Positions 1 through 64,000 of a stretch of DNA of 64,000 bases are shown here, one piece after another. The DNA comes from Myxococcales bacterium (GTDB lineage Bacteria > Myxococcota_A > Bradymonadia > REDH01). The stretch spans positions 18,035 to 82,034 of the forward strand of contig JACKDJ010000014.1 in assembly GCA_020633625.1 (NCBI GenBank), written 5' to 3'. The notes under the pieces are model-generated. The model made no database searches, had not been told where the DNA came from, and worked only from the letters and a program-made list of their open reading frames with translations. Within the stretch, counting starts at the first letter, position 1; the number at the start of each line of letters is the position of its first letter. A program made the translations under genes and the position numbers.

Positions 1-80
1 CGTCCGTGCTCGTGCCGGCCGAGAGCCGCCGCTGTTCGATCGCGGTGGCGCGCGTTCGCAAGATCTCCTCGCGGTGGACG
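1..80 (-). pseudogene. Downstream (C-terminal-ward) fragment of the IS-disrupted AlbA_2-domain gene; continues beyond the window start
   Basis: The reverse strand of 1-80, in the frame dictated by the upstream fragment, is open and protein-like (VHREEILRTRATAIEQRRLSAGTSTD). Confidence 0.45.
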
Positions 81-133
81 TGATCCTCATTTCCTGATCC
101 AGGTGCTACGGGAGGCCGACCCCGGAGCACACG

Positions 134-406
134 ATGAAGAAGAAGAAGTTCAGCGACGAGAAGATCCTGGCTCTCCTGGCCGAAGTCGAGGCAGGAGCGA
201 CGATCGTCGAGACGTGCCGGAAGCACGGCATCTCAGAGCCGACATTCCACCGCTGGAAGGCCGAGTTCGCCGGTCTGGACAAGGCCTCGCTGGCCCGGAA
301 GCGAGAGCTCGAGGAGGAGAACGCACGGCTGAAGAAGCTGCTCGCGGAGACTCTCCTGGCCAACGAGCTGCTCAAGGAGGCGAACGCAATGCTGGGAAAA
401 CTGTGA
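134..406 (+). CDS. IS3-family transposase OrfA (helix-turn-helix / leucine-zipper part)
   Basis: 90-aa product MKKKKFSDEKILALLAEVEAGATIVETCRKHGISEPTFHRWKAEF..., typical of IS3/IS911 OrfA. It ends just after the slippery heptamer G GGA AAA at 394-400. Confidence 0.85.
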   Translation: MKKKKFSDEKILALLAEVEAGATIVETCRKHGISEPTFHRWKAEFAGLDKASLARKRELEEENARLKKLLAETLLANELLKEANAMLGKL

Positions 407-1236
407 CGCCCGCGATTCGCCGTCGAATCGTGGGCGGGCTCACGGAGAGGCCGGGTGTGTCCGAGCGGGCCGCGTGCGCCGCGCTCGGCTGGAGCCGAAC
501 GTCGGTACGGTACCAGGCGGTGAAGCCGGCTGCGCACCCGGCCGAAGCAGTGATGTTGTCGGTAGCTCGCGAGCAGCCTGCCTGGGGCTATCGCCGCATC
601 CATGACGCCGTCCGAGGACGCGGCATCCGCGTCAGTCGTCGCCTGTTCCTGCAGCTCTACAACGAGCACCGGCTGGCCCATCGTCGGCGGAAGGCGGCGA
701 AGCGCGCACGGCGCTCCGGCAAGCCGCCGGAGCGACGCGCGACGCGTCCGAACGAGATCTGGGCGACGGACTTCATGAGTGACCAGCTGAAGACCGGGAT
801 GCGGATCCGCCTCCTCGTCGTGGTCGACGAGTACACCCGCGAGCTGCTCGCTCTGCGCGTAGCGCGGTCGTTCGCGGGGGCGGACGTCGCCAGGGTCCTG
901 GATGAGCTGACCAAGGAGCGCCGGGGGGCGCCCGAGTGTCTTCGTACCGACAACGGTGGCGAGTTCATCGGCGCAGATTTGACTCGCTGGCGCGAGCGCC
1001 ACAGCGTTGCGCCACTGCTGAGTCGGCCTGGGAAGCCTGTCGACAACGCGATCTGCGAGAGCACGAACGGCCGGATCCGCGCCGAGTTCCTCAACACGAC
1101 CGTCTTCACTGCCGTCCAGCACGCCGCCGAGGCGGCGGCGGAGTTCCGCTTCCACTACAACCACAAGCGACCCCACTCGTCCCTCAAGAACCAAACCCCG
1201 GCTGCGTTCGCGGCCAATCACCCGAACCTCTCATAG
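397..1236 (+). CDS. IS3-family transposase OrfB (DDE integrase core), expressed as an OrfAB fusion by a -1 frameshift at GGGAAAA (394-400)
   Basis: The frame starting at 103 gives ...WATDFMSDQL...LVVVDEYTRELL...DNGGEFIG...ESTNGRIRAEFL...HYNHKRPHSSL, an rve/DDE integrase with the conserved D, D, E and the C-terminal HSSL motif. The X XXY YYZ slippery site lies exactly where the two frames overlap. Confidence 0.85.
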   Translation, partial: KTVTPAIRRRIVGGLTERPGVSERAACAALGWSRTSVRYQAVKPAAHPAEAVMLSVAREQPAWGYRRIHDAVRGRGIRVSRRLFLQLYNEHRLAHRRRKAAKRARRSGKPPERRATRPNEIWATDFMSDQLKTGMRIRLLVVVDEYTRELLALRVARSFAGADVARVLDELTKERRGAPECLRTDNGGEFIGADLTRWRERHSVAPLLSRPGKPVDNAICESTNGRIRAEFLNTTVFTAVQHAAEAAAEFRFHYNHKRPHSSLKNQTPAAFAANHPNLS

Positions 1237-1745
1237 CGCCTGGTACCGGAAACAGGGACCACGTCCCGGTCGAGGTCTTCGAGGCGTACGCCCACTGCCG
1301 GCTGGTTCTCCCAGCGATGCCTGCTGTGGTTGCGGTCGAGGAGCAGTCGCGCGTACTCGTCCTGCGACATCACGGTGGTCGTCGAGCCGACGCGCTTGTA
1401 CGGCTTCGACTCAAAGACGAAGGGCGCGAACGGACGGGAGGGCAGAGCCTCGAGTACGAGGACCTGCCGGCCTTTGCGCACGTCGACCCGGCTCAGCTCG
1501 ACGCGCGCCGGCGGCTCGAACCGCCCGAGCATCGCGGCGACGTCGCGGAGCGTCATGTCGGCGACCTCCTGCCCGACGAGCTTCCCATCGGGGCTGACGC
1601 CAATCAACACCCGGCCACCCTCACCGTTGAGGAACGCGCAGAGCGTCTCGCCAGCGCGCTTCAGCTCCGCGGTCGAACGCTTGAGCTCGAGCGTCTCGGA
1701 CTCGCCCTGAGCGATGAGGGATTGGAGTGCGCTGAGGGTGGTCAC
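1218..1745 (-). pseudogene. AlbA_2 / Schlafen-like putative DNA-binding domain protein, N-terminal part, disrupted by the IS3 insertion
   Basis: N-terminus MTTLSALQSLIAQGESETLELKRS... matches the AlbA_2 (PF04326) 'ESETLEFK' signature. The ORF runs into the IS right end; its last 15 codons and stop are IS-derived. Removing the IS and one ACG copy restores an open in-frame continuation (…D|VHREEILRTRATAIEQRRLSAGTSTD…) through bases 80..1 of the window. Confidence 0.65.
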
Positions 1746-2237
1746 GGATCGCTCCGATACGTGTCGATAGGCCGTGGTCCACCTGCATCATCGGAACGTG
1801 TCAATGGACGTGAGACCACGGTCACTCGAAAATAGGGATCATCAGGGGGCAGGGCCGCTTTTCCAGCAGACTCTCCCCGACCTGCGAGGCAACGTCTACC
1901 TCTCGAGCGCTGGGCCCGACCTCGAAGATGTTGGCGCGTACCTCGGCAGCAACCTCATCATGCCGGACGGAGGACACAGCCACACTGGAGTCACCGGATC
2001 TGCGGGAAGGCACAAGCATGACATACGCGGGGCTCGCGTCCAGGAGAAGGGTGGTGTCGCGCTCGCCACGGGGACCCCGAGGAAGCCGCACGACCACGAC
2101 ATGCCAAGTACCGGTGAGCACGCACACTCGATCGGTCCAGAGGGCGCGCACACACACGGCACCGACAAGCGACCGCTGAGCTTCGTGCTGACGTTCATCA
2201 TCCGGGTCGCCTAGCCCAAGGCCGCGCGACCTGCCGC

Positions 2238-3026
2238 CTACCCCGGCGGTAGGTCGCGCGACCGCGCCGCATCGACTGCGACGAACCAGCCGGCTCGTCG
2301 CGCGTCCGCGAACTGCCGCTCCAGGCGCGCGGCGAAGTCGCGGTCGCGCAGCAGCACTCCTACCTCGACGTTCCGCTCGTTACCCCGCCGGGTGAAGTTC
2401 GCGGACGTCACGTAGGCACGCTCGCCATCCACGACGGCGCACTTGGCGTGCAGGCTCGCAAACACGCCGCCGTCCAACACCCGCCGATCGATCCAAATGT
2501 TCGGCCAGCGATCTCGCCAGGGCCAGTTCCCCCGCACGAAGTCACGAACCTGCGCGTCGACCTGGCTCGGCGTCACCCCTACCGGCCCGGATGGCGACGC
2601 CTGCGGCTGATTGATGTTGAGGTAGATATCGACCTGCACGCGGTGGGCGACCATCGCGTCATGCAGCGGTGCCAGATGGTCGGCGCCGCCGTCGAAGCTG
2701 TACCCGGCGAGCAAGACGCGCTCCCGAGCGGATCCAAGGACCTCGCGCAGGACGACGACGCTTCGGCGCGACTCCGCGACCGGAGCTTCCGGCCCGGTCC
2801 AGACCAGCTCCGGCGCGCACCCGGCGTGCGCCGCTCGCTCGGTCAGGATCGCTTCGACGACGGGAAGCCACGCCCCGTCTTCTATGCGCTGAAGGGCGTC
2901 GCGAATCGACGCTTGCTCGTCGTCGAGGCCGAGCGCTTCGAAGGCAGCCGACGTCAGGCCGCGCGAGTCCCTCAGCGCGACGGCCAGCCGACGAAGCGTC
3001 TCGGTTGAGAGGTCGTGGACGGTCAC
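2238..3026 (-). CDS. drmC: DISARM DrmC, phospholipase D-family (HKD) nuclease
   Basis: C-terminal HKD motif ...SLHAKCAVVDGERAYVTSANFTRRGNERNVEVG... Probable GTG start at 3026 overlaps the drmB stop (GTGA). The ORF-track extension to 4073 is drmB antisense or out-of-frame sequence. Last gene of the drmD-drmMI-drmA-drmB-drmC order. Confidence 0.8.
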   Translation of the reverse strand: MTVHDLSTETLRRLAVALRDSRGLTSAAFEALGLDDEQASIRDALQRIEDGAWLPVVEAILTERAAHAGCAPELVWTGPEAPVAESRRSVVVLREVLGSARERVLLAGYSFDGGADHLAPLHDAMVAHRVQVDIYLNINQPQASPSGPVGVTPSQVDAQVRDFVRGNWPWRDRWPNIWIDRRVLDGGVFASLHAKCAVVDGERAYVTSANFTRRGNERNVEVGVLLRDRDFAARLERQFADARRAGWFVAVDAARSRDLPPG

Positions 3027-4888
3027 AAGAGTGGCGGGGCGGCGAAGAACGCAGCTCTCGGGTCCGCCCCGATCGTCGGAACCACGAGGGCACGGTCCAG
3101 GTAGCGATTGAACCACTCGCAGGAGCACTCCGCCACATACAGGCAGCCGTGACACGCCGCGCCGTCCAACCACCGCTCCGAGCCGTCGGTCGGCTCGTGA
3201 CCGGCGCAGACCGGGTCGTTCGAGCACAGGGAGCCGAGCCGCAGTGCACGTTCGAGGTGGTCGGCGAGAAACCGGCCTTGCTCGACGAGTCCGCCGAGCG
3301 TGCCGTCGGTTCCGGGACTCCCGGTGCTCAACAAGAGCCCTGACATCGCTCCCGCCTCGTGGTCCGGCGGCGCGCAGTAGATCCGCTCGCGGATCGAGCT
3401 TGCGCTGTATCCGCACTCGAGAGACAGCGCGGTGATCAGCAGATGGGAGAGGCTGTGCAGCAGGTAAAACCTCGCTCCCGGGAACTCGCCCGCGCCGCCG
3501 GCGTGCCGGTGTGCCAGCCAGCCCTGGTAGAGCTTGGCCGCACGATCGCGCACCTCTTGCCGGGCCTCCCACTCCGCGAGCCGCTCGGGGTCGAGCTCGA
3601 TGAAGACTCCCTCGCCGCGGATCTCCGAGGCCGGGAGCCATGTCTGAGTTACCCCGATCGGCTGAATGCGGTCCTGGACCTCGTGTTCGCCCTGCAGTGT
3701 CGCGGCGGGCGGCTCGATCCGTGTGAACCCGACCAGCGCCCTGACCTCCCGGAGGTTGTGTGCGAGCACGACGCGCGAGATGCCCGTCCCGGCCGGTGGT
3801 GGGACGGCACGCGGAAAGAACGTGGCGTTGTCCGTCGGTGGACGCTCGCCCGGCAGCTCGAAGTCCGCGCGCACAAACTCGGAGTACTCGGCGTGACGAA
3901 GGGGCGGTGGCTCCGGCTTGTGCCCCCGCCGAACCTCGTCGACCACTCGCAGCACCGACGCGTCGTCGAACGAGCCGAGCGCATCGGCGATCGCCGGGAT
4001 CGTGCGAAACACGGGCAGGCTGTCCGGCGTCGCTGCCTGGAGGGTCGCCCAGCTCGCCCGCACCACGTCCCACAGGGACACGCTCGTGTCGGGAATCGAC
4101 AGCGCGCTCTCAACGACAGAGAAGTATGCGTTGCTCGCGGTCCGCACCAGCAGCCGCGTCCTCTCCGTGCATGACTCACCCTCGGCTCCGACGGGACCGA
4201 GCCACGGGCGTCTACCGCGACAGTGTGGATTCGCGCTCTCGTCGCCGCGGGCATCGATGAGCTGGCGCACCGCGCCGCAGCTTCGACACCGGATGCGAAT
4301 GGACGCGAAGTCGCCGCTGGGGCCTTCGTCGAAGACCAGACTCGGTGCCTTGCACGCCTGCTGGTCGGGGGTGCCGGTCTGGTGCACGAACCAGACCCAC
4401 GGAAACTCGTCGATATGCCCGTTTCGGCACGCCGACAGGAACCGAACGGGCACACACTCCGAGCCGCGTTTGGTGCAGTCGTGGACCCAGCGGTCGCGCT
4501 TGCGCGTCAGGCCGGCGGTCGCCCGTATCAGGGCGCGGCACTCCGTGTTCTGGCACACGAACCAATCAGGAAACTGCAGGGCGTCGATGCCCACGGACTT
4601 CCGCGGGGTCTGGTCGTCGCCGGCCGGCGGCGCGCGAAACGCGTCGGTGACGTCGAGTGGCCGGTCGTGAGACTTCAGTCGCCGCGCGAGGCGATTCGCG
4701 AGGCGTGGCTCGTCGATTCTATCCCACTCGCGCCCGACGCTGCGCCAGAAGTCCAGTCCGCTGATCATCACCGCGTCGTGGAGCAGGTCAACGAGGGCGC
4801 CGGGCCCGTACGTGGTTATCACCTGGCTCCGGCGGAGCTGCCCGTCGGGGCGGACGTACCCTGCGGCCGGTCGACTACGCGTCGCCAT
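3023..4888 (-). CDS. drmB: DISARM DrmB (DUF1998 family, Cys-cluster protein)
   Basis: MATRSRPAAGYVRPDGQLRRSQVITTYGPGALVD... N-terminus and the C-terminal Cys cluster CQNTECRALIRATAG...HDCTKRGSECVPVRFLSACRNGHIDEFPW are characteristic of DUF1998. Its start overlaps the drmA stop by 14 nt. Confidence 0.75.
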   Translation of the reverse strand: MATRSRPAAGYVRPDGQLRRSQVITTYGPGALVDLLHDAVMISGLDFWRSVGREWDRIDEPRLANRLARRLKSHDRPLDVTDAFRAPPAGDDQTPRKSVGIDALQFPDWFVCQNTECRALIRATAGLTRKRDRWVHDCTKRGSECVPVRFLSACRNGHIDEFPWVWFVHQTGTPDQQACKAPSLVFDEGPSGDFASIRIRCRSCGAVRQLIDARGDESANPHCRGRRPWLGPVGAEGESCTERTRLLVRTASNAYFSVVESALSIPDTSVSLWDVVRASWATLQAATPDSLPVFRTIPAIADALGSFDDASVLRVVDEVRRGHKPEPPPLRHAEYSEFVRADFELPGERPPTDNATFFPRAVPPPAGTGISRVVLAHNLREVRALVGFTRIEPPAATLQGEHEVQDRIQPIGVTQTWLPASEIRGEGVFIELDPERLAEWEARQEVRDRAAKLYQGWLAHRHAGGAGEFPGARFYLLHSLSHLLITALSLECGYSASSIRERIYCAPPDHEAGAMSGLLLSTGSPGTDGTLGGLVEQGRFLADHLERALRLGSLCSNDPVCAGHEPTDGSERWLDGAACHGCLYVAECSCEWFNRYLDRALVVPTIGADPRAAFFAAPPLL

Positions 4889-7800
4889 CTGCGACCTCCC
4901 TCTTGAGCTCGCGACGATAGACCCACACATGCACCGACGGCTCAACATCGCGCATCGACATCGGCGCGGTGAACGCGCGCTCGTCCGGGCTTCGATCGTC
5001 CGTCTCGTCGATGCCGGTGGACATGATCGGGCGACCCCGACCGTCGCGGTCGAGGACCGTGTATGTGCGCGTCGCGCCGCCTTCGACGGCCTCCCGCAGC
5101 AGCACCTCGAGCCTGTCGAGCAGGTTCTCGCCGCGCGCAACCACGGCCTTCCGCAGAAGGTCCGCGCCCTTCGCGTCGCCGGCCGCCGCGGCCCGATTCG
5201 CGACCGCAGTCAGCGCGCGCGCGGCGATGCGCGCGCGCGCCGCCGGAATTCGGTGCACCGCGCCCGCGGGCATCAGCTCGGCCTCCCCGTGCCGAATCAT
5301 CGCGATCAGCGCCCCCGCGAAGCCGCGCTGCAGTGCCGGCGCAGAGAACGGGGTGAGACTCGTCGGCTCGACGAACCGGTAGAACGACCTGTGAAACGCG
5401 ACGAAGCCCTCATAGTGCGAGCGGTCACGCGGTCGGTGCAGGTTGTAGCACGTCACCACCAAGCCCGGCCGATCGTCGCGCCGTCCCACGCGGCTCGACG
5501 CCTGAATGTACTCGCTGGTCGTCTTCGGCTGTCCGGCCACCACCATCAGGCCGAGACGGTCGATGTCGACGCCGACAGAGATCATGTTGCTCGCGAGAAC
5601 GACATCGACGTGCTCCTTCAGCGCGAAGCTCTTCTCTAGCCGCGCCTTCGTCGCCGCGATGCGAGCAGTGCTCTCGCGACTCGTCAGCTCGGCCGGCTCC
5701 GTCGCGAGGTCGCGGTCCGCAAACCACGGGTGCGCGCCCGTGTGTGCCTCTGGGACGCGACGCGACGCCGACGCGCAGCGCACGCGCGCTTCATCTTCGA
5801 CGAGCCGACGCATCCCGCCGAGCTCGCGGAGGCTGTTGAAGTAGCCCACGAGCGTCATGTAGGAGTCGGCCGGCTGGTCCTCGACGCCGGGAAGCCATTG
5901 CTTCTGTGCGCCGGCGAGCAGCGCCGAGTATGTCCGCAACAGGATGTTCTTCGTCGGCCGCCCCGCCGCCGCAACACCGGCATACAGGCGACCTGGCACC
6001 GCGCGATCCACGACCGAGAACCAGGTCTCGTTCTCGTCGATGCCCGGCGGCGGAAACACACGCAGGCGGTCCCGAGCAAACAGCGCGCGGACGTGGCGGT
6101 CGGCCCGCCGCACCGTCGCGGTCGACGCAAGGAGCTTGGGCCGCCGCGTTCGCCCATCTGGCGTGACGACCTGACAGAGGTGGTCGACCGCCGTCTCGTA
6201 CAGCCCGACCATGGTGCCGAGCGGCCCGGAGATCAGGTGGAGCTCGTCTTGGACGATCAGCTCCGGCGGCTGGAGCCTGTCTGGAAGCGACACCGCGCCG
6301 TCGCGCACGGCCTCGGTCGCGGTGCCAAAGAACCTGCCCCCACTCCGCGCCGTCACACGCCCAAACAACATCCCGGCCTGCGCGCGGTATGGCAGCAGCG
6401 CGAACTTGTCGACCGTGCCGATCAAGAAGCTCGGCAGCTCGCGGTAGATCTGCTCGTCGACGTACACGACCGGCAGGCCGTCGGCGTGACGTGCGTCCGA
6501 GAAGTCGCAGCGGTGGTTCGAGCAGCTCAGCACGAGCCGCTCCGGAGCGCTCGTGCTCGGGAGCAAGCGGAAGCTCTGCGCGTTGAACGCGCTCCCGCAC
6601 CAAGGGCACGCCGGCAGCGGGCACGGAAGCTCGGCTCCCCGGTTGTTCTTGTAGTCGGTGACCTGGCGAGCGAGCGCCGCGAGCGTGTTCGCGGTCGCGC
6701 TCGTCCCAACCCAGAGGCCGATGCCGAAGCGAACGTCGCCCAGCGTCGACGGAGCCTCGCGGCGCTGCTTCTCGAGCGCACAGACGAGCGTGGCAGCCCG
6801 CCCGAGCTGATCGAGCGTCAGAAGACGCAGCGTGTAGCGTAGGATCACGGTCACGCCGAGACCCGCGTCTGGTCTCCCGTGACCTCGCAGTCGGCGCAGC
6901 ACCAGCGCGAACGCGATGACGCCGAGGTATGCCTCCGTCTTACCACCGCCCGTCGGGAAGAAGATCAGCTCGACGGCAGCCCGATCCGCGTGCGCGTCGT
7001 CGGTCACACCCACGACGTTCAGGAGGACGAACGCGAGCTGGAACAGGCGCCACCGCGGCTCCGCGCCGCCGGCGTACCGCTCGGGGCTGCGAGCGCGCGC
7101 AGCATCGGCCATCGCGCGGTTCGCGAGCTGGAACGCGCGCCGCGCGACCGCGTCCGTCGCCAGGACCTCGATCCCCCGCTCGATTCGGGTCGCCGCCTCC
7201 GAGGCATCCGCCAGGAGCTGCTCTCGCGTCTCCCGTCGACGCTCGCCGTCGAGCGGGACGAGGTGCTGCTCCGCCACCCAGCGCCGGTACCCCTCGACGA
7301 TCGGTCCAAGACTGGCGCGGAGCTCGGCCGGATCGTCCAACAGCGAGAGGCGGCTCATCCGCACCTCGACGCCGGCGACCTCGCGCGCCACCACTCGTGG
7401 CACCTCCGCAACCGGGATCCAACGCGTCTGCACCACCGTCCCGTCGATCACACCCTCGGCGACGACCGTCTCGACCGCGACACCGTGCCCCGTCGCATAC
7501 TCGCGGACATCGCGGAACTGCAGATCCGCGACCCGCGCGTCGACCTCGTCGATCTGGGCGTCTCGCGGGTTTGGACGCACGACGAACGGTGACGCGGCGC
7601 GGACGACAAGCCCCACCTGGAACGCGTAGCCAGCGTCCCGCGCGCCCTCGGGGGCGCTCGCCCGTCGGTTGACCAGAAACAGCGCGACGGCGCGCGTGCC
7701 AGGCGGGACCCCGGCCCGAGGGCTGTCGACCGGCTGAATGCTCCCCTCGATCACGAGCCCGTCGCTGTCGGGGACCGCGACCCCGAGCGCAAGGGACCTC

Positions 7801-8351
7801 GCGTCGAGAGCGACCGTGACCGTCTCGCTCCGCGCGGGCCGCCGCTGCCACAGCACTCGGCGCGACGGCGCCGCGGTCACGGGTGCGCCGGCCGCGCGCG
7901 CCGTCATCGCCGCCTCGTCGATACGCTCGTAGTCTGCCCACCGGGCGGTGATCTCGACCGAGGCGAGTCCGTCGGGGACCAGGAGCGACATGCCGATCGA
8001 GGCGGGGACGAACCGACGGCGCTTGGGCTCGGGGTCAGCGTCGTGCGCGTCTTCTGACGCCACGTCATCGCCGGCGCCCTCTTGCTCGTCCTCGTCGGGG
8101 GAGTCCAGCTCGCGGTCTTCCTCTGGGGCGATGAAACCGGTGAGGTACCAGCGCGAAGGCGACATCTCGAGCACCTCGCGCTCGCGCGAAGGGTCGAAGG
8201 GTCCGACCAGATCGGCTTCGAGCGTGCGGACCAGGTGGTCCCGAACGGCGACGGCTGGGGTCACTGGCTCTCCCGAGGTTCGACGTCTGCGGAGCGTGCC
8301 CGATCCGCGCCGACAAGTGAAGCGCGACGGCTGACCGCGGAGGCGGATCAA
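4875..8351 (-). CDS. drmA: DISARM DrmA (DEAD/DEAH-box superfamily 2 helicase); start uncertain (ORF track gives a TTG at 8351; an ATG lies near 8165)
   Basis: Walker A FFPTGGGKTEAYLGVIAFAL, DExH-type motif IVQDELHLISGP, and helicase C-terminal motifs LASNMISVGVDIDRLGLMVV and QASSRVGRR. Position between drmMI and drmB. Confidence 0.75.
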   Translation of the reverse strand: MIRLRGQPSRFTCRRGSGTLRRRRTSGEPVTPAVAVRDHLVRTLEADLVGPFDPSREREVLEMSPSRWYLTGFIAPEEDRELDSPDEDEQEGAGDDVASEDAHDADPEPKRRRFVPASIGMSLLVPDGLASVEITARWADYERIDEAAMTARAAGAPVTAAPSRRVLWQRRPARSETVTVALDARSLALGVAVPDSDGLVIEGSIQPVDSPRAGVPPGTRAVALFLVNRRASAPEGARDAGYAFQVGLVVRAASPFVVRPNPRDAQIDEVDARVADLQFRDVREYATGHGVAVETVVAEGVIDGTVVQTRWIPVAEVPRVVAREVAGVEVRMSRLSLLDDPAELRASLGPIVEGYRRWVAEQHLVPLDGERRRETREQLLADASEAATRIERGIEVLATDAVARRAFQLANRAMADAARARSPERYAGGAEPRWRLFQLAFVLLNVVGVTDDAHADRAAVELIFFPTGGGKTEAYLGVIAFALVLRRLRGHGRPDAGLGVTVILRYTLRLLTLDQLGRAATLVCALEKQRREAPSTLGDVRFGIGLWVGTSATANTLAALARQVTDYKNNRGAELPCPLPACPWCGSAFNAQSFRLLPSTSAPERLVLSCSNHRCDFSDARHADGLPVVYVDEQIYRELPSFLIGTVDKFALLPYRAQAGMLFGRVTARSGGRFFGTATEAVRDGAVSLPDRLQPPELIVQDELHLISGPLGTMVGLYETAVDHLCQVVTPDGRTRRPKLLASTATVRRADRHVRALFARDRLRVFPPPGIDENETWFSVVDRAVPGRLYAGVAAAGRPTKNILLRTYSALLAGAQKQWLPGVEDQPADSYMTLVGYFNSLRELGGMRRLVEDEARVRCASASRRVPEAHTGAHPWFADRDLATEPAELTSRESTARIAATKARLEKSFALKEHVDVVLASNMISVGVDIDRLGLMVVAGQPKTTSEYIQASSRVGRRDDRPGLVVTCYNLHRPRDRSHYEGFVAFHRSFYRFVEPTSLTPFSAPALQRGFAGALIAMIRHGEAELMPAGAVHRIPAARARIAARALTAVANRAAAAGDAKGADLLRKAVVARGENLLDRLEVLLREAVEGGATRTYTVLDRDGRGRPIMSTGIDETDDRSPDERAFTAPMSMRDVEPSVHVWVYRRELKREVADGDA

Positions 8352-8413
8352 CCGGATCGATGGGCGCTTGACGCGGCCCTCGTGGCGATGCAGCTAGTGT
8401 CGCTCCAATCCAC

Positions 8414-9346
8414 GTGCAGAGGAACGAGATGGCCCGGGTGCTCTCCTGTCTGATGGCGATAGCGCTGCTCGCAGGCTGCGGCGGTGACGACGGCTACCCT
8501 CTCTACGACCCGACCTACTCCGGTGGCGGACAGACGACGTCTTGTGGCACCAACGCGCACGACGACGGCTTCGGAACCTGCGTGTGCGTCACCGGCTACG
8601 ACTGGTGTTCTGAGGACCTCTCGGACACCAACTGCTGCGCGCCCGCAGCGGAGACGTACGGCGAGATCATCGTCAGCTACCAGGGCGCAGACGACGAAGG
8701 CCTCCAGTCCATCGAGGACCGCCTGCGACCGCGCGGCCTGTTCGAAGCCGTCGCGAGCAGCTACACGAACGCGCTCGCCTTCCCCGAGGACCTGTACCTG
8801 ATGGGCGGCGAGTGCGGCTTCGTCAACGCGTTGTACACACGAGCGAACGGTAGCGCCGCCGTCCTGATGTGCTACGACCTGTACGCGTTCATCCTGAACA
8901 CGTTCGCGACGCGCTTCGAGGCGGCCGACGCCCAGATTCTCGCTGACCACACGTGGGCGTTCGTTCTCCTCCATGAGCTCGGGCACGCCCTGATCGACAT
9001 CTTCGACCTTCCGGTCGTAGCGGCCGAGGAGGACGCGGCGGACTCGTTCTCGGTCGTCAACCTGGTAGCAATGGGCCGCGCGGACGCCGCGGAGAGCGCC
9101 GCGGCCTTCTGGTTCCTGGCCGACGACCACCAGGATCTCCCCGAGGAGCTGGCCGACGAGCACTCGCTGAACCGGCAGCGCTTCTACGACATCCTCTGCC
9201 TCGTCTACGGCTCCGACCCGACGACATACGCGTCGATGGGCACGCAGTTCCCGGACATGGCCGGGCGGCTCCCGCGCTGCGAGGACGAGTGGGAGAGCGC
9301 GCGCACGAGTTGGAACGAGCTCCTGGCGCCACACGCCCGGCCATAG
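8414..9346 (+). CDS. Lipoprotein with an HExxH zinc-metallopeptidase-like motif (resembles DUF4344 'putative metallopeptidase'), encoded on the opposite strand inside the DISARM operon
   Basis: Lipoprotein signal MARVLSCLMAIALLAGCGG, motif LLHELGHALIDIF, normal codon bias. The antisense 340-aa ORF (8348..9370) is Arg-rich shadow. Convergent with drmMI (20-bp gap), divergent from drmA. Confidence 0.65.
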   Translation: MQRNEMARVLSCLMAIALLAGCGGDDGYPLYDPTYSGGGQTTSCGTNAHDDGFGTCVCVTGYDWCSEDLSDTNCCAPAAETYGEIIVSYQGADDEGLQSIEDRLRPRGLFEAVASSYTNALAFPEDLYLMGGECGFVNALYTRANGSAAVLMCYDLYAFILNTFATRFEAADAQILADHTWAFVLLHELGHALIDIFDLPVVAAEEDAADSFSVVNLVAMGRADAAESAAAFWFLADDHQDLPEELADEHSLNRQRFYDILCLVYGSDPTTYASMGTQFPDMAGRLPRCEDEWESARTSWNELLAPHARP

Positions 9347-9366
9347 TCGCCGATCCCGACGCTTGT

Positions 9367-12300
9367 TCAACTCTTGTCCGAGTCGTCACCAAAGAGGTCT
9401 GGCTGACCATACACGGGGCCGCGTGGGCCGGCGGGGGTGCCCGCCCCTGCTTCCCGCTCCTCGGCGGCTCGCGCGGCGTTGAGCGCAAACAGCCGGTCGA
9501 TGATCTCGCCTTCGAAGCGCCGCTTCGCGTCCGCCTCGCCTGGGCTCGCGGGATCCTGGAAGGCCGGCGGCTCCAAGTCGCTCCAGCCGTACGCCGCCAG
9601 CACCACGCGATCCATCTGCTCGTGCAGCTCACGCAGGTGGACGATCTCGGCGTCGTCGCACGCCGGATCGCGGAGCCGGTTGTACGTCGTCGTCAGTCCA
9701 ACGTCCGTCGCCACCATGTAGCTGGCGCGCGCCGCGTACAGGGCATCGCCCGCCTGCTCGACCTCCGAGCCGGCCGCGAGCGTGTGCGGGGCAGGGAACG
9801 GGAAGTTCTCGAAGCAATCAGTGGCGGAGTATCGAAGATCAGACTTCATGGACGACGACAGCGTCCAGGACCATCTGACATGCACGCTGGACTGTAGGAC
9901 TGCGAACTCCGCGGTGCCTGAAAGCGGGAACACGAAGAGCTGTTCCGAGAATACGCGATCCGTCGACTGGAACGAGAACATGCAGTGCTTGCTGACGCGC
10001 GCTGTCACAAGACATCGTGAGAGCTTCGTGAGCGCACGGTAGAGCTCCACCCGCTTCTCACCAAACTGCCACCAGAGGCGACGATAGATGTCGCGATTGT
10101 TCCGATCGCGCTCCGGCTTCGCCAGCTCGCGCACCCGCCCGATCAGGTCCGGCCACTGCTCCGCCTCTTCGAGCGTCATCTGGCCGAAGTTGATGACGTA
10201 GCGCTCGAAGTCCTGGGTCGGCGACGAATTGACCTCCTGGCCCCCGATGTACGGGAAGATCCGCTCGGCGTTGCGTGGGTCGCGCGCGCCGAGCTCGTCG
10301 CGCTCCTCCGGCGTCAGCGTGAAGCCCATCCCCAAGACGATGCTGCCCTGGAAGCTCTTCCCCGCGTTTGCACGCAGCGCGACCGGGTCCGGCCGCTCGG
10401 GTCGTGGCGCCAGCCGGCTGTTCAGGGCGGCCACGGCGAGCCCGTTGAGCCGCAGCTCCCCGACGTGCGACCGACACTCTCCGCGGGCGAGGTGGACCGT
10501 GCTGATCGTGACGCCGGCCTCTCCGGGCCACGGCATGGAGTCGACGGCGTCGTAGAGGACCGCGCCGTCACCGACGATCCGCTGCAGTCCCGTCGCGCGC
10601 GTGTCGCCCTGACCGATCGTGTTCGTCGCGATCAGCCCCGCCGTGCCGTGCTCGCCGAGGTAGTGCGCGGCGCGAAGGAAGAAGTGCGCCGAGAGGTCCG
10701 CGTTCCCGTGGGCGCCGGGGTGCACGGCCTGCAGCCACTCGATGTAGTGTGGGCCGCCCGAGGCCGCGATGTTGTTCTTGCCACCGAACGGCGGGTTCCC
10801 AACGAAACAATCGAACCATGCGGCCTTGCCCAACCGGCCGCTCGCCAGCGGGTCCGGTCGCTCGCCGGCGAACACCTCTGGGAACTCCAGCATCCAGTGA
10901 AGCGGCGTGAGCTGCGCTCGCGCCTCGGCCTGCCACAGGTGAAGCTGGGCCGTCGGCGACTCGCGGCTGGCGAGCCAGTCGAGCACTTCCCCGCGCCGGT
11001 TCTGGAGCGCGGCCTTGCGCTCCTGGCGGCGCTCGACCGCGAAGAACGCTCCGACGACGACGTCGGCGAGCAGTCGCGCGCGCTCCATCGCGTCGTCGGC
11101 GTCGCGCAGCAGCCACACCTTACGCTGGGCGTCGACCGCGGAGCGGCTCTGGGCGAGGTCGAGAATCTCCCGGCGCAGCCGCAGCGCGCGCTCGATCGCT
11201 TCGTTGAGCTCGCGCTGGACGATCAGCTGCTGCTTTCCCCCTTCCCACGAAAGGGCCTGGATCTGGTTGATGTCGAGTCCCACCAGCGCGTCGCCATGTC
11301 GCAGCGCGTGGTCGACGAACGTGAACGGCTGGTCTGCCGCGAGCGTGACGAGCCACATCGACAGCTTGGCAAGATCGACGGCGAACCGATTCTTGTCGAC
11401 ACCATACAAGCACCGCTGCGCGACGAGCCGGCGGGCGTGCAAGACGGGGTCCCCGTGCTCGTCGCCGACCTGCTCGACGACGCCTTCGCGGGTCCACGCG
11501 GCGACGACCTCGTCTGCGAGGACGCGGCAGGTCTCGACGAGGAACGCGCCCGACCCCATCGCGGGATCGCAGATCTTGAGCGCCAGCAGCGACTCCGCCG
11601 TCCGCTCCGGGCCCATCGTCGCAAACAGCGGCTCGAGGGCACGCCGCACCATCCTCGAAGAGAGGGACCGCGGGGTGTAGTGCGAGCTCGTCCGACGCCG
11701 CTCCGTCCCGGGCTGCAGCACCAGGCGGTTCTCTTCGCGCCGCTTCGTGCCGCTGCGCCTCTCGGCCTCGAGCGCAGCGAGGCGCTCGGCGTCATCCTCG
11801 GCGGCGCCCCAAGCAGCGGCCAGCGCGGTCGCTCGCGCAGACGACAGCCCCGCCTCCTCTCGCAGCCATGCCACACGCTGAGCTGACGGCACCGACGCGA
11901 GCGCGTCGACGGTGACCCAAACGCCATAGTCCCGCAGACAGACCGCGGCGGCGTCGAGCCGCGCCACATGGTAGCCCATCAGGCGTTCATACACGCTCCC
12001 AATCTGCTCAACGTCGAGAGCCTGATAGCTCAGGCGCTGCCCATCGAGAATGAGCAGCCGACGCAGCACGCCATAGACGGTGGCGTCGTGGATGGCAGGG
12101 GTCCGAACGGTCGCACGCTCCTCGGGCAGCCGCGGCGCGGGCTCGCCGACACGGCGCCCCTCGAGGAACGGAAAGAGCTCGGGATCAAACAACATCCCGT
12201 GTCGCGGAGGCGTCCGCAGATCTCCGAACGTCATCCCGTGGTAGACGGCCCTGAAGAGGGCGAGCAGCCGCGGCCAGGCCCCGAACCGCTCGTGCATCGT

Positions 12301-13311
12301 ATCGGCGTGCGTCGCTGCATCCTCGTGCAGCTGTTCCCACAGCCCCAGGACGCCGAGGTGCGTGCCGTACAGGGGGGCATCGACCGGCATCAAGCCGCGA
12401 TCCTCGGCGTAGAGCAGAAAGACCAGGCGCAACAGCACGGTGAGCAGCGCCCGGTAGACGTGGTCGTCGTCGACCTCGAGTGCAGCGCTCAGCGCTCCGC
12501 CGTCGCCCCGCTCTTCGCACTCTTCGAAGCCGGCCAGCAGCAGCTCGATGGCCTCGAAGACCTGCCGAGCGAGCTCCGCGGTGACGTCGGCTTGCCGGCG
12601 TCGACTGTCGCGCAGGATCGCGTGGAGATCCCGATCGGGAGATGTGAAGACCGTCTGCGCAGAGAGGAGCGAGAGCAAGCCGCCGAAGATGTCTTGGCCG
12701 CCGGGTCCCGCCATGTCGCGGATGCCGAACGTGATCGCGCCCGAGGCCTCTCCGTGGGGGGCCACGACGAGACGGAGCACGTCACCGTTGAACAGCAGCC
12801 CCACCGGGACCTGAACGTGACGGAGCAGTCGCTCGAACTTCGCCGCCGGAGGGTAGTGCCACTCACCAGTGGTCGTCTCGGGGCGGTCCAGGTCGAGCCC
12901 GGAGGGGAGCTCCCACGCGAGCCACACGTACCCGCGGCCGGCGCCCGGCGACGCCGCCTCGCGCTCCAGCTCCGCGGTGTCGGGCGGCGCGACCCGGCGG
13001 AGCGCCCGCGTGGGACGCAGGTGCTGCCGCCCCTCGGGCACCCACAGCGACAGCTCGTCGGGGAGCACCCCGTCGAAGTCGAAGTCGCCCTCTTCGTAGC
13101 CGAGAATCTCGAGCAGCGGGGTCAGGCTTGGGAGCCGCTGGGCGCCGCTTTGGCCGTCGATGAGCGCAGACCGCAGCGCAGCGTGCTCCACGCGAGTCGC
13201 GGGACGGGCACACTGCGCGTCGACCAGGGCCGGGACCGAGACGACGAGCCCCTGAATCGGCTGGACCATGCCGAGCCAGGTTTCGTGAAACCGCCGGTCG
13301 ATGTGACTCAC
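9367..13311 (-). CDS. drmMI: DISARM DrmMI, large N6-adenine DNA methyltransferase
   Basis: Catalytic motif IV NPPF in ...FDCFVGNPPFGGKNNI..., AdoMet-binding region LYGVDKNRFAVDLAKLSMWLV, 1314 aa. Start overlaps the drmD stop by 4 bp. Confidence 0.8.
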   Translation of the reverse strand: MSHIDRRFHETWLGMVQPIQGLVVSVPALVDAQCARPATRVEHAALRSALIDGQSGAQRLPSLTPLLEILGYEEGDFDFDGVLPDELSLWVPEGRQHLRPTRALRRVAPPDTAELEREAASPGAGRGYVWLAWELPSGLDLDRPETTTGEWHYPPAAKFERLLRHVQVPVGLLFNGDVLRLVVAPHGEASGAITFGIRDMAGPGGQDIFGGLLSLLSAQTVFTSPDRDLHAILRDSRRRQADVTAELARQVFEAIELLLAGFEECEERGDGGALSAALEVDDDHVYRALLTVLLRLVFLLYAEDRGLMPVDAPLYGTHLGVLGLWEQLHEDAATHADTMHERFGAWPRLLALFRAVYHGMTFGDLRTPPRHGMLFDPELFPFLEGRRVGEPAPRLPEERATVRTPAIHDATVYGVLRRLLILDGQRLSYQALDVEQIGSVYERLMGYHVARLDAAAVCLRDYGVWVTVDALASVPSAQRVAWLREEAGLSSARATALAAAWGAAEDDAERLAALEAERRSGTKRREENRLVLQPGTERRRTSSHYTPRSLSSRMVRRALEPLFATMGPERTAESLLALKICDPAMGSGAFLVETCRVLADEVVAAWTREGVVEQVGDEHGDPVLHARRLVAQRCLYGVDKNRFAVDLAKLSMWLVTLAADQPFTFVDHALRHGDALVGLDINQIQALSWEGGKQQLIVQRELNEAIERALRLRREILDLAQSRSAVDAQRKVWLLRDADDAMERARLLADVVVGAFFAVERRQERKAALQNRRGEVLDWLASRESPTAQLHLWQAEARAQLTPLHWMLEFPEVFAGERPDPLASGRLGKAAWFDCFVGNPPFGGKNNIAASGGPHYIEWLQAVHPGAHGNADLSAHFFLRAAHYLGEHGTAGLIATNTIGQGDTRATGLQRIVGDGAVLYDAVDSMPWPGEAGVTISTVHLARGECRSHVGELRLNGLAVAALNSRLAPRPERPDPVALRANAGKSFQGSIVLGMGFTLTPEERDELGARDPRNAERIFPYIGGQEVNSSPTQDFERYVINFGQMTLEEAEQWPDLIGRVRELAKPERDRNNRDIYRRLWWQFGEKRVELYRALTKLSRCLVTARVSKHCMFSFQSTDRVFSEQLFVFPLSGTAEFAVLQSSVHVRWSWTLSSSMKSDLRYSATDCFENFPFPAPHTLAAGSEVEQAGDALYAARASYMVATDVGLTTTYNRLRDPACDDAEIVHLRELHEQMDRVVLAAYGWSDLEPPAFQDPASPGEADAKRRFEGEIIDRLFALNAARAAEEREAGAGTPAGPRGPVYGQPDLFGDDSDKS

Positions 13312-16300
13312 GACCGTGTCTCCGGCCAGAGGTAGAGGAGGCCGATCGGCTCGAGCCGGCGGGCTTGGACGTCGTAGAGGGCCCGCAGCTGGCTCGGCTC
13401 CTCGGAGCGCTCGCGCTCGATGTCACGCGACCGCTTCTCCATGTGGTCACGGTCGAGCTCGAGCTGTCGCCGCTGGATGCGGTCCTCGGGCGCAACGCTA
13501 TCGAAGTCGATCGTCAGCTGCGCGACCAGCCCGCGGAGGCGAGTCTGCTGTCTGTCGAGGAGTGCACGCAGATCGCTTGCCTCCTGCTCGCCCCGCGCGC
13601 GCAGCTTTACGACGGCGTCACGCGCGTTCGCCTCGGCCTCGTCGCGCACATGCGGCCAGAGGGTCGCGAAGTCCGCGCCGGCGACGGCCGCGACACGCGC
13701 ACACACGCTCGCGGGGGTCACGAGCCGATCGAACCGGTCGCGGTACGCGTCGTCGAACAGCGAGATCAGCTCGGCTTCGTGCGCAGGCGACACGGGCTCG
13801 AGGTGTGGCGGCTCGCGCGACTCGAGCCAGGGCGCGGCCACGCACACGAGCTCCTCGTGCAGACGCGAAGAGCCGCGGCCAAACAGCGACAGTCGCCCAA
13901 AAGCGAGTACGTGCGGCGTCGACAGTCGGGGTACGCGGGCGACCGCTACCCTGTGGAGCTCATCACCGGCCCAGCCGTGCGCCAGAAAGCGCGACAGTAC
14001 CCGTTGCGCGAGCGGGTGTGCGAGGTGAAGCTGGACCACATCCGCCCGCAGCCGACCGGCCGGCTCGAAGCTGACGGGCAGTGGCGCTCGCTTTCGGTGC
14101 TCCCACAGAGGCTCATCGCGACCACGAGGGGGGCGCGCAGAGTCGAGGGTCGCCTGCCAACCGTTTGGAAACTGCGGGAGCTGCCAGAGTCCGTCGCCGA
14201 GCGAGGCGAGGGGCGAGGTCCCGAGGGGCCTCTGGAGTGCGACGTTCATCCCGGTCTCGATCACCTTGTGAAAGAGGCCGGCGTCGTGGCCCAGCTGGCG
14301 TCGCGATCGGTCGAGCGTTCGGGCGGCGAGGTCGAGGTCTCGGCCCAGCGCAGCGGCGGCCCGCTGCGTCTCTAGCTCGGACGAGACGGCGCCGCGCCGC
14401 GCGCGCGCGCGAGCGTCTATCTCTTCGAGCCGGCCGATGGACGACTCGCGGATCCCGTCTGCGAGCTCGGCGGCGATGTCGTCCATGATCACTGCGCCGA
14501 GCGAGCCGAGCTCGCGCTGGATCACGTCGACCTTTCGGACGAGCGCGGCGAGCACGCGGTCCTCGGCACGCTGCGGGTAGACGAAGTAGTGACAGAACAC
14601 CTCTGCCGCGGGCTGAAGCGCCCGGTCGATGCGGCCGTTCCGCTGCTCCATCCGAGCGGGATTCCAGGGGATGTCGAAGTGGAACAGGGTCGCGCAGGCG
14701 CCCTGCAGGTTCACGCCCTCGCGCGCGGCGTCCGTACAGAGGAGGATTCGCAGGGGGCTCTCGGATGGCGCCGAATTGAACGCGCGCTGGACCTTGTCGC
14801 GGGCGTCGTCCGACATGCCGCCGTGAAAGACGCCGATGCGCTGGTCGGCGTCGGCGGTGTGAGCGACGGCACCCGAGAGCTGGGTTCGAAGGTAGCGGAG
14901 CGTGTCGCCGTACTCGGTGAACACGAGCAGCCGAGTCTCCGACCACGTCGCGTCTGCTCCACAACCGGCGTCGAGCGCGACCGCGGGGCACTGGTGCCGG
15001 CGGATCCAGTCGAACAGGAGCCGTAGCTTCGCGTCAGGCCTGCTCCGCAGGCGGTCGGCGGCGGCCACGAGCTCTTTGAGCAGCTCTGCGGGCACCGTCG
15101 TCGGGTCCAGCCCCATGCTCGCGCTCGCCGCTTCGTCGGCCTCCTCACGGTCGAGCGCGTCGTCGGACTGCCCGTACGCTTCGAGATCGAGATCGAGCGA
15201 GGCTTGGGCGAGGCCCGAGCTGGACTGTGCCGGTCGGTCCTCGAGCGACTCCCGACGCAGGGCTCTCGCGTGCGCCGCGAGCGTTCGAGCGAAGGCCTCG
15301 ACGGACGACAGGAGGCGCTTCTGAAGGTTCACGAAGACCAGGCGCGCGCGGCCGCTGGTTGGCTCGACAGCCTGGCTGTAGGTGCGGAGGAGGGCCGCGA
15401 GCGTGAGCTCGTCGCCCTCGACTCCGCCGAGCTCGACCTCCGTTGCGGAGTCGCCGTCGATAGTGGTCGCGGCTCGCCAGCCGGTGGGATCGTGGCGCAG
15501 CCGATGCTCGACGATCCGACGCTGCGGGAACTCCTCGCCCAGCTTGCGCAGGTCTTCCTTGAGCCGCCGAACCATCACAGGCTCGAGCTGGCGGGCATCG
15601 TCGACTGGCACACCGCGAGTGAAGCGCTGCGGATCCATGATCTCGAGCAGAGCGGAGAAGCTGTTCGAGTGTCCGTTGTGCGGTGTCGCGGAGAGAAAGA
15701 GCCGGTTCTCGAACTTGGGTGCGACCTCGCGCACGACGCCTGTGAGCTGGCTGTCGACTGCGTACTCCGACGCGGTGCTCGGCGCCGCGTGGTGCGCCTC
15801 GTCGAGGATCAGCAGGCTCCGGGCCCGGCGTTCGCCGAGCTGTTGGAGCAGGGGGTCGCGGTGCTCGGGCCGCCTCAGCATCGGGTAAGAGACGATGAAC
15901 CGGGAGTGCGTGGACCACGGGTTCACCGCGAAGCCGCGCTCCTTTCGCCGCTCCGAGACGAACGCGCGGGTGTAGATCTCGAAGCGCTGTCCGAACCGTC
16001 GCTCGAGCTCGTCGCGCCACTGGAGGGTGACCGACGCTGGGCAGACCACCAGCGTGAAGTCGACGCGCTGGCGGAGCGTGAGCTCCTGGAGCACGAGCCC
16101 CGCCTCGATCGTCTTCCCCAGCCCCACATCGTCGGCAATGAAGAGATTGGCTCGCGGCAGGCGCAGCGCCTTGGCGAGCGGGGTGAGCTGGTGGCTGAGC
16201 AGCTTGATCCCGGCACGGAACGGCGCCTGGAACAGGCCGGCGTCGGTAGCCGTGACCGCGTTCCACCGAAGCGCGTAGTACCAAGCCGCGAAGAGGCGAG

Positions 16301-16847
16301 GGTCATCGGTCCCTCTCACGGCGCCGATCCCGTCGGCGTGCTGACGAAGGACCCGCGCGCCAAGCTCGAGCTCCCAGAGGACCTCGAGGGGCCGGCCCTG
16401 GTCGTCATCGTCGAGGCACGTCAGCGAGACCCGGGTCATGTCGTCGCCTGCGGCGCCGGCCTCCACGTCCACGACGAGGTACTGTCGTTGTCGGCACACG
16501 ACGAGGTCGCCGGGTTGCGGCAGCCCGTTGTCGGGGACGGCGGGCGCTGCCCGAAGGCGGGCGAGGTCGGCGTCCAAGTCGGCCGCCGCGAGGATCCGCT
16601 CGACGAGGTCGACGAGGGCACGCCCGCTGTCGGGCAGGCCATGCGCGCGGCACGCGGCGCGGAGCTCGTCGCGCGTGAGCTCGTGCAAGACCTCGTACAT
16701 CTGCCCGCGCACGTCGTGCGCGAACCGCCGCGCCTGCTCGGCCTTCGCGAGGGAGCTGGGCACGACGGCGCCGAACTCGCGCGCCACCTCTGCGATGCGA
16801 GCTTGAGTCAGCGTCTCGACGACGGTCTGTACGGTAGGCGCGAGCAT
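13308..16847 (-). CDS. drmD: DISARM DrmD, SNF2-family helicase
   Basis: SNF2 N-terminal motifs LLSHQLTPL...LFIADDVGLGKTIEAGLVLQEL...LVVCPASVTLQWRDEL, DExH box LLILDEAHHA, helicase-C domain. Start taken at MLAPTVQTV... (ATG 16847). The further upstream ORF-track extension is Arg/Pro-rich and implausible. Confidence 0.85.
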   Translation of the reverse strand: MLAPTVQTVVETLTQARIAEVAREFGAVVPSSLAKAEQARRFAHDVRGQMYEVLHELTRDELRAACRAHGLPDSGRALVDLVERILAAADLDADLARLRAAPAVPDNGLPQPGDLVVCRQRQYLVVDVEAGAAGDDMTRVSLTCLDDDDQGRPLEVLWELELGARVLRQHADGIGAVRGTDDPRLFAAWYYALRWNAVTATDAGLFQAPFRAGIKLLSHQLTPLAKALRLPRANLFIADDVGLGKTIEAGLVLQELTLRQRVDFTLVVCPASVTLQWRDELERRFGQRFEIYTRAFVSERRKERGFAVNPWSTHSRFIVSYPMLRRPEHRDPLLQQLGERRARSLLILDEAHHAAPSTASEYAVDSQLTGVVREVAPKFENRLFLSATPHNGHSNSFSALLEIMDPQRFTRGVPVDDARQLEPVMVRRLKEDLRKLGEEFPQRRIVEHRLRHDPTGWRAATTIDGDSATEVELGGVEGDELTLAALLRTYSQAVEPTSGRARLVFVNLQKRLLSSVEAFARTLAAHARALRRESLEDRPAQSSSGLAQASLDLDLEAYGQSDDALDREEADEAASASMGLDPTTVPAELLKELVAAADRLRSRPDAKLRLLFDWIRRHQCPAVALDAGCGADATWSETRLLVFTEYGDTLRYLRTQLSGAVAHTADADQRIGVFHGGMSDDARDKVQRAFNSAPSESPLRILLCTDAAREGVNLQGACATLFHFDIPWNPARMEQRNGRIDRALQPAAEVFCHYFVYPQRAEDRVLAALVRKVDVIQRELGSLGAVIMDDIAAELADGIRESSIGRLEEIDARARARRGAVSSELETQRAAAALGRDLDLAARTLDRSRRQLGHDAGLFHKVIETGMNVALQRPLGTSPLASLGDGLWQLPQFPNGWQATLDSARPPRGRDEPLWEHRKRAPLPVSFEPAGRLRADVVQLHLAHPLAQRVLSRFLAHGWAGDELHRVAVARVPRLSTPHVLAFGRLSLFGRGSSRLHEELVCVAAPWLESREPPHLEPVSPAHEAELISLFDDAYRDRFDRLVTPASVCARVAAVAGADFATLWPHVRDEAEANARDAVVKLRARGEQEASDLRALLDRQQTRLRGLVAQLTIDFDSVAPEDRIQRRQLELDRDHMEKRSRDIERERSEEPSQLRALYDVQARRLEPIGLLYLWPETRS

Positions 16848-17239
16848 GGGCGGCCCCGACGTAGGCGAGTGCGTGGTTATCTCGCGGTGGCGGGCTGAAC
16901 TCAAGGGGTGGGCGCTCGCGGGGGGCGTGGGTGAGCCGCCCCAACCCAGGCAAATTGCTCCTCGCGAGCGCGCCCACGCGTGCGCGTGCACGCGTGCGCG
17001 AGCATAGTAGCCCACCGGCGACTGCCGGCGGTCCGCAGCGCCCGCGGTGCGTGCGCGGCGAGGGCGACGGCTCAAGTCAGCGCCAACACCGGGCCCGCGC
17101 CACGCACGCAAGGGCGCCCGAGAGGTGCGGCCGCGGGCGTCGCGGGGGCCTGGTCCGGGCCGGCACACCGCCACGGATCGTCGCGAAAAAGCGACACACT
17201 CGATCAAGAGTCACTTGCGCCGGTCTCCGCGGTCGGGTA

Positions 17240-17400
17240 GGGTCCCCGTACCGCTCGTACGGCCGTAGTCGCGTGCGCGCGACCGAACTTAAGAGTTATA
17301 CGGCTTTCGGTTTATTTTTTAGCCATCGTGTATTCGGTTTCCGCCTTCGCGGAATTCGCATGACAGTTTAGCGAAAGCGCGTTCGGGTCTTCATCCCGTT
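17240..17400 (-). promoter_or_regulatory. AT-rich (~50% GC) putative promoter region for the DISARM operon
   Basis: Sharp GC drop (…cttaagagttatacggctttcggtttattttttagccatcgtgtattcgg…) in a ~70% GC genome, in the large non-coding gap 16848-18139 between divergent drmD and the DUF262 gene. No promoter motifs were verified. Confidence 0.3.
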
Positions 17401-17458
17401 GCGCCTAACGTACTCTCGTCTTGTCGAATCGCCGACCGCATGTTCGCCGCATTCGAGC

Positions 17459-17925
17459 GCGCGCTTTGCAGAATCTGCGGACGCGCGCTTTGCAGAATTG
17501 CTAGCCCGCAGCTTGCGAATCCGCTGAGCGCAGCTTTGCAGAGCTGCGATGCGAATCTTGCAGAATCTCTAGTTCGCGTTTCCCGAATCCGCTGAGCGCA
17601 GCTTTGCAGAGCCGCTGACGCGCACTTTGCGGAATCTCTAGTTCGCGTTTTACGAATCCGCTGAGCGTAGCTTTGCAGAGCTGCTGATGCGCACTTTGCG
17701 GAATCTCTAGCCCGCGTTTCGCGAATCCGCTGAGCGCAGCTTTGCAGAGCTGCTGACGCGCACTTTGCGGAATCTCTAGCCCGCGTTTTGCGAACCCGCT
17801 GAACGCAGCTTGGCAGAGCTGCCGATGCGTACTTTGCGGAATCTCTAGCCCGCGTTTTACGAATCCGCTGAGCGCAGCTTGGTAGAGCCGCCGATGGGCG
17901 TTCCGCACGCTCGCGAATCCGCGCA
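17459..17925. repeat. Degenerate tandem array of about 7 copies of a 69-bp unit, non-coding
   Basis: Unit (gcg)cactttgcggaatctctagcccgcgttttgcgaatccgctgagcgcagctttgcagagctgctgac recurs at 17551, 17621, 17690, 17759 and 17828, with more degenerate copies from ~17459. Each unit contains a ~34-bp sub-repeat (…cgcactttgcggaatc… / …cgcagctttgcagagc…). There are no unique spacers, so this is not CRISPR. Overlapping ORF calls (17391..17987, 17501..17926) are low-complexity artefacts. Confidence 0.8.
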
Positions 17926-18139
17926 AAGTTTTTGGTTCGCGTCGCCTGCTCGTTGGTCGCGGTCAACTCGCGTTTGTCATCGTACACGCGGACGGGTCTT
18001 CCACAAGCTCACCGCGCCGCACCGTGGCGCACAGCGTAAGCACTCAGACAAACACGGAGGACTCCGATGCACCCGGACTAGCACATTCTGCCAGAACCTT
18101 CTTTGGCGCCCAACACACACTCCCACCAACGAGTTTTCG

Positions 18140-19174
18140 ATGAAGACTTCTAGTGCAAGCTTCTCCGTCGCCGCTGTCCTCGACTTCATCAACAACAAGA
18201 CCCTCGACCGTGCCCCGGAGTTCCAGCGGGGCGAGGTCTGGCGCACGGCCCAAAAGGCTGCCTTCGTCGACTCGCTCCTGCGCGGCTACCCCGTCCCCGG
18301 CCTCATCTTCGCTGATGACCCGAGTGAGAACAGCGACAGCGAGTGGGTCGTGGTCGACGGGCGGCAGCGCCTGCGGGCGCTGCACGACTACGTCCTCGGC
18401 GCGTTTGCGCTTCCCGAGGCGACACAGCTTCGGGCGCCCCAGTCAGTTCGGACGGCGTCGGCCGATTGGCTCGGCCGTCGCTACGACCAGTTGGCGGCCG
18501 CGGACCAAGAGCGACTGCTCGGCTACGAGCTCGCCGTCACGGTGATGTCCGGTGCGAGCTGGGACGAGGTCCGAGACGCGTTCATCCGCCACCAGGGCGG
18601 CACTCCGCTCGCGCCACAGCAGGTCCGAGACGCCTTCCCCGGCGACGTCGCGGAGCTTGTTCGGCGCGTCGGGGGCTGGCGCATGGCGACTCCGGAGTAC
18701 GACATGGTGCGGCTGTGTCAGAGCGGGGGCGCCGGCAGCTCAGACGAGACGTCAGGGGCAGACCCATACGTCAGGAACCGAGAGTTCTGCGCTCGCCTCC
18801 TCGCCGCGTTCTTCTCCCGGCGGACTCAGCCGGACGTCTTCCCGAGGCTCAACGCGACGGCGATCGACAACCTCTATCACACTCACGTCGTGATCGAGGA
18901 CGCGGATGCCGACGCCTTCTGCTCGACGCTAGCGAAGGCCCGCGAGGCGGTCCTGCGTTGCTACGACCCCCGGAGGCAGATCGTTCGGGTGAACGTCGCC
19001 TGCACGTTCCTCTTCGCCGTCGACCACCCCGACACGCCGGTCGAGCGCATGGCCGCGCGGCTCGCCGAGATTGACGCTCGCCGGCTATCCACCAAGGGGC
19101 TGAGCCTCCAAAACGCGGCTCGACTCGAGAACTACTATCGCAACTTCGCGCGCCAGATGCGTGCACGTCGGTAG
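18140..19174 (+). CDS. DUF262 (ParB-like / GmrSD N-terminal type) domain protein with an uncharacterised C-terminal half
   Basis: N-terminal region FINNKTLDRAPEFQRGEVWRTAQKAAFVDSLLRGYPVPGLIF...WVVVDGRQRLRAL carries the DUF262 QR...DGQQR signature. Start taken at MKTSS (18140); upstream ORF-track residues overlap the repeat array. Local GC is lower than the surroundings. Confidence 0.6.
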   Translation: MKTSSASFSVAAVLDFINNKTLDRAPEFQRGEVWRTAQKAAFVDSLLRGYPVPGLIFADDPSENSDSEWVVVDGRQRLRALHDYVLGAFALPEATQLRAPQSVRTASADWLGRRYDQLAAADQERLLGYELAVTVMSGASWDEVRDAFIRHQGGTPLAPQQVRDAFPGDVAELVRRVGGWRMATPEYDMVRLCQSGGAGSSDETSGADPYVRNREFCARLLAAFFSRRTQPDVFPRLNATAIDNLYHTHVVIEDADADAFCSTLAKAREAVLRCYDPRRQIVRVNVACTFLFAVDHPDTPVERMAARLAEIDARRLSTKGLSLQNAARLENYYRNFARQMRARR

Positions 19175-19243
19175 CCGCAAGCCTCGACACCCCGGGAGGC
19201 CGCGGACGCGGCCTCGAACCTTCCACACAGCGAGGAGAGAGAA

Positions 19244-19666
19244 GTGAACAACAACACGATTGTACGCGCGTCCAAGCTTGACCCCGGCAGTGTGCGGTTG
19301 CTTAACCCGGGTGTGCTCAGGGGGCAGTCCCGTGATGGGAACGAGGCAACCTGGCCCTCCGATCCTCACTTCGCGTTGGTGCTGCTCGTGAGCGGTACGG
19401 TACCTGAGCGAGATGTGTGCTTGCTCTGGCTCACGAGCAAACCTGGCCCGGGCCGTCGACAGGTCCCGGAGTCTGTGAAGGACGGACACGTCGGGACGTG
19501 GAACTCGAAGCCGACCTACATCTACGCCGTGGCGCAACGGTTCTGGGTGGACGAGGCGACGCTTCGCGCGGCGGACAAGACCATCGGCGACCTTAGGGTT
19601 GAGAACGGCTGGTTGTCGCAGCTACAGGCCGACATCGCGTACGAGGAGTATCGGGTCTCGGCGTAG
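19244..19666 (+). CDS. Hypothetical 140-aa protein (no recognisable domain), GTG start with a strong GAGGAGAGAGAA Shine-Dalgarno
   Basis: Open frame with good RBS spacing, 70 bp downstream of the DUF262 gene. About 60% GC. Followed immediately by a perfect 15-bp stem hairpin. Confidence 0.45.
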   Translation: MNNNTIVRASKLDPGSVRLLNPGVLRGQSRDGNEATWPSDPHFALVLLVSGTVPERDVCLLWLTSKPGPGRRQVPESVKDGHVGTWNSKPTYIYAVAQRFWVDEATLRAADKTIGDLRVENGWLSQLQADIAYEEYRVSA

Positions 19667-19669
19667 AGC

Positions 19670-19725
19670 CTCGGCACGGCCGCGATTCGAGGTGACCAGC
19701 TGGCTGCGACCGCGGCCGTGCCGAG
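19670..19725 (+). terminator. Perfect 15-bp inverted repeat (ctcggcacggccgcg … cgcggccgtgccgag), 26-nt loop, 4 nt after the stop of the 140-aa ORF
   Basis: Read directly from the sequence. GC-rich stem with no T-tract. Could be an intrinsic terminator, an RNA-stability hairpin or a protein-binding palindrome. Confidence 0.35.
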
Positions 19726-19884
19726 CCCACAGCCTCGTCCCGCGTCGGAATCGCCCCAGCGTGACCTGTCCACTGTTCGCGCTCGGTTCCGGCGCGGCGC
19801 GCGAGTCCGGAGTGCGACGCTGCAGTGTCACAGCCGGACCGACCCGTGGTATGCCTGTCGGCGACGCCTCTACCCCGCCGAACC

Positions 19885-20907
19885 ATGACCATCACCGCCA
19901 TCACGCTAGAGAAGTTCACGGCGTTCGAGTCGCTGGAGTTCGAGCCCTCGACAGGGGTCAACGTTCTGATCGGTGCGAACGGTACCGGGAAGACGCATCT
20001 GATGAAGGTCGCGTACGCCGCGTGCGACATCACCCGGACGCGCGAAGGATTCGGCGAGAAGCTGGTTGGCTCGTTCCTCCCTTCGGGTGGCGCCCTCGGG
20101 CGCTTGGTGCGGCGTCGCGGAACGAGCTCGGCCGCGAGAGTCGTCGTGCGCAGAGGCGACCTCGCCCTCAGGGCGGAGTTCTCGAGTCACGCCAAGGACC
20201 CAAGTCACGCGAATGTGAAAGTGACGGCGCCGCGCTGGAGCGAGTCACCGGTCGAAAGCGTCTTCGTTCCCGTCAAGGAGATGCTTGCGAACGCCCCCGG
20301 CTTCCGATCGCTCTACGCGCGGCGCGAGATTCACTTCGAGTCCGTCTACGCCGACATCATCGATCGCGCGTACCTACCCCTGCTCCGGGGTCCACGGGAC
20401 GACACCCACCGCGGCCTCCTGTCCACACTGCAGGGCGCGATGGACGGCAAGGTGGTGGTCAAGAACGAGGAGTTCTTCCTGAAGAACGCTCAGGGCGAGC
20501 TCGAGTTCACGCTGCTCGCGGAGGGCCTTCGCAAGCTGGGGCTGCTCTGGCTCCTGATCCAGAACGGGACGCTCGCCGGCGGCTCGGTGCTCTTCTGGGA
20601 TGAGCCGGAGACGAACCTCAACCCGCAGCTCTTCAGTGTCGTCGTGGAGCTGCTCCTTGGGCTCCAGCGATTGGGCGTTCAGGTCTTCGTAACCACACAC
20701 GACTACGGAATGCTCAAGGAGTTCGAGCTCGCCGCGCGCCCAGGTGACCACATCCGCTACCACGCCTGTTTCCGGCCAGAAGGCACCGCGGCCGTCGAGA
20801 TCGAGACATCCGACACTCCGTCCAACCTCGCGAACAGCCCTATCGCCGCCGCGATGACCTCCCTCTATGACCGCGAAGTGCGTCGGTCGCTCGGGAGACG
20901 CGCATGA
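19885..20907 (+). CDS. Minimal ABC-type / AAA_21-like ATPase (~340 aa)
   Basis: Walker A LIGANGTGKTHLMK, ABC-signature-like LAEGLRKLGLLWLL, Walker B/D-loop VLFWDEPETNLNP, H-loop FVTTHD. Start at MTITAITLEKF. Its stop overlaps the next gene's ATG (ATGA). Confidence 0.65.
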   Translation: MTITAITLEKFTAFESLEFEPSTGVNVLIGANGTGKTHLMKVAYAACDITRTREGFGEKLVGSFLPSGGALGRLVRRRGTSSAARVVVRRGDLALRAEFSSHAKDPSHANVKVTAPRWSESPVESVFVPVKEMLANAPGFRSLYARREIHFESVYADIIDRAYLPLLRGPRDDTHRGLLSTLQGAMDGKVVVKNEEFFLKNAQGELEFTLLAEGLRKLGLLWLLIQNGTLAGGSVLFWDEPETNLNPQLFSVVVELLLGLQRLGVQVFVTTHDYGMLKEFELAARPGDHIRYHACFRPEGTAAVEIETSDTPSNLANSPIAAAMTSLYDREVRRSLGRRA

Positions 20908-21413
20908 CGGTCATCGTCGAAGCCGAGCTCGAGTTCACATTCGACCCGAGTTGGGCGACCGAGCATCTCGACTCGCCAGGGCGGGTATGGCCCAAGGGAA
21001 TCTCGCCAGTCGACTTCGTCGTCGACCGAGGCGACGACCTTCTCTTGATCGAGGTGAAGGACCCCTCGCACTCGCGCGCAACGCCCGCCGAGCGCACCCG
21101 ATTCATCCGAGAGATGACGTCGAGAGAGCTCACTCACGAGCGGCTCGCGCCCAAGGCACGGACCAGCTGGTCTTACCTCTACCTCATGGATCGGACCGAG
21201 AAGCCGCTTGTGTTCGTCTTCCTTGTCGGGACCGACGCACTGACACTGGAGCCTGTGCTCCTGCAATCACTGAACGACCGGCTCCGGGCGCGACTTGCGC
21301 AAGAGACCGAGCACCCTTGGGCACGCCCGTATGTCGTCTCGTCTGTCGTCCTCCCCGCCCTCGACGCCGGTCGGTACATTCCTGGGCTCAGCGTGACACG
21401 AAGACGCGGGTAG
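20904..21413 (+). CDS. Small (169-aa) predicted PD-(D/E)xK-fold nuclease-like protein, translationally coupled to the ATPase
   Basis: N-terminal acidic helix (EAELEF), then ...PVDFVVDRGDDLLLIEVKD..., i.e. D-(x11)-E-V-K spacing typical of the restriction-endonuclease-like fold. 4-bp ATGA overlap with the ATPase gene. The motif assignment was made by eye. Confidence 0.5.
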   Translation: MTVIVEAELEFTFDPSWATEHLDSPGRVWPKGISPVDFVVDRGDDLLLIEVKDPSHSRATPAERTRFIREMTSRELTHERLAPKARTSWSYLYLMDRTEKPLVFVFLVGTDALTLEPVLLQSLNDRLRARLAQETEHPWARPYVVSSVVLPALDAGRYIPGLSVTRRRG

Positions 21414-21428
21414 CCACTGCCCCCCACC

Positions 21429-22184
21429 TCACACCACCGCGCCACCCACCGCCCGCGGATCGAACGTCTCCAGCTCGCGCGTCAGCAGCTCGCCGGTCGC
21501 TTCGGGCTCCAACAGCCCGCGCTTCTGGAACGCTGGGATGACCTTGGACTCGACCGTCTCTCGCATCGCTTGCCAGTGCTCGCGTCGGTCGATCAGCCCA
21601 AAGGCGAGGGCGCTCGGCTCGTAACGGGGCTCTTCGTCGCGGAGCTTGGCTCGCAGGTAGATGCGGAGCCACCAGCAGAGGCGGGGGCGGACCCAGGCTC
21701 GCACGGGCTCGAGTCCATACAGCTCGCTCAGCGCGTCGAGGACGTCGAACGCGAAGACGCGGTGCGTGGACTCGTCGCGCAGGATCACCTCGCAGACGTC
21801 GCGCGCCATCGGGTCTGTCGCGTTCTCTAGGCGCATACGAAACACCGTCAGCGCGACCGACTCTTCGCACGCGAGCTCGCCGGCCGCCGTGATCAGCCGC
21901 AGGTGCATCGGGGCTTCGGGGTCGTCGGCGTGGATCAGCTGGCGCGGGACGAGCGACACGGGCGTCGGCGCTCCGCCGGCGTGCAGGTACAGCTCGTGGC
22001 AGATTGTCGCGTGCCGGACCTCGTCGCTCACCACACGGGTAGCGCGGACCAAGAGGTCTGGGCTCAGGCCGACCACACACATCCAGTGCGTCATCTCCGC
22101 GACCAAGCTCGCCGCGGTGTACTCCGTGCGCGACTGTCGGAGCCACGCCCGCTGAACCACATCCACGGTGTCTCCCGCGTTCAA
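21429..22184 (-). CDS. Ferritin-like / di-iron-carboxylate-type domain protein (251 aa)
   Basis: Paired ExxH motifs (DEVRHATICHE, ...EESVALTVF..., DESTHRVFAFD) and predicted helical character. Start overlaps the stop of the upstream lipoprotein gene by 4 bp. Confidence 0.45.
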   Translation of the reverse strand: MNAGDTVDVVQRAWLRQSRTEYTAASLVAEMTHWMCVVGLSPDLLVRATRVVSDEVRHATICHELYLHAGGAPTPVSLVPRQLIHADDPEAPMHLRLITAAGELACEESVALTVFRMRLENATDPMARDVCEVILRDESTHRVFAFDVLDALSELYGLEPVRAWVRPRLCWWLRIYLRAKLRDEEPRYEPSALAFGLIDRREHWQAMRETVESKVIPAFQKRGLLEPEATGELLTRELETFDPRAVGGAVV

Positions 22185-22843
22185 GTCGGTTGGCGGTCGA
22201 CCTCGAACGGACCGCGGCGCCCACGGTAGGAGCGAAGCCCCTGGCTAGGGCCCTCGGGCGCACACCACGCGAACTGGCTCCAGTCGAGTCCCGGCCCCAA
22301 CATCGCCTCGCCGCTGCCCTCGCCCGAGCCCTCGCCGCCCTCGCCCGAGCCCTCGCCGCTGCCCTCGCCCGAGCCCTCGCCGCCCTCGCCCGAGCCCTCG
22401 CCGCTACCCTCGCCCGAGCCCTCGCCGCTACCCTCGCCCGAGCCCTCGCCCGAGCCCTCGCCGCTGCCCTCTGGAACATCCGGCAGCGCATCGCCGTCTA
22501 CCGAGTCGGGCTCGTCGCTATACCATCCGGAGTTGTCCGAAAGTTCGGGCTCTTCGACGTCGGGATCCTCGGTGACCTCGGCATCGGCATCAACGTCCGG
22601 ATCGTCGCTGTACCATCCGGAGTTGTCGCAGCACTGGGGGAGGTCGCCGTCGGGTTCGTCCGAGACCTCGACGTCGAGGTCGTCGGTGTACCACCCAGAG
22701 TTGTCCGAGAAGCCGGACTCGTCCCTGTAGCCCGTGTCGGGTTCGGTGTCTGCGACGCGATCGTTGCAGCTCGCGACGAGCGCGACGGGCAGCGTCAACG
22801 CGACGACAAATCGCGGACCTCTGAAGTTCGATGCCATAGCCAC
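22181..22843 (-). CDS. Low-complexity secreted lipoprotein with DNSGWYSD(D/E)PD repeats and a long (GEGS)n linker
   Basis: Lipobox MASNFRGPRFVVALTLPVALVASCND, three DNSGWY repeats and a 70-aa GEGSGEGS tract (24/30-nt periodic DNA at ~22240-22500). Co-oriented and overlapping with the ferritin-like gene. Confidence 0.55.
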   Translation of the reverse strand: MAMASNFRGPRFVVALTLPVALVASCNDRVADTEPDTGYRDESGFSDNSGWYTDDLDVEVSDEPDGDLPQCCDNSGWYSDDPDVDADAEVTEDPDVEEPELSDNSGWYSDEPDSVDGDALPDVPEGSGEGSGEGSGEGSGEGSGEGSGEGSGEGGEGSGEGSGEGSGEGGEGSGEGSGEAMLGPGLDWSQFAWCAPEGPSQGLRSYRGRRGPFEVDRQPT

Positions 22844-23016
22844 AAGGTACCGGGGCGAGCGATCATGTCAACAGCCGTCCGAGCCTCGGCTCTTCTCCGG
22901 GACGCCGAGCGCGATGACACGGAGCGCGACGACGGAACGCAGCCGCTACTGCTGAGCCGCTCGCGACGCGCGGCACGCCCCGAGGGGCGTGCCGCGCACC
23001 GACCACACAGCGCTCG

Positions 23017-26000
23017 CTACCCGCGCCGGCGACGGCGCACGGCCACCAGGGCGAGAGCGGTCAGCAACAGGGGCAGGCCGCTCGGCGTGCTCCCCGGCGC
23101 CGACGCGCACCCGTTGCGCTTCGGACCCGAGCCACCGTCGCTGCCGCCGTCGAGCGGGGTCACGCCGCCGTCGTCGCCGCCGGTGTCGAAGCCCGAGATG
23201 CCGTCGTCGCCGGCATCGCCGCCCGCGTCGGAGCCCGCGTCGGAGCCGCCGTCAGCCCCGGCGTCGCTGCCGGCGTCGGAGCCCGTGTCACCGCCGGCGT
23301 CGCCGCCCGCGTCGCCAGCATCGCCGCCCGCGTCGGAGCCCGTGTCACCGCCGACATCGCCGCCTGCATCGCCGCCGACGTCGTCGCCGGCGTCTGCACC
23401 CACATCGTCACCGGCGTCTCCGCCCGCGTCGCCACCGACGTCGTCGCCGACCTCTGTGACGAGGACCTCGTAGACGGCCGTGGGGGCGCCCTCGGGCGAG
23501 GTCGCGACGTTTGCTGCGACCGAGAGGTCCGTCGCCTCGATGTAGTAGTAGGCGAAGCCCGCGACGAGGTCGTCGCCCGGGATCGTCAGGCGGTACTCGT
23601 CGGCGCCGGTGTGATCCATCACGTCGTCGAGCCACACGCCCGAGTCGGCGATCTGAACATACAGGCGCACCTCATCGATGCCGCTGGCGTCGGTGACCGT
23701 CGCGATGACGTCGATCGACGTGCCCGCCGTCACCTCGGTGACCGGCGTGTGCGTGATCACCGGCGGCACGAGATCGGGGCCCGTGATCGGGTCGACGACG
23801 AGGATCTCGGGGCGCAGCTCGCCGCCGGCAGGCTCGAGGGTCACGTTGCCGATCGTGTCGCTCGCCTCGACGAAGTACGCCAGCTCGCCGGCCACGACGG
23901 CGCTGCCGGGCAGCGTCGCCGAGTAGCGGCCGCCTACCAATGTCATCGGCGTCTCGGTCCACGTCTCGTCTGTCGCGCCCGACGTGCTCAGGGTCACCGT
24001 GCCGACTCCCGATGGGTCGGTGACGCCGGCCGTGAACGTGATCGGGGCGCCGGCCGTGTAGGGGCCTACCGGCACATCGAGCTCGACCGTCGGCCCCGTC
24101 GTGTCGGGGTCGACCACGACGACCGCGTACGGGACGGCCGGGGCCGTCGCCGGCGCGCGCGCCGTGTTCGAAGGCGACGCGCCGTCGACCGCCTGCAGGT
24201 AGTACTGCACACCCGGCGCCGCCACCGCGCGCGCGGGGATGGTCGCCGACCAGGTATCACCGGCCGGCGTCATCGCGAGGGTCGTGTACGAGGTCTCGCC
24301 GACCACGCGGTAGTAGACCGTCGCCGAGGCGATCCCCGACGCGTCGGTGACCGTCGCGTCGAGGGTCAGCGGGCGGCCGGAGACGAGGGTCGCGGTCGTC
24401 GGCGTGTGGACGATCGTCGGCGCCGTCGTGTCGGGCGTCGTGACCACGAACATCGACGGAGTGGCCGGCGCGCTCGCCGGCGCCACGGCCGAGTTTGGCG
24501 TCGCCGCCCGGTCGGTAGCCGACACGTAGTAGTCGACGCCGGGCGCCACGACGACCGTGCCCGGAAGCGTCGCCGACCAAACATCGCCCGCTGCCGTCAT
24601 CGCGACCGACAGCCACGCCGACGAGCCGGTGGCGCGGAAGTAGAGCGTCGCGGACGCGACGCCCGACGAGTCCGTGATGCGCGCGAGGACCGTCGTCGGC
24701 GTACCGGCGACCACGGGGCTCGCGACCGGCGTGAGCGAGATCGTCGGCGGCGCGAGGTCGGTCGTCACCGCCGTGAACGTGTGGAACGTGGCCGGCGCGC
24801 CAGCCGGGTTGACCGCGGTGTTTGGCGCGGGCGCCGAGTCTGTGGCCGAGATGTAGTAGTTCACGCCGGGCGCCGCGACCGACGAGCCCGGGATCGAGGC
24901 CGTGTACGTCTCGCCCGACCGAGCCATCGCGGTGCTGAGCCACGTCGCGTCGCCAGAGCGACGGAAGTAGAGCGTCACGTTCGCGATGCCCGTCGCGTCT
25001 GTCACGGTCGCCGAGACGGCCACCGCGGCACCGACGGGCTGGCCGTCGGCGATCGGCGTGTGTGTGATCGTCGGGGCCGTCGTGTCGGGTACGAACACCT
25101 CGAACGAGTTGAACGACGCCGGCGCGTCGCTCGGGTCCACGGCGGTGTTCGACGGGGACGCCCCGTCGGTCGCCGACACGTAGTAGTCGACGCCCGGCAC
25201 CAGGATCACGGTGCCCGGAAGGGTCCCCGACCATGTGTCACCAGACGCCGACATCGCGACGGACAGCCAAGACGAGGTACCCGAGGCGCGGAAGTACAGC
25301 GTCGCGGACGCCACACCCGACGAGTCGGTGACGCGCGCAGACACCGTCGTCGCCGTGCCCGCCGCGATCGGGCCGCTGACGAGCGTCGTCGTGATCGACG
25401 GCGCCGCCACGTCGGCCGTGACGACCGTGAACGTGTGGAACGAAGTCGGCGCTCCGGCCGGGCTCGTCGCGATGTTTGCTGCCGGCGCCGTGTCGGTCGC
25501 CGAGATGTAGTAGCTGACGCCCGGCGCCGCGACCGACCCGCTCGGGATCGATGCCGAGTAGGCGCCACCGCTCCCGCTCATCGCCGTGCTGAGCCACGTC
25601 GCGTCGGTGGAGCGCTTGAAGTACAGCGTCACCGGGCCGACGCCCGTCGCGTCGGTGACCGTGGCGCTGACGGTCACCGCGGCTCCCGCCGGCTGACCGT
25701 TCGCGATCGGCGTGTGGACGATCGTCGGCGCCGTCGTGTCGGGAACGAACACGTCGAACGTATGGAACGACGTCGGTGCACCGGCGGGGTCGAGCGCCGT
25801 GTTCGACGGCGACGCCGCGTCGGTCGCGGACAGGTAGTAGTCGACGCCCGGCGCGACCACGGCCAGTGCCGGGATGCTGCCGCTGTATGCGCCGGCGAGC
25901 CCGCCGGTCATCGCGGCGGAGAGCCACGTCGTCGTGCCGCGGACCCGGAAGTACAGCGTGACGGCGCCGACGCCGCTCGCGTCGACGACGACCGCCGAGA

Positions 26001-29000
26001 CCGGCACCGCGGCGCCCGCGGCGCGTGCCGAGGTGATCGGCGTATGCGCGATCGCCGGTGGCGTCGTGTCGACCGGCGTCACGCCGACCGTGAAGCGATG
26101 CAGACTCGTCGGTGCGCCCGAAGGCGACGTCGCGACGTTCGCGCCCGGCGCCGAGTCGACGGCCTCGAGGTAGTACTCGACGCCCGGCTCGGTCACGGCG
26201 ACGCTCGGCAGGATCGCGTTGTATTCGCCCGCGAGCGACGCGGTCAGCGGCAACGACGCGAAGGCGCCGCTGCTGCCCTGCTGACGGTAGCGCATCGTGA
26301 CAGAGGCCACGCCGCTCGCGTCGGTGACGACGGCGGTGACAGCGACCGAGACGCCAGGGTCACGCCCGTTCGCGATCGGCGTGTGTGTGATACTCGGGCC
26401 CGTCGTGTCGGGGACCGTGACCGTCCGCGACCGCCACGCGAGGGGGGCCGTCGAGGGGTCGGCCGACGCGTTGGCGAGCAGGTCCGTCGCGGCGATGTAG
26501 TAGTCGAAGCCCGGCGCAGCGACCGGTCCGACGCTCGCCGTGTAGTGGCCGCCGGCCACGCTCGGCGTCACCAACGTCCACGCGGTCGTCCCGCTCGTGC
26601 GCCAGTAGACCTGCACCTCTTCGACGCCGCTCGGGTCGGTCACGTCGGCCTCGATCGAGACGTTCGAACCGGCGTAGATCGGGAGCGCGGGCGCCACGTG
26701 TGTGATGCTCGGCCCCGCGAGGTCGGTCGGCTCGACCGTGAACCGGGCCGGCGTCGCCGGCGCCGAGGCCGGCGCGACGGCGACGTTCCCGGCGGGCGCG
26801 CTGTCGACGGCGCGGACGTAGTAGTCGACGCCCGCCGTCGTGACCGACGCGCCCGGGATCGTCGCGCGCCACGCGCCGCCCGACAGCGACATCGCGACGT
26901 TCTGGTACGAGGCGGCGCCGGTCACGCGGTAGTAGAGCGCCGCGCTGGCGACCCCGGTCAGGTCGGTGATCTCGGCAGACACCGCGACGGCCTGGCCCTC
27001 GGGCTGACCGTTGGCGACGGTCGCGAGGACGATCGTCGGCGGCGTGAGATCGGGCGGCGGCGTCACGGTGAACGAGACCGTCGCGCTGTCGGCGGCGTTG
27101 CCGACGCCGTCGGTCGCGTGCGCGTAGACCTGCACTCCAGGCTCGACGACCGCCGCGCCCGGGATCGTCCCTGTGTACGGACCGGAGCCCGACAGCGTGA
27201 GCGTCGTCCACGTCGTCGCGCCGGTCACGCGGTAGTAGCCCGCGACCGTCGAGACACCGCTCCCCGCGTCGGTCGCGGTGACGGTGACGGCCACCGGGGT
27301 CCCGACGATCTGCGGGCTCGAGATCGCGTTGACGGACACCGTCGGCGCCGTCGTGTCGGGGTACTGGATGACGATGACGCGCGGCGCCGAGCTGCCCTCG
27401 GGCGGGTAGGTCCCGACGTTGCCGGCGGCGTCTTGCGCCTGGATGTAGTAGCTGACCGTCGCCGTGCCAGACGGGACGAACAGCCACGACCCGACGGCGC
27501 TCCAGGTGTCCCCGGTGCCGTGCGTCATCGTGACGGCGTTGTATGTGCCGCTGTCGAACGAGACATACACGGTCGCCGTCGTCACACCGACGGCGTCGGT
27601 GATCGTCGCCGTCCACGTCACGTCGGAGCCCGCGGGCGACGACGTGATCGGCGTGTGCACGATCGCGGGCGCGGTCGTGTCTGGCGCGGGGACCGTGAAC
27701 GAGAACGGCGCGCCGGCGCCACCGACGGGCAGCGTCGCGACGTTCGCGGCGGGCGCCGTGTCGACCGCCGTCAGGTAGTACTCGACCCCCGGGTCGAGCA
27801 CAGAGGCGCCCGGGATCGAGCCCGTCCACGTCGAGGCGGCGCCGGCCGTGAGCGTAAGGTCCGTCCACGAGACCGTGCCGGTGCGGCGGTAGTGGAGCTG
27901 CACCGAGGCGACGCCGGTGGCATCGACGGCGACGACGGAGATCGGGACCGCCGCCAGCCGCGTCTGCGGACTGCTGACCTGCGTGTGCACGAGGCTCGGC
28001 GCCGTCGTGTCGGGGGCGGTCACGGTGAAGTGGTTCGGCGTCGTCGGCGCCGTCGTCGGCGACACGGCGCTGTTCGAGGCGCCGTCCGTCGCGCGGATGT
28101 AGTAGTCCACACCCGCGACGGTCACGGAGCCGGCGGGGATCGACGCGCTCCACACATCTCCGGTGCCGAGTGTCATGCTCGCGGTCGTGTAGGTCGCCGC
28201 GCCGGTGACGCGGTAGAGCAGGTCGACCGTGAGCGAGCTCGCGTCGACGACCACCGCCTGAATCGGGACGGCGACGCCGGCCGGCTGGCCGTTCGCGACG
28301 GGCGTGTGCGCGATCGACGGCGCCGTCGTGTCTGTGGTCGTGACCGTGAAGTTGTATGGCGTCGTCGGCGCCGTCGTCGGCGCACGCGACTCGTTGCCGG
28401 GCGTGTCGGTCGCGCGGATGTAGTAGTACATCGACGGCGCGGCGACCGAGAACGCCGGGATGTCGGCCTGGTACACGCCGCCGCCGATGTGCGTCATGTC
28501 GATCGTCGAGAACACGGGGAACGTGCTCGGGCGGTACTTGAGCTGCACGACACCGATCCCCGACGGATCCGACACTGTGGCGGTGACGGTCACCGCCACG
28601 CCGGGCGGCTTGCCGTTTGCGATCGGTGTGTGCGTGATCGTCGGTCCGGTCGAGTCGACGGCGGTGACGGTGAAGCTGTACGGCGTGGTCGGTGCCGTAG
28701 CCGGGTCGACCGCCTCGTTCGGCGCGGCGTCGCGCGCGGCGATGTAGTACTCGACGCCGGGCGGCAAGATGCCGGCGCCGGGGATCGTCGCGGTCCACGT
28801 GTTCCCGCTGCTGCGCGTCATGGCGAGCGACGTGTAGGCGGCGCCGCTGCCGGCGGTGCGGTAGTGGACGTCGGCAGACGCCACCGAGCCGCCGGTGTCG
28901 ACGATGCCGGCGGTGATGATGATCGGCGTGCCCTGGAGCTGACCGTTCGCGATCGGCGTATGGACGATCACCGGCGCGACGGTGTCGCCGGAGCTGACCG

Positions 29001-32000
29001 TGAAGTCGAACAGCGCCGCGGGCGCCGTGCTCGGCGCGCGGCCGGTCTTCGGCAGCGGCGACGTGTCGGTCGCTTCGATGTAGTACTGCACGCCCGGCGG
29101 CGCGACGACGAAGCTCGGGATCTGGCCGGTCCACGTGTTCCCGGAGACGCGCACCATCGACGCGGCGCCGAACGCGGCGCCGCCTGTCGTACGGAAGTAC
29201 AGGCTCGCGGAGCCCACGCCCGTCGCGTCGGTGATCGTCGCCGTCACCGTCTGCGCTTCACCGTTCGTGCGCCCGTCGGCGATCTCGGTGTGCACGATCA
29301 CCGGCGGGTCGGGGTCGCCGGTGACGAGGAAGTCCCAAACAGCGGTCGTCGGCGCGCCCCGCGGCGTCGTCGAGTCGTTCGGCGTCGTGGCGTTGTCGAC
29401 GGCGAAGATCCAGTACTCGACGCCAGCTGCGGTCACGGCGGCGCCGGGGATGATGGCCTCGTAGGTCGACCCTGCCGTGTTCGTCATCTCGACGAACGAG
29501 GCCGAGCCGGAGCCGGTCGCTCGGTAGAACAGGTAGGCGCTCGCGACACCCGATGGGTCGCTGATGTCGGCGACGATGTTCACGTCGGTGCCGAGGAGCT
29601 GGCCGTCGGCGATCTCGGTGTGCTGAACGAGCGGACCGACCTCGTCGACGACGCCATACACGGTGGCGAGCGTGGTGTCGGTCGCCGTCAGACCCTCGTC
29701 GTCGGTGACGGTGAGCGTGACGATGTATGTACCGGCCGAGACGTAGCTGTGGCGCGGGCTCGACGCGGTCGAGGTGGAGCCGTCGCCGAAGTCCCAGTGC
29801 CAGGCGACGACACACGCCTGGTTGCCAGCGGAGCCCGGAGACGGAGGCGGGCCACAGGTGCGCGAAGTGCTGCCATCCGGGTCGTACGAGAGCGTGCCGT
29901 CGAAGAAGACCTGCTCAACGCCGCCGGCGTCCTGAAAGACCGCCGGGCCGGCGTCGGCGACCGGGCGTACGTTCACGTTGACGAGGACGCGCGCGTGGTC
30001 CTCGGCGCCGTCGTCGTCGATGACGGTGATGTAGCCCCACTGATTGGTGCCGGCGGCGCTGAATGTGTGGCTGACGCTCTGGCCGGCGGTGACAGTGCCG
30101 TCGCTCATCGTCCAGTAGGCCGAAGCGATGGTCCCGTCGGGGTCGTACGCGTCGGAGCCATCGAACGTGAAGGCCTCGCCGCGCGGCACCATGATGCTGT
30201 CGGTGACGGCGTCGGCGCGCGGCTCGCGGTTGGCGGCGGGGTCGTGCTCGAACGCACCGATGTCGACGCGCGAGCCGATGGTGCGTGCATTCCCGAGGAT
30301 GTCGCGTGTCGGCGCGCGCGGCGCGCTGGCGTACCCGGCGTTGATCGACAGGGACTCCGCCCAAAGCTTGCCGTCCCACCAACGCGGGAGGCTGTCCCAG
30401 TCGTCGTCCTCGATCAGCGGGTCACTGGTGAGGTTCCCAGAGCTCGTCGTCATGGTGCCGGTGATCGTCCCGCCAAACAGCGTGTTGTTGTAGGCGTAAT
30501 CGACGGCCTCGTAGCCCGACGGGGAGCCGATGTCGCGGATCGCATAGCCCGAGGCTTGCTCGATGACGTTGTTGTACATGTACACATACATCGTGCGGCT
30601 CGAGCTCGACGTGTTGCGGTAGTACGAGATCCCGGTCCCCTGATAGACGAGGGTGTTGTTGATCGCGTAGAGGTCGTACTGGCCGTTCACCGAGCTGGTC
30701 GAGTAGATGCCCGACGACGTATGGGTGATGTACGAGCTGCGAACGTCGGCCGACGAGTTCAGGAGGTAGACTCCGGTGCCGCTGCCGGTGCCGATGATCG
30801 ACGTCGCGAGGATGTCGATCTTGTCGTTCGCGGTCGTCCCGTCGACGCTGTTCGCATAGATGCCGGCGGTCGCCGGTCGATAGATGAACAGGTCTTCGAG
30901 GTCAGGGCCGCCCGGCCCCTCGGCCCAGACACCATACGTTGGGTACTCGATGCGCAGGTTGTCGAGGACCGACGACGTGGCGTTCTCGAGGTAGAGGCCC
31001 CACCAGACGCCTGCGGTCGTGCCGGTCCCCTGGACGCGGATGAGGCTCTGGGCGCCCGTCCCGACGGCCGTCATCGTGGCGCCGCTCAGGACGCGGATCT
31101 CGACGCGGTTCGACTGTTGGCCGCCGCCCATGTCATCTGCGCTCGGCACGACGTCGAGGCGCGCGCCGGGCTCGATCGTCAGCGTGCGACCCGGCGGCAC
31201 GACGATGTCACCGAGGACCGTGTATGGCGAGCCCGCGGCGGTGAAGGTGTAGCTGTCCCAGAGGTAGCCCTCGATCTGCGGACCGACATCGCCGACGTAC
31301 GGGAGCGCGCCGACCTCGTGTCCTCCGGAGCCCAGCGCGCGGTTCGGCGAGTGCTTGGTCGGGGCGTAGTCGCGAGCGGCGATGTCGGCGTAGAGAGGGT
31401 TGTAGCTGAAGCAGCTCGCGCTGGTCGTGAGATAGGCGTACGAGGCAGTCGTGTTCCCCCAGACGTTCGACGACGAGCACGAGAACGCGGGAGGGTACGA
31501 GCCGTTCGACAGGTCCTGAAGACCGTAGCCGGTGTTGTGTGTAACGGAGCTGTCCGAGATCGAGACGCTGAGCGCGCGCGACGAGCTCGAGGTGTTTCGA
31601 CCAAACGAGAAGCCGGTCGCACGGTTGTTCGCGATCGTAAGGTTCGACAGGCTCGCGCTGCGGCTCGTCCCCGCGGAGAGGTACTGGTAGATGCCCTGAG
31701 AGCCGTTGTCGTAGATGCGGCCCGTGTCGTACGTGAACCCGGAGTCGCTGACGTAGAGGCCCTGCTGGTCGTTGCTGTAGATGTCGACGTCGACGAGGTC
31801 GATGACGGCGCTCGTGGTCACGTACACGCCGCGGGCGTTCGAGAACAGGTCGACGCTCTCGACCGAAGGCGTGCCGCCCTCGATGTAGATGCCCGCGTAG
31901 CTGCAGTGGTGGATCGTCGAGCCGGCGACGATGTGGTCGTTCCCATACAGCGACACGCCGCGGTACGCGTAGCCGAGGTCGACCTGCGAGACGTTGAACG

Positions 32001-33429
32001 CCTCGGCGCCCGCCGGGATGACGATGCCGTACCAGTCCCCGCGCGCCGGGGTCGCGGCGTCGGAGGTCATGCGCACGGGGCGCGAGTTGGTCCCGTCGGC
32101 CTCGAGCGTGCCCTCGACGCGCAGCTCGATGTGGTTGGGGTCGAGCCCGCCGCCCATGATGTCCGTCGTCGCCATGCGCAGGCGCGCGTCGGGCAGGAAC
32201 GTCATCGTCGCGCCCGGAGCGATGACGATGTCACCCTCGGCGACTGTCACCGACGACGCGGCGAACGTGTGGTTCGTGTACCAGAAGCCGTGGATGCCGG
32301 TGCCGCTCGATGCGCCGCCGTACGGCACCGCGCCGATGATCTCACCGCCGGCCGTGACCTGGTAGTACCGCGCGGGGCTGCGCTCGGTCGGCGCGTAGTT
32401 GCCGTTCGTCGGGTCGGCGAGCAGGGCGTTGTACTCGAGGGACTGTGACTCGCTGACGGTCGCGTACGAGAACTTCGTCCCGTTGTTCCACACGACGTTG
32501 CGCGTGAACGTCGCGCTCGACGCCGGGTAGCTGCCGTTCGACGCGTCACGCACGACGGTCGTGTTGCCACCGAAGATCGAGTCCGACATCGACAGCGAGA
32601 TGGTCCGGCTGCTGCTCGACGTGTTCCGGTAGAACATCACCGCGGTCCCGTTGTTCAGCATCGTGCAGTTGTCGACACCCAGAGTCCAGGCGCCGTTCAC
32701 GGTGATGTAGGAGTAGGCTGCCGCCGAGGTCATCCCGTCGAACACGGTTCGAGCAATGCTGACGTTGGCCCCCGTGGCATAGACGCCGTACGAGCCGCCA
32801 ACGAACTGGCTGTCCTGGACCGTGATCGACGTCGGACCTGTGCCGTACACGTAGTAGCTCGTGACGCCCGTTCCGCTGCCGGTGAAGCCGTCGATCGTCA
32901 CCGAGCCACTGCCCGTGAGGTAGGCGCCGTAGCGGCACGAAGCGAGCTCGATGTCGCTGATCGATACCGTCCCGCCTCCGCCGGCCACCCAGTCGAGCGC
33001 GTAGTCCGCGTACTCGAAGCGGGCGTTGTGGAGGTTGATGTTGGCCCCCGACTCGATCCGCAGCCCTTCCCACGACCCTGTCGCGGTGCCGGAGCTCGGC
33101 TGGAACAGAATCGCTGTGCCGCCGGTGGCGTCCGCAGACAGCGAGCCCCCGGCGTTGACGATCAGCTCGGTGTCACCGCCCGTGATGTTCGCCTGAACGA
33201 CGACGCCCGGCTCGATCGTCAGCGTCGCGCCCGACTGGACGACCACGTCGCTGGTCATCACGTACGGCGAGCCCGCGACCGTCCACGTCGTGTCGAAGTT
33301 GATCCCGCCGGACACGTTGGTCGCGGCGTCGGCCGTCGACGGGGCCAACACCGCGGCGGCCGCGCATGCGAGGAGGGTCAGGAGGGTCGCTGGCAGGGTG
33401 CGCGGGAGCGCGATGCGGCGGGCGGTCAT
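23017..33429 (-). CDS. Giant (~3470 aa) secreted surface protein with an N-terminal right-handed parallel beta-helix region, PKD-like modules, ~25 tandem ~100-aa Ig-like repeats and a C-terminal MYXO-CTERM sorting signal
   Basis: Signal peptide MTARRIALPRTLPATLLTLLACAAAAVLAPSTADA. N-terminal region (~aa 100-1100) has the low-complexity/degenerate repeat character of a right-handed parallel beta-helix; individual repeats not aligned. Repeated units such as DTTAPTIVHTPIANGQPAGAAVTVSATVTDATGV...YYISATD. C-terminus ...NGCASAPGSTPSGLPLLLTALALVAVRRRRRG matches the GC + hydrophobic + Arg-run MYXO-CTERM pattern. The antisense 2945-aa ORF is Arg/Gly-rich shadow. Confidence 0.8.
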   Translation of the reverse strand: MTARRIALPRTLPATLLTLLACAAAAVLAPSTADAATNVSGGINFDTTWTVAGSPYVMTSDVVVQSGATLTIEPGVVVQANITGGDTELIVNAGGSLSADATGGTAILFQPSSGTATGSWEGLRIESGANINLHNARFEYADYALDWVAGGGGTVSISDIELASCRYGAYLTGSGSVTIDGFTGSGTGVTSYYVYGTGPTSITVQDSQFVGGSYGVYATGANVSIARTVFDGMTSAAAYSYITVNGAWTLGVDNCTMLNNGTAVMFYRNTSSSSRTISLSMSDSIFGGNTTVVRDASNGSYPASSATFTRNVVWNNGTKFSYATVSESQSLEYNALLADPTNGNYAPTERSPARYYQVTAGGEIIGAVPYGGASSGTGIHGFWYTNHTFAASSVTVAEGDIVIAPGATMTFLPDARLRMATTDIMGGGLDPNHIELRVEGTLEADGTNSRPVRMTSDAATPARGDWYGIVIPAGAEAFNVSQVDLGYAYRGVSLYGNDHIVAGSTIHHCSYAGIYIEGGTPSVESVDLFSNARGVYVTTSAVIDLVDVDIYSNDQQGLYVSDSGFTYDTGRIYDNGSQGIYQYLSAGTSRSASLSNLTIANNRATGFSFGRNTSSSSRALSVSISDSSVTHNTGYGLQDLSNGSYPPAFSCSSSNVWGNTTASYAYLTTSASCFSYNPLYADIAARDYAPTKHSPNRALGSGGHEVGALPYVGDVGPQIEGYLWDSYTFTAAGSPYTVLGDIVVPPGRTLTIEPGARLDVVPSADDMGGGQQSNRVEIRVLSGATMTAVGTGAQSLIRVQGTGTTAGVWWGLYLENATSSVLDNLRIEYPTYGVWAEGPGGPDLEDLFIYRPATAGIYANSVDGTTANDKIDILATSIIGTGSGTGVYLLNSSADVRSSYITHTSSGIYSTSSVNGQYDLYAINNTLVYQGTGISYYRNTSSSSRTMYVYMYNNVIEQASGYAIRDIGSPSGYEAVDYAYNNTLFGGTITGTMTTSSGNLTSDPLIEDDDWDSLPRWWDGKLWAESLSINAGYASAPRAPTRDILGNARTIGSRVDIGAFEHDPAANREPRADAVTDSIMVPRGEAFTFDGSDAYDPDGTIASAYWTMSDGTVTAGQSVSHTFSAAGTNQWGYITVIDDDGAEDHARVLVNVNVRPVADAGPAVFQDAGGVEQVFFDGTLSYDPDGSTSRTCGPPPSPGSAGNQACVVAWHWDFGDGSTSTASSPRHSYVSAGTYIVTLTVTDDEGLTATDTTLATVYGVVDEVGPLVQHTEIADGQLLGTDVNIVADISDPSGVASAYLFYRATGSGSASFVEMTNTAGSTYEAIIPGAAVTAAGVEYWIFAVDNATTPNDSTTPRGAPTTAVWDFLVTGDPDPPVIVHTEIADGRTNGEAQTVTATITDATGVGSASLYFRTTGGAAFGAASMVRVSGNTWTGQIPSFVVAPPGVQYYIEATDTSPLPKTGRAPSTAPAALFDFTVSSGDTVAPVIVHTPIANGQLQGTPIIITAGIVDTGGSVASADVHYRTAGSGAAYTSLAMTRSSGNTWTATIPGAGILPPGVEYYIAARDAAPNEAVDPATAPTTPYSFTVTAVDSTGPTITHTPIANGKPPGVAVTVTATVSDPSGIGVVQLKYRPSTFPVFSTIDMTHIGGGVYQADIPAFSVAAPSMYYYIRATDTPGNESRAPTTAPTTPYNFTVTTTDTTAPSIAHTPVANGQPAGVAVPIQAVVVDASSLTVDLLYRVTGAATYTTASMTLGTGDVWSASIPAGSVTVAGVDYYIRATDGASNSAVSPTTAPTTPNHFTVTAPDTTAPSLVHTQVSSPQTRLAAVPISVVAVDATGVASVQLHYRRTGTVSWTDLTLTAGAASTWTGSIPGASVLDPGVEYYLTAVDTAPAANVATLPVGGAGAPFSFTVPAPDTTAPAIVHTPITSSPAGSDVTWTATITDAVGVTTATVYVSFDSGTYNAVTMTHGTGDTWSAVGSWLFVPSGTATVSYYIQAQDAAGNVGTYPPEGSSAPRVIVIQYPDTTAPTVSVNAISSPQIVGTPVAVTVTATDAGSGVSTVAGYYRVTGATTWTTLTLSGSGPYTGTIPGAAVVEPGVQVYAHATDGVGNAADSATVSFTVTPPPDLTPPTIVLATVANGQPEGQAVAVSAEITDLTGVASAALYYRVTGAASYQNVAMSLSGGAWRATIPGASVTTAGVDYYVRAVDSAPAGNVAVAPASAPATPARFTVEPTDLAGPSITHVAPALPIYAGSNVSIEADVTDPSGVEEVQVYWRTSGTTAWTLVTPSVAGGHYTASVGPVAAPGFDYYIAATDLLANASADPSTAPLAWRSRTVTVPDTTGPSITHTPIANGRDPGVSVAVTAVVTDASGVASVTMRYRQQGSSGAFASLPLTASLAGEYNAILPSVAVTEPGVEYYLEAVDSAPGANVATSPSGAPTSLHRFTVGVTPVDTTPPAIAHTPITSARAAGAAVPVSAVVVDASGVGAVTLYFRVRGTTTWLSAAMTGGLAGAYSGSIPALAVVAPGVDYYLSATDAASPSNTALDPAGAPTSFHTFDVFVPDTTAPTIVHTPIANGQPAGAAVTVSATVTDATGVGPVTLYFKRSTDATWLSTAMSGSGGAYSASIPSGSVAAPGVSYYISATDTAPAANIATSPAGAPTSFHTFTVVTADVAAPSITTTLVSGPIAAGTATTVSARVTDSSGVASATLYFRASGTSSWLSVAMSASGDTWSGTLPGTVILVPGVDYYVSATDGASPSNTAVDPSDAPASFNSFEVFVPDTTAPTITHTPIADGQPVGAAVAVSATVTDATGIANVTLYFRRSGDATWLSTAMARSGETYTASIPGSSVAAPGVNYYISATDSAPAPNTAVNPAGAPATFHTFTAVTTDLAPPTISLTPVASPVVAGTPTTVLARITDSSGVASATLYFRATGSSAWLSVAMTAAGDVWSATLPGTVVVAPGVDYYVSATDRAATPNSAVAPASAPATPSMFVVTTPDTTAPTIVHTPTTATLVSGRPLTLDATVTDASGIASATVYYRVVGETSYTTLAMTPAGDTWSATIPARAVAAPGVQYYLQAVDGASPSNTARAPATAPAVPYAVVVVDPDTTGPTVELDVPVGPYTAGAPITFTAGVTDPSGVGTVTLSTSGATDETWTETPMTLVGGRYSATLPGSAVVAGELAYFVEASDTIGNVTLEPAGGELRPEILVVDPITGPDLVPPVITHTPVTEVTAGTSIDVIATVTDASGIDEVRLYVQIADSGVWLDDVMDHTGADEYRLTIPGDDLVAGFAYYYIEATDLSVAANVATSPEGAPTAVYEVLVTEVGDDVGGDAGGDAGDDVGADAGDDVGGDAGGDVGGDTGSDAGGDAGDAGGDAGGDTGSDAGSDAGADGGSDAGSDAGGDAGDDGISGFDTGGDDGGVTPLDGGSDGGSGPKRNGCASAPGSTPSGLPLLLTALALVAVRRRRRG

Positions 33430-33628
33430 GCAGAGACTCGACACGTAGGGGGATGGAGCACCCGGCGTCTTAGCCCGCTCTCGGGCCCGAATCAACGCGG
33501 GATTTGGGGGCCCGACGGCGGCTCCCGAGCGGCGACGCGCGCGTTGACGCCGAGCCCTGCGTCGCCCTAAGCCTACCGACCGACGCCGAGACAGTCGGCG
33601 CACTCGCTGCCCCGAGCCCCCGCGCCCC

Positions 33629-35437
33629 ATGACAGACGTCAAGGAGTTCTCGTCTCTCGTCGACATGCAGCGCTGGGCCTGCGCGACCTTTGGCGATCGG
33701 CCGGCGATCGGCACCAAGCGCGACGGCGCCTACGCGTGGACGACGTTCGCGGAGCTCGGTGAGCTCGTCGACGCGATGCGCGCCGCCCTCGTCGGCGCCG
33801 GCGTCGAGCGCGGCGACAAGGTGGCCGCCATCTCGAACAACCGCCTCGAGTGGGCCGTCGCCGCCTACGCCACCTACGGCATCGGCGCGCACTTCGTCCC
33901 GATGTACGAGGCCCAGCTCGAGAAGGACTGGCGCTACATCCTCGAAGACGCAGGCGCGACCGTGCTCTTCGTGTCGACGACGCCGATCTACGACAAGACG
34001 CGCGGCATGGCCGGAAAGGTCGGCCGACTGCGCGACGTCGTCTGCTTCGACGCGCCCTCCGACGCGCCGCACGCGTGGTCGACGTGGCTCGCGCGCGGCC
34101 GCTCTGCACCGGTCGCCGCGATCGAGCCCGACTGGGACGAGACCGCCGGCCTCATCTACACGTCCGGGACCACCGGAAAGCCGAAGGGCGTCGTGCTCAG
34201 CCACGGCAACTTCGTGTCGAACCTCAACTCCGTGAACTCGGTCATCCCGCGCGACCCGGCCGACGTCAGCTGCTCGTTCCTGCCGTGGGCGCACTCGTTC
34301 GGACAGACCGCCGAGCTGCACGGGATGCTCAGCGCCGGGGCCGCCATCGGCGTCGCCGAGAGCGTCAACACGCTGCTCGACGACATTCAGCTCGTGAAGC
34401 CCACCGTCCTGTTCTCGGTGCCGCGCGTCTTCAACCGCATCTACGACGGCGTGCAGAAGCGGTTCGCGGCAGAGAAGCCGGTCAAGCGGCTGCTGATCAA
34501 CCACGCGCTCGCCGTCGCCGCGCGGCGCCGCAAGCTGGCCGAAACGGGGCAGCAGTCGGCCCTCGTCGAGCTGCAGCATCGGTTCTTCGACGAGCGCATC
34601 TTCGCGCAGGTCCGCGCGCGCTTCGGCGGCCGCCTCAAGTTCGCCTTCAGCGGAGGCGCCGCGCTGCAGCGCGAGGTCGCCGAGTTCATCGACGACATCG
34701 GCATCGTCGTCTTCGAGGGCTACGGGCTCACCGAGACGTCGCCCATCGCGACCGCGAACCGCCCCGACGCGCGCCGGATCGGCACGATCGGCAAGCCGAT
34801 CCCCGGCGTCAGCATCTTCGTCTGCGACGAGCACGGTCACGCCCTCCCCCAGGGCGCCGAGGGCGAGCTCGTCGTCGTCGGCCCGAACGTCATGCAGGGC
34901 TACCACAACCACCCCGAGTCCACGGCAGAGGTCATCTTCGACCTCGACGGCCTGCGCGCGTTCAAGACGGGCGACATGGGGTGCGTCGATCCCGACGGGT
35001 TCGTGCGCATCACCGGCCGCTTCAAGGAGCAGTACAAGCTCGAGAACGGAAAGTACGTCGTGCCGACGCCGCTCGAGGACCAGCTCAAGCTCTCCGGCTA
35101 CATCGACCAGGTCTTCCTCTTCGGCGACAACCGCCCCCACAACGTCGCGCTAGTCGTCCCCGACTTCGACGCCTGCCGCGCGTGGGCGTCGGCCCGCGGC
35201 GAGACGCTCGCCACCAACGCCGACGTCGCCCGATCGGCGTCGGTCCACGAGCTGATCGGCGCCGAGCTCCGCAAGTTCTCCGGCGAGTTCAAGGGCTTCG
35301 AGAGCCCGAAGCGCTGGGCGCTGCTGGCCGAAGGGTTCTCGACCGAGAACGACCTGCTCACGCCCAAGCTCAGCGTGAAGCGCCGGAACGTGCAGGCGCG
35401 CTACCAAGCCGAGCTCGACGCGCTGTACGCAAGCTGA
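33629..35437 (+). CDS. Long-chain fatty-acid--CoA ligase (AMP-dependent synthetase/ligase family)
   Basis: AMP-binding motifs IYTSGTTGKPKGVVLSHGN, ...YGLTETSP..., GDMGCVDPDGFVRITGRFKEQYKLENGKYV. 602 aa. Confidence 0.85.
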   Translation: MTDVKEFSSLVDMQRWACATFGDRPAIGTKRDGAYAWTTFAELGELVDAMRAALVGAGVERGDKVAAISNNRLEWAVAAYATYGIGAHFVPMYEAQLEKDWRYILEDAGATVLFVSTTPIYDKTRGMAGKVGRLRDVVCFDAPSDAPHAWSTWLARGRSAPVAAIEPDWDETAGLIYTSGTTGKPKGVVLSHGNFVSNLNSVNSVIPRDPADVSCSFLPWAHSFGQTAELHGMLSAGAAIGVAESVNTLLDDIQLVKPTVLFSVPRVFNRIYDGVQKRFAAEKPVKRLLINHALAVAARRRKLAETGQQSALVELQHRFFDERIFAQVRARFGGRLKFAFSGGAALQREVAEFIDDIGIVVFEGYGLTETSPIATANRPDARRIGTIGKPIPGVSIFVCDEHGHALPQGAEGELVVVGPNVMQGYHNHPESTAEVIFDLDGLRAFKTGDMGCVDPDGFVRITGRFKEQYKLENGKYVVPTPLEDQLKLSGYIDQVFLFGDNRPHNVALVVPDFDACRAWASARGETLATNADVARSASVHELIGAELRKFSGEFKGFESPKRWALLAEGFSTENDLLTPKLSVKRRNVQARYQAELDALYAS

Positions 35438-35532
35438 GCCACCGGCACCGCGGAGCGCGAAGCGGCGCTTTTTTGCGCGCCCCCGCAGACAGGCTATCTC
35501 CGTGTCGGACACGCACCGCGCGGTACGGCACC

Positions 35533-36366
35533 ATGACCACGACCCTCTCCGCCCGCGTCGTCGCGGCGGCCTCATCCCTGGCGATCCTCTCGCTCTGCGC
35601 AGTCGCCGCCGCGCAAGACGCCCCCGACCCGGCCGCGGCGGCGCTGCAGGTGACCCCGACGCTCCGGACGTTCACCGAGACCGCGACGCTGTCGATGACG
35701 GGCCTGCTCGAGGTCGAGGCCGCATACCGGCTCGACATCGCGGCGCTCGACGGACCTGTCGCGCACGACCTCGACGTCCACAGCGCCGAGCTGCTCGTCG
35801 GGTACGCCGTCTCGCCGGTGTTCGAGGGCCGCGTCGGCTGGCACCTGTTCAGCTTCAGCGAGAGCGACGAGTTCGGCCGCTACGGCGGGCTCGGCAACCC
35901 CTACGTCGACGGAAAGTTCCGGCTCCGGCTGCCGTCGTCGTCGACGCCGCAGTCGCTCGCGATCCGCGGCCGTGTCGAGGCCGGCCTGGCGCGCGAGCTG
36001 GGCACCGAAGGGGCCACCCTGGGCGCGGCCGTGCTCTACACCGTCCGCGTCGGCGACTTCCTCATCGACGCGAACGCCGGCGTCGACTTCAACACCGCGC
36101 AGAGCCCCGCCTACGTCTCGATCCCCCTGAGCGGACGAGGCACGTGGGAGCCCACGGTTTGGTGCGACGTGTACGCCGAGCTCATCGAGGTGCTGAGGGT
36201 CGACGAGCTGCGAACGAGCGCGACGCTGGTGCGCGGCGGAGTCGGGTTCATGCCGGTCGACACGGTGTCGCTCGACATCACCGGCGGCGTGGGTCTGTCG
36301 ACGACCGTCCCCGCCGGCCAGCTGATGCTGAGCGCGGCGTTCCTGACGCGTCCACCCAGCCGATGA
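35533..36366 (+). CDS. Secreted hypothetical protein (signal peptide, beta-rich), stop overlapping the thiO start
   Basis: MTTTLSARVVAAASSLAILSLCAVAAAQDAP signal peptide. ORF end at 36366 overlaps the thiO ATG at 36363. Confidence 0.5.
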   Translation: MTTTLSARVVAAASSLAILSLCAVAAAQDAPDPAAAALQVTPTLRTFTETATLSMTGLLEVEAAYRLDIAALDGPVAHDLDVHSAELLVGYAVSPVFEGRVGWHLFSFSESDEFGRYGGLGNPYVDGKFRLRLPSSSTPQSLAIRGRVEAGLARELGTEGATLGAAVLYTVRVGDFLIDANAGVDFNTAQSPAYVSIPLSGRGTWEPTVWCDVYAELIEVLRVDELRTSATLVRGGVGFMPVDTVSLDITGGVGLSTTVPAGQLMLSAAFLTRPPSR

Positions 36367-37547
36367 AGCTGGTTCGGCAGCCAACGACAGCGGCAGCAGC
36401 GAGCGAGCCACTCGAGCTCGAGGCGGAGGTGGCGGTGGTCGGCGGCGGGCTGATGGGGCTCGGGATCGCGTGGCGCCTCGCGCAGGCCGGCCGAACCGTC
36501 GTGTGTGTCGACGCGGCGGCCGCGGGGAGGGGCGCGAGCTGGGCGGCGGCGGGGATGCTGGCGCCGTATGCGGAGCTCGACTTCGACGAGGTGGAGCTGC
36601 TCGAGCTCGCCGAGTCGAGCCAGCGTCTGTGGCCGGAGTTCGCCGCAGAGGTCGCCGCGGCGGCAGACGCCGACGTCGGGTTCGACCCGTGCGGCTCGCT
36701 GGTCGTCGCTGTGGACCGCGATGACGCCGAGGCCCAGGAGCGGCTGTTTGCATACCAGCGGTCGCGGGGGCTCGACGTCGAGCGCCTCGGCGGGGCCGCG
36801 TGCCGCGAGCGCGAGCCGCTGTTGTCGCCGCGCGTGCACTCCGGGACCTGGAGCCCGGGCGAGCACCAAGTCGACCCGCGGCGGCTGCTGCCAGCGGTCG
36901 AGGTCGCCGGGACGCGGGCAGGCGCGACCGTGCGTCGGGGCGCGTCGTGCGCGCGTGTGGAGGTGTCGGCCGGAGAGGTCGCCGGCGTGGCGATGGCCGA
37001 CGGCGGGCGCGTTCGCGCACGGCAGGTCGTCGTCGCCGCGGGAGCGTGGAGCCGAGCCGTCGACGGCCTCGAGCCGCACCGCCCGCCGGTTCGGCCGGTG
37101 AAGGGGCAGATGCTGGCGGTCGCGCGCGACCCGGCGCTGACCCTGGGGCACGTGATCCGCTCGCCAGACGCCTACCTCGCGCCGAAGGCCGACCGCTGGG
37201 TCGTCGGCGCGACCTCCGAGGACCGCGGGTTCGACGACCGGGTCACGGCGGGTGGCGTCTGGGAGCTGCTCGACGGCGCCTACGCGGTCGTGCCCTCGAT
37301 CTACGAGCTCGAGCTGGTGGAGGTCTGGACCGGGTTTCGGCCGGCGAGCCGCGACAACGGCCCGATACTCGGCGGCTGCGACGTCGGCGGGCTGTTCTTC
37401 TGCACGGGCCACTACAGGAACGGAATCCAGCAGGCGCCGGCGTCGATCGACGGGGTCGCGGCGGCGGTGTTGGGGCGGAGGGTCCCGGCGTCCCTTGCGC
37501 CGTTTGGCGTGGGGAGATTCGGCGCCGCGCCGCGGGGGGTACGATGA
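36363..37547 (+). CDS. thiO: Glycine oxidase ThiO (FAD-dependent)
   Basis: FAD-binding VAVVGGGLMGLGIAWRLAQAG at the N-terminus, DAO-family features (…GHYRNGI…). Immediately followed by, and overlapping, thiS. Confidence 0.75.
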   Translation: MKLVRQPTTAAAASEPLELEAEVAVVGGGLMGLGIAWRLAQAGRTVVCVDAAAAGRGASWAAAGMLAPYAELDFDEVELLELAESSQRLWPEFAAEVAAAADADVGFDPCGSLVVAVDRDDAEAQERLFAYQRSRGLDVERLGGAACREREPLLSPRVHSGTWSPGEHQVDPRRLLPAVEVAGTRAGATVRRGASCARVEVSAGEVAGVAMADGGRVRARQVVVAAGAWSRAVDGLEPHRPPVRPVKGQMLAVARDPALTLGHVIRSPDAYLAPKADRWVVGATSEDRGFDDRVTAGGVWELLDGAYAVVPSIYELELVEVWTGFRPASRDNGPILGGCDVGGLFFCTGHYRNGIQQAPASIDGVAAAVLGRRVPASLAPFGVGRFGAAPRGVR

Positions 37548-37768
37548 ACGAAACCGACGAGATCGAAGTGAGCATCAACGGGGCGCCGCTGCGGCTGCGC
37601 GCGGGCGCGACGCTGCCAGATGCGCTCGCGACGCTGGGCATCGGCGTCGAGTCTCGGGGGGTGGCCGTGGCGCTCGACGGAGAGGTGGTCCCGCGCTCGC
37701 GCTGGCAGGTGACACACCTGGTGACAGGGTCACGCGTCGAGGTCGTGTCGGCGGCGCAAGGCGGCTAG
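37544..37768 (+). CDS. thiS: Sulfur-carrier protein ThiS
   Basis: 74 aa, MNETDEIEVSINGAPLRL...VSAAQGG with the characteristic C-terminal Gly-Gly. ATGA overlap with the thiO stop. Confidence 0.75.
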   Translation: MNETDEIEVSINGAPLRLRAGATLPDALATLGIGVESRGVAVALDGEVVPRSRWQVTHLVTGSRVEVVSAAQGG

Positions 37769-37922
37769 CCGGCGGCGCGCCGGCCGATCCTGCGGTGTGC
37801 AGCGGTAGCGGGGGTGAGTCGTCGCGGAGGTCGACGGGGGCACGAAGGGAGCCGCTGCGCCGCGTTGTGTCGGAGGCGCGGCTCGGGTACCGTGCGCGCG
37901 GCCGATCTCGGCCTCGAACGCG

Positions 37923-40900
37923 GTGCAGACGATGCGAACGACTCTGGCTCTGGTGGTTGTGGCCCTCGCCACTTCCTTCGCGGCGGCGTGCGGCGACGGT
38001 CCCGGATCGGGCGTCGGAGTCGACGGCGGTGCTGACGTCGGAGGAGCCGACACGGCGACCGACACGACCGACGCCGACGTGCCCGACCGCCCCGACACCG
38101 GCGACGAGCCCGACGTCGTCGCCGATGTCCGGCCAGACGTCGCGGACGAAGACGCCGACACCACCCCGATCCCGAGCCGCTGCCCCGACGACCACTGCGA
38201 CGTCGACGGCGAGTGCATCGCCAACGGGACCGTGAACGAAGACAACCCGTGCGAGAGCTGCCAAGCGGCCGTGTCGCGGGTCGGCTGGTCGCCGAACGAC
38301 GCGGGGAGCTGCGACGACGGCGACCTCTGCACGCTCGACGACCGCTGCGAAGACGGCGCGTGCGTCGGCACGCTGAAGGTGTGCGGCGCGCCGGACGCGT
38401 GCCTGTCTGGCGCGTGCGATCCCGACACCGGCGAGTGCCTGTCGGCCCCGGCCGAAGGAGAGTGCAACGACGGCGACCAGTGCACGACCGGCGACGTCTG
38501 CGTCGACGGCGCGTGTCTCGCCGACGGCGTGCGCGACTGCGACGACGACAACCCGTGCACCGACGACACGTGCGACCCGGCGGGCGGCTGCGTCCACACG
38601 CCGCTCACCGAGGTCGCGTGCGACGACGGGAACGCGTGCACTGTCGGCGACATCTGCGCCGAGGGCGTCTGCATCGCCGGCGCCGGCGCGCGGTCGTGCG
38701 ACGACGGGGACCTCTGCACGCTCGATCGCTGCGAGCCCCTCGCCGGGTGTTCTCATGTCTCGGTCGCCGACCGCTGCGTCGACGACAACCCGTGCACGGA
38801 CGAGCGCTGCGACCCCGGGCTTGGCTGTGTGTTCCCGTTCAACACGGTCGCGTGCGACGACGGCGATGTCTGCACCGTCGCGGATGTTTGCACCGAGGGG
38901 GCGTGCCGCGGCGACGACCTGTTCGTCGACGACTTTAACCCGTGCACCGACGACGTCTGCGTCGACCCGGTCGGCGCCGCGCACGTCCCGAACACCGATC
39001 TCTGCGACGACCTCGACGCGTGTACGGTCGGTGATCGGTGCGCCGACGGCGGCTGTGTGCCCGGGACCACGCCGCTGAACTGCGACGACAGCAACCCATG
39101 CACCGACGAGGTGTGCGAGTCGTCGGTCGGGTGTGTGCGCACCAACAACACCGACGCGTGCGACGACCTCGATGCCTGCACCGTCGCCGACACCTGCAGC
39201 GACGGCGCGTGCCTCGGCTCGCCGCGGAACTGCGACGACGGGAACGCGTGCACCGAAGACACCTGCGACGCCGCCACGGGGTGCGCACACACGCTGATCA
39301 TCAGCAACGCATGCCGCCCGACGATCACCGTCGACTACCCGCCACGCGCCGCCACGCTCCTGAGCAGCGGGCAGCTCGTCGTGCGCGGACACGTCGAGAG
39401 CGGCGCCGGCTCCATCACGTCGTTCACGCTGAACGGGTCGCCGGTCTCGCTGGTCGACGGTGACTTCTCGGTGCCGATGTCGCCGCCCGTCGGCGGAAAC
39501 ATCCTGTCGTTCGAGGCCGAGGACTCGTTCGGGTCGTCGCGCCGGCGCGTCCAGTCCTATGTTTGGGCACCTGGCTACGACACTCCGTCTGTGAGCTCGA
39601 TGAACGCCGGCCCGGTCGACCCGGGACTGGGCTATTGGCTCGGCCAGCCGACGCTCGACGTGCTCGCGGGCGTATTCAACCTCGTCATCCAGAACTACAA
39701 CCTCGGCGCCCTGCTCCCGAACCCGGTGCTCGAGAGCCTCGGCCACACCGTCCGGACGCGCGGCTCGAACCCCGTCACGTTCGGGACGCCGACGACCACG
39801 CTCGACGCGCGCCCCGCCGGGATGCACGTGAACGCGCGCATCCCGAACCTGCGGGCTGCCCTGACGATCAGCGGCTGGGCGTGCAGCGGAAACGTCGACT
39901 ACACAGCCACGAGCCTGACCGTCGACGCCGATGTCCAGATGACGGTCGCGGCAAACCACACACTCCAGACCAACCTGACGAACATCAACGCGACAATCGC
40001 GGGTGGGAACCTGAACTTCTCGTGCTTCCTCGGCGGGCTGATCAGCCTGATCGTCGGCGACGTCAGCGGCGACTTCGAGAACGCGATCGAGAGCTCCCTG
40101 GCGTCCGCGCTCGGTCCCGCGTTGGGCGACGCGTTCAACGCGTTCGCGCTCGACTTCGACGTCCCATTGCCGTCTCTGGCGGGCGGAGACCCCATCGACC
40201 TCCGACTCTACTCCGACTGGAGCTCCGTGGGATGGACCGACTCTGGCGCGCGCATGCGGCTGCGCGCGACGTCGGCCCCCTACGCCGTGGTGACGCCATA
40301 CACGAACCTCGGCTCGGCGCGCCGCGGTGGCTGCGGCACGACCACACAGACTCTCGTCATCCCCGGCTCGGCGCCGCTCGAGGTGGTCCTGTCAGACGAC
40401 TTGATCAACCAGGTGTTGCACGCCGCATGGCGAGGCGGTCTGCTGGAGTTCGACGTGCCCCCCGAGCTGCTGGGCGGCGTCGACCTGTCGGCCTACGGCA
40501 TCTCGGACCTCACGCTCGTCGCGAGCGGCATGCTGCAGCCGACGGCCTCGGACTGCGGCCGCGCACCGGCAGACGGACTCGGGCTCCACATCGGCGACCT
40601 TCGCATCGACGCCGACATGCGCCTGTTCGGCGTGCCGGTGGCGATGGTCATCTACGTGAGCCTGCAGGCGCGGCTCGAGCTCTCGGCGTCGACCGATGGC
40701 ATCGCCATCGCCGTCTCGGACGTCGAAGCGGTCGACCTCGAGGTCTCCGTCCGCGACGAGGCGTTCCTGTCCGTCGAGCCGGTGGTCGAGCAGCTCCTCC
40801 GCGAGAACCTCGTCCCCTCGCTGACAGGGCTGCTCGGCGGCGACGCGCTGGGGTCATTCCCGCTGCCCGAGATCGACCTGTCGTCGTCGATCGCCGGGCT

Positions 40901-40988
40901 CCCCGCCGGCACCATCATCCGCATCGTCCCGAGCCGCGTTCTGCGGTCGGGCGGCAACTCGATCGTCGAAGGAGCGTTGGTCCGATGA
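37923..40988 (+). CDS. Large lipoprotein with ~12 Cys-rich CxDGxxCT/CxDDNPCTDDxC repeats (Myxococcus-type cysteine-rich repeat) and a ~550-aa C-terminal domain
   Basis: Lipobox LALVVVALATSFAAACGDG. Repeats such as CDDGDLCTLDDRCEDGACVG and CDDDNPCTDDTCDPAGGCVHT. Confidence 0.7.
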   Translation: MQTMRTTLALVVVALATSFAAACGDGPGSGVGVDGGADVGGADTATDTTDADVPDRPDTGDEPDVVADVRPDVADEDADTTPIPSRCPDDHCDVDGECIANGTVNEDNPCESCQAAVSRVGWSPNDAGSCDDGDLCTLDDRCEDGACVGTLKVCGAPDACLSGACDPDTGECLSAPAEGECNDGDQCTTGDVCVDGACLADGVRDCDDDNPCTDDTCDPAGGCVHTPLTEVACDDGNACTVGDICAEGVCIAGAGARSCDDGDLCTLDRCEPLAGCSHVSVADRCVDDNPCTDERCDPGLGCVFPFNTVACDDGDVCTVADVCTEGACRGDDLFVDDFNPCTDDVCVDPVGAAHVPNTDLCDDLDACTVGDRCADGGCVPGTTPLNCDDSNPCTDEVCESSVGCVRTNNTDACDDLDACTVADTCSDGACLGSPRNCDDGNACTEDTCDAATGCAHTLIISNACRPTITVDYPPRAATLLSSGQLVVRGHVESGAGSITSFTLNGSPVSLVDGDFSVPMSPPVGGNILSFEAEDSFGSSRRRVQSYVWAPGYDTPSVSSMNAGPVDPGLGYWLGQPTLDVLAGVFNLVIQNYNLGALLPNPVLESLGHTVRTRGSNPVTFGTPTTTLDARPAGMHVNARIPNLRAALTISGWACSGNVDYTATSLTVDADVQMTVAANHTLQTNLTNINATIAGGNLNFSCFLGGLISLIVGDVSGDFENAIESSLASALGPALGDAFNAFALDFDVPLPSLAGGDPIDLRLYSDWSSVGWTDSGARMRLRATSAPYAVVTPYTNLGSARRGGCGTTTQTLVIPGSAPLEVVLSDDLINQVLHAAWRGGLLEFDVPPELLGGVDLSAYGISDLTLVASGMLQPTASDCGRAPADGLGLHIGDLRIDADMRLFGVPVAMVIYVSLQARLELSASTDGIAIAVSDVEAVDLEVSVRDEAFLSVEPVVEQLLRENLVPSLTGLLGGDALGSFPLPEIDLSSSIAGLPAGTIIRIVPSRVLRSGGNSIVEGALVR

Positions 40989-43033
40989 TTCGCCGATCCA
41001 CACTGCTGCTGGCCTCCCTCCTCGTCGCGTGCGGCACCGAGGCGGGCTCCGACGATGCCGGCCCGATCATCATCGACGCCGCGAGTGACGCGACCGCTGA
41101 CACTGGGGGCTCCGACGTCGGCGACGACCTCGAGGACGCCGGAGACGACGTCGCAGACTCAACCGCAGACACCGCGGACTCGGACACGACCCCGGACGCG
41201 ACTCCGGACGCGCCCGTCGACGTGGTCCCCGACGACACGGCGCCGCCGCGCTCGTGCAGCGCCGACTCGGAGTGCGACGACGGCCTCGCGTGCACCGAGG
41301 ACCGGTGCGACGCCGAGCTGCGCCACTGCGTGTGGTCTCCGCTCGCGAACCGGTGCGCGATCAACGGTGTCTGCTACGCGCGCGGCGACTCCCGTCCCGG
41401 CACGCCGTGCCTCGTCTGCGCTCCCGACACGAACACGCGGGCGTTCACGCCGCGGGCGGCCGGCGACGAGTGCGACGATGGAGACGCCTGCACGGCCGGC
41501 GATGTGTGCGACGCCGAGGCCGTGTGTGGCGGAGAGGCGCTCGTCTGCAACGACGGCAACGACTGCACCGTCGATCGCTGCGACTCGGCGCTGGGCTGCG
41601 TCGAAGACCACCGCCCCGACGGCGTCGCGTGCGACGATGGCGACGCGTGCACAGAGGCCGACGCGTGCTTTGGCGGCATGTGCGAGGGCGCGCCGCTCGG
41701 CTGTGACGACGGCAACGACTGCACCGCCGACCGCTGCGACGCCGAGCTCGGCTGTGTGTCCGAGCCGCTCACCGGCGCCGCCTGCGACGACGGCGACGCC
41801 TGCACCGCGGGTGACACCTGCACCGACGGCGTGTGCGGTGCCACCGAGCCGACCAACTGCGAAGACGGGAACGCCTGCACGATCGACCTGTGCGATCCGT
41901 TCGCCGGCTGCTCGTATCTCCCCAACCTGAACCCGTGCTGCACCGGCACCGTCTCGATCTGCGACGACCGTGACCCGTGCACCACCGACCTGTGCGACCC
42001 GGCGACCGCCGAGTGCACACAAGAGGCAAACACGGCGGTGTGCGACGACGGCGATGCTTGCACGGTGTCGGACCGCTGCGAAGACGGCGCCTGCGGAGGC
42101 CGCCCGCGTACGTGCGACGACGGAAACCCGTGCACGGCCGACGCGTGCGACCCCGACTCCGGCTGCACGTTCGAGCCGATCGACGGTGGCGCCTGCGACG
42201 ACGGCATCGACTGCACGACGGGCGACGCGTGTGTGCGTGGACGCTGCCTGCCGGCCGTCAATGAGTGCACCTGCGAGCCGCACTTCGGCCGACAGGCGGT
42301 GAAGCTGACGGCGCTGCGCATCGGAAGCGGGGGCCGCCCCGGCGAGGCCCTGGACCTGGACCTGAACCCGAGCACGTGCAGCCCGCCGACCGACTGCTCC
42401 GACGGCCGCCACAACGCGCTCGGCGTGATCGGTAGCTTCGTGAACCCGTCGCTGACGGAGTCCGTCGCAGATGGCTCGCTGGTGCTCGTGCTCGACATCG
42501 ACGACATCGGACTCAACCCGTTCCAGATCGCGTTCCACCAGGGCGAGCTCGACCCGGTCGATTCCGCGTGCACTCCTGCGGACGGCGGCTGCCGCTACCG
42601 CGTGTCGCCGGCGACGCTAACCCGCGACACGTGCGAGCCGGTGGTGACGCTCGAGGCCACGCGGGCGGGCACCGCGGTGTCGGCGGGAGGCCGCGGCACG
42701 ACGTTCCCGTTCACGCTCCCGTTTGGCGACGCCTCGGTCACGATCACGCTCTACGACGTCCGGTTCCAGGGCACGGTCACGATCTCTGGCGATCGCGTGA
42801 CGAGGCTCGACGGCGTCCTCGGCGGCGCGGTGCCACGGGCGGAGCTGATCACCGCCCTGAGCTCACTCCCGGCGGACTCTCTGCCGGTCGACCCCGCGAG
42901 CCTCGAGGGGCTGCTCCGGGCGCTCGTGCAGGAAGACATCGATGTGAACGGCGACGGGACCCCCGACGCGGCGTCGATCGGGCTGGTCGTGTCGGGCGTC
43001 GACGCGGTGCTGACGGGGCTTACGACCGACTGA
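40985..43033 (+). CDS. Second lipoprotein of the same Cys-rich repeat family (paralog), translationally coupled (ATGA) to the upstream gene
   Basis: MIRRSTLLLASLLVACGTEAG lipobox, 13+ CxDGxxCT repeats, then a C-terminal domain. Start overlaps the preceding stop. Confidence 0.7.
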   Translation: MIRRSTLLLASLLVACGTEAGSDDAGPIIIDAASDATADTGGSDVGDDLEDAGDDVADSTADTADSDTTPDATPDAPVDVVPDDTAPPRSCSADSECDDGLACTEDRCDAELRHCVWSPLANRCAINGVCYARGDSRPGTPCLVCAPDTNTRAFTPRAAGDECDDGDACTAGDVCDAEAVCGGEALVCNDGNDCTVDRCDSALGCVEDHRPDGVACDDGDACTEADACFGGMCEGAPLGCDDGNDCTADRCDAELGCVSEPLTGAACDDGDACTAGDTCTDGVCGATEPTNCEDGNACTIDLCDPFAGCSYLPNLNPCCTGTVSICDDRDPCTTDLCDPATAECTQEANTAVCDDGDACTVSDRCEDGACGGRPRTCDDGNPCTADACDPDSGCTFEPIDGGACDDGIDCTTGDACVRGRCLPAVNECTCEPHFGRQAVKLTALRIGSGGRPGEALDLDLNPSTCSPPTDCSDGRHNALGVIGSFVNPSLTESVADGSLVLVLDIDDIGLNPFQIAFHQGELDPVDSACTPADGGCRYRVSPATLTRDTCEPVVTLEATRAGTAVSAGGRGTTFPFTLPFGDASVTITLYDVRFQGTVTISGDRVTRLDGVLGGAVPRAELITALSSLPADSLPVDPASLEGLLRALVQEDIDVNGDGTPDAASIGLVVSGVDAVLTGLTTD

Positions 43034-43065
43034 CGGCGGCCTGAGCCCGCGGGCCCGACGCGGGC

Positions 43066-44124
43066 CTACTCGCTGTACTTGCAGGCGTCGTCGATGAGCG
43101 GGAGCGCTTCGAGGAAGAACGCGTCGTAGCTCGGCGCGCAGATGTCGCCGATGAGCCCGCGCTCTCCGAACCGGAGCGTGAACCCGACGAGGCGCGCGGC
43201 CTGCTGCGCTCCGCACGAGGAGTCTTGGTAGCGCGCGATCAGCGAGAGCACGATCATGTCTTCGGTGGCGGACGGCCGCAGCGTGGTGAGCTCGGCGATC
43301 CAGTCGTTCACGGTCCCGCCACTCCCATTCGGCGTGCACGGCCAGTCGTCGGGGCCGCACGACCCGTCGTCGGCGTCGTCTTCGTCTGAGATCATGACGA
43401 CGACGAGGAGGGAGTCCGGCCGCAGGAAGCCGGCGTTGCACGCTCCCTCGGCGTTGCGTGCCGGATCGATCGCGTTGAGCAGGGCCCGCATCACGCGCTC
43501 GTTGTCGTCGCCCGAGACACCGAGCTGGGCCGCGCACGCGAAGTCCTCGTCGATGTTTGGGTCGAGCCCGTCGATATAGCGAGTCCCGCCCTCGTAAGGT
43601 CCGCACGTGGCGTTTGACGACTCTAGGCCGGCCGTGGCGGTGACGAGGTCACCGATGTCGGTGCAGCCCGCCGCGTTGTACCGGTACGCGTCGCTCGTGA
43701 CGACGCCCACGTGGAAGCTGACCGCGAACGCCAGCCGCTCGCGCATCGCGTCGAGGAAGCCGGGGAACGAAGCGACGACGCTCCGCTGGTTGTCGGACAT
43801 GCTCGCGGAGTTGTCGATGACAAACAGGATGTCGACGTCGCGGCAGAGGTCGTTGACGCCGCCGGCATCGACATCTGGGCGGGCCACGTCGACCTCCGCG
43901 GAGGCGTCGCCGTCGACGGCGCCATCGGGTTCGGTGTCAAGGCCGAGCTCGACCCGTGTGACGTCTTCGGCCGGCTGCCCGTCCGACTCGGCCCCATCGG
44001 CGTCGCTCGCGTCGCCGGTGCGATCGGGGACCCGAGTCCCTGACTCGGTGCCAGAGTCGCGGTCTCCACAGGCGGCGATGGCGGCGAGCGCGCAGACGAG
44101 CACGAGCGAGCGCAGTGTTCTCAT
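43066..44124 (-). CDS. von Willebrand factor type A (VWA) domain lipoprotein
   Basis: Lipobox MRTLRSLVLVCALAAIAACGD. MIDAS motif DILFVIDNSASMSD. Confidence 0.7.
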   Translation of the reverse strand: MRTLRSLVLVCALAAIAACGDRDSGTESGTRVPDRTGDASDADGAESDGQPAEDVTRVELGLDTEPDGAVDGDASAEVDVARPDVDAGGVNDLCRDVDILFVIDNSASMSDNQRSVVASFPGFLDAMRERLAFAVSFHVGVVTSDAYRYNAAGCTDIGDLVTATAGLESSNATCGPYEGGTRYIDGLDPNIDEDFACAAQLGVSGDDNERVMRALLNAIDPARNAEGACNAGFLRPDSLLVVVMISDEDDADDGSCGPDDWPCTPNGSGGTVNDWIAELTTLRPSATEDMIVLSLIARYQDSSCGAQQAARLVGFTLRFGERGLIGDICAPSYDAFFLEALPLIDDACKYSE

Positions 44125-44357
44125 CGGACACCGAGGCGGAGGGGCGAGACGTCCGGGGATGGTACCGAGGGGGCGCGTCGGAGACAACCCAGCGTGGGGG
44201 GCCCATAGGATTGATCAGCGACGGTGGGACGGTCGCCGTCTGGAGCCGGGTTGGATGGGACGCACCGTCGAAGCACGAGCTCTGAGCGCAGTGCCCCTAC
44301 CCCACGCGGTGGGCTGGTACGACTCGGGTTGTACGACGCGGCGCCGATGCGGGCAGG

Positions 44358-45737
44358 TCAGGCGGCAGCGTCGAACTCTCCGGTGTCGAGGACGGTGTCG
44401 AAGAGGAGCATCAGGATGTGATGCCGGACGGTGCGCCAAGCGGGTTTGTCGCCGTCGCGGGTTCGGCTCAGCGTCCGGAGGATGGCGAGCAGATTCTGAG
44501 CCATCATGCGCAGGAGCGAACCGACGAGCATCCCCTTCGGATGCCGGCTCAGCGGCGCCCGATGGGCGTCCTCGAAGAAGATGGCGTCGGCGGTCCAGTG
44601 TCCCTCGTTCTCGCAGCGCCAGTGACCTCGAGAGAGGGTCGCGGCACCGAGGCCAGGCAGCGCTTCTGGGGTCAGCGAGGTGACGTAGTAGCGATTCCCC
44701 CGAGACTCCTCTGTGCCGCCTCGGGAGGACACGATTCGCTCGATGCGTACGAGCTGACGTGCGTGGACCCAGCCGTGCCAGTCCCCGTCTAGGGGGGCGG
44801 TGTACACACGATAGGTGATGTCCTTTCCCCGGTTGTCCTCGGAGACGGAGTAGTCCGGCGACGCGCGCCCTTGGAGGAGGCGCTTCGCCTCGCGGAAGAT
44901 CTCGCCCTGCGGGGTCTTGATGCAGAGGAAGTAGGCCATGTTGCGTTCGGCGATTCGCTTGGCCAGCGCCAGCGAGGTGTTCCCGGCATCCGCCGTCACC
45001 GTGTTGAACAGGCCTGTGCGCCCGTAGGCGCTGATCAGCTGGTCGAAGCTCTCCACGGCAGACCCGACCTCGTTCGCCGTCCCGTCGAGGGGACGCTCGT
45101 CGATTCCCACCGCGGCACCGCTCGAGACGAGCGTCCATCGGTGCATCCGGATCAGGCCATACACGGGCCCCTTCGAGGGCGAGACGAGCTGGACGTACTC
45201 CATCCCGGCCGCTTTCAGCACGCGCCGCAGCTCGTCGACGTCCGGAGCCCACGACGCCTCCGTGCTGCGCGGGTCGTTGACCGCGCGAAGCGCACCGCGC
45301 GCCGCGCTGACCAAGGATCGCAGTCGTACCGGCGCCAGGACCTTCCCATCGAGCGCGACGACCCGGCGGTCGTGGAGCGTGCCCCCGAATGTGCCGCGTC
45401 GGTGCTCGGCCTTCACCATGGCGTGCAGCGCGTCACGCAGCTGCCCTGCGTCGACTCGCGGTAGCAGCGCGCCGAAGGTGTTGTCCGCGATCCGCTCGCC
45501 CCCAAAGCCCAGCATCGTCGACGTCGCGCGGTCGACCAGCTGCTCGCTGCGTGCCTCGAACTCCCGCTGCGAGTTCCCGCCGCTCGCGAGCGTCAGGATG
45601 CCGAGGCGAACGACGCCCTCGAGCTGGTACTTCGCTCGACACCGTTCGTCCCGCAGCATCGAGAGCGGCACCTCTCTCAGCCGCCTCACCAGACCTTTCG
45701 ACGTCGCCGCTTGACGACGCATGAGACGCTTTGCCAT
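44358..45737 (-). mobile_element. ISAs1-family DDE transposase gene (the IS element's terminal repeats were not delineated)
   Basis: C-terminal signature RGHWRCENEGHWTADAIFFEDAHRAP (compare HWxIENxLHWxLDVxFxED in ISAs1 / H-repeat-associated proteins) and N-terminal region RDERCRAKYQLEGVVRLGILTLASG. Start taken at MAKRLMRR. Confidence 0.7.
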
Positions 45738-46165
45738 GATCCTCCTCGACCGGTTGGTCACTGAAACGGCGTCGTCAGCTAGCCCGCATCGGCGCCGTTT
45801 CGCGTTCGTGCCACGCCACGATCGCAGAGAACCGTGGCGGGTGGGATCCCCCCGCGTACGAACTGCGGAAAAGTTTCCACGAACTCGGCTGAGCAATCCT
45901 GGGGGGGCCCAACGTGGGGGCAGAGTGGGGCGCACCGAGCCGGATGGCCGTCGCGGATGGGTGCCTGCGCGCGGCGTCGCGGTCCGCCCACCCTCGGGGC
46001 GGGCGGCGGGGCGGTGCGCTGGGGGGCGGACGGTGGGACGGTGGGACGTCTGCCGGGTGGGGGCCGGCCTGCGGCCGGGGGGCGATGCATGGCATCGCCC
46101 TTACATCGTGACGGGCGGCGGTGGGGCGGCCCGGCGGCGCCGGACGGCGTGGCCACCGTCCACGA

Positions 46166-46252
46166 ACGGCACCGGCCGGAGCGTCCCCCGCACCCCATGT
46201 GCGGGCTGGCTCCGGCCGGCATCCCGTCCGTCGCGTTGCCCGGGTTCTGACG
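46166..46252. repeat. Left copy of an ~87-bp near-perfect inverted repeat pair (partner at 48434-48520)
   Basis: The reverse complement of 46166-46252 matches 48434-48520 with 2 mismatches in 87 bp. Weaker similarity (…ttcattca.cgccga.tgcac…) continues ~40 bp outward on both sides. Confidence 0.8.
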
Positions 46253-46389
46253 TCTGGCCCGAAGGTTCATTCATCGCCGATGCACCGCGGTGCGGAGCGC
46301 GGCGGGACTAGGGGCTCGTGTCGCGGCGTTGACCGTCTCGTCCGCGTTCGGTAAGCCGCGCGGAGACGACCCTGGCCGAGTGTGATCCG

Positions 46390-46953
46390 ATGTCGACCGA
46401 AGAAGAGAACTACTTTCACCAGCAAGAGATGGAGCGGCGCGAGGCGCGGCGGCGCGAGCTCGAGCGGGCCGCTGCCGAGCTCGCCGAGCGTCGCCGCGTG
46501 GCCGAGACGCTCGAGACGCACGACGAGGCGCTGCTGGAGCGCATTCGCGCGCTCGGGTTCGATGGCGACACGGCCCGCGTGCTCGACCTGCTGCCCCTCA
46601 TCCACGTCGCGTGGGCCGACGGCTCGGTGAGTCAGAAGGAGCGCACCCAGATCTTTCGCGCGCTCACGCAGCGTGGGATCGCCCGCGACAGCGAGGCGTG
46701 GCTCCTCGTCGCCGCGCTGCTCGAGCAGCGGCCGTCCGACGACTTCCTCGAGGAGACGCTCCACCTGCTCCGCGACCTCGGCGGCGAGCGCGGCGTCTCG
46801 ATCGTCGACCTCTGCGCGCAGATCGCCCGCTCCAGCGGCGGCTTCTTCGGGCTCGGCGACAAGATCGCCGACGAGGAGTACGCGGTCATCGCGCACATCG
46901 CCGACGAGCTCGGCGAGTCCGCGAAGCTCGCGTTCGAGCAGCAGCTCGGCTGA
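46390..46953 (+). CDS. TerB-like (tellurite-resistance TerB / DjlA-type) domain protein
   Basis: 187 aa; paired helical repeats ...LPLIHVAWADGSVSQKERTQIFRAL... and ...IVDLCAQIARSSGGFFGLGDKIADEEYAVIAHIADELG. Call made by eye. Confidence 0.45.
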   Translation: MSTEEENYFHQQEMERREARRRELERAAAELAERRRVAETLETHDEALLERIRALGFDGDTARVLDLLPLIHVAWADGSVSQKERTQIFRALTQRGIARDSEAWLLVAALLEQRPSDDFLEETLHLLRDLGGERGVSIVDLCAQIARSSGGFFGLGDKIADEEYAVIAHIADELGESAKLAFEQQLG

Positions 46954-46995
46954 ACCGGCGCCCGTGACGCCTGCGGCCCGCGCCAGCGCGCAGGC

Positions 46996-48324
46996 TCAGG
47001 CGCCCGCGCGCTGGAACTCGTAGAGCGAGCCGAGGCCGAGCTGCTCGGTCAGCTCGTCGAGCGCGCAGCGCGTCTCGTCGAGGAGCCGTGGGTCGGCCAG
47101 GTCGGCGGGGGTCAGCGAGTCGCGGTAGTGGCGCCGTACCCAGCCCTCGAGCCAGTCCAGCCGCTCGGGCGTCGCCCAGATGGTCGGTAGGACCGCGGCG
47201 CGCTCGGCGTCGGTCAGGACGACCCGCAGCCGCAGGCAGGCGGGGCCGCCGCCGTTGCGCATGCTCTCGCGCAGGTCGAGCGCGTCGACTCGCGCGATGT
47301 GGCCGCCATCGACCCAGCGCTGCAGCACCGCGCTCGCCCGGGGCGAGGCCATGCACTCGGCCGGGGCCACGAGGACGCGGCCTGCCGCCGTGTCGACGAG
47401 CTGCGTGTTGAACAGATAGGTCGCCACGCACTCGTCGAGTGAGAGGTCGTGCGACGGCACGCAGACCGCGGTGAGCCGATGGCCGAGCGCGGCCCTGCAC
47501 GCCGCGACCACGCCGTCTGGGTCGACGAACGCGTGCTCATGGTAGAGGAGCAGGTCGCGGTGACCGACGGCGATGACGTCGTTGTGGAAGACGCCCGCGT
47601 CGATCGCCGCCGGGTGCTGCTGGGCGAGGATCACGCGGTCGGCGCGGAGCCGGTGCAGACGCGCCACGGCCTCGCACGCCTCGCGTGCCTGCCGTGCGGG
47701 AAAGTGGGCTGGCCCGGGGCCGCCGGTGGCGGAGCGGCCCCAGACGAACAGTTCGACGCCGGGTTCGCCGTGCGTCGCTGCGAGCCGCGTGTGATTCGCG
47801 GCGCCCTCGTCGGCGTGGTCCGCCGCCGGGAGGGCGGCGTGGACGGCGAAGTGGCGCGCGTCTGCGAAGATGGCCCGCAGCGCGGCCTCGGTCGTCGGCG
47901 CCTCGATCGACCGGTGTAGCTTGCTCGCGAGGTTCGCGACGGTCAGGTGTACGCGCCCGTCTTCGCAGTCGGAAGAGGGCGAGACCGTCGCGGCGTTCGC
48001 GGTCCACATCGCCGAGGCAGACGATGCCGCGGCGAGGAGGTGCGGCGCGGTGCGCCCGGCGCGCTCAACGACGCGCGCGTCGTCGCCCGAGAACCCGAGG
48101 CTCCGGAGGAGCGCCACGTTCGGGCGTTCGTGCGGGGGCAGGCACGCCTGCGCGACGCCGAGCGACGCCAAGTGGCGCATCTTCGCGAGGCCCTGGAGGG
48201 CGGCGGCCCGGGGCGACGACGTGTCGCCGGCGTTCGTCGACGACGCCACGTTCCCGCGGCTGAGCCCGGCGTAGTTGTGGGTCGGTCCGACCAGCCCGTC
48301 GAAGCACGCCTCGACGGCGCTCAC
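46996..48324 (-). CDS. astB: N-succinylarginine dihydrolase
   Basis: Near-colinear similarity to E. coli AstB throughout: [86 protein letters not shown]. 442 aa. Confidence 0.85.
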
Positions 48325-48433
48325 AGGGAGGCCCTTCGCGCTCGGTCCGGGTCGGCAGTGCCGCCCCCAGAACCGCCAACGGCGCTCGGCGCAGACGCGT
48401 GCAGTCGGCGCGTGAATGAAGTTCGCGCGGGAG

Positions 48434-48520
48434 CGTCAGAACCAGGGCAACGCGACGGACGGGATGCCGGCCGGAGCCAACCCGCACATGGGGTGCGGGG
48501 GACGCTCCGGCCGGTGCCGT
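48434..48520. repeat. Right copy of the ~87-bp inverted repeat pair
   Basis: See the 46166-46252 entry. The ORF track shows identical peptides encoded by both copies (…GNATDGMPAGA.PHMGCGGRSGRC…). Confidence 0.8.
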
Positions 48521-48589
48521 GTCGCGGCGCGCGCGAAGGGGCCGACGGAGCCGGTGTCGACCAGGGCGGTGTCGACCGGCGCCGAGTCA

Positions 48590-49696
48590 TCACCAGATGC
48601 TGTCGTGGTCTTCGCAGAGCCCCCACAGGCCGTCGATCTCGACGGGGCCGTCGTCGGCTTGGAGCTGGCCCGAGAAGCGGCCATAGAGCTGCTGGAACCG
48701 AGACCGCGCGATGCCGGGGACGTCGGTGTCTTCGGTGCGCGCACCGACGGGGCTGAAGGTCAGCGACACGCGGTCGTCGGTCGTCCGCAGCCGCCAGGGG
48801 GCGAGCTTTCGGTCGATGTCCATGTCGAACACCGCCGGCCCGAGGCGCGAGATGCGCCCGTCGACCCAGACGGCGTTCTCGTTGTGGTTCTCGTCGTCGC
48901 GGACGACGTTCTTCGTCAGGTTGAACCCGACGGCGCGACCTCGGGAGTCGCGCCCCGCGAACGTGGCCCAGCGCCAAAACGTGTGGCGGGGGTAGTGCGC
49001 CTTGTGGATGTCGAGGATCGCGACGCAATCGGTCGGATCCCACGCGTGGGCGACGCCGTCGATCTCGAGCGAGCCATCGCACGGGAGCGGCACCTTGTGG
49101 GTGTAGGCGCAGCGGTCCGCGCTGACGGGCATGGACACGACGAGTGGCTCGATCTGGGTGAGATCGTGGTGACACCGCCACGCCGCCCGGACGGCCGGGA
49201 GGTCGCCGGCGCGGGCGATGTCGATCTCGATGCCGTGCCCGCCGTCGCGGAGGTTCGAGTGGAATGCGAGGCGAAAGCCGCGGGTCTCGAACCAGCTCCG
49301 CTCGTCCCACAGCGACCGGGCGAGGTGCGTGTCGGCGACGACGCGCTGCCGGTGGTGCTCGAACCGCGCGCCGGTCACGAGGTCGACCACCTGGACCCAG
49401 GCGATCTTGAGGAACTTCACGTCGACGATCGCGAGCGTCACCAGGTGCGTTGGGGAGAGCAGGCAGTAGTGCTGCCACTCCTTGAGGCGCAGCCGAGCGA
49501 TGGCAGCCGGCACCGAGAACGGGCCGATGCGGGCGCGCGCGTCGCCGATGTCGACGTCTGCGAGGGGGCTGCGCTGTTCGAGCGGGTGCGCGTAGCCGTC
49601 AGCGCCGAGGATTCGCGTCTCGTTCATGCGTGGAGCGTCGTGAGGGGCCTGTCGAGCGGCGCAAGGGTCGCACCCGCGAGGCGGGACGGCAAGCAC
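48590..49696 (-). CDS. DUF2804-family hypothetical protein
   Basis: 368 aa. WQHYCLLSP...FETRGFRLAFHSN... resembles DUF2804 proteins. Call by eye. Confidence 0.45.
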   Translation of the reverse strand: MLAVPPRGCDPCAARQAPHDAPRMNETRILGADGYAHPLEQRSPLADVDIGDARARIGPFSVPAAIARLRLKEWQHYCLLSPTHLVTLAIVDVKFLKIAWVQVVDLVTGARFEHHRQRVVADTHLARSLWDERSWFETRGFRLAFHSNLRDGGHGIEIDIARAGDLPAVRAAWRCHHDLTQIEPLVVSMPVSADRCAYTHKVPLPCDGSLEIDGVAHAWDPTDCVAILDIHKAHYPRHTFWRWATFAGRDSRGRAVGFNLTKNVVRDDENHNENAVWVDGRISRLGPAVFDMDIDRKLAPWRLRTTDDRVSLTFSPVGARTEDTDVPGIARSRFQQLYGRFSGQLQADDGPVEIDGLWGLCEDHDSIW

Positions 49697-49769
49697 TCAC
49701 TTGCACACACTCCCGCCTACGAGGTCCGCACGCCCCCAACAGCGCGAGCCTAAGACGCGCGGCGCGAGC

Positions 49770-52700
49770 TTACGGCGCGCAGACGTTGGCGGCGCCGGGC
49801 GTCCCGCCGTCGCCCGAGGCGCCGAACGTGCCGCCGCTGACACACCAGGCGGCGGCGAGCGAGTTGTCCGCGGTGAAGGCTCCGGTGAACGACACGGCCG
49901 CGTTCGTCGGGTCGGGCCACCCGGCACCGTCGTCATAGGCGACGCGGTCGATCTCGGTGCCGCCGTACTCCAGGACGATCTCGTCGGCGGAGTTCGACAG
50001 CGCCATGCCAGCGGCGCCACCCCAGTTCACCTCGACGGCGCCAGAGGCCGCGCCGGCGGCGCCGGGCGTCTTCACGAAGACGACGTAGCCACCAGCCGGG
50101 ACGAGTGTCGAGAGCCCCACCGTGAACGCGTCGAGATCGTCGTCTCGAATGACGAGGCCGAGGAGGTCGAGCGTGTGCCCGGCCGCGTTCACGACCTCGA
50201 ACCACTCGCCGGTCGTGTCGTCGGTCGGGTTCGCCATGTACTCGGTGATCACCAGGTCGCCGGGGGTGGGAGCGAGCGCGACGGTGGCAGCGCACGAGAG
50301 GTTTGGTTCTCCGGGGGTTCCGCGGTTGCCGAGCCCGTCGTAGACCCCGGTGCCCGTGCAGTAGCTCGCCGGGTCGTCGTTGTCGGAGGACGTCGTCAGC
50401 GGGGGGTCGAGCGAGAGGCTCGCGCCGTTCGGGATGGCCCAGCCGCCGGCGGTGTCGTAGTCGACGCGGTCGAGTTCGATCGACCCGAGGCGGATGACGA
50501 GCTCGTCGGCGGTGTTGGCGAGGTCGAACGTTCCCGCAGCGTTCCACTCGAACGCGACGTTGGGCGCGGCGATGACCGAGGCGCCGATAACGGCGTGCGC
50601 GTGCGACGCGACGATCACGTCGGCGCCGATCGCGAAGGCGTCGGTTCCGTCGTCAGAGACGGTCACACCGTTGAGGTTCAGTGCACGGGCCGAGGCGTTG
50701 TAGACCTCGAACCACTCGTAGCCGGCGTCGGTGCCGGCGGGGTTGACCATCAGCTCGGTGATCACCAGCTCGCCGAGGACAATCGCGGGGCTCTGGCAGC
50801 TCCCCGCGACGCACGCGCCGGCGCTGATGGAGCAGTCCTCGGTGGCTTCATCGGCGTACGAGCACAGGCCAACGTCGCAGACACCCGGCCCGTAGGGGGT
50901 TCGGACGATGTCGCCGACACAGTACGGGCTCGGCGGGGTCTCGCAGACCACGCCCAGGCAGGGGTCGAGACCAACGCATGCGCCGTCGACGCACGCCCCG
51001 AAGAATCCGCAGTCGAACCGATCGGGCACGTACTCGCAGGCTCCGTCGACGCACGTGCCGCCCGTGAACGTGATCACCGCGCCGATGCCTTCGCAGATCG
51101 GCGCGGGCGGGGAGTCGCAGACGACGTCGGCGCACGGGTCTGGCGGCGGGCAGGCGTCGTTGGCGGCGCCAGGCGTGCCGAGGTTCGCGCCGACGCCGTA
51201 GGTCGCCGCGCCGTGACACCAAGCGGTGGGGGCGTCGTTGGCCTCTGCCGACGTCGCGGCCGGGTCGAGCGACGACGACGCGCCCTCGATCACGCTCCAG
51301 CCGGCGCCGTTGTCGTAGGCGACCGCGTCGACGTCGGTCCCGTGCCAGCGGAGGATAATCTGGTCGGCCGTGTTGCCGAGGGTGAACGACGCGCCGACAC
51401 GGTTCCACCCGAAGTCGACCGCGTCGGGGGCGGAGTCTACCGTCTCGCCGAACACGACCCGCGCGCCGGGGCCGATCGACAGCGGGACGTCGACAACGAA
51501 GCGCTCGGTGTTGGCGGCGTTCGCGACGGTCAGCGTGCGGAGCTCGAGGACGTCGGCGGTCACGTTCTCGACCTCGAACCACTCGAGGTTGTCGTCGGCG
51601 TCGACGGCGTTCGCGAAGAACTCGGTGATGACGAGGTCCCCAGGCCCGATGGGGCGGACGGAGCAGGCCGCGTCGACGCAGGTGCCGCCTTCGGCCCAGC
51701 AGTCACGAGTCGTCGGCGCGTAGGTGCAGATGCCTGCCGCGCAGGTCCCGGCGGCTGCGTACGATACGAGCACCTGGTCCGCGCACGCGGTGGCCGGCGG
51801 CGCGTCGCAGACCACGCCCGCGCACTGGTCGCACGGAGGGTTCGGCTCGCCGGGGGTGCCGAGGTTGCCACCGACACCGTAGGCGCCTCGCCCGCGGCAC
51901 CACGACGTCGGGTCGTCGTTGAGAGCGGCGTCGAGCCCGGCGGGGTCGAGCGCGATGGAGATGCCGTCGGCGACGGGCCATCCAGAGGCGGTGGCGTAGA
52001 CGACGCGGTCGAGCTCGACGCCGCCCCACGCGATCGTCACCGAGTCTGCGGTGTTCGAGAGGGTGTACGCCGACGACTCGGCGTTCCAGGCGAAGGCGAC
52101 GGTGGGCGTCGAAGTGGTGGTCTCGCCGAGGACCACGGCGGCGCCGGCGGCGACCGGGACAGACGCAGGGATCGAGAAGCGCTGCGCGCCGTCGATGTCG
52201 GAGACGACGAGCCCACGAAGGTCGAGGGCGACGTCGGAGATGTTTCGCAGCTCGATCCACTCGAGGTCGGTGTCGTCGCCTTGGGGGTTGGGCATGAGCT
52301 CGGAGATCACGAGGTCGCCGGGCGACGGGACGCGGCGACAGGCGCCGGCGTCGCACGCCTCGCGCTCACCGCACTCGTGGAGCGTTCGCGTGTAGGTGCA
52401 GCCTCCGCGGTCGCAGACCCCGACGGGATCCCACTCCACACGCTGGTCGCCCTCGCAGGACGGCGCGGGCGGCATGTCGCAGACGATGTCTGCGCAGGCG
52501 TCCGCGTCGAAGACGCCGACGAAGCCGCGCGAGAAGTGCGAGATCGGCGCGGAGACGACGCTGCCATCGACGTCGGACTCGAGCGCGACGAAGGCGCCGT
52601 CTGCGTCCGTCCAGAACACGTGCGAGGCGGTCTCCGGGTCGTCTACGTCGTATTCCACCCGTGCGTCGACGGCGAAGCTGAGGCCGCTCGGCGAGAACAG

Positions 52701-53243
52701 ATACACCGGTGTCGCAGGGGTGATCCCGTCGTCGATGTCCTGGTCCGCTGCGACCGCGATGTCGATCGCCGTCGCGACCGTGAGGGCGCCGGCCGGGACA
52801 ATGACGCGAACCGGGCCGGCGTCGACAGTGCCGCCGGCCGGCCCGACGAGCGTGCCGTCGACGACTTCTTCGGCGGCGTCGCCCCCGTCGGAGGTGTCGC
52901 CGCCGTCGGACGCGTCGCTGCCGTCGAGCACATCGGCGCCATCGGACGCATCGGCGCCATCCGGTGCATCGGCGCTCGTGTCGCCATCAGCGCCGTCACC
53001 TTCGACGTCGGCGTCGCTCGAGTCCGGCGAGTCGGGGTCGGCGTCGGTCGAGTCTCTGTCGCTGTCGCCCGCGCCGGGATCGGTCGCGGCGTCGGACCCG
53101 GTGTCGAACGGGGAGATGTCTGCGGTGTCGGCGGCGACGTCTCCGAGGTCGATGGGCCCGCCAGTCTCGCCGCCGCAAGCGACGAGGGCGACGCCAACGA
53201 GGGCGATCGTGGAACGAAGGGCGACGTGACTGGAGCGGTTCAT
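49770..53243 (-). CDS. Large secreted lipoprotein with four lamin-tail-domain (LTD) repeats alternating with Cys-rich modules and an acidic Asp/Ser-rich N-terminal linker
   Basis: Lipobox MNRSSHVALRSTIALVGVALVACGG. LTD signatures GDLVISELMPNPQGDDTDLEWIELRN, GDLVITEFFANAVDADDNLEWFEVEN, LVITELMVNPAGTDAGYEWFEVYN, GDLVITEYMANPTDDTTGEWFEVVN. Confidence 0.7.
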   Translation of the reverse strand: MNRSSHVALRSTIALVGVALVACGGETGGPIDLGDVAADTADISPFDTGSDAATDPGAGDSDRDSTDADPDSPDSSDADVEGDGADGDTSADAPDGADASDGADVLDGSDASDGGDTSDGGDAAEEVVDGTLVGPAGGTVDAGPVRVIVPAGALTVATAIDIAVAADQDIDDGITPATPVYLFSPSGLSFAVDARVEYDVDDPETASHVFWTDADGAFVALESDVDGSVVSAPISHFSRGFVGVFDADACADIVCDMPPAPSCEGDQRVEWDPVGVCDRGGCTYTRTLHECGEREACDAGACRRVPSPGDLVISELMPNPQGDDTDLEWIELRNISDVALDLRGLVVSDIDGAQRFSIPASVPVAAGAAVVLGETTTSTPTVAFAWNAESSAYTLSNTADSVTIAWGGVELDRVVYATASGWPVADGISIALDPAGLDAALNDDPTSWCRGRGAYGVGGNLGTPGEPNPPCDQCAGVVCDAPPATACADQVLVSYAAAGTCAAGICTYAPTTRDCWAEGGTCVDAACSVRPIGPGDLVITEFFANAVDADDNLEWFEVENVTADVLELRTLTVANAANTERFVVDVPLSIGPGARVVFGETVDSAPDAVDFGWNRVGASFTLGNTADQIILRWHGTDVDAVAYDNGAGWSVIEGASSSLDPAATSAEANDAPTAWCHGAATYGVGANLGTPGAANDACPPPDPCADVVCDSPPAPICEGIGAVITFTGGTCVDGACEYVPDRFDCGFFGACVDGACVGLDPCLGVVCETPPSPYCVGDIVRTPYGPGVCDVGLCSYADEATEDCSISAGACVAGSCQSPAIVLGELVITELMVNPAGTDAGYEWFEVYNASARALNLNGVTVSDDGTDAFAIGADVIVASHAHAVIGASVIAAPNVAFEWNAAGTFDLANTADELVIRLGSIELDRVDYDTAGGWAIPNGASLSLDPPLTTSSDNDDPASYCTGTGVYDGLGNRGTPGEPNLSCAATVALAPTPGDLVITEYMANPTDDTTGEWFEVVNAAGHTLDLLGLVIRDDDLDAFTVGLSTLVPAGGYVVFVKTPGAAGAASGAVEVNWGGAAGMALSNSADEIVLEYGGTEIDRVAYDDGAGWPDPTNAAVSFTGAFTADNSLAAAWCVSGGTFGASGDGGTPGAANVCAP

Positions 53244-53422
53244 GCTGTGCTGCTGCCGAGGGTCGAGCGGGCCCAGCCATATCACAGCCGCAGCGTGGGT
53301 CGAGGGCAGCGCGCCGCGCGACGCGACGATGGCGCAAATCGCGAGGGTTCGTGTTGATTCCGCGTCGGCGGTCGGGTACGGGGCGCGCGCGGCGCAGGTC
53401 GCCTCCAGCACAGGTCGATCTC

Positions 53423-55303
53423 ATGGGCCGCTCCACTCCTCCAGACTCCAAGCCGCGGCGCGCCGCCGCGAGAGACGGCGCGCCGGCCGGATCCGACGAG
53501 GCGCCTGCGCTAGCCGACGCGACCGACGACGCCCCACTGTTGTCCGACGACGTCGAGTCCGCTTCCTTTGCGCGGCTCGGCCTCCCCGACGCGATGCTCG
53601 CCACGCTCGCGGAGCTAGGCTTTGCTGCGCCGACACCGATCCAGGCAGCGACAATCCCGCTGCTTCTGGCGGGACGCGACGTGCTGGGCCAGGCGCAGAC
53701 CGGCACGGGGAAGACGGCGGCGTTCGCGCTCCCGATCCTCGCTCGTGTGTCCGCGACCGCCAAGGAACCGCGCGCGCTGGTGCTGACGCCGACGCGCGAG
53801 CTGGCGATGCAGGTGGCAGACTCGTTCCGCGACCTGGGCGCGGCGCTGAAGCCGAAGCACCGCATCGCGTGCCTCTACGGAGGTGCGGCGTACGGGCCGC
53901 AGCTCTCGACGCTGCGTGCCGGCGCGTCGATCGTGATCGGGACGCCCGGACGCATCATCGATCACCTGGAGCGGGGTGCCCTCGACCTCGCTCAGCTCGA
54001 GGTGTTCGTCCTCGACGAGGCCGACGAGATGCTCCGGATGGGGTTCTTCGAAGACGTGACCCGCATCATCGGCCAGACGCCTTCGACGCGGCAGGTCACG
54101 CTCTTCTCGGCCACGATGCCGGCGCCGATCCGGGCGGTCGCTCGCGAGCACATGCGCGACGCGGCAGAGGTGCGCGTCGCGGCCGCCCAGCTCGCGGCCG
54201 AGAGCGTTCGGCACCGCTATCTGCCAGTGGACCCCGACGAGAAGCTCCCCGCGCTCGCGCTGCTGTGCGAGGTCGCGGTGACCGACGCGGCGCTGGTGTT
54301 CGTGCGAACGAAGGCCGCGACCGTCGAGATCGCCGACGCCCTCTTCGCCCGCGGCTTTCGCGCGGCGGCGCTCTCTGGCGACCTGAGCCAGGCGCACCGC
54401 GAGCGGACCGTCGAGCAGCTCCGCAACGGGCAGATCGACGTCGTGGTCGCGACCGACGTGGCTGCGCGGGGGCTCGACGTCGAGCGGATCGCGCACGTGA
54501 TCAACTACGACACGCCGACCGACCCGGAGACCTATGTGCACCGCGTCGGACGCACGGGTCGCGCCGGCCGCACGGGCGAGGCGATCCTCTTCCTCGAGGC
54601 TCGCCAGCGACGCCTGATCCCGCTGATCGAGCGCGCCACCGGGGCGACCCTCGAGCGGATGCGGCCCCCGTCGGTCGAGGAGCTGAACTCGCGGCGCGTC
54701 GCGGCGTTCGAGGCGCGGATCACCGGCGCCCTCGAGCGGGCCGCGGAGTCGGAGTTCCGGCCGCTGCTCGAGGCGCTGTGCAAGCGGGAGAAGATCGACC
54801 CGGTGCTCGCGGCGGCTGCGCTTGCGGGGGCGCTACACGGCGATCGACCGTTCCTCGCGAAGGTCGCTCCGGTGCAGGACCGCACGGCGCCGCCGGCGCC
54901 GCGCGCGACTGCGCCCAAGCCGCACGGTGTCGCGCCACGGACGCGGACAGGGACCGACGAGCCCGTCGCCGACAGCGACGTCGAGGCGCGGCCGCGACCG
55001 AAGGGAATCACGCGCCCAGCTCGAGTCCCGGTCAAGAACGTCCGCCCTCCCCGTCCGCCGCGGCGCGGCATGGAGTGGTTCCGCGTCGAGGTCGGAGAGC
55101 GCGACGGGGCGCACCCGGGCGCGATCCTCGCGCACGTCGCGCGTGAGGCCGGGCTCGACGGGCGCCGCGTCGGCACGATCGACGTCGGGCCGACGTGGAC
55201 GTTCGTCGAACTGCCCGGCGGAATGCCCGAGCGCGTGTTCCGCGACCTCGACCGCACGCGCTTTGCGGGCCGGCCGCTGAGCCTGAGCCGCGTCGACAGC
55301 TGA
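53423..55303 (+). CDS. DEAD-box ATP-dependent RNA helicase (DeaD/CsdA-like) with a C-terminal DbpA-type RNA-binding domain
   Basis: Q-motif and Walker A GQAQTGTGKTAAF, PTRELA, DEAD (VLDEADEML), SAT, VATDVAARGLD, HRVGRTGRAG. C-terminal WFRVEVGERDGAHPGAILAHVAREAGLDGRRVGTIDV... Confidence 0.85.
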   Translation: MGRSTPPDSKPRRAAARDGAPAGSDEAPALADATDDAPLLSDDVESASFARLGLPDAMLATLAELGFAAPTPIQAATIPLLLAGRDVLGQAQTGTGKTAAFALPILARVSATAKEPRALVLTPTRELAMQVADSFRDLGAALKPKHRIACLYGGAAYGPQLSTLRAGASIVIGTPGRIIDHLERGALDLAQLEVFVLDEADEMLRMGFFEDVTRIIGQTPSTRQVTLFSATMPAPIRAVAREHMRDAAEVRVAAAQLAAESVRHRYLPVDPDEKLPALALLCEVAVTDAALVFVRTKAATVEIADALFARGFRAAALSGDLSQAHRERTVEQLRNGQIDVVVATDVAARGLDVERIAHVINYDTPTDPETYVHRVGRTGRAGRTGEAILFLEARQRRLIPLIERATGATLERMRPPSVEELNSRRVAAFEARITGALERAAESEFRPLLEALCKREKIDPVLAAAALAGALHGDRPFLAKVAPVQDRTAPPAPRATAPKPHGVAPRTRTGTDEPVADSDVEARPRPKGITRPARVPVKNVRPPRPPRRGMEWFRVEVGERDGAHPGAILAHVAREAGLDGRRVGTIDVGPTWTFVELPGGMPERVFRDLDRTRFAGRPLSLSRVDS

Positions 55304-55324
55304 CGCGGCGGGCGCGTTCGTCGG

Positions 55325-56722
55325 CTAGCGGGCCGCGAGCGCTCGAACGGCGGCGGCGAAGGCGCGACCGCGGGCCTCGAACCCCGCGAACATGTCGAAC
55401 GACGAGCACGCGGGCGACAGGACGACGGTGTCGCCCGGCCGCGCGGCGGCGCGTGCTGCGACGACGGCGGCCTCCATCGAGCCGGCGCGCTCCATCGAGA
55501 CGACACCGGCGCCTTCGGCTTCGAGGCGCGCCGCTACCTCGCCGATGACCACCACGTGCCGCGCTCGGTCGGCGAGCTCGCGGAGCAGCGGGCCGAGATC
55601 GAGTCGCTTGTCGACGCCACCGACGATCGCGACGAGCGGAGGCGCGAGCGACCGGAGTCCGGTGACGGCGGCGTGGACGTTGGTCGCCTTCGAGTCGTCG
55701 ACGTAGCGGACGCCATCGAGCTCGCGCACCAGCTCGAGGCGGTGGGGCAGCCCGACGAACGCGGCCAGCCCATCGGCGAGCGCGTCCGCGGTCGGCCGTG
55801 CCCCAGGCAGCGCGACCACGGCGGCGAGGGCGGCGAGCGCGTTGCGGACGTTGTGCGCGCCGGCGAGCCGCAGGGCGGCGAGCGGCGCGGCGACGTCGCC
55901 AACGCGGCCGGAGACGCGGAGCTGGTCTCCGTCGAGCCACGCGGCGCTCTCGGCGTCGGGTCGCGGGCCGTTGTCGTAGAGCACGACGCGGACTCCACGC
56001 TCCGACAAGCGGCCCGCGGCGGCGGCGAGGCGCGGGTCGCCGGCCCAGACGATGGCGACTCCGTGGTCGGCGTCGAGGTGGTCGTGGATCAGCAGCTTCG
56101 CGTCGACGTAGTCATCGAACGACGCGTAGTGGTCGAGGTGATCGTCGGCGATGTTGGTGAGGATCGAGACGGCCGGCCGCATGTGGTGGCCGCGCCAGCT
56201 CTGGAACGCGCTGACCTCGATCACCGCCGCGTCTGCGGCGGTCGCGCCTGCGACGACCGACGACATCGCCTCCCACGAGTTCCCGCCGAGCAGGGTCTCG
56301 CGCCCGGTGGCATTGGCGAGCCGGGCCGCGAGGGCGGCGGTCGTCGACTTTCCGTCGGTGCCGCCGACGGCGATCCAGGGGCGGTCGAGCGCGGCGGCGG
56401 CGAGGTCGACCTCGGACCAGACCTCGACCTCGCCGGCGCGCCACGCCGCCCAGAGGGGCGCCAGCTCGGGGTTGCGCGCATTCTCGGGCCAGTCCGGGTT
56501 CATGCCGGGTGAGAGCACGACGGCGGAGGCGCCCGCGAAGTCGTTGGAGCCGAGGCGCAGCTCGACGGAGCCGGGCAGCTCCGCGCGAAGGTCGGTGCTC
56601 CTGTCCGTCGCGATCGTGTGCTTGCCGAGCGCGTCGAGGAGGCGGACGGCCCCGAGTCCGGCGGCGCCGAGCCCGAGGACGGCGACCTTCGCGTGTCGTG
56701 GGAGGGGGTCGCGCAGCTCCAT
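55325..56722 (-). CDS. murD: UDP-N-acetylmuramoyl-L-alanine--D-glutamate ligase
   Basis: N-terminal Rossmann KVAVLGLGAAG, Mur-ligase P-loop AVGGTDGKSTT, and overall Mur ligase central/C-terminal layout. Start taken at MELRD. Not in a visible dcw cluster here. Confidence 0.65.
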   Translation of the reverse strand: MELRDPLPRHAKVAVLGLGAAGLGAVRLLDALGKHTIATDRSTDLRAELPGSVELRLGSNDFAGASAVVLSPGMNPDWPENARNPELAPLWAAWRAGEVEVWSEVDLAAAALDRPWIAVGGTDGKSTTAALAARLANATGRETLLGGNSWEAMSSVVAGATAADAAVIEVSAFQSWRGHHMRPAVSILTNIADDHLDHYASFDDYVDAKLLIHDHLDADHGVAIVWAGDPRLAAAAGRLSERGVRVVLYDNGPRPDAESAAWLDGDQLRVSGRVGDVAAPLAALRLAGAHNVRNALAALAAVVALPGARPTADALADGLAAFVGLPHRLELVRELDGVRYVDDSKATNVHAAVTGLRSLAPPLVAIVGGVDKRLDLGPLLRELADRARHVVVIGEVAARLEAEGAGVVSMERAGSMEAAVVAARAAARPGDTVVLSPACSSFDMFAGFEARGRAFAAAVRALAAR

Positions 56723-56742
56723 TCGAGCGTCCGGGCCGATGC

Positions 56743-58125
56743 TCAGAAGCAGAGGTTGGCGCAGTTGTCTGGGTTCGACTGGAAGCGCTCGCAAGACTCA
56801 CCTGAGGTCGCGGTGACGACCTCGGTCCACTGCTCGTCGGCGTAGGTCCAGACGTCGTTGATCGCGCCGCAGTCGGTCTTGCCGCCGAAGAGCACTGCGT
56901 GACCGCACGCCTCGGACCAAACGAGCGTGTGGTAGTGACGGCGCTCCGGGAGGTTCGGGTCGATGGTGGTGAAGTCGGGCGGGAAGTCGCAAAAGCCGAG
57001 CTGTTCGGCCTGTTGCTGGTCGCCGAGCGTGAGACGTCCCCAGATGTTGCCGCCGGGCGCGAAGATCCACGCGTCGTTGCGGTTGCCGAGCGCTTGGTCG
57101 TCGTGACCGCCGAAGACGACGTAGGTGTCGCTCACCGTGTCGTGGACGATCGCAGATCCGAAGCGGCCGTCGGGACCGGAGTTGCGGCTCGAGAGCTCCC
57201 AAGACGCCCCGGTGTCGCCAGAGAAGCTGAGGGTCCAAAGCTCGCGGAAGTACGAGACGGCGCCGGTAAACGCGAGCGTGTCGAAGCCGCCGTAGATGGC
57301 GACGACGTCGCGCGTGGGGTCGTAGGTTGCTCCAACGGCGAGGCGCGGGGTCGGGCCAGCGCCAGGGGCGAGCTGCGTCCACGCGTTGTCCGCCGGGTCG
57401 TATGCCCAGACGTCGTTGAGCGGCGTGGTCGTGGCTCCGCTCGCCGACGCGTTTCCGCCGAACAGGATCAGGCGGTCACGAGTCGAGTCCCACACGATCG
57501 CCGCGTTCATCCGAGCCGACGGCCCCGTCGCCCCGGTATCGGTCCATGTTTGGGTCGCCGGATCGAAGCTCCACAGGTCGTCGAAGAGGTCGTAGTTGCC
57601 AGAGGTCCGGCCTTCGTCGCGGTACCGCCCGCCAAACATCCACACCTTGCCGCCGCCGGCGGCCATCGCGTGGCGCCCGCGTGCGCTCGGCCCGGCGCCG
57701 TCGGCCGTGGCCCAAACACCACAGACGTCGTCGTAGACCCAAGTGGTGTCGACGTACTCGGAAGCGACGGCGGGGTCGCAGTTCTCGGGCACTCCGGTCG
57801 TGCCACCGAAGACCACCATCTCGCGCAGCTCATCGACGTAGGCCGCGCCATGCTCGCTGAGTCGGGGCGGGGGATCGGACGTCAGCCCGTCGCACCGCTC
57901 CGCGCTGGGCGCACACGCGCCGGCTCCGGTATCGTCGACGGCGGCGTCGCCGTCGGTTCCGGAGTCCGCGCTCGTGTCTGCCTGGGCATCCGCGGAGACG
58001 TCGGCGGCGTCTGCCGCTCCGGTATCACCGACGGGGTCGCCTGCGTCGGAGCCGCACGCAGTGAGAGCGAACGCGAGCGCGGCAGCGCGGGCGGGGTGAG
58101 AGCGGCGCGAGGCGAGGACTGCCAT
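56743..58125 (-). CDS. Kelch-repeat (galactose-oxidase-like beta-propeller) lipoprotein
   Basis: Lipobox MAVLASRRSHPARAAALAFALTACGSD. Repeated GG-W Kelch motifs (KVWMFGGR, LILFGGN, VAIYGGFD, YVVFGGHD). Confidence 0.6.
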   Translation of the reverse strand: MAVLASRRSHPARAAALAFALTACGSDAGDPVGDTGAADAADVSADAQADTSADSGTDGDAAVDDTGAGACAPSAERCDGLTSDPPPRLSEHGAAYVDELREMVVFGGTTGVPENCDPAVASEYVDTTWVYDDVCGVWATADGAGPSARGRHAMAAGGGKVWMFGGRYRDEGRTSGNYDLFDDLWSFDPATQTWTDTGATGPSARMNAAIVWDSTRDRLILFGGNASASGATTTPLNDVWAYDPADNAWTQLAPGAGPTPRLAVGATYDPTRDVVAIYGGFDTLAFTGAVSYFRELWTLSFSGDTGASWELSSRNSGPDGRFGSAIVHDTVSDTYVVFGGHDDQALGNRNDAWIFAPGGNIWGRLTLGDQQQAEQLGFCDFPPDFTTIDPNLPERRHYHTLVWSEACGHAVLFGGKTDCGAINDVWTYADEQWTEVVTATSGESCERFQSNPDNCANLCF

Positions 58126-58835
58126 CAGTCGAGGGGGTTGCAGGTCCAGATGATGCCGTACCCGCTGCACGTGCCGGGCGTCTCGTTTCGGACGATGACG
58201 AAGTAGTCACCACCGCCGAAGCCGGGCTCGATCCACTCGACGTGCTCGTCGTCGTCGCCGCTGTTCGCGAACGCGAGGGACTCGCGCGTGTCTCCGGCGA
58301 CGATGTCGACGGAGATGTCGCCGTTGGCGTGCGTGAAGATGGCGTCGATGATGACGTTGCAGCCGGGCAGCGTGAAGACGTGGTAGTAGTCCGCGTCGCC
58401 GAAGCGGGCGACTCGGCCCTGGACGGGCTCGTCGGCGGTCAGGTTCGTCGCGTGCTCCCAGTCATCGTCGTCCTCGGACCCGTCGTCGGCGCAGGTGGCC
58501 GGCGAGACTTCCTCGGTGGCGTCGGTGGCGTCGTCGGTGACCTCTTCGGTCACCTCCTCGGTCACCTCTTCCGTGACCTCCTCTGTCACCTCCTCCGTGA
58601 CCTCTTCGGTCACCTCCTCCGTCACTTCTTCGGTGACTTCCTCCGTCACCTCCTCGGCGACCTCTTCGGTGGTGTCTTCGTCGGAGCCGTCGCTGAGGTC
58701 GGTGCCGCCATCGTCGGTGTCGTCTACCGTCACATCACCGTTTCCCGCATCCTCGCTCTTGTTGTCGTCGCCACAGGCGGTGGTCAGCGAGAGCGCGGCG
58801 ATCAGGGAGAGCGCGTACTTCTTCGATGGGTTCAT
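58125..58835 (-). CDS. Lipoprotein with (EEVTE)n tandem repeat linker
   Basis: Lipobox MNPSKKYALSLIAALSLTTACGDD. Thirteen EEVTE-type repeats (15-nt periodic DNA ~58545-58665). Globular C-terminal domain. Confidence 0.55.
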   Translation of the reverse strand: MNPSKKYALSLIAALSLTTACGDDNKSEDAGNGDVTVDDTDDGGTDLSDGSDEDTTEEVAEEVTEEVTEEVTEEVTEEVTEEVTEEVTEEVTEEVTEEVTDDATDATEEVSPATCADDGSEDDDDWEHATNLTADEPVQGRVARFGDADYYHVFTLPGCNVIIDAIFTHANGDISVDIVAGDTRESLAFANSGDDDEHVEWIEPGFGGGDYFVIVRNETPGTCSGYGIIWTCNPLD

Positions 58836-58862
58836 GGTCGACCAGGTTCTTGGGGGCGGTGC

Positions 58863-59369
58863 TCAGCGAGAGCAGCAGATTGGGACGATTTCGACGGAGT
58901 CGGAGGCGGACGCACCGGTTGAATCCACCACGGTGACACGCAGGGTCGCCGCCGTGCCGGAGAGAGCGTCAGGGTCCTGGTCCGCGTGCAGGATGACAGC
59001 GACGCCGGCGTAGTCGATGCGACCGTCGATTGCTACAGGAGAGTCCTCGTAGGACGCGCTCGCGACTTCGACGCCGCCGACGTCGAGGCCGAAGTCGATC
59101 GCCATCGTCCCAGGTTCGAGCCCCGTCGCCGCGAACCCTCCCCAGACGTGGTAGCCGCCCTGGATGCCCTGGATGATCGGGACGTCCTGTCCGCAGACGA
59201 GGGGTTCGAGCTCGGGGAAGCCGGTGCCGATCTGGAGAACGGGCCCGACCGCCGGGTCCGTCGAGTCGCCGCCGGCGTCAACCGATCCGTCTGGCTCGGT
59301 GCCTTCTACGCTGCCGCAGGCCGAGAAGGCCAACGCGAGCAGGGCGGCCACTGGAGCGAGTCTGAGCAT
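58863..59369 (-). CDS. Small secreted lipoprotein (168 aa), function unknown
   Basis: Lipobox MLRLAPVAALLALAFSACGS, non-biased composition. Confidence 0.5.
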   Translation of the reverse strand: MLRLAPVAALLALAFSACGSVEGTEPDGSVDAGGDSTDPAVGPVLQIGTGFPELEPLVCGQDVPIIQGIQGGYHVWGGFAATGLEPGTMAIDFGLDVGGVEVASASYEDSPVAIDGRIDYAGVAVILHADQDPDALSGTAATLRVTVVDSTGASASDSVEIVPICCSR

Positions 59370-59431
59370 CAGCTTGGGGAACAGGGGCCGGCAGATTCTC
59401 GTCGCGGAGTCACGCCGATGTCAAACCCCCA

Positions 59432-59782
59432 TCACAGCAGATTCACGCCGAACCTGCCGACGACGCGCGCGAACGCGAAGAAGCTCGCCACCGAGACGAC
59501 GGCCGAAACCGTGAGCGCCGGCCAAAAGCCGAGCCGCACGTGCACCGCCGGAAAAACGAGGAACATCGGCAGCGTCGGGACGACGTACCAGAACGTGTAC
59601 CACGCGTGGTCTCGGATCCGTGCTGGATCGACGCCCTCGAGCTGCATCCAGACAAGCGTCAGCACCGTGACCGTCGGGAGCGCCGCCAGCACACCCCCGA
59701 TGCGCGAGTAGCGCGAGGCGATCTCCGAGAGCGCCACGACCAGAGTAGCGGTGACCGCCCATTTTACGACCAGCCAAACCAT
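59432..59782 (-). CDS. Small integral membrane protein (~116 aa, 3-4 TM helices; DUF3147-like)
   Basis: MVWLVVKWAVTATLVVALSEIASRY...VLTLVWMQLEG...WYTFWYVVPTLPMFLVFPAV... The upstream part of the ORF-track call is non-protein-like. Confidence 0.45.
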   Translation of the reverse strand: MVWLVVKWAVTATLVVALSEIASRYSRIGGVLAALPTVTVLTLVWMQLEGVDPARIRDHAWYTFWYVVPTLPMFLVFPAVHVRLGFWPALTVSAVVSVASFFAFARVVGRFGVNLL

Positions 59783-59906
59783 CAGCGTTGCGCCTGGGAT
59801 ACGAGGTCCAGCGAGCTCCCGCGAGGCTAGATCAGACTGCGAACCGAGTCGACGCCGTCCCACGTCCGGGCTAGTCTCGGAGGTGCCCCGCCGCCCGAGG
59901 AAGCCG

Positions 59907-60524
59907 ATGCGCCGAGTCCACCGTGCCCTGTTCGCTGCCAATGCGCTCTCGCTCGCCGCCGCTGCGTCCGGCTGCCAGCCGAAGGACCTGCCGGTCATCC
60001 CGCTGAGCGAGGTCTGCGCGACCGCGGAGTACGGGACGACCGTCTCGACGGCGGGCTTCCTCGTCGCGCCCGGCAGCATGATGAGCTGCGACGGGACCAC
60101 CTGCGAGATGGCGCTCTCGGACCGCGGGATCGGCGGCAACACCAACCTCCGTATCGACGTTCGGCTCGGGCGCGGAAAGAACGCGATGATCGAGCCGCCG
60201 GACCGGTGGTCGGCGTCGGACCTCGCCGTCAAAGACAACGACGGCGTCACTCACCCCGTCGGCGACTGGATCATCGTCCAGGGACGCATCCTCAATGGCG
60301 GCGGGGCCTGCCTCATTACGCCGGTCTCGTTCGTGCTCTCGGGTACGCCGGGCGGTGCGCCGGAGGGCAGCGGGGCGACAGCACCCCCGGCGACGGTCGC
60401 GCCAAGCGCAGTCCCGCCGCCGCCGAACCCACCTCCCGCGCCGGTCGCCGCACCGCCCGCGGCCGCGCCGACCGGCTCCGCGAAGCCACCCGCGGCAGCT
60501 CCCGCGGCTCCTTCAAAGCCCTGA
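59907..60524 (+). CDS. Lipoprotein with a Pro/Ala-rich C-terminal tail
   Basis: MRRVHRALFAANALSLAAAASGCQP lipobox. ...PPPPNPPPAPVAAPPAAAPTGSAKPPAAAPAAPSKP tail. Confidence 0.5.
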   Translation: MRRVHRALFAANALSLAAAASGCQPKDLPVIPLSEVCATAEYGTTVSTAGFLVAPGSMMSCDGTTCEMALSDRGIGGNTNLRIDVRLGRGKNAMIEPPDRWSASDLAVKDNDGVTHPVGDWIIVQGRILNGGGACLITPVSFVLSGTPGGAPEGSGATAPPATVAPSAVPPPPNPPPAPVAAPPAAAPTGSAKPPAAAPAAPSKP

Positions 60525-60625
60525 GCCACGCGCGTTCGGCGCCGTCATGCGCCGCGGGGGTCCTTGCGAGAACGTCGGCCGTGGGGTAGGTCGCGCGCGC
60601 CGCACCGCCTCTCCCCGGAGCCCCG

Positions 60626-62548
60626 ATGTCTACCGGTTTCGCCGCCGCCTCGCTCGCGCCTGACGCCCTCTCGGACCTCGCCGCGCGCCGATCGGTCGCA
60701 GCGGCAGACATCGTGCGGCTGGTGTCGCTCGCGACTTGCGGGCACCCGGGCGGCAGCCTGTCGACGATCGACGCGCTGCTGACGATCTACGCGCACGGAA
60801 ACCTCTCTAGCGCGGCGCCGCGCGACCCGGATCGTGACCGCGTCGTCGTCTCGCACGGGCACGTCTCCCCCGCCGTCTACGCGACGCTGGCGAACTTCGG
60901 CTACTTCGACATCCATGACGCCTACGTCGGCTTCCGGCGCGCGGGCTCCCGGTTCGGCGGTCACGTCGAGTCCGTCGTGCCCGGCGTGGAGTGGAACACC
61001 GGCAACCTCGGCCAGGGACTCTCGGCTGGCTGCGGATTCGCGCTCGCCGCGCGCCTAAACGGCCGCAGCTACCGCACGTTCGTCCTGATGGGAGACGGTG
61101 AGCAGCAGAAGGGGCAGGTCTCGGAGGCGCGCCGGTTCGCGGCCAAGTACCGTCTGTCGAGCCTCGTCGCGCTGGTCGACGTCAACGGGCTGCAGATCGG
61201 CGGAAACACCGCCGACATCATGCCCATCGACCTCGCCGCGGTGTGGGAAGCGGATGGTTGGAACGTGATCCATGTCGACGGGCACGACTTCGCGGCGCTC
61301 TACGACGCCCTCCGCAAGGCGACGCACGGTGGGACGGAATCGCCAGACCGTCCGACCGTCCTCCTGCTCCGAACCGTCATGGGGAAGGGGATCCCGAAGA
61401 TCGAGAACGACGCGAAGTACCACGGCCAGGCGCTCCCCGACGCACTCGCGCTCGAGGCGATCGCCGCGTTCGGGCAGGAGCCGAACCTGGCAGAGCTGCG
61501 CGCCCGGCGCGCCGCCGCGTCGGTGGGCCACGACGACCACACCATCCCGGTGGACCGCGACATTCGGGTGACGCCCGGGACGCCACGCACCTACGCGGCG
61601 GGCCTCGTCACGGACTGCCGCAGCGCGTACGGCGATGCGCTCCACGATCTCGCCGTGGCGAACGGGAGCGGTGGCTGGCCGATCGTGGGCCTGTCGTGCG
61701 ACCTCGAGGGGTCGGTGAAGATGAACGCGTTTCACAAGGAGACGCCCGATCGCTTCGTCGAGGTCGGGATCATGGAGCATCACGCCGCGGTCTTGGCCGG
61801 CGCGCTCTCGAAGGAGGGGATCGTCCCGTTCCTGTCGACCTTCGGCATGTTCGCGACGGCCGAGACATACAACCAGCAGCGCCTGAACGACCAGAACGGC
61901 GCCGCCCCGAAGGTCGTCGTCACGCACTGCGGCCTCGACGTCGGCGAAGACGGCCCCACCCACCAGTGCATCGACTACGTCGGGCTGATGCGCGGCACGT
62001 TCGGGTTCGAGATCTACAGCCCCGCCGACGCTAACGAGTGCGACCGGATCGTGCGGTACGCGGCGACGCGGTACGCGCCGATCGTCGTCGCGATGGGCCG
62101 CTCGAAGCTCCCGACCATCGGTGCGCCCACCGGCGAGCCGGCCCTCGCTGGCGACTTCGTTCCCGGTCGCTGGACGACGCTCCGCCCGGGGGACGACGCC
62201 GTCGTCTTCGCGTTCGGCGCGATGGTCTACCGCGCGGTCGAGGCGTCGGACACGCTCGCAGCCGAAGGGTTTGGCCTTCGGGTCGTGAACGCGTCGAGCC
62301 TCCAGCCGGTCGACGTCGAGTGCATCCTCGAGTGCGCTCGCACCGCGAAGAAGCTGCTGACCTACGAGGACCACAACGTGAACACGGGGCTGGGCGCCAT
62401 CGTGGCTGCGACGCTGGGCGACGCGGGCGTTGCGGCGAAGCTCCAGCGGCTCGGGGTCTCGCGGTACGGCACCAGCGGCACACCCGACGAGCTGTTCGCC
62501 GCGCAGGGTCTGGCGGTGGCCGACCTGATCGCAGCAGCGCGGAAGTAG
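60626..62548 (+). CDS. tkt: Transketolase (single-chain, N- and C-terminal halves fused)
   Basis: TPP-binding region GHPGGSLS...SHGH...GDGEQQKGQVSEA and a C-terminal pyrimidine-binding/transketolase-C region. 640 aa. Confidence 0.7.
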   Translation: MSTGFAAASLAPDALSDLAARRSVAAADIVRLVSLATCGHPGGSLSTIDALLTIYAHGNLSSAAPRDPDRDRVVVSHGHVSPAVYATLANFGYFDIHDAYVGFRRAGSRFGGHVESVVPGVEWNTGNLGQGLSAGCGFALAARLNGRSYRTFVLMGDGEQQKGQVSEARRFAAKYRLSSLVALVDVNGLQIGGNTADIMPIDLAAVWEADGWNVIHVDGHDFAALYDALRKATHGGTESPDRPTVLLLRTVMGKGIPKIENDAKYHGQALPDALALEAIAAFGQEPNLAELRARRAAASVGHDDHTIPVDRDIRVTPGTPRTYAAGLVTDCRSAYGDALHDLAVANGSGGWPIVGLSCDLEGSVKMNAFHKETPDRFVEVGIMEHHAAVLAGALSKEGIVPFLSTFGMFATAETYNQQRLNDQNGAAPKVVVTHCGLDVGEDGPTHQCIDYVGLMRGTFGFEIYSPADANECDRIVRYAATRYAPIVVAMGRSKLPTIGAPTGEPALAGDFVPGRWTTLRPGDDAVVFAFGAMVYRAVEASDTLAAEGFGLRVVNASSLQPVDVECILECARTAKKLLTYEDHNVNTGLGAIVAATLGDAGVAAKLQRLGVSRYGTSGTPDELFAAQGLAVADLIAAARK

Positions 62549-62749
62549 GCCGCGAGAGCGGCCGACGGTGGGGCGCAACATTGAGCGCGGTCTGACGACG
62601 TGGGGCGTGGCGCGCGTCCACATCCTCGACGCTGCGCGGCTCGAGAGCGACGGGACCTGGGGGTCGTCCGTTTCGCCGCGAACCCTCCCGGCGACGCCTC
62701 CCAAGACCTGTTGGCCGAGTTGCAACGTGACCGAAAGATCTCTAGCTCT

Positions 62750-63058
62750 CAACTTGAGCGCATAAGCGAGGCCATAGTGAACGACACCATCCCGAACACC
62801 GGGAAGCGCGAGCGAAAGACGGCCGCTCAGATCATGGTCGACCACGGTCGAAAGCTCGGACGCGCCGAGGGAGAGAGGCTCGGACGCGCCGAGGGAGAGA
62901 GGCTCGGACGCGCCGAGGGACACGAGCGCGGACGCATCGGGCTGCTACAGCAAATCGCACAAGCAACGCTGAGTCCCGACGCGATCGACGCACTGGGCTC
63001 CGATCCGTCGCTCGAAGACCTCGAGCGTGCGCTCGCAGGGCGGGTGCCCGGGCTCTAG
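62750..63058 (+). pseudogene. Possible remnant of an Rpn/YhgA-like (PD-(D/E)xK 'transposase_31', DUF4351-type C-terminus) gene
   Basis: …GRKLGRAEGERLGRAEGERLGRAEGHERGRIGLLQQIAQATLSPDAIDALGSDPSLEDLERALAG resembles the repetitive C-terminus of Rpn-family proteins. There is no credible N-terminal nuclease domain or start. Contains 3 x 24-bp DNA repeats at ~62866-62937. Weak call. Confidence 0.25.
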
Positions 63059-63064
63059 GCCCGC

Positions 63065-63520
63065 TCACCTAGCGAGGTTCGCCTCGTACCGCGAGACCCA
63101 GGCGTCCGGCGTCACTCGCCCGCAAAGCTCACTGATCAGAGCGTAGGGGATGTCGGCGACTTTCTTGAACCGGACACAGCTCTTTCCCATGTCGAGCTTC
63201 GTCCGCGCGTGCTTGGGGTACTCGGCCTGGAACCAAGCGAGGAGCTCCGCGTCCGCGTACATTCCCATGTGGTAGAGCGCGACGAAGTTCTTCTGCGAGG
63301 CGATGCTCAGGAACGGCAACGGGTCGGTGGGGTTGCAGTGGTAGCCCTTCGGGTACCGTGAGAGCGGCACCACCCACGAGGGCATGCCATACTGGATGCG
63401 CGGTTCGAAGCCGGGCGGCAAAGCCGCGTCGATGACCTCGCGCAGGCGCGTCATCACGTCGCGGCGGTCGTCTGGGAGCGCCGCCAGATAGGCCTCGATC
63501 GACGTCGCTGAGCTCGGCAT
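63065..63520 (-). CDS. DUF1801 (YdhG-like) domain protein
   Basis: MPSSATSIEAYLAALPDDRRDVMTRLREVIDAALP... typical DUF1801 N-terminus. The upstream ORF-track extension is not protein-like. Confidence 0.5.
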   Translation of the reverse strand: MPSSATSIEAYLAALPDDRRDVMTRLREVIDAALPPGFEPRIQYGMPSWVVPLSRYPKGYHCNPTDPLPFLSIASQKNFVALYHMGMYADAELLAWFQAEYPKHARTKLDMGKSCVRFKKVADIPYALISELCGRVTPDAWVSRYEANLAR

Positions 63521-63719
63521 GGGGGCACACTCGAAAGAAAGAGGAATGTGACCCCTCAAGCCGTACACGCTCGTCACAGCGCGCGCCACGTTGGCGGCAC
63601 ACACGTCTGCGTTGGCGAGGTTTGCGTGGTTCAGGCAACTCTCGGACGCTCGAGGACGCGGCCGGTAGTCGCTCCGGTCGCCGGCGCCGCGGGGCGCGAG
63701 CCGCTTCACTCCCGCGGCG

Positions 63720-64000
63720 ATGTCTGGTAAGCGCTCGCGGTCCGCTCTAGGTGGTTCGCCACCTGCACTGTCGGAGACCGCCATCGGCACCAACGTCCAC
63801 GGAAACGTCCAGTCGCTCAAGGCCAGCCAGCGACGCGCTCTGGAGAAGCTCGGCGAGCGCCGACTCAAGGCCGATGTGCCGCTCACGCCGGAGCTCGCCT
63901 CGCAACTCGCGGAGCTCAGCGACGAGACGCGACGCGCAGTCGGCGTCCTGATCGACCGGCGTGGCCGCGTCGAGAGTGTCGTCGTCGGTGACGCTCGACG
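63720..64000 (+). CDS. rsgA: Ribosome small-subunit-dependent GTPase A (RsgA/YjeQ), 5' partial (continues past the window end)
   Basis: MSGKRSRSALGGSPPALSETAIGTNVHGNVQSLKASQRRALEKLGERRLK...RAVGVLIDRRGRVESVVVGDA parallels the E. coli RsgA N-terminus (…KGQQRRVNANHQRRLK…GIVISRFGMHADVESADG…). Confidence 0.45.
   Translation, partial: MSGKRSRSALGGSPPALSETAIGTNVHGNVQSLKASQRRALEKLGERRLKADVPLTPELASQLAELSDETRRAVGVLIDRRGRVESVVVGDAR

Follow-up and report, generated by a model that had tools for sequence, protein, structure and literature searches.

The class 1 DISARM locus of the window (the whole stretch of 64,000 nucleotides analyzed here) is made up of a drmD-drmMI module and a drmA-drmB-drmC module, both tightly packed, with genes that overlap or abut. 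The junction of the two modules, between drmMI and drmA, is 1,102 bp long and contains a single gene on the opposite strand. It encodes a predicted DUF4344 lipoprotein with an HExxH zinc-peptidase motif. This gene is probably cargo in the sole hypervariable junction of the locus, a passenger that takes no mechanistic part in DISARM. Variable extra genes are seen at the corresponding junction in two thirds of the relatives, and this makes a passenger the most likely interpretation.

The DISARM locus and the embedded gene

Five intact class 1 DISARM genes were detected by PADLOC, all on the minus strand and in the order drmD, drmMI, drmA, drmB, and drmC. The first gene of the modification-side module is drmD (13308–16847; PADLOC DrmD PDLC02621, E = 6.8e-292). 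It encodes an SNF2-type helicase with the Pfam domains SNF2-rel_dom and Helicase_C, and its start codon, ATG 16847, was picked by sequence reading. The stop of drmD overlaps by 4 nt with drmMI (9367–13311; DrmMI PDLC02643, E = 0, 1220 bits), the gene for an MmeI-like N6-adenine methyltransferase with the domains MmeI_TRD, MmeI_Mtase, Eco57I, and N6_Mtase. The core module starts with drmA (4875–8264; DrmA PDLC02575, E = 2.4e-250; Pfam Helicase_C), which encodes a YprA-like helicase. A comparison with 19 DrmA homologues at the N-terminus agrees with GTG 8264 as its start codon. The stop of drmA is overlapped by drmB (3023–4888; DUF1998/MZB; PADLOC E = 3.3e-77; Pfam MZB), and the stop of drmB overlaps by 4 nt with drmC (2238–3026; PLD nuclease; PADLOC E = 8.9e-55; Pfam PLDc_2). 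With drmA, drmB, and drmC adjacent to one another and with both drmD and drmMI present, the locus is class 1 DISARM by its genes; phage protection and host DNA methylation are predicted functions. HEC-02A (E = 1.3e-116) and NsnA/GmrSD_N-like genes are located upstream, and the window is a defence island.

A sequence-only reading of this DNA had described an opposite-strand HExxH lipoprotein gene that parts drmD-drmMI from drmABC. The PADLOC assignments, the Pfam match, the strand and the lipobox all agree with that description. The open reading frame with the LLHELGH motif corresponds to positions 8414–9346 of the plus strand, and it is 310 aa long, as reported, if counted from GTG. The likely start codon is ATG 8429, which is preceded by the Shine-Dalgarno-like motif AGAGGA. 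The gene would thus occupy 8429–9346 and encode 305 aa, and an NCBI-annotated protein of a Myxococcales metagenome-assembled genome (MAG) is identical to this 305-aa product. The start coordinate of 8166 given earlier is around 250 nt too far left, within the N-terminal coding region of drmA.

The proposed Pfam check for DUF4344 returned a full-model match to PF14247, "putative metallopeptidase" (E = 1.6e-51), which covers model positions 1–220 of 220 and scores 175.7 bits, where the gathering cut-off is 29.6. In all, 701 homologues were found at E ≤ 1e-5, and the nearest ones are 50–54% identical to the window protein. The motif VLLHELGHAL corresponds to residues 179–188. The residues H182, E183, H186, E201, D202, D205, and H245 are invariant in 47 family sequences and kept in the window protein, as are Q250, R251, and the four cysteines C129, C148, C257, and C284. 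In the AlphaFold2 model, the core is predicted with pLDDT above 90. Neither Foldseek searches of PDB and BFVD with this model nor a search of PDB sequences by HMM gave a significant match, and no family member has a solved structure; the predicted fold bears a weak, non-significant resemblance to zincins of the Wss1/SprT, IrrE, and meprin types. The family is uncharacterised and putatively one of metallopeptidases, an activity predicted from the sequence.

The N-terminus, MARVLSCLMAIALLAG/C as read from the translation, carries the lipobox LLAG/C. A positive N-terminal region, a hydrophobic core, and the lipobox pattern [LVI][ASTG][GA]C are all present in the sequence. The product is thus predicted to work outside the cytoplasm. 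Such a location fits because a signal- or lipoprotein-type N-terminus is general in the family and because four cysteines are invariant. The protein would be exported by the Sec pathway, receive a lipid at Cys17, and stay anchored to the envelope. There it may be a zinc hydrolase that is stabilised by disulfides and has its substrate outside the cytoplasm.

On the minus strand, a 340-aa frame (8348–9370) was considered as a co-oriented gene and rejected. It overlaps each neighbour by 4 nt and therefore mimics translational coupling. Its GC content at the three codon positions is 0.86/0.49/0.65 and its product contains 17% Val and 15% Arg, as in a shadow ORF, and it is the plus-strand frame that holds the Pfam match. 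The GC3 of the plus-strand frame is 0.89.

A chimeric join in the metagenome-assembled genome could also yield a gene in this position, and contigs of sibling MAGs do end in the region. One of them, JACKDH010000026.1, ends at 9353, within the spacer between drmMI and the DUF4344 gene and 7 nt past the stop of the latter, and a second one breaks at 7041, inside drmA. However, a Logan contig from an independent assembly (run SRR12358675) is 100% identical to positions 6433–9787 and bridges drmA, the DUF4344 gene, and drmMI, reproducing both junctions of the gene. JACKDH010000026.1 itself is 100% identical to positions 1–9353 and runs from drmC to the DUF4344 gene. All genes are intact, and codon usage is uniform and host-like. 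An assembly artefact is extremely improbable.

The contig break at 9353 suggests variants in the population. An exact look-up of the DrmMI sequence of the window returned no record.

The drmMI–drmA junction in related loci

Related loci were retrieved by a contig search with a DrmA alignment, which yielded 80 loci; a query with a single DrmA sequence yielded none. The junction was assessable in 49 of them, which form a mostly Myxococcota clade, with DrmA 48–56% identical to that of the window. More than 1 kb (1.3–9.4 kb) separates drmMI from drmA in 33 of the 49 loci, and the two genes are adjacent in 15. The earlier expectation that drmA normally follows drmMI directly does not hold for these relatives. 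With 33 loci in the separated state, the split is the common state in the clade and not an anomaly. Among Myxococcaceae, the occupied and adjacent states are interspersed. At the other boundaries, gaps above 1 kb are seen in 3 of 28 loci (drmD–drmMI), 0 of 76 (drmA–drmB), and 0 of 67 (drmB–drmC). In the relatives, the boundary between drmMI and drmA is the main site of extra DNA accumulation. This supports the view of DISARM as two modules, with drmD-drmMI on the modification side and drmABC as the core.

The cargo of the relatives is diverse and consists mainly of defence genes: Septu PtuA, GmrSD, ThsB-TIR, CapP-like proteins with M78 and HTH domains, Abi_C, and PIN. PADLOC assigned capP (7), RmrA (6), and PtuA (5, best E = 7e-132); these counts are approximate because open reading frames of the related loci were called crudely, with a GC3-based filter. 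The Pfam domains at the junction are Peptidase_M78, AAA_21/15, PIN, GmrSD, ThsB_TIR, ThiF, Abi_C, and Fic. Cargo on the opposite strand beside drmA recurs, with Abi_C, Peptidase_M78, ABC-3C, and another lipoprotein as examples. This last lipoprotein was compared with DUF4344 as a possible hidden relative and is unrelated (hhalign probability 0.2%).

DUF4344 itself was found at the junction in none of the 49 assessable relatives and between any drm genes in none of the 80 retrieved loci. In one locus, L041, a DUF4344 gene lies near drm genes, flanking DISARM and not embedded in it. The comparison of loci proposed in the sequence-only reading thus indicates that the lipoprotein is not a regular occupant. 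Because the gene is real and its family is absent from the junction of the relatives, neither of the two objections foreseen there, a non-coding ORF or a common occupant, applies. Conserved co-occurrence with drm genes, by which a DISARM accessory component could be recognised, was likewise not observed in the related loci.

Around the DUF4344 gene, a repeat search revealed no flanking repeats, target-site duplications, or mobile-element ends. For this reason, cargo turnover at the junction probably proceeds by recombination between the conserved drm genes on either side.

Transcription and possible roles of the DUF4344 gene

Both ends of the gene are arranged as the sequence-only reading had it. 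Its stop codon (9344–9346) and that of drmMI (9367–9369) converge across a spacer of 20 nt (9347–9366). At the other end, the starts of the DUF4344 gene (8429) and drmA (GTG 8264) diverge across 164 nt (8265–8428). The packing is tight and the flanking genes are intact, which shows that the arrangement is tolerated and is also compatible with selection for linkage.

The divergent region presumably holds the promoters of both genes, and from the gene geometry it is reasonable to infer that drmABC has a promoter of its own. The DUF4344 gene and drmABC would then each be transcribed from their own promoter in the 164-nt region. A separate transcript would cover drmD-drmMI, with its convergent end 20 nt from the cargo gene. 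The transcriptional interference with drmD-drmMI proposed in the sequence-only reading may or may not occur. In the region 8265–8428, neither a sigma-70 consensus search nor an Rfam scan gave a match, and a k-mer search upstream of drmA in 74 loci revealed no conserved element. No terminator-like site was found in the 20-nt spacer. The folding of positions 9290–9430 is no better than that of shuffled sequence (z = −0.34 and +0.56), and there is no unusually stable hairpin.

The convergent stops without a detectable terminator and the shared divergent region could point to an accessory or regulatory gene of this DISARM. Convergent or divergent transcription would tune the ratio of drmMI to drmABC, or the protein would signal envelope damage to DISARM. 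However, the association is conserved in none of the 80 related loci. The tight geometry belongs to the junction and not to the DUF4344 gene, since other loci hold unrelated genes there in either orientation. Besides, the DNA on which the Drm proteins act is cytoplasmic, whereas the product is predicted to be an exported lipoprotein; its envelope location would keep it physically apart from the DNA-sensing DrmAB machinery. A functional role in DISARM is very unlikely. The sequence-only reading had left two choices, a passenger insertion or a regulatory or accessory component. The passenger is favoured because the product is predicted to be exported and the family has no DISARM link elsewhere, and the other choice is disfavoured on the same grounds.

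A rival to the passenger reading is that the gene is itself a conflict gene, kept in the junction by selection and co-inherited with DISARM, the two acting at different layers. It could be an anti-phage factor of the envelope, for example a surface or periplasmic protease acting by receptor removal or degradation of phage proteins, or an antibacterial or predation hydrolase. Several facts are consistent with this. The junction in relatives is dominated by defence genes, the window itself is a defence island, and embedding has predicted new defences in other cases (Payne et al. 2024, bioRxiv 10.1101/2024.01.29.577857). DUF4344 is an effector domain in bacteria-killing substrates of the Xanthomonadales type IV secretion system (T4SS) (Sgro et al. 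2019, PMC6536674). Eight contexts were seen for DUF4344 genes of the Myxococcota-type clade, and three of them are associated with defence, in a small sample without a control. These are the window; L041, where the gene follows drmB at a distance of 1.3 kb; and L089, where it is divergent from a GmrSD gene and next to an nSTAND kinase. A fourth context adjoins a Phd/YefM antitoxin gene.

Against the conflict gene, two other clade members are in ordinary metabolic contexts, and the junction holds DUF4344 in no other retrieved DISARM locus. The wider family shows conserved housekeeping synteny with SmpB, Peptidase_M17, succinyl-CoA ligase, and thioesterase. Among 140 neighbour ORFs of DUF4344 genes, one has a strong PADLOC match, to the kinase-type PD-T4-6 models, and drm genes are absent from 80 metagenomic DUF4344 loci. 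No family member was found in the viral contigs of IMG/VR, and the homologues on plasmids are distant (<32% identity) and on large replicons. Selection for a conflict gene is rather unlikely as the explanation of this locus. It can be speculated, with a similarly low expectation, that the Myxococcota-type DUF4344 lipoproteins are an unrecognised envelope conflict factor, anti-phage or antibacterial, that travels with defence islands, and that the junction is a cargo dock indifferent to strand.

Comparison with known systems

Class 1 DISARM is composed of drmD, drmMI, drmA, drmB, and drmC. The window locus resembles it in having all five genes intact, co-oriented, and in this order. The class 1 DISARM locus of Serratia sp. 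SCBI is described as an operon (Aparicio-Maldonado et al. 2021; Bravo et al. 2022), whereas the locus here is broken between drmMI and drmA. Because the gene in between is on the opposite strand, the window locus cannot be a single transcription unit.

The window protein is like other members of Pfam DUF4344 in its full-length match, the HExxH motif, the presence of all invariant residues, and the N-terminal export signal. It differs from most of them in a Cys-rich N-terminal linker (residues ~39–70), which is shared with its two nearest homologues.

Genes embedded in defence systems, including DISARM, have been described under the term "guilt-by-embedding" (Payne, Hughes, Fineran, and Jackson 2024), and 96.7% of the embedded genes are co-oriented with the host system (Payne et al. 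2024). Embedding in defence systems is therefore already published, and the DUF4344 gene is one more example, modest alone. As in the published cases, the extra gene is inside a complete DISARM, and known defence systems occupy this junction in relatives of the locus. The unusual point is the occupant. It is on the plus strand and the drm genes are on the minus strand, unlike the great majority of embedded genes. Its product is a predicted exported lipoprotein from a family with housekeeping neighbourhoods and not a cytoplasmic defence protein of nuclease, ATPase, or NTPase type. Recurrent embedding of this family was not found in the 80 DISARM loci. Such an atypical occupant shows either that false positives or edge cases arise in guilt-by-embedding or that it flags an envelope-level function. 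If it is a conflict factor, the locus would be a rare case of a DNA-targeting defence system whose cargo junction has taken up an extracytoplasmic protease.

Cargo hotspots between conserved genes are also seen in other systems, such as PrrC embedded in type I restriction-modification (RM) loci and BrxU in BREX. The drmMI–drmA junction is similar to these in its fixed position and in holding different cargo in each genome, with the other DISARM junctions closed. It differs from them in that its position and occupancy (33 of 49 with more than 1 kb, up to 9.4 kb, on both strands) come from the present survey of one mostly Myxococcota clade, with its crude gene calls. The junction is a specific place for mining new defence genes, and if it is a cargo dock, its occupants in Myxococcota DISARM loci could be mined in the same way.

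A DUF4344 lipoprotein gene between two DISARM blocks

A complete class 1 DISARM is encoded on the minus strand at 2238–16847 of the window (PADLOC, Pfam). One block consists of drmD (16847–13308; PADLOC E=6.8e-292) and drmMI (13311–9367; E=0), and the other of drmA (8264–4875; E=2.4e-250), drmB (4888–3023; E=3.3e-77) and drmC (3026–2238; E=8.9e-55). Inside each block, neighbouring genes are joined by few-base overlaps. Between the blocks lies a plus-strand ORF of 310 codons from GTG 8414. The likely start is the ATG at 8429, which is preceded by an AGAGGA motif. The resulting gene (8429–9346) encodes 305 aa, identical to the annotated protein P0001 of a Myxococcales MAG. Its start lies 164 nt from that of drmA, 20 nt separate its stop from the drmMI stop, and it shares the codon usage of its neighbours. 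The Pfam family DUF4344 (PF14247), a "putative metallopeptidase", covers the protein end to end (E=1.6e-51). The N-terminus carries the lipoprotein signal MARVLSCLMAIALLAG followed by C, and HELGH occupies residues 182–186.

The gene and its placement are real. The sequence-only reading had described an opposite-strand HExxH lipoprotein gene here, to be checked against Pfam, convergent with drmMI at 20 bp and divergent from drmA. All of this is borne out, except that its left coordinate fell about 100 nt inside drmA and its start codon was not the one preferred here. A minus-strand ORF of 340 codons (8348–9370) was considered as a co-oriented, translationally coupled gene, overlapping by 4 nt both the drmMI stop and an extended drmA ORF. 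Its codon-position GC (0.86/0.49/0.65 for GC1/2/3) and Val/Arg-rich composition indicate a shadow of the true plus frame, whose GC3 is 0.89, and it was rejected.

Three contigs match the window: two from NCBI MAGs of the same sludge study, siblings from one population, and one from Logan that was assembled independently. The Logan contig (SRR12358675) is 100% identical to 6433–9787 and spans both junctions of the gene. The MAG contig JACKDH010000026.1 is 100% identical to 1–9353, ending 7 nt past the DUF4344 stop, while JACKDI010000013.1 ends within drmA at 7041. These ends may be due to strain-level differences at the junction or to low coverage there, and an exact look-up of DrmMI gave no record. 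With two contigs agreeing at full identity, it is extremely improbable that the placement is an assembly artefact.

Scans of the DUF4344/drm junctions gave no sigma-70-like promoter, no intrinsic terminator and no Rfam match, and the convergent junction with drmMI has no unusually stable RNA structure. Direct or inverted repeats hinting at a mobile-element boundary were not found around the gene. From the geometry, drmABC would use its own promoter, and transcription of the DUF4344 gene could interfere with that of drmD-drmMI.

Upstream of drmD, defence-island genes are present at 18140–19174 (+) and 19885–20907 (+). A GmrSD_N/NsnA-like protein (PADLOC NsnA, 3.4e-27) and an ABC-type ATPase matching HEC-02A (E=1.3e-116) are encoded there. 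In the stretch of lower GC that separates drmD from the next upstream gene, a 69-bp unit is repeated in tandem, with 6.2 copies at 17459–17888 (87% matches). Just downstream of drmC are a Schlafen/AlbA_2 gene (1218–1745, minus strand) and an rve-type (IS3-like) transposase ORF (103–1236, plus strand); in JACKDH010000026.1, a HATPase_c_4/Fic-like_C gene lies just past the transposase genes. Farther along, the product of a 3,566-codon ORF (23017–33717, minus strand) is a secreted, highly repetitive protein in which numerous tandem Ig-like repeats are followed by a Gly/Asp-rich tail; a small lipoprotein containing (GEGS)n repeats is encoded nearby (22181–22843).

The drmMI-drmA junction in related loci

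Related DISARM loci were retrieved from GTDB species representatives by DrmA-homologue alignment (80 loci, the majority from Myxococcota; DrmA 48–56% identical), and six window proteins were searched against them by tblastn. Gaps were corrected for unaligned termini. The drmMI-drmA spacing, which corresponds to 8265–9366 of the window, is highly variable: the gap exceeds 1 kb in 33 of 49 loci (1.3–9.4 kb; median gap 2.2 kb), versus 3 of 28 for drmD-drmMI, 0 of 76 for drmA-drmB and 0 of 67 for drmB-drmC. These differences indicate that the DISARM of this mostly Myxococcota clade behaves as two modules meeting at one hypervariable junction. The two-module architecture is also supported by two loci with permuted order, drmABC then drmD-drmMI (L082 and L085). 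The earlier premise that drmMI is directly followed by drmA describes a minority state here, seen in 15 of 49 loci. Within Myxococcaceae, adjacent and occupied states are intermixed.

The tblastn comparison, which the sequence-only reading had proposed, found DUF4344 between drm genes in none of the 80 loci. It is near drm genes in one, L041, 1.3 kb downstream of drmB. A role of the gene in DISARM regulation is very improbable. Most economically, it is probably a passenger, or at most independently acting cargo, at an inter-module insertion hotspot.

DUF4344 protein and its genomic contexts

At E<=1e-5, 701 homologues were counted among the matches listed; the nearest of these are only 50–54% identical and come from short contigs that carry no drm gene. 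Across a 47-member alignment, four cysteines are invariant, as are QR and the motifs HExxH, EED..D and DEH, and a signal or lipoprotein-type N-terminus is general. These residues and N-termini point to a putative disulfide-bonded extracytoplasmic enzyme. The AlphaFold2 model has a confident core (mean pLDDT 82; 188 residues at 90 or above). It has no significant structural neighbour in PDB or BFVD and only weakly resembles minimal zincins (Wss1/SprT, IrrE and meprin, for example), and the DUF4344 HMM matched no PDB sequence. The literature offers a single functional hint: among Xanthomonadales T4SS substrates that kill bacteria, DUF4344 occurs as an effector domain (PMC6536674).

The wider family is not defence-linked. 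The 140 ORFs closest to DUF4344 in 25 long metagenomic loci are housekeeping genes in conserved synteny (SmpB, leucyl aminopeptidase M17, succinyl-CoA ligase, thioesterases, DinB), and PADLOC strongly matches just one of them, with kinase-type models. A search of IMG/VR viral contigs yielded no homologue. The close clade, presumably Myxococcota-type, has mixed contexts. Three of the eight seen are defence-linked (the window, L041 and L089), which is suggestive but comes from a small, uncontrolled sample. Of the others, L003 has a Phd/YefM antitoxin gene beside the homologue, L091 and L173 are metabolic, and L001 and L002 are uninformative. An envelope-level conflict function of this clade is rather unlikely.

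L041 (MAG HK-STAS-MYXO-49, same sludge study) encodes its DUF4344 lipoprotein at 9133–10050 (+) (Pfam E=8.7e-60; 39% identity to that of the window over the aligned region), beside a DISARM without detectable drmC. In L089 (7467–10816), the homologue P0007, about 40% identical, is divergent from an adjacent GmrSD type IV restriction gene and also adjoins a 1,699-aa nSTAND1-kinase-WD40 protein.

Junction cargo and comparison with embedded genes

A crude GC3-based filter called 106 plausible ORFs in occupied junctions. Their Pfam matches include Peptidase_M78/IrrE with HTH (7), AAA_21/AAA_15 (5), PIN (3), GmrSD_N/C, ThsB_TIR, ThiF, Abi_C and Fic (2 each), as well as subtilases, kinases and PLD. 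PADLOC matches are capP (7), RmrA (6), Septu PtuA (5; best E=7e-132), AriA, HEC-01A and AbiLi. Judging by this content, the junction serves mostly as a docking site for other defence modules.

Cargo on the other strand accounts for about a third of crude ORF calls (42/131), and by such calls an opposite-strand ORF adjoins drmA in 16 of 32 loci. Pfam confirms several long ones: a Peptidase_M78 gene (L010), an Abi_C gene divergent from drmA at 88 nt (L036), DUF2326/CTD10 of ABC-3C systems (L069) and a P-loop/STAND NTPase (L029). Occupied junctions and recurrent opposite-strand cargo indicate that separation of drmABC from drmD-drmMI is common in this clade; the separated block presumably has its own promoter.

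L086 carries at 5739–6623 (−) a 294-aa Cys-rich lipoprotein (lipobox LTGAG followed by C) without a Pfam match and unrelated to DUF4344. It matches the window gene in position and orientation, being divergent from drmA at about 170 nt, and is preceded in the junction by a Septu-like pair.

Payne, Hughes, Fineran and Jackson (2024, bioRxiv 10.1101/2024.01.29.577857) describe guilt-by-embedding and report that 96.7% of embedded genes are co-oriented with the host system, many of them being defence systems. The window provides one case of this, although its gene departs from the pattern by lying on the opposite strand and by the kind of occupant that it is. The measurement specific to the drmMI-drmA position in this clade comes from the present analysis, and it fits the published picture of embedding without overturning it.

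Follow-up and report, generated by a model that had tools for sequence, protein, structure and literature searches.

The DUF262 gene at 18140..19174 on the plus strand of the window (the whole 64-kb stretch of DNA that was analysed) starts with ATG and encodes a protein of 344 residues that, judged by its sequence, is a member of the single-chain DUF262+HNH family, but an HNH-less one. No HNH nuclease is present in the gene or in its surroundings. The ORF that follows, ORF140, is an orphan, and conserved linkage between the DUF262 gene and the HEC-02 gene pair farther downstream is lacking. The reading that we regard as rather probable is that the DUF262 gene is a type IV-like restriction gene, disarmed and with its 3' end replaced, and not part of a new two-gene system. 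The locus as a whole is best explained, with a similar degree of confidence, by taking the HEC-02 pair and the DISARM operon as independent systems that cluster with the DUF262 gene in one defence island.

The setting of the gene agrees with what an earlier note on this DNA had described, and both ORFs are found where the note had placed them. DrmD (13308..17207, minus strand; PADLOC, 9.6e-292) is the first gene of a class 1 DISARM operon, and the set behind it is complete (DrmD, DrmMI, DrmA, DrmB, and DrmC in PADLOC), so that the DUF262 gene is indeed divergent from DISARM. The ATPase-nuclease pair placed downstream by the note is HEC-02. HEC-02A (19885..20907, plus strand) is an ABC-type ATPase (PADLOC HEC-02A, 1.3e-116; Pfam AAA_21, 3.8e-21), which is followed directly, with an overlap of 4 nt, by HEC-02B (20904..21413, plus strand), a NERD-like PD-(D/E)xK nuclease of 169 residues (PADLOC HEC-02B, 6.4e-43) that matches only HEC-02B models in PADLOC, bar one marginal match to PDC-S01 (E 0.021). 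The DUF262 gene, flanked by DISARM and by this pair, therefore lies in a defence island, as had been proposed. A scan for sigma-70 promoters found none.

The N-terminal part of the DUF262 protein (about residues 1-180; 18140..18679, plus strand) is a ParB-like DUF262 NTPase domain, as indicated by alignments, by Foldseek, and by an AlphaFold model with a pLDDT of about 80-95 across most of this segment. Pfam reports GmrSD_N/DUF262 (5.8e-16, residues 14-87), the best PADLOC match is NsnA (3.4e-27, residues 5-175), and the HEC-05/BrxU models of PADLOC cover residues 6-59 only. The motifs EFQRGEVW (QR..W) and VDGRQR (DGRQR) are intact, RDAFIRHQGGTPLAPQQVRDAFPG is a further motif of the domain, and the motifs are those of the family except for Q75R and Y28F. 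The middle domain (about residues 181-317; 18680..19090, plus strand), delimited by the family HMM alignment and the model, is all-helical in the AlphaFold model and is probably of the ParBDB DNA-binding type, a concept set out in PMC12065111. In Foldseek, BrxU (7p9k) ranks at the top, followed by ParB, Noc, and KorB. The structural match to BrxU is weak (TM 0.27, E 6e-4), and the other three are remote fold matches only (E 2e-3 to 2e-1); by sequence, too, BrxU is the best match in the set of solved structures. Pfam gives GmrSD_N only, and every relative by sequence is a DUF262 or DUF262+HNH protein, which supports the assignment to a defence-type DUF262 and not to a housekeeping ParB. However, the idea that DUF262 is itself the nicking module does not hold, because the literature makes DUF262 the NTPase/sensor module and ascribes cutting or nicking to DUF1524 (PMC10952713, PMC12065111).

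A profile search with the DUF262 protein finds 263 relatives (E <= 1e-10), and among the 120 of these that were listed, most combine PF03235 with PF01844 in a chain of 435-470 residues. Annotations of the family vary between HNH endonuclease and McrA-like, and no experimental study of it was found in the literature. Residues 1-313 are homologous to such single-chain proteins (e.g., P0034 of Candidatus Palauibacter, an 'HNH endonuclease family protein'). A family HMM, built without the window's DUF262 protein, aligns these residues with its positions 1-312 of 445 (242 bits, E about 6e-76), and the alignment ends at residue 313-317, which lies near profile position 312-316. Of the 53 positions through to the middle domain with at least 90% conservation among family members, the protein retains 41, and it also has in common with the family the signature RD.FIR.QGGTPL.PQ..RDA.PG. 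In comparison, a profile made from the HNH-less proteins whose genes pair with RelA_SpoT genes gives only 110 bits, on residues 2-182. By sequence, then, no sensor-only class is as near to the protein as the HNH-fused family; the closest relatives of the protein are only 30-36% identical to it. The note had described a C-terminal region of about 200 residues with no recognisable HNH or DUF1524. The absence of a match to either nuclease stands, but the region is recognisable, as the DUF262+HNH middle domain, to about residue 313-317. That the protein is a nuclease-less outlier of this family had been missed.

Beyond that point, the last ~130 positions of the family profile, including the whole HNH, are absent. 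Where the relatives run on into the linker and the HNH, 27 residues that have no counterpart in the family alignment lead to a TAG stop codon (19091..19174, plus strand; TAG at 19172-19174). Unrelated sequence takes the place of the CxxC...HH...N...H domain of the relatives. All 14 conserved positions of the linker and the HNH are missing, and Pfam reports neither HNH nor DUF1524 in the protein (DUF1524 none at E <= 0.1). A family linker+HNH HMM, used with all HMMER filters off on the six frames of 19100-19900, detects no remnant, nor is an HNH of this family found across the whole 64-kb window (best E-values of the scans, 0.5-1). On the same result, the idea that ORF140 hides an HNH, or a frameshifted one, was rejected. 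Three further short family members that lack the HNH and lie on longer contigs (L171, L172, and L173) were examined, and in all three the next ORF, a small one on the same strand 27-105 nt after the DUF262 ORF, encodes an HNH (PF01844, 7e-11 to 2e-7). What follows the DUF262 part is therefore normally a nuclease, and it is something else only here. Both these pairs and the split gmrS/gmrD of E. coli CT596 resemble the present locus in having a DUF262 ORF and then a small same-strand ORF; however, their second ORF is the nuclease, whereas ORF140 carries none. The first report of GmrS and GmrD, in E. coli CT596, had them as separate polypeptides.

The wider DUF262 systems, too, offer both likenesses and differences. 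GmrSD, BrxU, and SspE (DUF262 + DUF1524; type IV, modification-sensing) have a ParB-like NTPase with QR and DGxQR and then a helical domain, as here, but they also contain DUF1524, whereas the window protein has neither DUF1524 nor any other His-Me nuclease. BrxU is also longer, with about 580 residues vs 344. Menshen NsnA (a ParB-DUF262 + ParBDB sensor) consists of DUF262 and a helical C-terminal domain with no nuclease. For the protein described here, a helical C-terminal domain is predicted by the model, and its PADLOC match to NsnA (residues 5-175) covers the DUF262 part only. HNH-less DUF262 proteins with a separate effector are thus known, both in Menshen NsnA and in DUF262 + RelA_SpoT pairs, so a nuclease-less sensor is a viable design.

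ORF140 (19244..19666, plus strand) has 140 codons and starts with GTG. It is preceded by a Shine-Dalgarno-like GGAG at 19234-19237, 6 nt upstream of the GTG, in line with the ribosome-binding site that the earlier note had mentioned. What had escaped attention is that ORF140 lies in the reading frame of the DUF262 gene, behind a single stop codon. Past the TAG, 23 sense codons (19175..19243, plus strand), which contain the GGAG, link the two ORFs in continuous translation over the 69 nt that separate them. This spacer has a codon-usage score of about 0, and its peptide has many P, A, S, T, and E residues, which gives it a linker-like look. The codon-usage log-odds of ORF140 is +0.26 bit per codon, compared with -0.11 to -1.04 for the other five frames and 0.23 for HEC-02B. 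The signal sits in the second half (0.46) rather than the first (0.06). Its GC content by codon position (0.62/0.47/0.80) is gene-like. There are 58 ORFs of at least 80 residues in 12 kb, so a 140-codon ORF is unremarkable in DNA of 63-70% GC. Nevertheless, the codon usage, the well-placed GGAG, and a stop that strain variants retain, as TAG or TAA, suggest that ORF140 may be expressed and functional.

Searches for relatives of ORF140 return little besides ORF140. Against 5.8 billion clustered proteins, it matches only itself, and in an exhaustive HMMER (phmmer) scan it is again the sole full-length match. There is no match in Pfam, PADLOC, NCBIfam, or PHROGs, and ORF140 is absent from phage and plasmid collections, from 80 loci encoding DUF262 relatives, and from 80 loci encoding HEC-02A relatives. 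A single-sequence AlphaFold model has a pLDDT of 51, and a Foldseek search with it against the PDB yields nothing below E = 1. The other phmmer matches (E 2e-7 to 1e-3) rest on a stretch of 25-35 residues that resembles one FG-GAP_2 repeat and is matched repeatedly in repeat proteins. The Pfam FG-GAP_2 model has no match even at E = 10, which argues against a fragment of an FG-GAP_2 beta-propeller and leaves the likeness an unproven similarity. One long match, P0030, is an artefact of a 17-residue tandem repeat. The closest sensor-only DUF262 genes have a RelA_SpoT gene next to them, but ORF140 does not appear to be a decayed partner of this kind: two RelA_SpoT proteins, compared with the window by tblastn, have no match in this region, and BLASTP yields none in ORF140. 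A 144-residue ORF behind the closest relative (L008) has no similarity to ORF140. The earlier note had suggested that the DUF262 gene and ORF140 form a two-gene unit, and had held that a lack of conserved homologs or synteny of ORF140 would speak against this. None was found: the libraries searched contain no homologue of ORF140, hence no synteny, and with the absence of ORF140 from the 80 + 80 loci the suggestion is left unsupported.

Nor does comparison favour the note's other suggestion, that the DUF262 gene works with the downstream pair. HEC-02A or HEC-02B occurs within 6 kb at 0 of the 80 loci encoding DUF262 relatives, and the 80 loci of close HEC-02A relatives (50-69% identity), 39 of which include at least 1.5 kb upstream, contain no DUF262 gene at all. 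HEC-02B lies directly after HEC-02A in 42 of the 80 related loci. The two closest HEC-02 pairs are found inside BREX, between PglX and BrxHI. HEC-02 is reported to defend as a two-gene system in which both genes are required (bioRxiv 10.1101/2024.01.29.577857). It is the immediate same-strand downstream neighbour of the DUF262 gene and ORF140 and is likewise defence-island cargo, but it is self-contained, and neither DUF262 nor ORF140 ever adjoins its relatives (80 loci).

Four independent assemblies, of which two represent slightly divergent strains, all have the same TAG at the end of the DUF262 gene. As these assemblies come from different runs, a sequencing or assembly error was rejected. 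Four nucleotides past the ORF140 stop, within the 218-nt spacer that separates ORF140 from HEC-02A, lies a perfect 15-bp inverted repeat, which forms a hairpin with a 26-nt loop (19670..19725, plus strand). Strain variants start exactly at this hairpin: there are none inside ORF140 and 8 in the 218-nt spacer. The variant-free stretch also takes in the whole DUF262 gene, and the lack of variants in ORF140 may reflect a recently shared haplotype rather than selection. The folding energy of the hairpin is not exceptional when compared with shuffles of the GC-rich stretch (z = -1.26), its arm is not repeated in the window, and it has no T tract and is not reported by the terminator scan. It is possibly a transcript end or a module boundary.

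By analogy with GmrSD, BrxU, and SspE, the ParB-like NTPase and the helical DNA-binding domain of DUF262+HNH enzymes would act as sensors of DNA, probably in modified form, and this sensing would switch on the C-terminal His-Me nuclease. In the gene described here, everything from the last part of the middle domain onwards, linker and HNH included, would have been swapped for unrelated DNA beyond residue 313-317. The replacing DNA would be open in the same frame and broken by one TAG, giving ORF140. The HNH thus appears to have been replaced, rather than never to have been present. Because the closest relatives are so distant, the direction and timing of the loss are not datable, but an intact ORF, kept catalytic motifs, and a host-like GC3 of 0.85 make the DUF262 gene unlike an old pseudogene. 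Since its motifs are kept, the product probably still binds NTP and DNA; alone, it would be unable to cut DNA, and restriction activity would be lost. On this view, ORF140 would be no conserved partner but something that the rearrangement left behind in one strain or lineage, or at most a young gene. A DUF262 match in a defence island does not suffice to show a functional restriction enzyme or a novel system; it is the family comparison that reveals the nuclease to be gone and so guards against over-calling.

Several other readings of the locus were weighed. ORF140 could be a new or captured effector or adaptor that replaces the HNH behind the DUF262 sensor, which we consider unlikely. It is similarly unlikely that the pair, or a read-through fusion of it, is a working, very young defence or abortive-infection unit. 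The same strand and frame, the distance of 69 nt, the GGAG, and the codon usage, above all that of the second half, are in keeping with an effector swap, as are the hairpin directly past the ORF140 stop and the contrast between 0 strain variants in ORF140, with its stop of TAG or TAA, and 8 in the following 218 nt. Furthermore, effector positions of DUF262 systems are highly polymorphic, as with Menshen NsnC (PMC12065111). On the other hand, ORF140 has no homologue in billions of proteins, either as a gene or as a fused domain, and matches no known family; its predicted structure is poor and its fold search empty, neither its first half nor the spacer shows a coding signal, and the variant-free stretch, extending as it does through the DUF262 gene, may mark a shared haplotype. 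The single 507-residue DUF262 protein with a new C-terminal domain that would result if the TAG were read through or recoded is extremely improbable. One in-frame stop that is reproducible in four assemblies, followed by 23 sense codons for a linker-like peptide, would fit such a product, but no recoding signal was identified, Rfam has zero matches over 16500-22500, and the spacer has no coding signal. Moreover, the same frame and the lack of a stop in 23 GC-rich codons would be expected by chance at roughly 0.2 (an estimate).

Two further readings join the DUF262 gene to its neighbours. In a Menshen-like arrangement, which we think quite unlikely, the DUF262 protein would be an NsnA-like sensor, HEC-02A the transducer, and HEC-02B the effector, with ORF140 as an accessory. 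The four ORFs do lie on one strand within 3.3 kb, the terminator scan finds no T-tract terminator between the genes, and the matches to NsnA and, weakly, of HEC-02A to NsnB (PADLOC, 3.2e-10) recall the Menshen order of DUF262 sensor NsnA, ABC ATPase NsnB, and nuclease effector NsnC (PMC12065111). In Menshen, however, the NsnB gene is immediately downstream and an NsnC-type inPIN-effector gene is third, while here the next gene is ORF140 and no such third gene follows. HEC-02A is not NsnB, since the match covers residues 231-285 only and Pfam reports no DUF3696 tail, and HEC-02B, at 169 residues, is too short for an inPIN-type N-terminal domain plus a nuclease. The absence of HEC-02 and DUF262 from each other's 80 loci, the two-gene defence by HEC-02, the spacer with its hairpin between the units, and the abrupt shift in strain variation at that hairpin also argue against this arrangement. 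Finally, the DUF262 protein could be a DISARM accessory that recruits or flags modified phage DNA without cutting it. The gene adjoins DrmD, divergently, and the DISARM operon is complete; a parallel is BrxU beside BREX, a DUF262 enzyme next to a methylation-based system (PMC8565348). Yet BrxU is a complete nuclease that acts alone, and the nuclease is missing here. In addition, the DUF262 gene and DrmD are 930 bp apart, with a 69-bp tandem repeat in the spacer, and the members of the DUF262 family examined are not regularly found beside DISARM. This role is very unlikely.

The base composition of the two ORFs had been put at about 60% GC and taken as a sign of horizontal acquisition. The measured values are higher, 67.6% for the DUF262 gene and 63.1% for ORF140 in a window of 70.0%. 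For the DUF262 gene the argument is weak, since its GC3 is the same as that of DrmD and its composition therefore shows no sign of recent acquisition.

If ORF140 is functional, the effector position of DUF262 sensors would be refillable by sequence without detectable ancestry, and the locus would offer a natural sensor-only DUF262 protein for studying what ParB-like NTPases recognise. Were an effector swap the true reading, the locus would show the very start of such swapping in a restriction family that is type IV-like, with an effector fold that has no known relative. Apart from the present locus, the pairing of HNH-less DUF262 proteins with RelA/SpoT-like genes is conserved in many phyla and may carry more general interest.

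The DUF262 gene (18140-19174, +) encodes a 344-residue protein that begins MKTSSASF and carries, as an earlier note on this DNA had read from the sequence, the motifs EFQRGEVW and VDGRQR; the ORFs described there are likewise present. Pfam GmrSD_N matches residues 14-87 (5.8e-16) and PADLOC NsnA residues 5-175 (3.4e-27), and Pfam and PADLOC searches bear out the note's statement that no HNH or DUF1524 is recognisable. In an AlphaFold model (pLDDT 72), a ParB-like alpha/beta domain leads into helices; among solved structures BrxU matches the model best, with ParB, Noc, and KorB next. DUF262 is described as an NTPase/sensor module, with cutting assigned to the His-Me domain (PMC10952713, PMC12065111, PMC4619093). 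Given this division of roles, the window protein would therefore be a sensor without a blade.

An initial search with the DUF262 protein returned only remote relatives, matched in the N-terminal half. A scan of species-representative genomes yielded 80 loci with DUF262 relatives, which fall into two architectures: proteins of ~410-455 aa with HNH at the C-terminus, and proteins of ~336-365 aa that lack HNH and are followed directly 3' by a RelA_SpoT-like gene (11 of the 80 loci, plus two metagenome contigs). By size the window protein would belong with the HNH-less, RelA-paired class, but its kinship, judged from sequence, is with the HNH-bearing class. It is best matched by proteins from Palauibacter and Longimicrobiales (447-455 aa); the alignments span 256 residues and include a common signature, RD.FIR.QGGTPL.PQ..RDA.PG. 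A family profile search gave 263 members at E <= 1e-10, and most of the 120 listed combine PF03235 and PF01844 in 435-470 aa. A family HMM of 445 positions, built without the window protein, scores 242 bits against it and pairs residues 1-313 with profile positions 1-312; the profile of the RelA-paired class reaches 110 bits, over residues 2-182 only. Of the family positions at least 90% conserved, the window protein keeps the family residue at 41 of the 53 that lie up to the middle domain and has no counterpart for any of the 14 in the linker and HNH.

Searches of all six frames of 19100-19900 and of the whole 64-kb window detect no remnant of an HNH. Instead, the DUF262 ORF shares its reading frame with ORF140 (19244-19666, +): in translation, one TAG and 23 sense codons stand between the two. 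An assembly error is ruled out as the source of this TAG, since the same codon stands in a second MAG and in three further assemblies, of which two represent slightly divergent strains. On longer contigs, three further short members of the family without HNH are each followed by a small ORF with HNH in another frame, 27-105 nt away (L171 2898-4213, L172 4001-5342, and L173 4001-5703). These split or frameshifted genes may be pseudogenes produced by frameshift, products of sequencing error, or genuine two-subunit forms. With an HNH ORF in the next slot of all three, the window is the odd case, holding unrelated content in that position. The split gene of L172 adjoins an RE_HindVP/methylase/Vsr set and a HamA gene.

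The one match to ORF140 in 5.8 billion clustered proteins is its own entry. When 1.84 billion representatives were scanned exhaustively with phmmer, all of its other matches rested on a stretch of 25-35 aa, YIYAVAQRFWVDEATLRAADKTIGD, which resembles one FG-GAP_2 repeat and whose scores sum over the many repeats of the target proteins. The Pfam FG-GAP_2 model does not match ORF140, and one longer match is an artefact of a tandem repeat. PADLOC, NCBIfam, PHROGs, and phage and plasmid collections contain no match; the predicted structure is poor, and a fold search with it was empty. A length of 140 codons is unremarkable in DNA of such GC. The pattern of GC by codon position (0.62/0.47/0.80) is nevertheless gene-like, and by codon usage ORF140 has log-odds of +0.26 bit per codon, mostly from the second half; HEC-02B has 0.23, and the remaining five frames -0.11 to -1.04. 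The ~60% GC given earlier for both ORFs overstated their departure from the window (70.0%): the DUF262 gene measures 67.6%, with a GC3 of 0.85, the same as DrmD, and ORF140 63.1%, with HEC-02A and HEC-02B at 64.7% and 63.7%.

Between the divergent strains, all differences begin at the ORF140 stop (TAG to TAA) and run on through the spacer and HEC-02A; the compared strains show none inside ORF140 or the DUF262 gene. Of these, 8 fall in the 218-nt spacer (19667-19884) and none in the 1.5 kb on its left, a pattern compatible with selection and with a recently shared haplotype alike. A perfect 15-bp inverted repeat (19670-19684/19711-19725) lies directly 3' of the stop, and the strain pattern fits a module boundary at this hairpin; the spacer may mark recombination or a change of module between the DUF262/ORF140 block and HEC-02.

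HEC-02 is a published two-gene system of an ABC ATPase and a NERD nuclease; in E. coli, defence depends on both (bioRxiv 10.1101/2024.01.29.577857). In the window it comprises HEC-02A (19885-20907, +; PADLOC 1.3e-116) and HEC-02B (20904-21413, +; 6.4e-43). The suggestion that the DUF262 gene works with this pair is not borne out by other genomes: HEC-02 occurs at none of the 80 DUF262 loci, and neither a DUF262 gene nor ORF140 at any of 80 loci encoding HEC-02A relatives (50-69% identity; 39 with at least 1.5 kb of upstream sequence). ORF140 is thus absent from all 160 related loci, and its proposed partnership with DUF262 is not seen there either. The two closest HEC-02 pairs (68-69% identity to the window pair) sit inside BREX loci between PglX and BrxHI, in the order PglX, HEC-02A, HEC-02B, BrxHI in L088 (2047-8782), and with BrxC and a PglX split into two ORFs upstream in L087 (301-6521). 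Menshen's sequence of roles, from DUF262 sensor through ABC ATPase to nuclease, makes a likeness to it tempting. However, in Menshen the next gene downstream must encode an NsnB with a DUF3696 tail, and an inPIN-effector NsnC is also needed (PMC12065111); Pfam and PADLOC find neither at the window locus.

The best-supported reading, which we consider probable, is that the DUF262 protein derives from a type IV-like enzyme with DUF262 and HNH, and that replacement of the 3' end of the gene removed the nuclease. Such a replacement would have left ORF140 behind as an in-frame orphan, and the neighbouring DISARM and HEC-02 would be independent island cargo. Other readings stay alive because the DUF262 motifs are intact and both ORFs are gene-like in their statistics. 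These are a young effector swap, which is unlikely; a DUF262 sensor used by HEC-02, slightly less likely still; and a DUF262 sensor used by DISARM, the least likely of the three. The general importance of the locus is low unless ORF140 proves functional.

All these genes lie in a defence island, in which the DISARM operon is a complete class 1 set on the minus strand, called by PADLOC: DrmC (about 2238-3030), DrmB (3023-5140), DrmA (4875-8351), DrmMI (9367-13311), and DrmD (13308-17207), the last divergent from the DUF262 gene. An rve-family integrase/transposase at its outer edge (103-1236, +; Pfam rve_3 5e-21, rve 1e-19) is consistent with a mobile defence island. Between DrmMI and DrmA, overlapping each by 4 nt, lies a 340-codon ORF (8348-9370, -) that has no match in Pfam, PADLOC, NCBIfam, or PHROGs and a negative codon-usage score (-0.21); this could be a gene of foreign composition embedded in the operon, or no gene at all. 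The 930 bp between drmD and the DUF262 gene contain a tandem array (17459-17888) of 6.2 copies of a 69-bp unit (87% match). Inside it runs a sub-period of ~23 bp that includes TTTGC(A/G)GA, and Rfam has no match. A 198-codon minus-strand ORF across the array is a repeat artefact, because its codon-position GC is flat and its coding score negative. On the other side, 3' of HEC-02, three minus-strand ORFs occupy 21429-33717: one of 251 aa with a weak AurF-like (di-iron oxygenase) match (E 0.006, below the Pfam cutoff), one of 220 aa with (GSGE)n repeats, and one of 3566 aa (GC3 0.92) whose translation includes a long run of similar ~90-100-aa segments.

In the RelA-paired class, the HNH-less DUF262 gene (~336-365 aa) is followed directly by a ~340-aa RelA_SpoT-domain gene (Pfam 3.7e-21), the ORFs often abutting or overlapping. 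Such loci include L017 (5986-8072), L001 (6001-8091), and L003 (6001-8225), as well as L016, L020, L026, L027, L031, L039, L046, L061, L062, and L083, with lineage labels of Terriglobia, Actinomycetes, Latescibacterota, Sericytochromatia, Thermomicrobiales, Chthoniobacterales, and others. A full-text literature search on DUF262 together with alarmones, toxSAS, or CapRel listed no paper that mentions DUF262, and these pairs may represent an undescribed defence pair of a sensor and a toxSAS-like protein.

Follow-up and report, generated by a model that had tools for sequence, protein, structure and literature searches.

The described system closest to the gene pair studied here is HEC-02, which joins an ABC ATPase to a NERD-like PD-(D/E)xK protein with a (D/E/Q)xK motif, the latter (HEC-02B) having been called NERD-like on structural grounds (Payne, Hughes, Fineran, Jackson 2024, bioRxiv 10.1101/2024.01.29.577857). 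In that study, gene cassettes embedded in Hma systems gave rise to nine 'Hma-embedded candidates', which were named and tested in E. coli. There, HEC-02 of Dickeya dianthicola lowered plaquing, with both genes being required, and was protective from its own plasmid without Hma (bioRxiv 10.1101/2024.01.29.577857). The representative used in the assay comes from strain NCPPB 3534 (WP_024108366.1 and WP_024108365.1); its gene coordinates, 965326-966354 and 964820-965329, give a 4-nt overlap, and its partner protein measures 169 aa (supplement, bioRxiv 10.1101/2024.01.29.577857). HEC-01 and HEC-03 are sister modules from the same preprint; their ABC ATPases are related, and the effectors are interchangeable. 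Furthermore, a survey of BREX in NAR in 2026 describes, as embedded 'backup effectors', pairs of an OLD-type ABC ATPase with a PD-(D/E)xK REase or with an HNH or PIN nuclease, and dyads of an OLD-type ATPase and an REase are credited there to earlier surveys of ABC-ATPase conflict systems (PMC12839542). Our literature search for later HEC-02 names, or for mechanistic or structural work, returned the 2024 preprint and survey papers only, and neither the literature nor the PDB yielded mutants of the active site, biochemical work or a structure for any HEC-02.

Here we describe a pair of adjacent genes within a window of 64,000 nt, by which we mean the whole stretch of Myxococcales DNA that was analysed. 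The pair almost certainly belongs to HEC-02, and it is an ordinary new copy of an already named, PADLOC-searchable and experimentally tested system rather than a new system. The first-pass annotation, made from the sequence alone, had seen in it a possible undescribed variant unless profile searches were to place it in a named system; since they do place it in HEC-02, that suggestion is refuted.

The pair and its defence island

The features on which the following sections draw are, by position in the window:

17459..17888, start of the plus-strand series diverging from drmD: tandem repeat array with a 69-nt unit
18140..19174, plus strand: DUF262/GmrSD_N-only protein (Pfam, 5.8e-16; best PADLOC match NsnA of Menshen, 3.4e-27)
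19244..19666, plus strand: orphan 140-aa ORF (ORF140), flanked by the DUF262 gene and the hairpin
19671..19724, plus strand: G+C-rich hairpin, between the ORF140 stop (19666) and HEC-02A
19885..20907, plus strand: HEC-02A, 340-aa ABC ATPase (PADLOC, Pfam, motif alignment, AF2 model)
20893..20907, plus strand: translational-coupling junction, GGGAG followed by ATGA (read directly from the sequence)
20904..21413, plus strand: HEC-02B, 169-aa putative nuclease with a predicted PD-(D/E)xK fold (D37, E50-V-K52, conserved P83-K84-A-R86)

Both reading frames of the pair open with ATG. Because a genome of 70% GC yields long ORFs by chance, we checked GC by codon position and found 0.84 at the third position of the ATPase gene and 0.78 at that of the partner gene, against about 0.46 at the second. 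Together with the full-length profile matches given below, this identifies both ORFs as real genes. Identical protein sequences have been deposited from a Myxococcales MAG, as 'AAA family ATPase' and 'hypothetical protein'; they can now be annotated as HEC-02A and HEC-02B. At the junction, the ATGA at 20904-20907 that had been noticed in the first pass is indeed present, the start codon of HEC-02B overlapping the stop codon of HEC-02A by 4 nt, and a Shine-Dalgarno-like GGGAG (20893-20897) lies 6 nt 5' of the HEC-02B start. The low GC reported earlier holds as well: the pair has 64.5% GC versus 70.4% in the rest of the window, a level reached by only 1.4% of segments of equal size. Scanning for promoters revealed no sigma-70-like site, and an Rfam search of 17000-22500 gave no match.

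A complete class 1 DISARM system occupies 2238..17207 on the minus strand (DrmC, DrmB, DrmA, DrmMI and DrmD; PADLOC E-values from 3e-54 to 0). A 340-aa minus-strand ORF inside it, at 8348..9370, was rejected, since codon-position GC shows it to be the antisense shadow of a DUF4344 gene on the plus strand. After drmD, the plus strand carries the repeat array, the DUF262 gene, ORF140, the hairpin and the pair, in this order, while the genes 3' of the pair are convergent and unrelated to defence. As such, the location next to DISARM and a DUF262 gene given in the first pass is correct, and the locus is a defence island made up of class 1 DISARM, a DUF262 protein and HEC-02. ORF140, which is absent from the first-pass annotation, has no homologue outside the source MAG and no family match. 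The hairpin has a 14-bp core stem and a folding energy of -45.9 kcal/mol. Compared to shuffled sequences its z-score is -3.97, with not one of 200 folding as well. A T-run is lacking, and the terminator scan did not detect the hairpin. Thus the hairpin described earlier as separating the pair from the upstream genes exists, and probably marks the boundary of the cassette, while a role as terminator is something we only infer.

Could the pair be half of a larger unit? Menshen-like systems, with a DUF262 protein, an ABC ATPase and a third protein, come to mind, in which case the DUF262 protein and the 140-aa ORF would make up the remainder. The four genes share a strand within 3.3 kb and a common low GC (64.4% over 17208-21413), the DUF262 protein finds its best PADLOC match in NsnA, and the ATPase weakly matches NsnB (3.2e-10). 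However, the NsnA match concerns the N-terminal domain only of a protein whose gene lies 711 nt upstream of the pair, the NsnB match is confined to residues 231-285 of an ATPase that matches HEC-02A over its full length at 1e-116, NsnC has no match, and the strong hairpin and a gap of 218 nt precede the pair. Together with the related loci discussed below, this makes a Menshen-like unit very improbable.

The ATPase and its small partner

The ATPase matches the PADLOC profile PDLC04213 (HEC-02A) with an E-value of 1.3e-116, residues 1-337 of the protein covering positions 1-335 of the 337 in the profile. Its sole Pfam family is AAA_21 (3.8e-21), and an NCBIfam search added nothing for either protein. 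The full ABC/AAA_21 motif set claimed in the first pass is present: Walker A (G30-ANGTG-K36-T37), a signature-like motif (L210-LAEG-x-RK217; LLAEGLRK, 210-217), Walker B (V235-LFWDE240-PE, 235-242, including E240), the D-loop (T243-NLNP, 243-247) and the H-loop (T271-H272). In an alignment of 44 homologues, all of these nucleotide-binding motifs are invariant or nearly so. The AlphaFold (AF2) model of the protein (pLDDT 84, pTM 0.86) has as its top Foldseek matches the heads of Rad50, PtuA of Septu and retron I-A, and the heads of SMC proteins, with E-values of about 1e-12 and TM-scores of about 0.5-0.57. A coiled-coil insertion is absent. Judging by this model, HEC-02A is soluble and belongs, among ABC ATPases, to the Rad50/SMC/PtuA/OLD structural type. 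When compared to PDB sequences by phmmer, the ATPase only retrieves fragments around the P-loop or the signature (PtuA, FtsE, SMC5; E at least 0.004), from which we conclude that no HEC-02 structure has been solved. Its family counts more than 4,200 matches at E <= 1e-10, the best 120 of which are at least 58% identical, and is both larger and better conserved than that of the partner.

The partner in turn matches PDLC04220 (HEC-02B) at 6.4e-43, residues 1-166 aligning with positions 1-166 of 172, and eight further HEC-02B sub-models match it as well, seven at E <= 5e-5 and one at 0.03. Neither Pfam nor NCBIfam gave a match for it. The nuclease motif read in the first pass is there, although its spacing is D37-x12-E50-V-K52 and not x11. 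D37, E50 and K52 are invariant across 30 homologues, where they form part of the invariant blocks V36-D37-F38, E50-(V)-K52-D53-P54 and P83-K84-(A)-R86. In the structure model (pLDDT 95.3, pTM 0.91), D37 is located just ahead of one strand, and E50 and K52 lie in the next, which is the canonical placement for PD-(D/E)xK enzymes. The restriction-endonuclease-like fold proposed earlier is therefore confirmed at the level of structure prediction, and the protein is neither HNH nor TOPRIM, as had been supposed, given the fold of the model and the lack of any match to PtuB or AriB. Its structural matches include Hjc resolvases and NucS. The Pfam NERD profile (PF08378) does not match the partner at its gathering score, nor at E <= 1, and it matches two of the 30 relatives, at E-values of at least 0.067. 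A profile search of PDB sequences with the partner returned Aca7 at E 0.45, which we dismiss as a chance match.

Among 1.84 billion representatives, we counted 674 representative clusters of the partner family at E <= 1e-3, and 385 at 1e-10. Its members stand alone in nearly all cases, with lengths of about 165-180 aa, and the identity of the relatives to the partner is 36-64%. Homologues were found on two plasmids only, and none was found in phage records.

How do these proteins relate to the pair tested in E. coli? The ATPase is 34% identical to the Dickeya HEC-02A (E 5e-54). The partner is 26% identical to the Dickeya HEC-02B, with a BLASTP E-value of 0.006, and a profile comparison by hhalign leaves their homology clear, with a probability of 94.7% (E 6e-8), bringing into register the N-terminal MT.I.E..L.FTF, the D..LIEVKD and the A-K-x-R motifs. 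The two systems share the A-then-B order, an ATPase of about 340 aa, partners of identical length (169 aa) and the 4-nt overlap; they differ in sequence to the extent given by these identities, and the window pair falls under another HEC-02 sub-model (PDLC04213/PDLC04220). The features of sequence and structure that define HEC-02 are found in the window: A lies upstream of B, adjacent and on the same strand; A has a predicted ABC ATPase fold with intact nucleotide-binding motifs (Foldseek and alignment); and B has a predicted PD-(D/E)xK/NERD-like fold with the (D/E/Q)xK motif.

Related loci and their neighbours

A scan with one genome per species returned 26 related loci, from phyla that include Myxococcota, Spirochaetia, Latescibacterota, Acidobacteriota, Nitrospirota, Cyanobacteria and Pseudomonadota. 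In all 23 loci for which upstream DNA is available, the partner is immediately preceded by a homologue of the ATPase, whether complete or degraded. The A/B junction is a 4-nt overlap in 14 of the 22 loci that could be scored and a 1-nt overlap in two, while most others have a gap of at most 14 nt. This commonness of overlap among related loci indicates that translational coupling is a trait of the family. In none of the 26 loci is the pair accompanied by the DUF262 protein, ORF140 or DISARM genes; the sole matches to DISARM queries are two BrxHI helicases, which owe them to generic SNF2 similarity to DrmD. The earlier description of an autonomous, translationally coupled cassette of defence type is supported. 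The conservation of the pair without its flanking genes further weakens the idea of a Menshen-like unit, as does the Dickeya pair, which works alone (bioRxiv 10.1101/2024.01.29.577857).

Several homologous pairs are embedded in BREX systems. The order is BrxC, A B, PglX PglZ in one locus (L025), A B, BrxHI PglZ in two (L008 and L016), and PglXI, A B in a fourth (L013), and on plasmid pLM6 of Methylomonas koyamae the pair lies between brxC and pglX. Many other pairs are found among housekeeping genes, for example sulfatases and riboflavin genes, so that enrichment in defence islands is partial, as has likewise been stated for most candidates of the preprint (bioRxiv 10.1101/2024.01.29.577857). 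It should be noted that our survey of neighbours relied on crude ORF picking, with the two nearest ORFs per side, and shows that BREX embedding exists without being a statistical test of enrichment. The pair carries a signature of horizontal transfer, and the cassette has often moved into loci of other defence systems, with repeated insertion beside or inside BREX and DISARM loci.

These surroundings raise the question of whether the pair functions only as an accessory of the adjacent DISARM, or elsewhere of BREX. DISARM adjoins the pair, at least five loci have it embedded in BREX, and such modules have been termed a 'backup effector layer' of BREX (PMC12839542). On the other hand, the pair is not part of the DISARM operon, from which it differs in strand and is separated by other genes; many homologous pairs are without defence neighbours; and Dickeya HEC-02 protected E. 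coli from its own plasmid in the absence of Hma (bioRxiv 10.1101/2024.01.29.577857). We therefore regard a dependence on the neighbouring system as quite improbable.

An even lower probability, next to none, is assigned to a housekeeping module for repair or recombination, with a RecF/Rad50-like ATPase and an Hjc/NucS-like nuclease, or to a toxin-antitoxin pair. The former could be read from the structural likeness of the ATPase to Rad50 and SMC heads, which are some of its best matches, and from the resemblance of the nuclease to Hjc resolvases and NucS, and the label of Pfam AAA_21 is 'putative AbiEii toxin'. Against both, the pair has a patchy distribution across phyla and a low GC, copies are frameshifted or degraded in three of the 26 loci (L016, L026 and L028), pairs occur within BREX, the ATPase is devoid of a coiled coil, and a homologue has an experimental anti-phage phenotype (bioRxiv 10.1101/2024.01.29.577857).

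Proposed function and comparison with known systems

We put the probability at roughly 0.85 that the pair is a HEC-02 anti-phage module of an ABC ATPase and a putative nuclease, and we consider an anti-phage ATPase-nuclease function of the window copy itself to be just as probable. The fixed A-then-B order and the start/stop overlap argue for stoichiometric co-production and for a physical complex, and both A and B retain intact catalytic motifs, as judged by sequence comparison. PtuAB, AriAB and Gabija serve as mechanistic analogues for the combination of an ABC ATPase sensor with a nuclease effector. By analogy with these systems (Septu PtuAB, PARIS AriAB, Gabija), an ATP-bound dimer or oligomer of HEC-02A would bind HEC-02B and hold the nuclease inactive. 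HEC-02A would act as the sensor of infection, responding perhaps to a protein of the phage (an anti-restriction factor, for instance), to DNA of aberrant structure, or to a depletion of nucleotides. Such a cue, or a change in nucleotide state, would shift the state of the ATPase, releasing HEC-02B or licensing it to cut nucleic acid via a metal site formed by D37, E50 and K52. Either phage or host nucleic acid may be the target, and the outcome would be destruction of phage DNA or an aborted infection. Beside DISARM, the pair would thus constitute a second layer of defence. These details of sensor and effector, borrowed as they are from other systems, seem to us only slightly better than an even bet.

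It is unlikely, but somewhat less so than the alternatives above, that the HEC-02 subfamily found here differs in function from the Dickeya one, through another trigger or another substrate such as RNA, and/or by serving as a back-up to DISARM, possibly together with the DUF262 protein. We consider it because the nuclease is no more than 26% identical to that of Dickeya and because of its invariant P-K-A-R motif. In the back-up version, the pair would fire once phage anti-restriction proteins disable the adjacent DISARM.

Read as HEC-02, the pair adds a Myxococcota example to the family, and its related loci add several that are embedded in BREX. As the sources searched contain no published mechanism for HEC-02, any biochemical result on the pair would be mechanistically new. 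Moreover, while a defence pair can be recognised from raw sequence, calls of novelty need the candidate families of PADLOC, beyond the classic named systems.

Among those classic systems, Septu and retron I-A come close in architecture, since PtuA-PtuB (PDB 8EEA, 8SUX, 9N69) likewise comprise an ABC ATPase and, from the gene that follows, a small separate nuclease. In structure, the window ATPase has PtuA as one of its best matches (Foldseek E about 1e-12, TM-score about 0.55), at a structure-based identity of 12-16%. PtuB, however, is an HNH protein and PtuA is larger, whereas the window partner is predicted to be of the PD-(D/E)xK type; PtuA profiles cover residues 1-43 only, and the partner has no PtuB match. 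PARIS (AriA-AriB) and Gabija/OLD share the logic of an ABC ATPase sensor and a nuclease effector, but in AriB, GajA and OLD this effector is a TOPRIM domain, which is absent from the window pair. The AriA match is partial (E 2.9e-20, residues 138-276) and AriB (TOPRIM/DUF4435) has none, and for AbiL, which joins the ATPase AbiLi to an RloB-like AbiLii, there is a match to AbiLi at 3.9e-11 only and none to AbiLii. Overall, PADLOC matches the ATPase only in part to AriA, AbiLi, NsnB, GajA and PtuA, and with E-values that lie tens of orders of magnitude behind that for HEC-02A. PARIS, Septu and AbiL are therefore analogues of the pair and not its family.

HEC-01A profiles match the ATPase weakly, and HEC-01 (ATPase and TOPRIM) and HEC-03 (ATPase and PIN) have effectors of another fold than the window pair. 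With NERD (PF08378), a member of the PD-(D/E)xK clan, the partner shares the D...ExK core. The dyads of the BREX survey have the same architecture and embedding as the homologues of the window pair, a likeness drawn by architecture from a survey that is itself computational (PMC12839542). Lastly, the pair differs in setting from the tested HEC candidates: these are embedded in Hma, whereas the window pair adjoins DISARM.

A DUF4344 gene within the DISARM operon

The class 1 DISARM operon in the window holds an additional gene, situated between drmMI and drmA and oriented opposite to the operon:

4875..8351, minus strand, drmA
8414..9346, plus strand, DUF4344 putative metallopeptidase, 310 aa (Pfam E 1.7e-51)
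9367..13311, minus strand, drmMI

The third-position GC of this ORF amounts to 0.89, which identifies it as the real gene; a 340-aa ORF on the opposite strand (8348..9370, minus) was rejected on codon-position GC as its antisense shadow. Searching PADLOC with the DUF4344 protein returned only a weak match, to peptidase_U41 (2.6e-5). The opposite orientation of this gene within DISARM is unusual, as the reported share of embedded genes that run in the same direction as their flanking system is 96.7%.

Neighbours of the HEC-02 pair

Around the HEC-02 pair, which consists of an ABC ATPase (HEC-02A) and a small putative nuclease (HEC-02B), the following features were found:

17459..17888, tandem repeat in the intergenic stretch from which drmD and the DUF262 gene diverge, 69-nt unit, 6.2 copies, 87% matches
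18140..19174, plus strand, DUF262/GmrSD_N protein, 344 aa
19244..19666, plus strand, orphan ORF, 140 aa
22181..22843, minus strand, protein carrying long (GEGS)n repeats, 220 aa
23017..33717, minus strand, 3,566-aa protein with many repeated modules of ~90-100 aa and an acidic G/D-rich tail at its end

The GC content around the 69-nt repeat is 62%, and no Rfam family matched there. As for the DUF262 protein, Pfam recognizes the N-terminal domain only (5.8e-16), a DUF1524/HNH C-terminal domain was not found, and the top PADLOC match is NsnA of the Menshen system (3.4e-27). In our survey of related loci this protein showed no linkage to HEC-02 in other genomes, and it possibly constitutes a separate, single-gene defence. 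The coding signal of the 140-aa orphan ORF is plausible (third-position GC 0.80); it has no match in Pfam or PADLOC, and among the 5.8 billion clusters searched its sole homologue is itself. The two repeat-rich proteins downstream, identified by ORF and tandem-repeat scans, bear no relation to the HEC-02 pair.

Labelling, decay and divergence in the HEC-02 family

The PADLOC-DB model PDLC04146, which is labelled HEC-02B, matches the ATPase instead of the small protein (E 4.5e-61, residues 5-289). It appears that the database label is inconsistent, or that the model represents a variant in which the gene names are swapped.

In three surveyed loci the HEC-02A homologue is split in two frames:

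L016, 3863-4883
L026, 1886-2903
L028, 9194-10314, with the B gene split as well

These are frameshifted or decaying copies, as are common for costly defence genes, or else assembly errors. Elsewhere, the BREX-1 locus of Methylomonas koyamae plasmid pLM6 (NZ_CP023670.1, 54733-71212) carries two insertions. One, a HEC-02-like pair, lies between brxC and pglX; the other, separate from it, is annotated 'PDDEXK nuclease domain-containing protein' and lies between pglX and pglZ.

The ATPase is conserved much better than its nuclease partner. Within the same loci, identity is typically 45-72% for HEC-02A versus 31-55% for HEC-02B; the best 120 ATPase matches are at least 58% identical, and the partner's relatives 36-64%. 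The HEC-02 effector evolves faster than its putative sensor, whereas the usual assumption about defence pairs of the sensor-effector type is the opposite.
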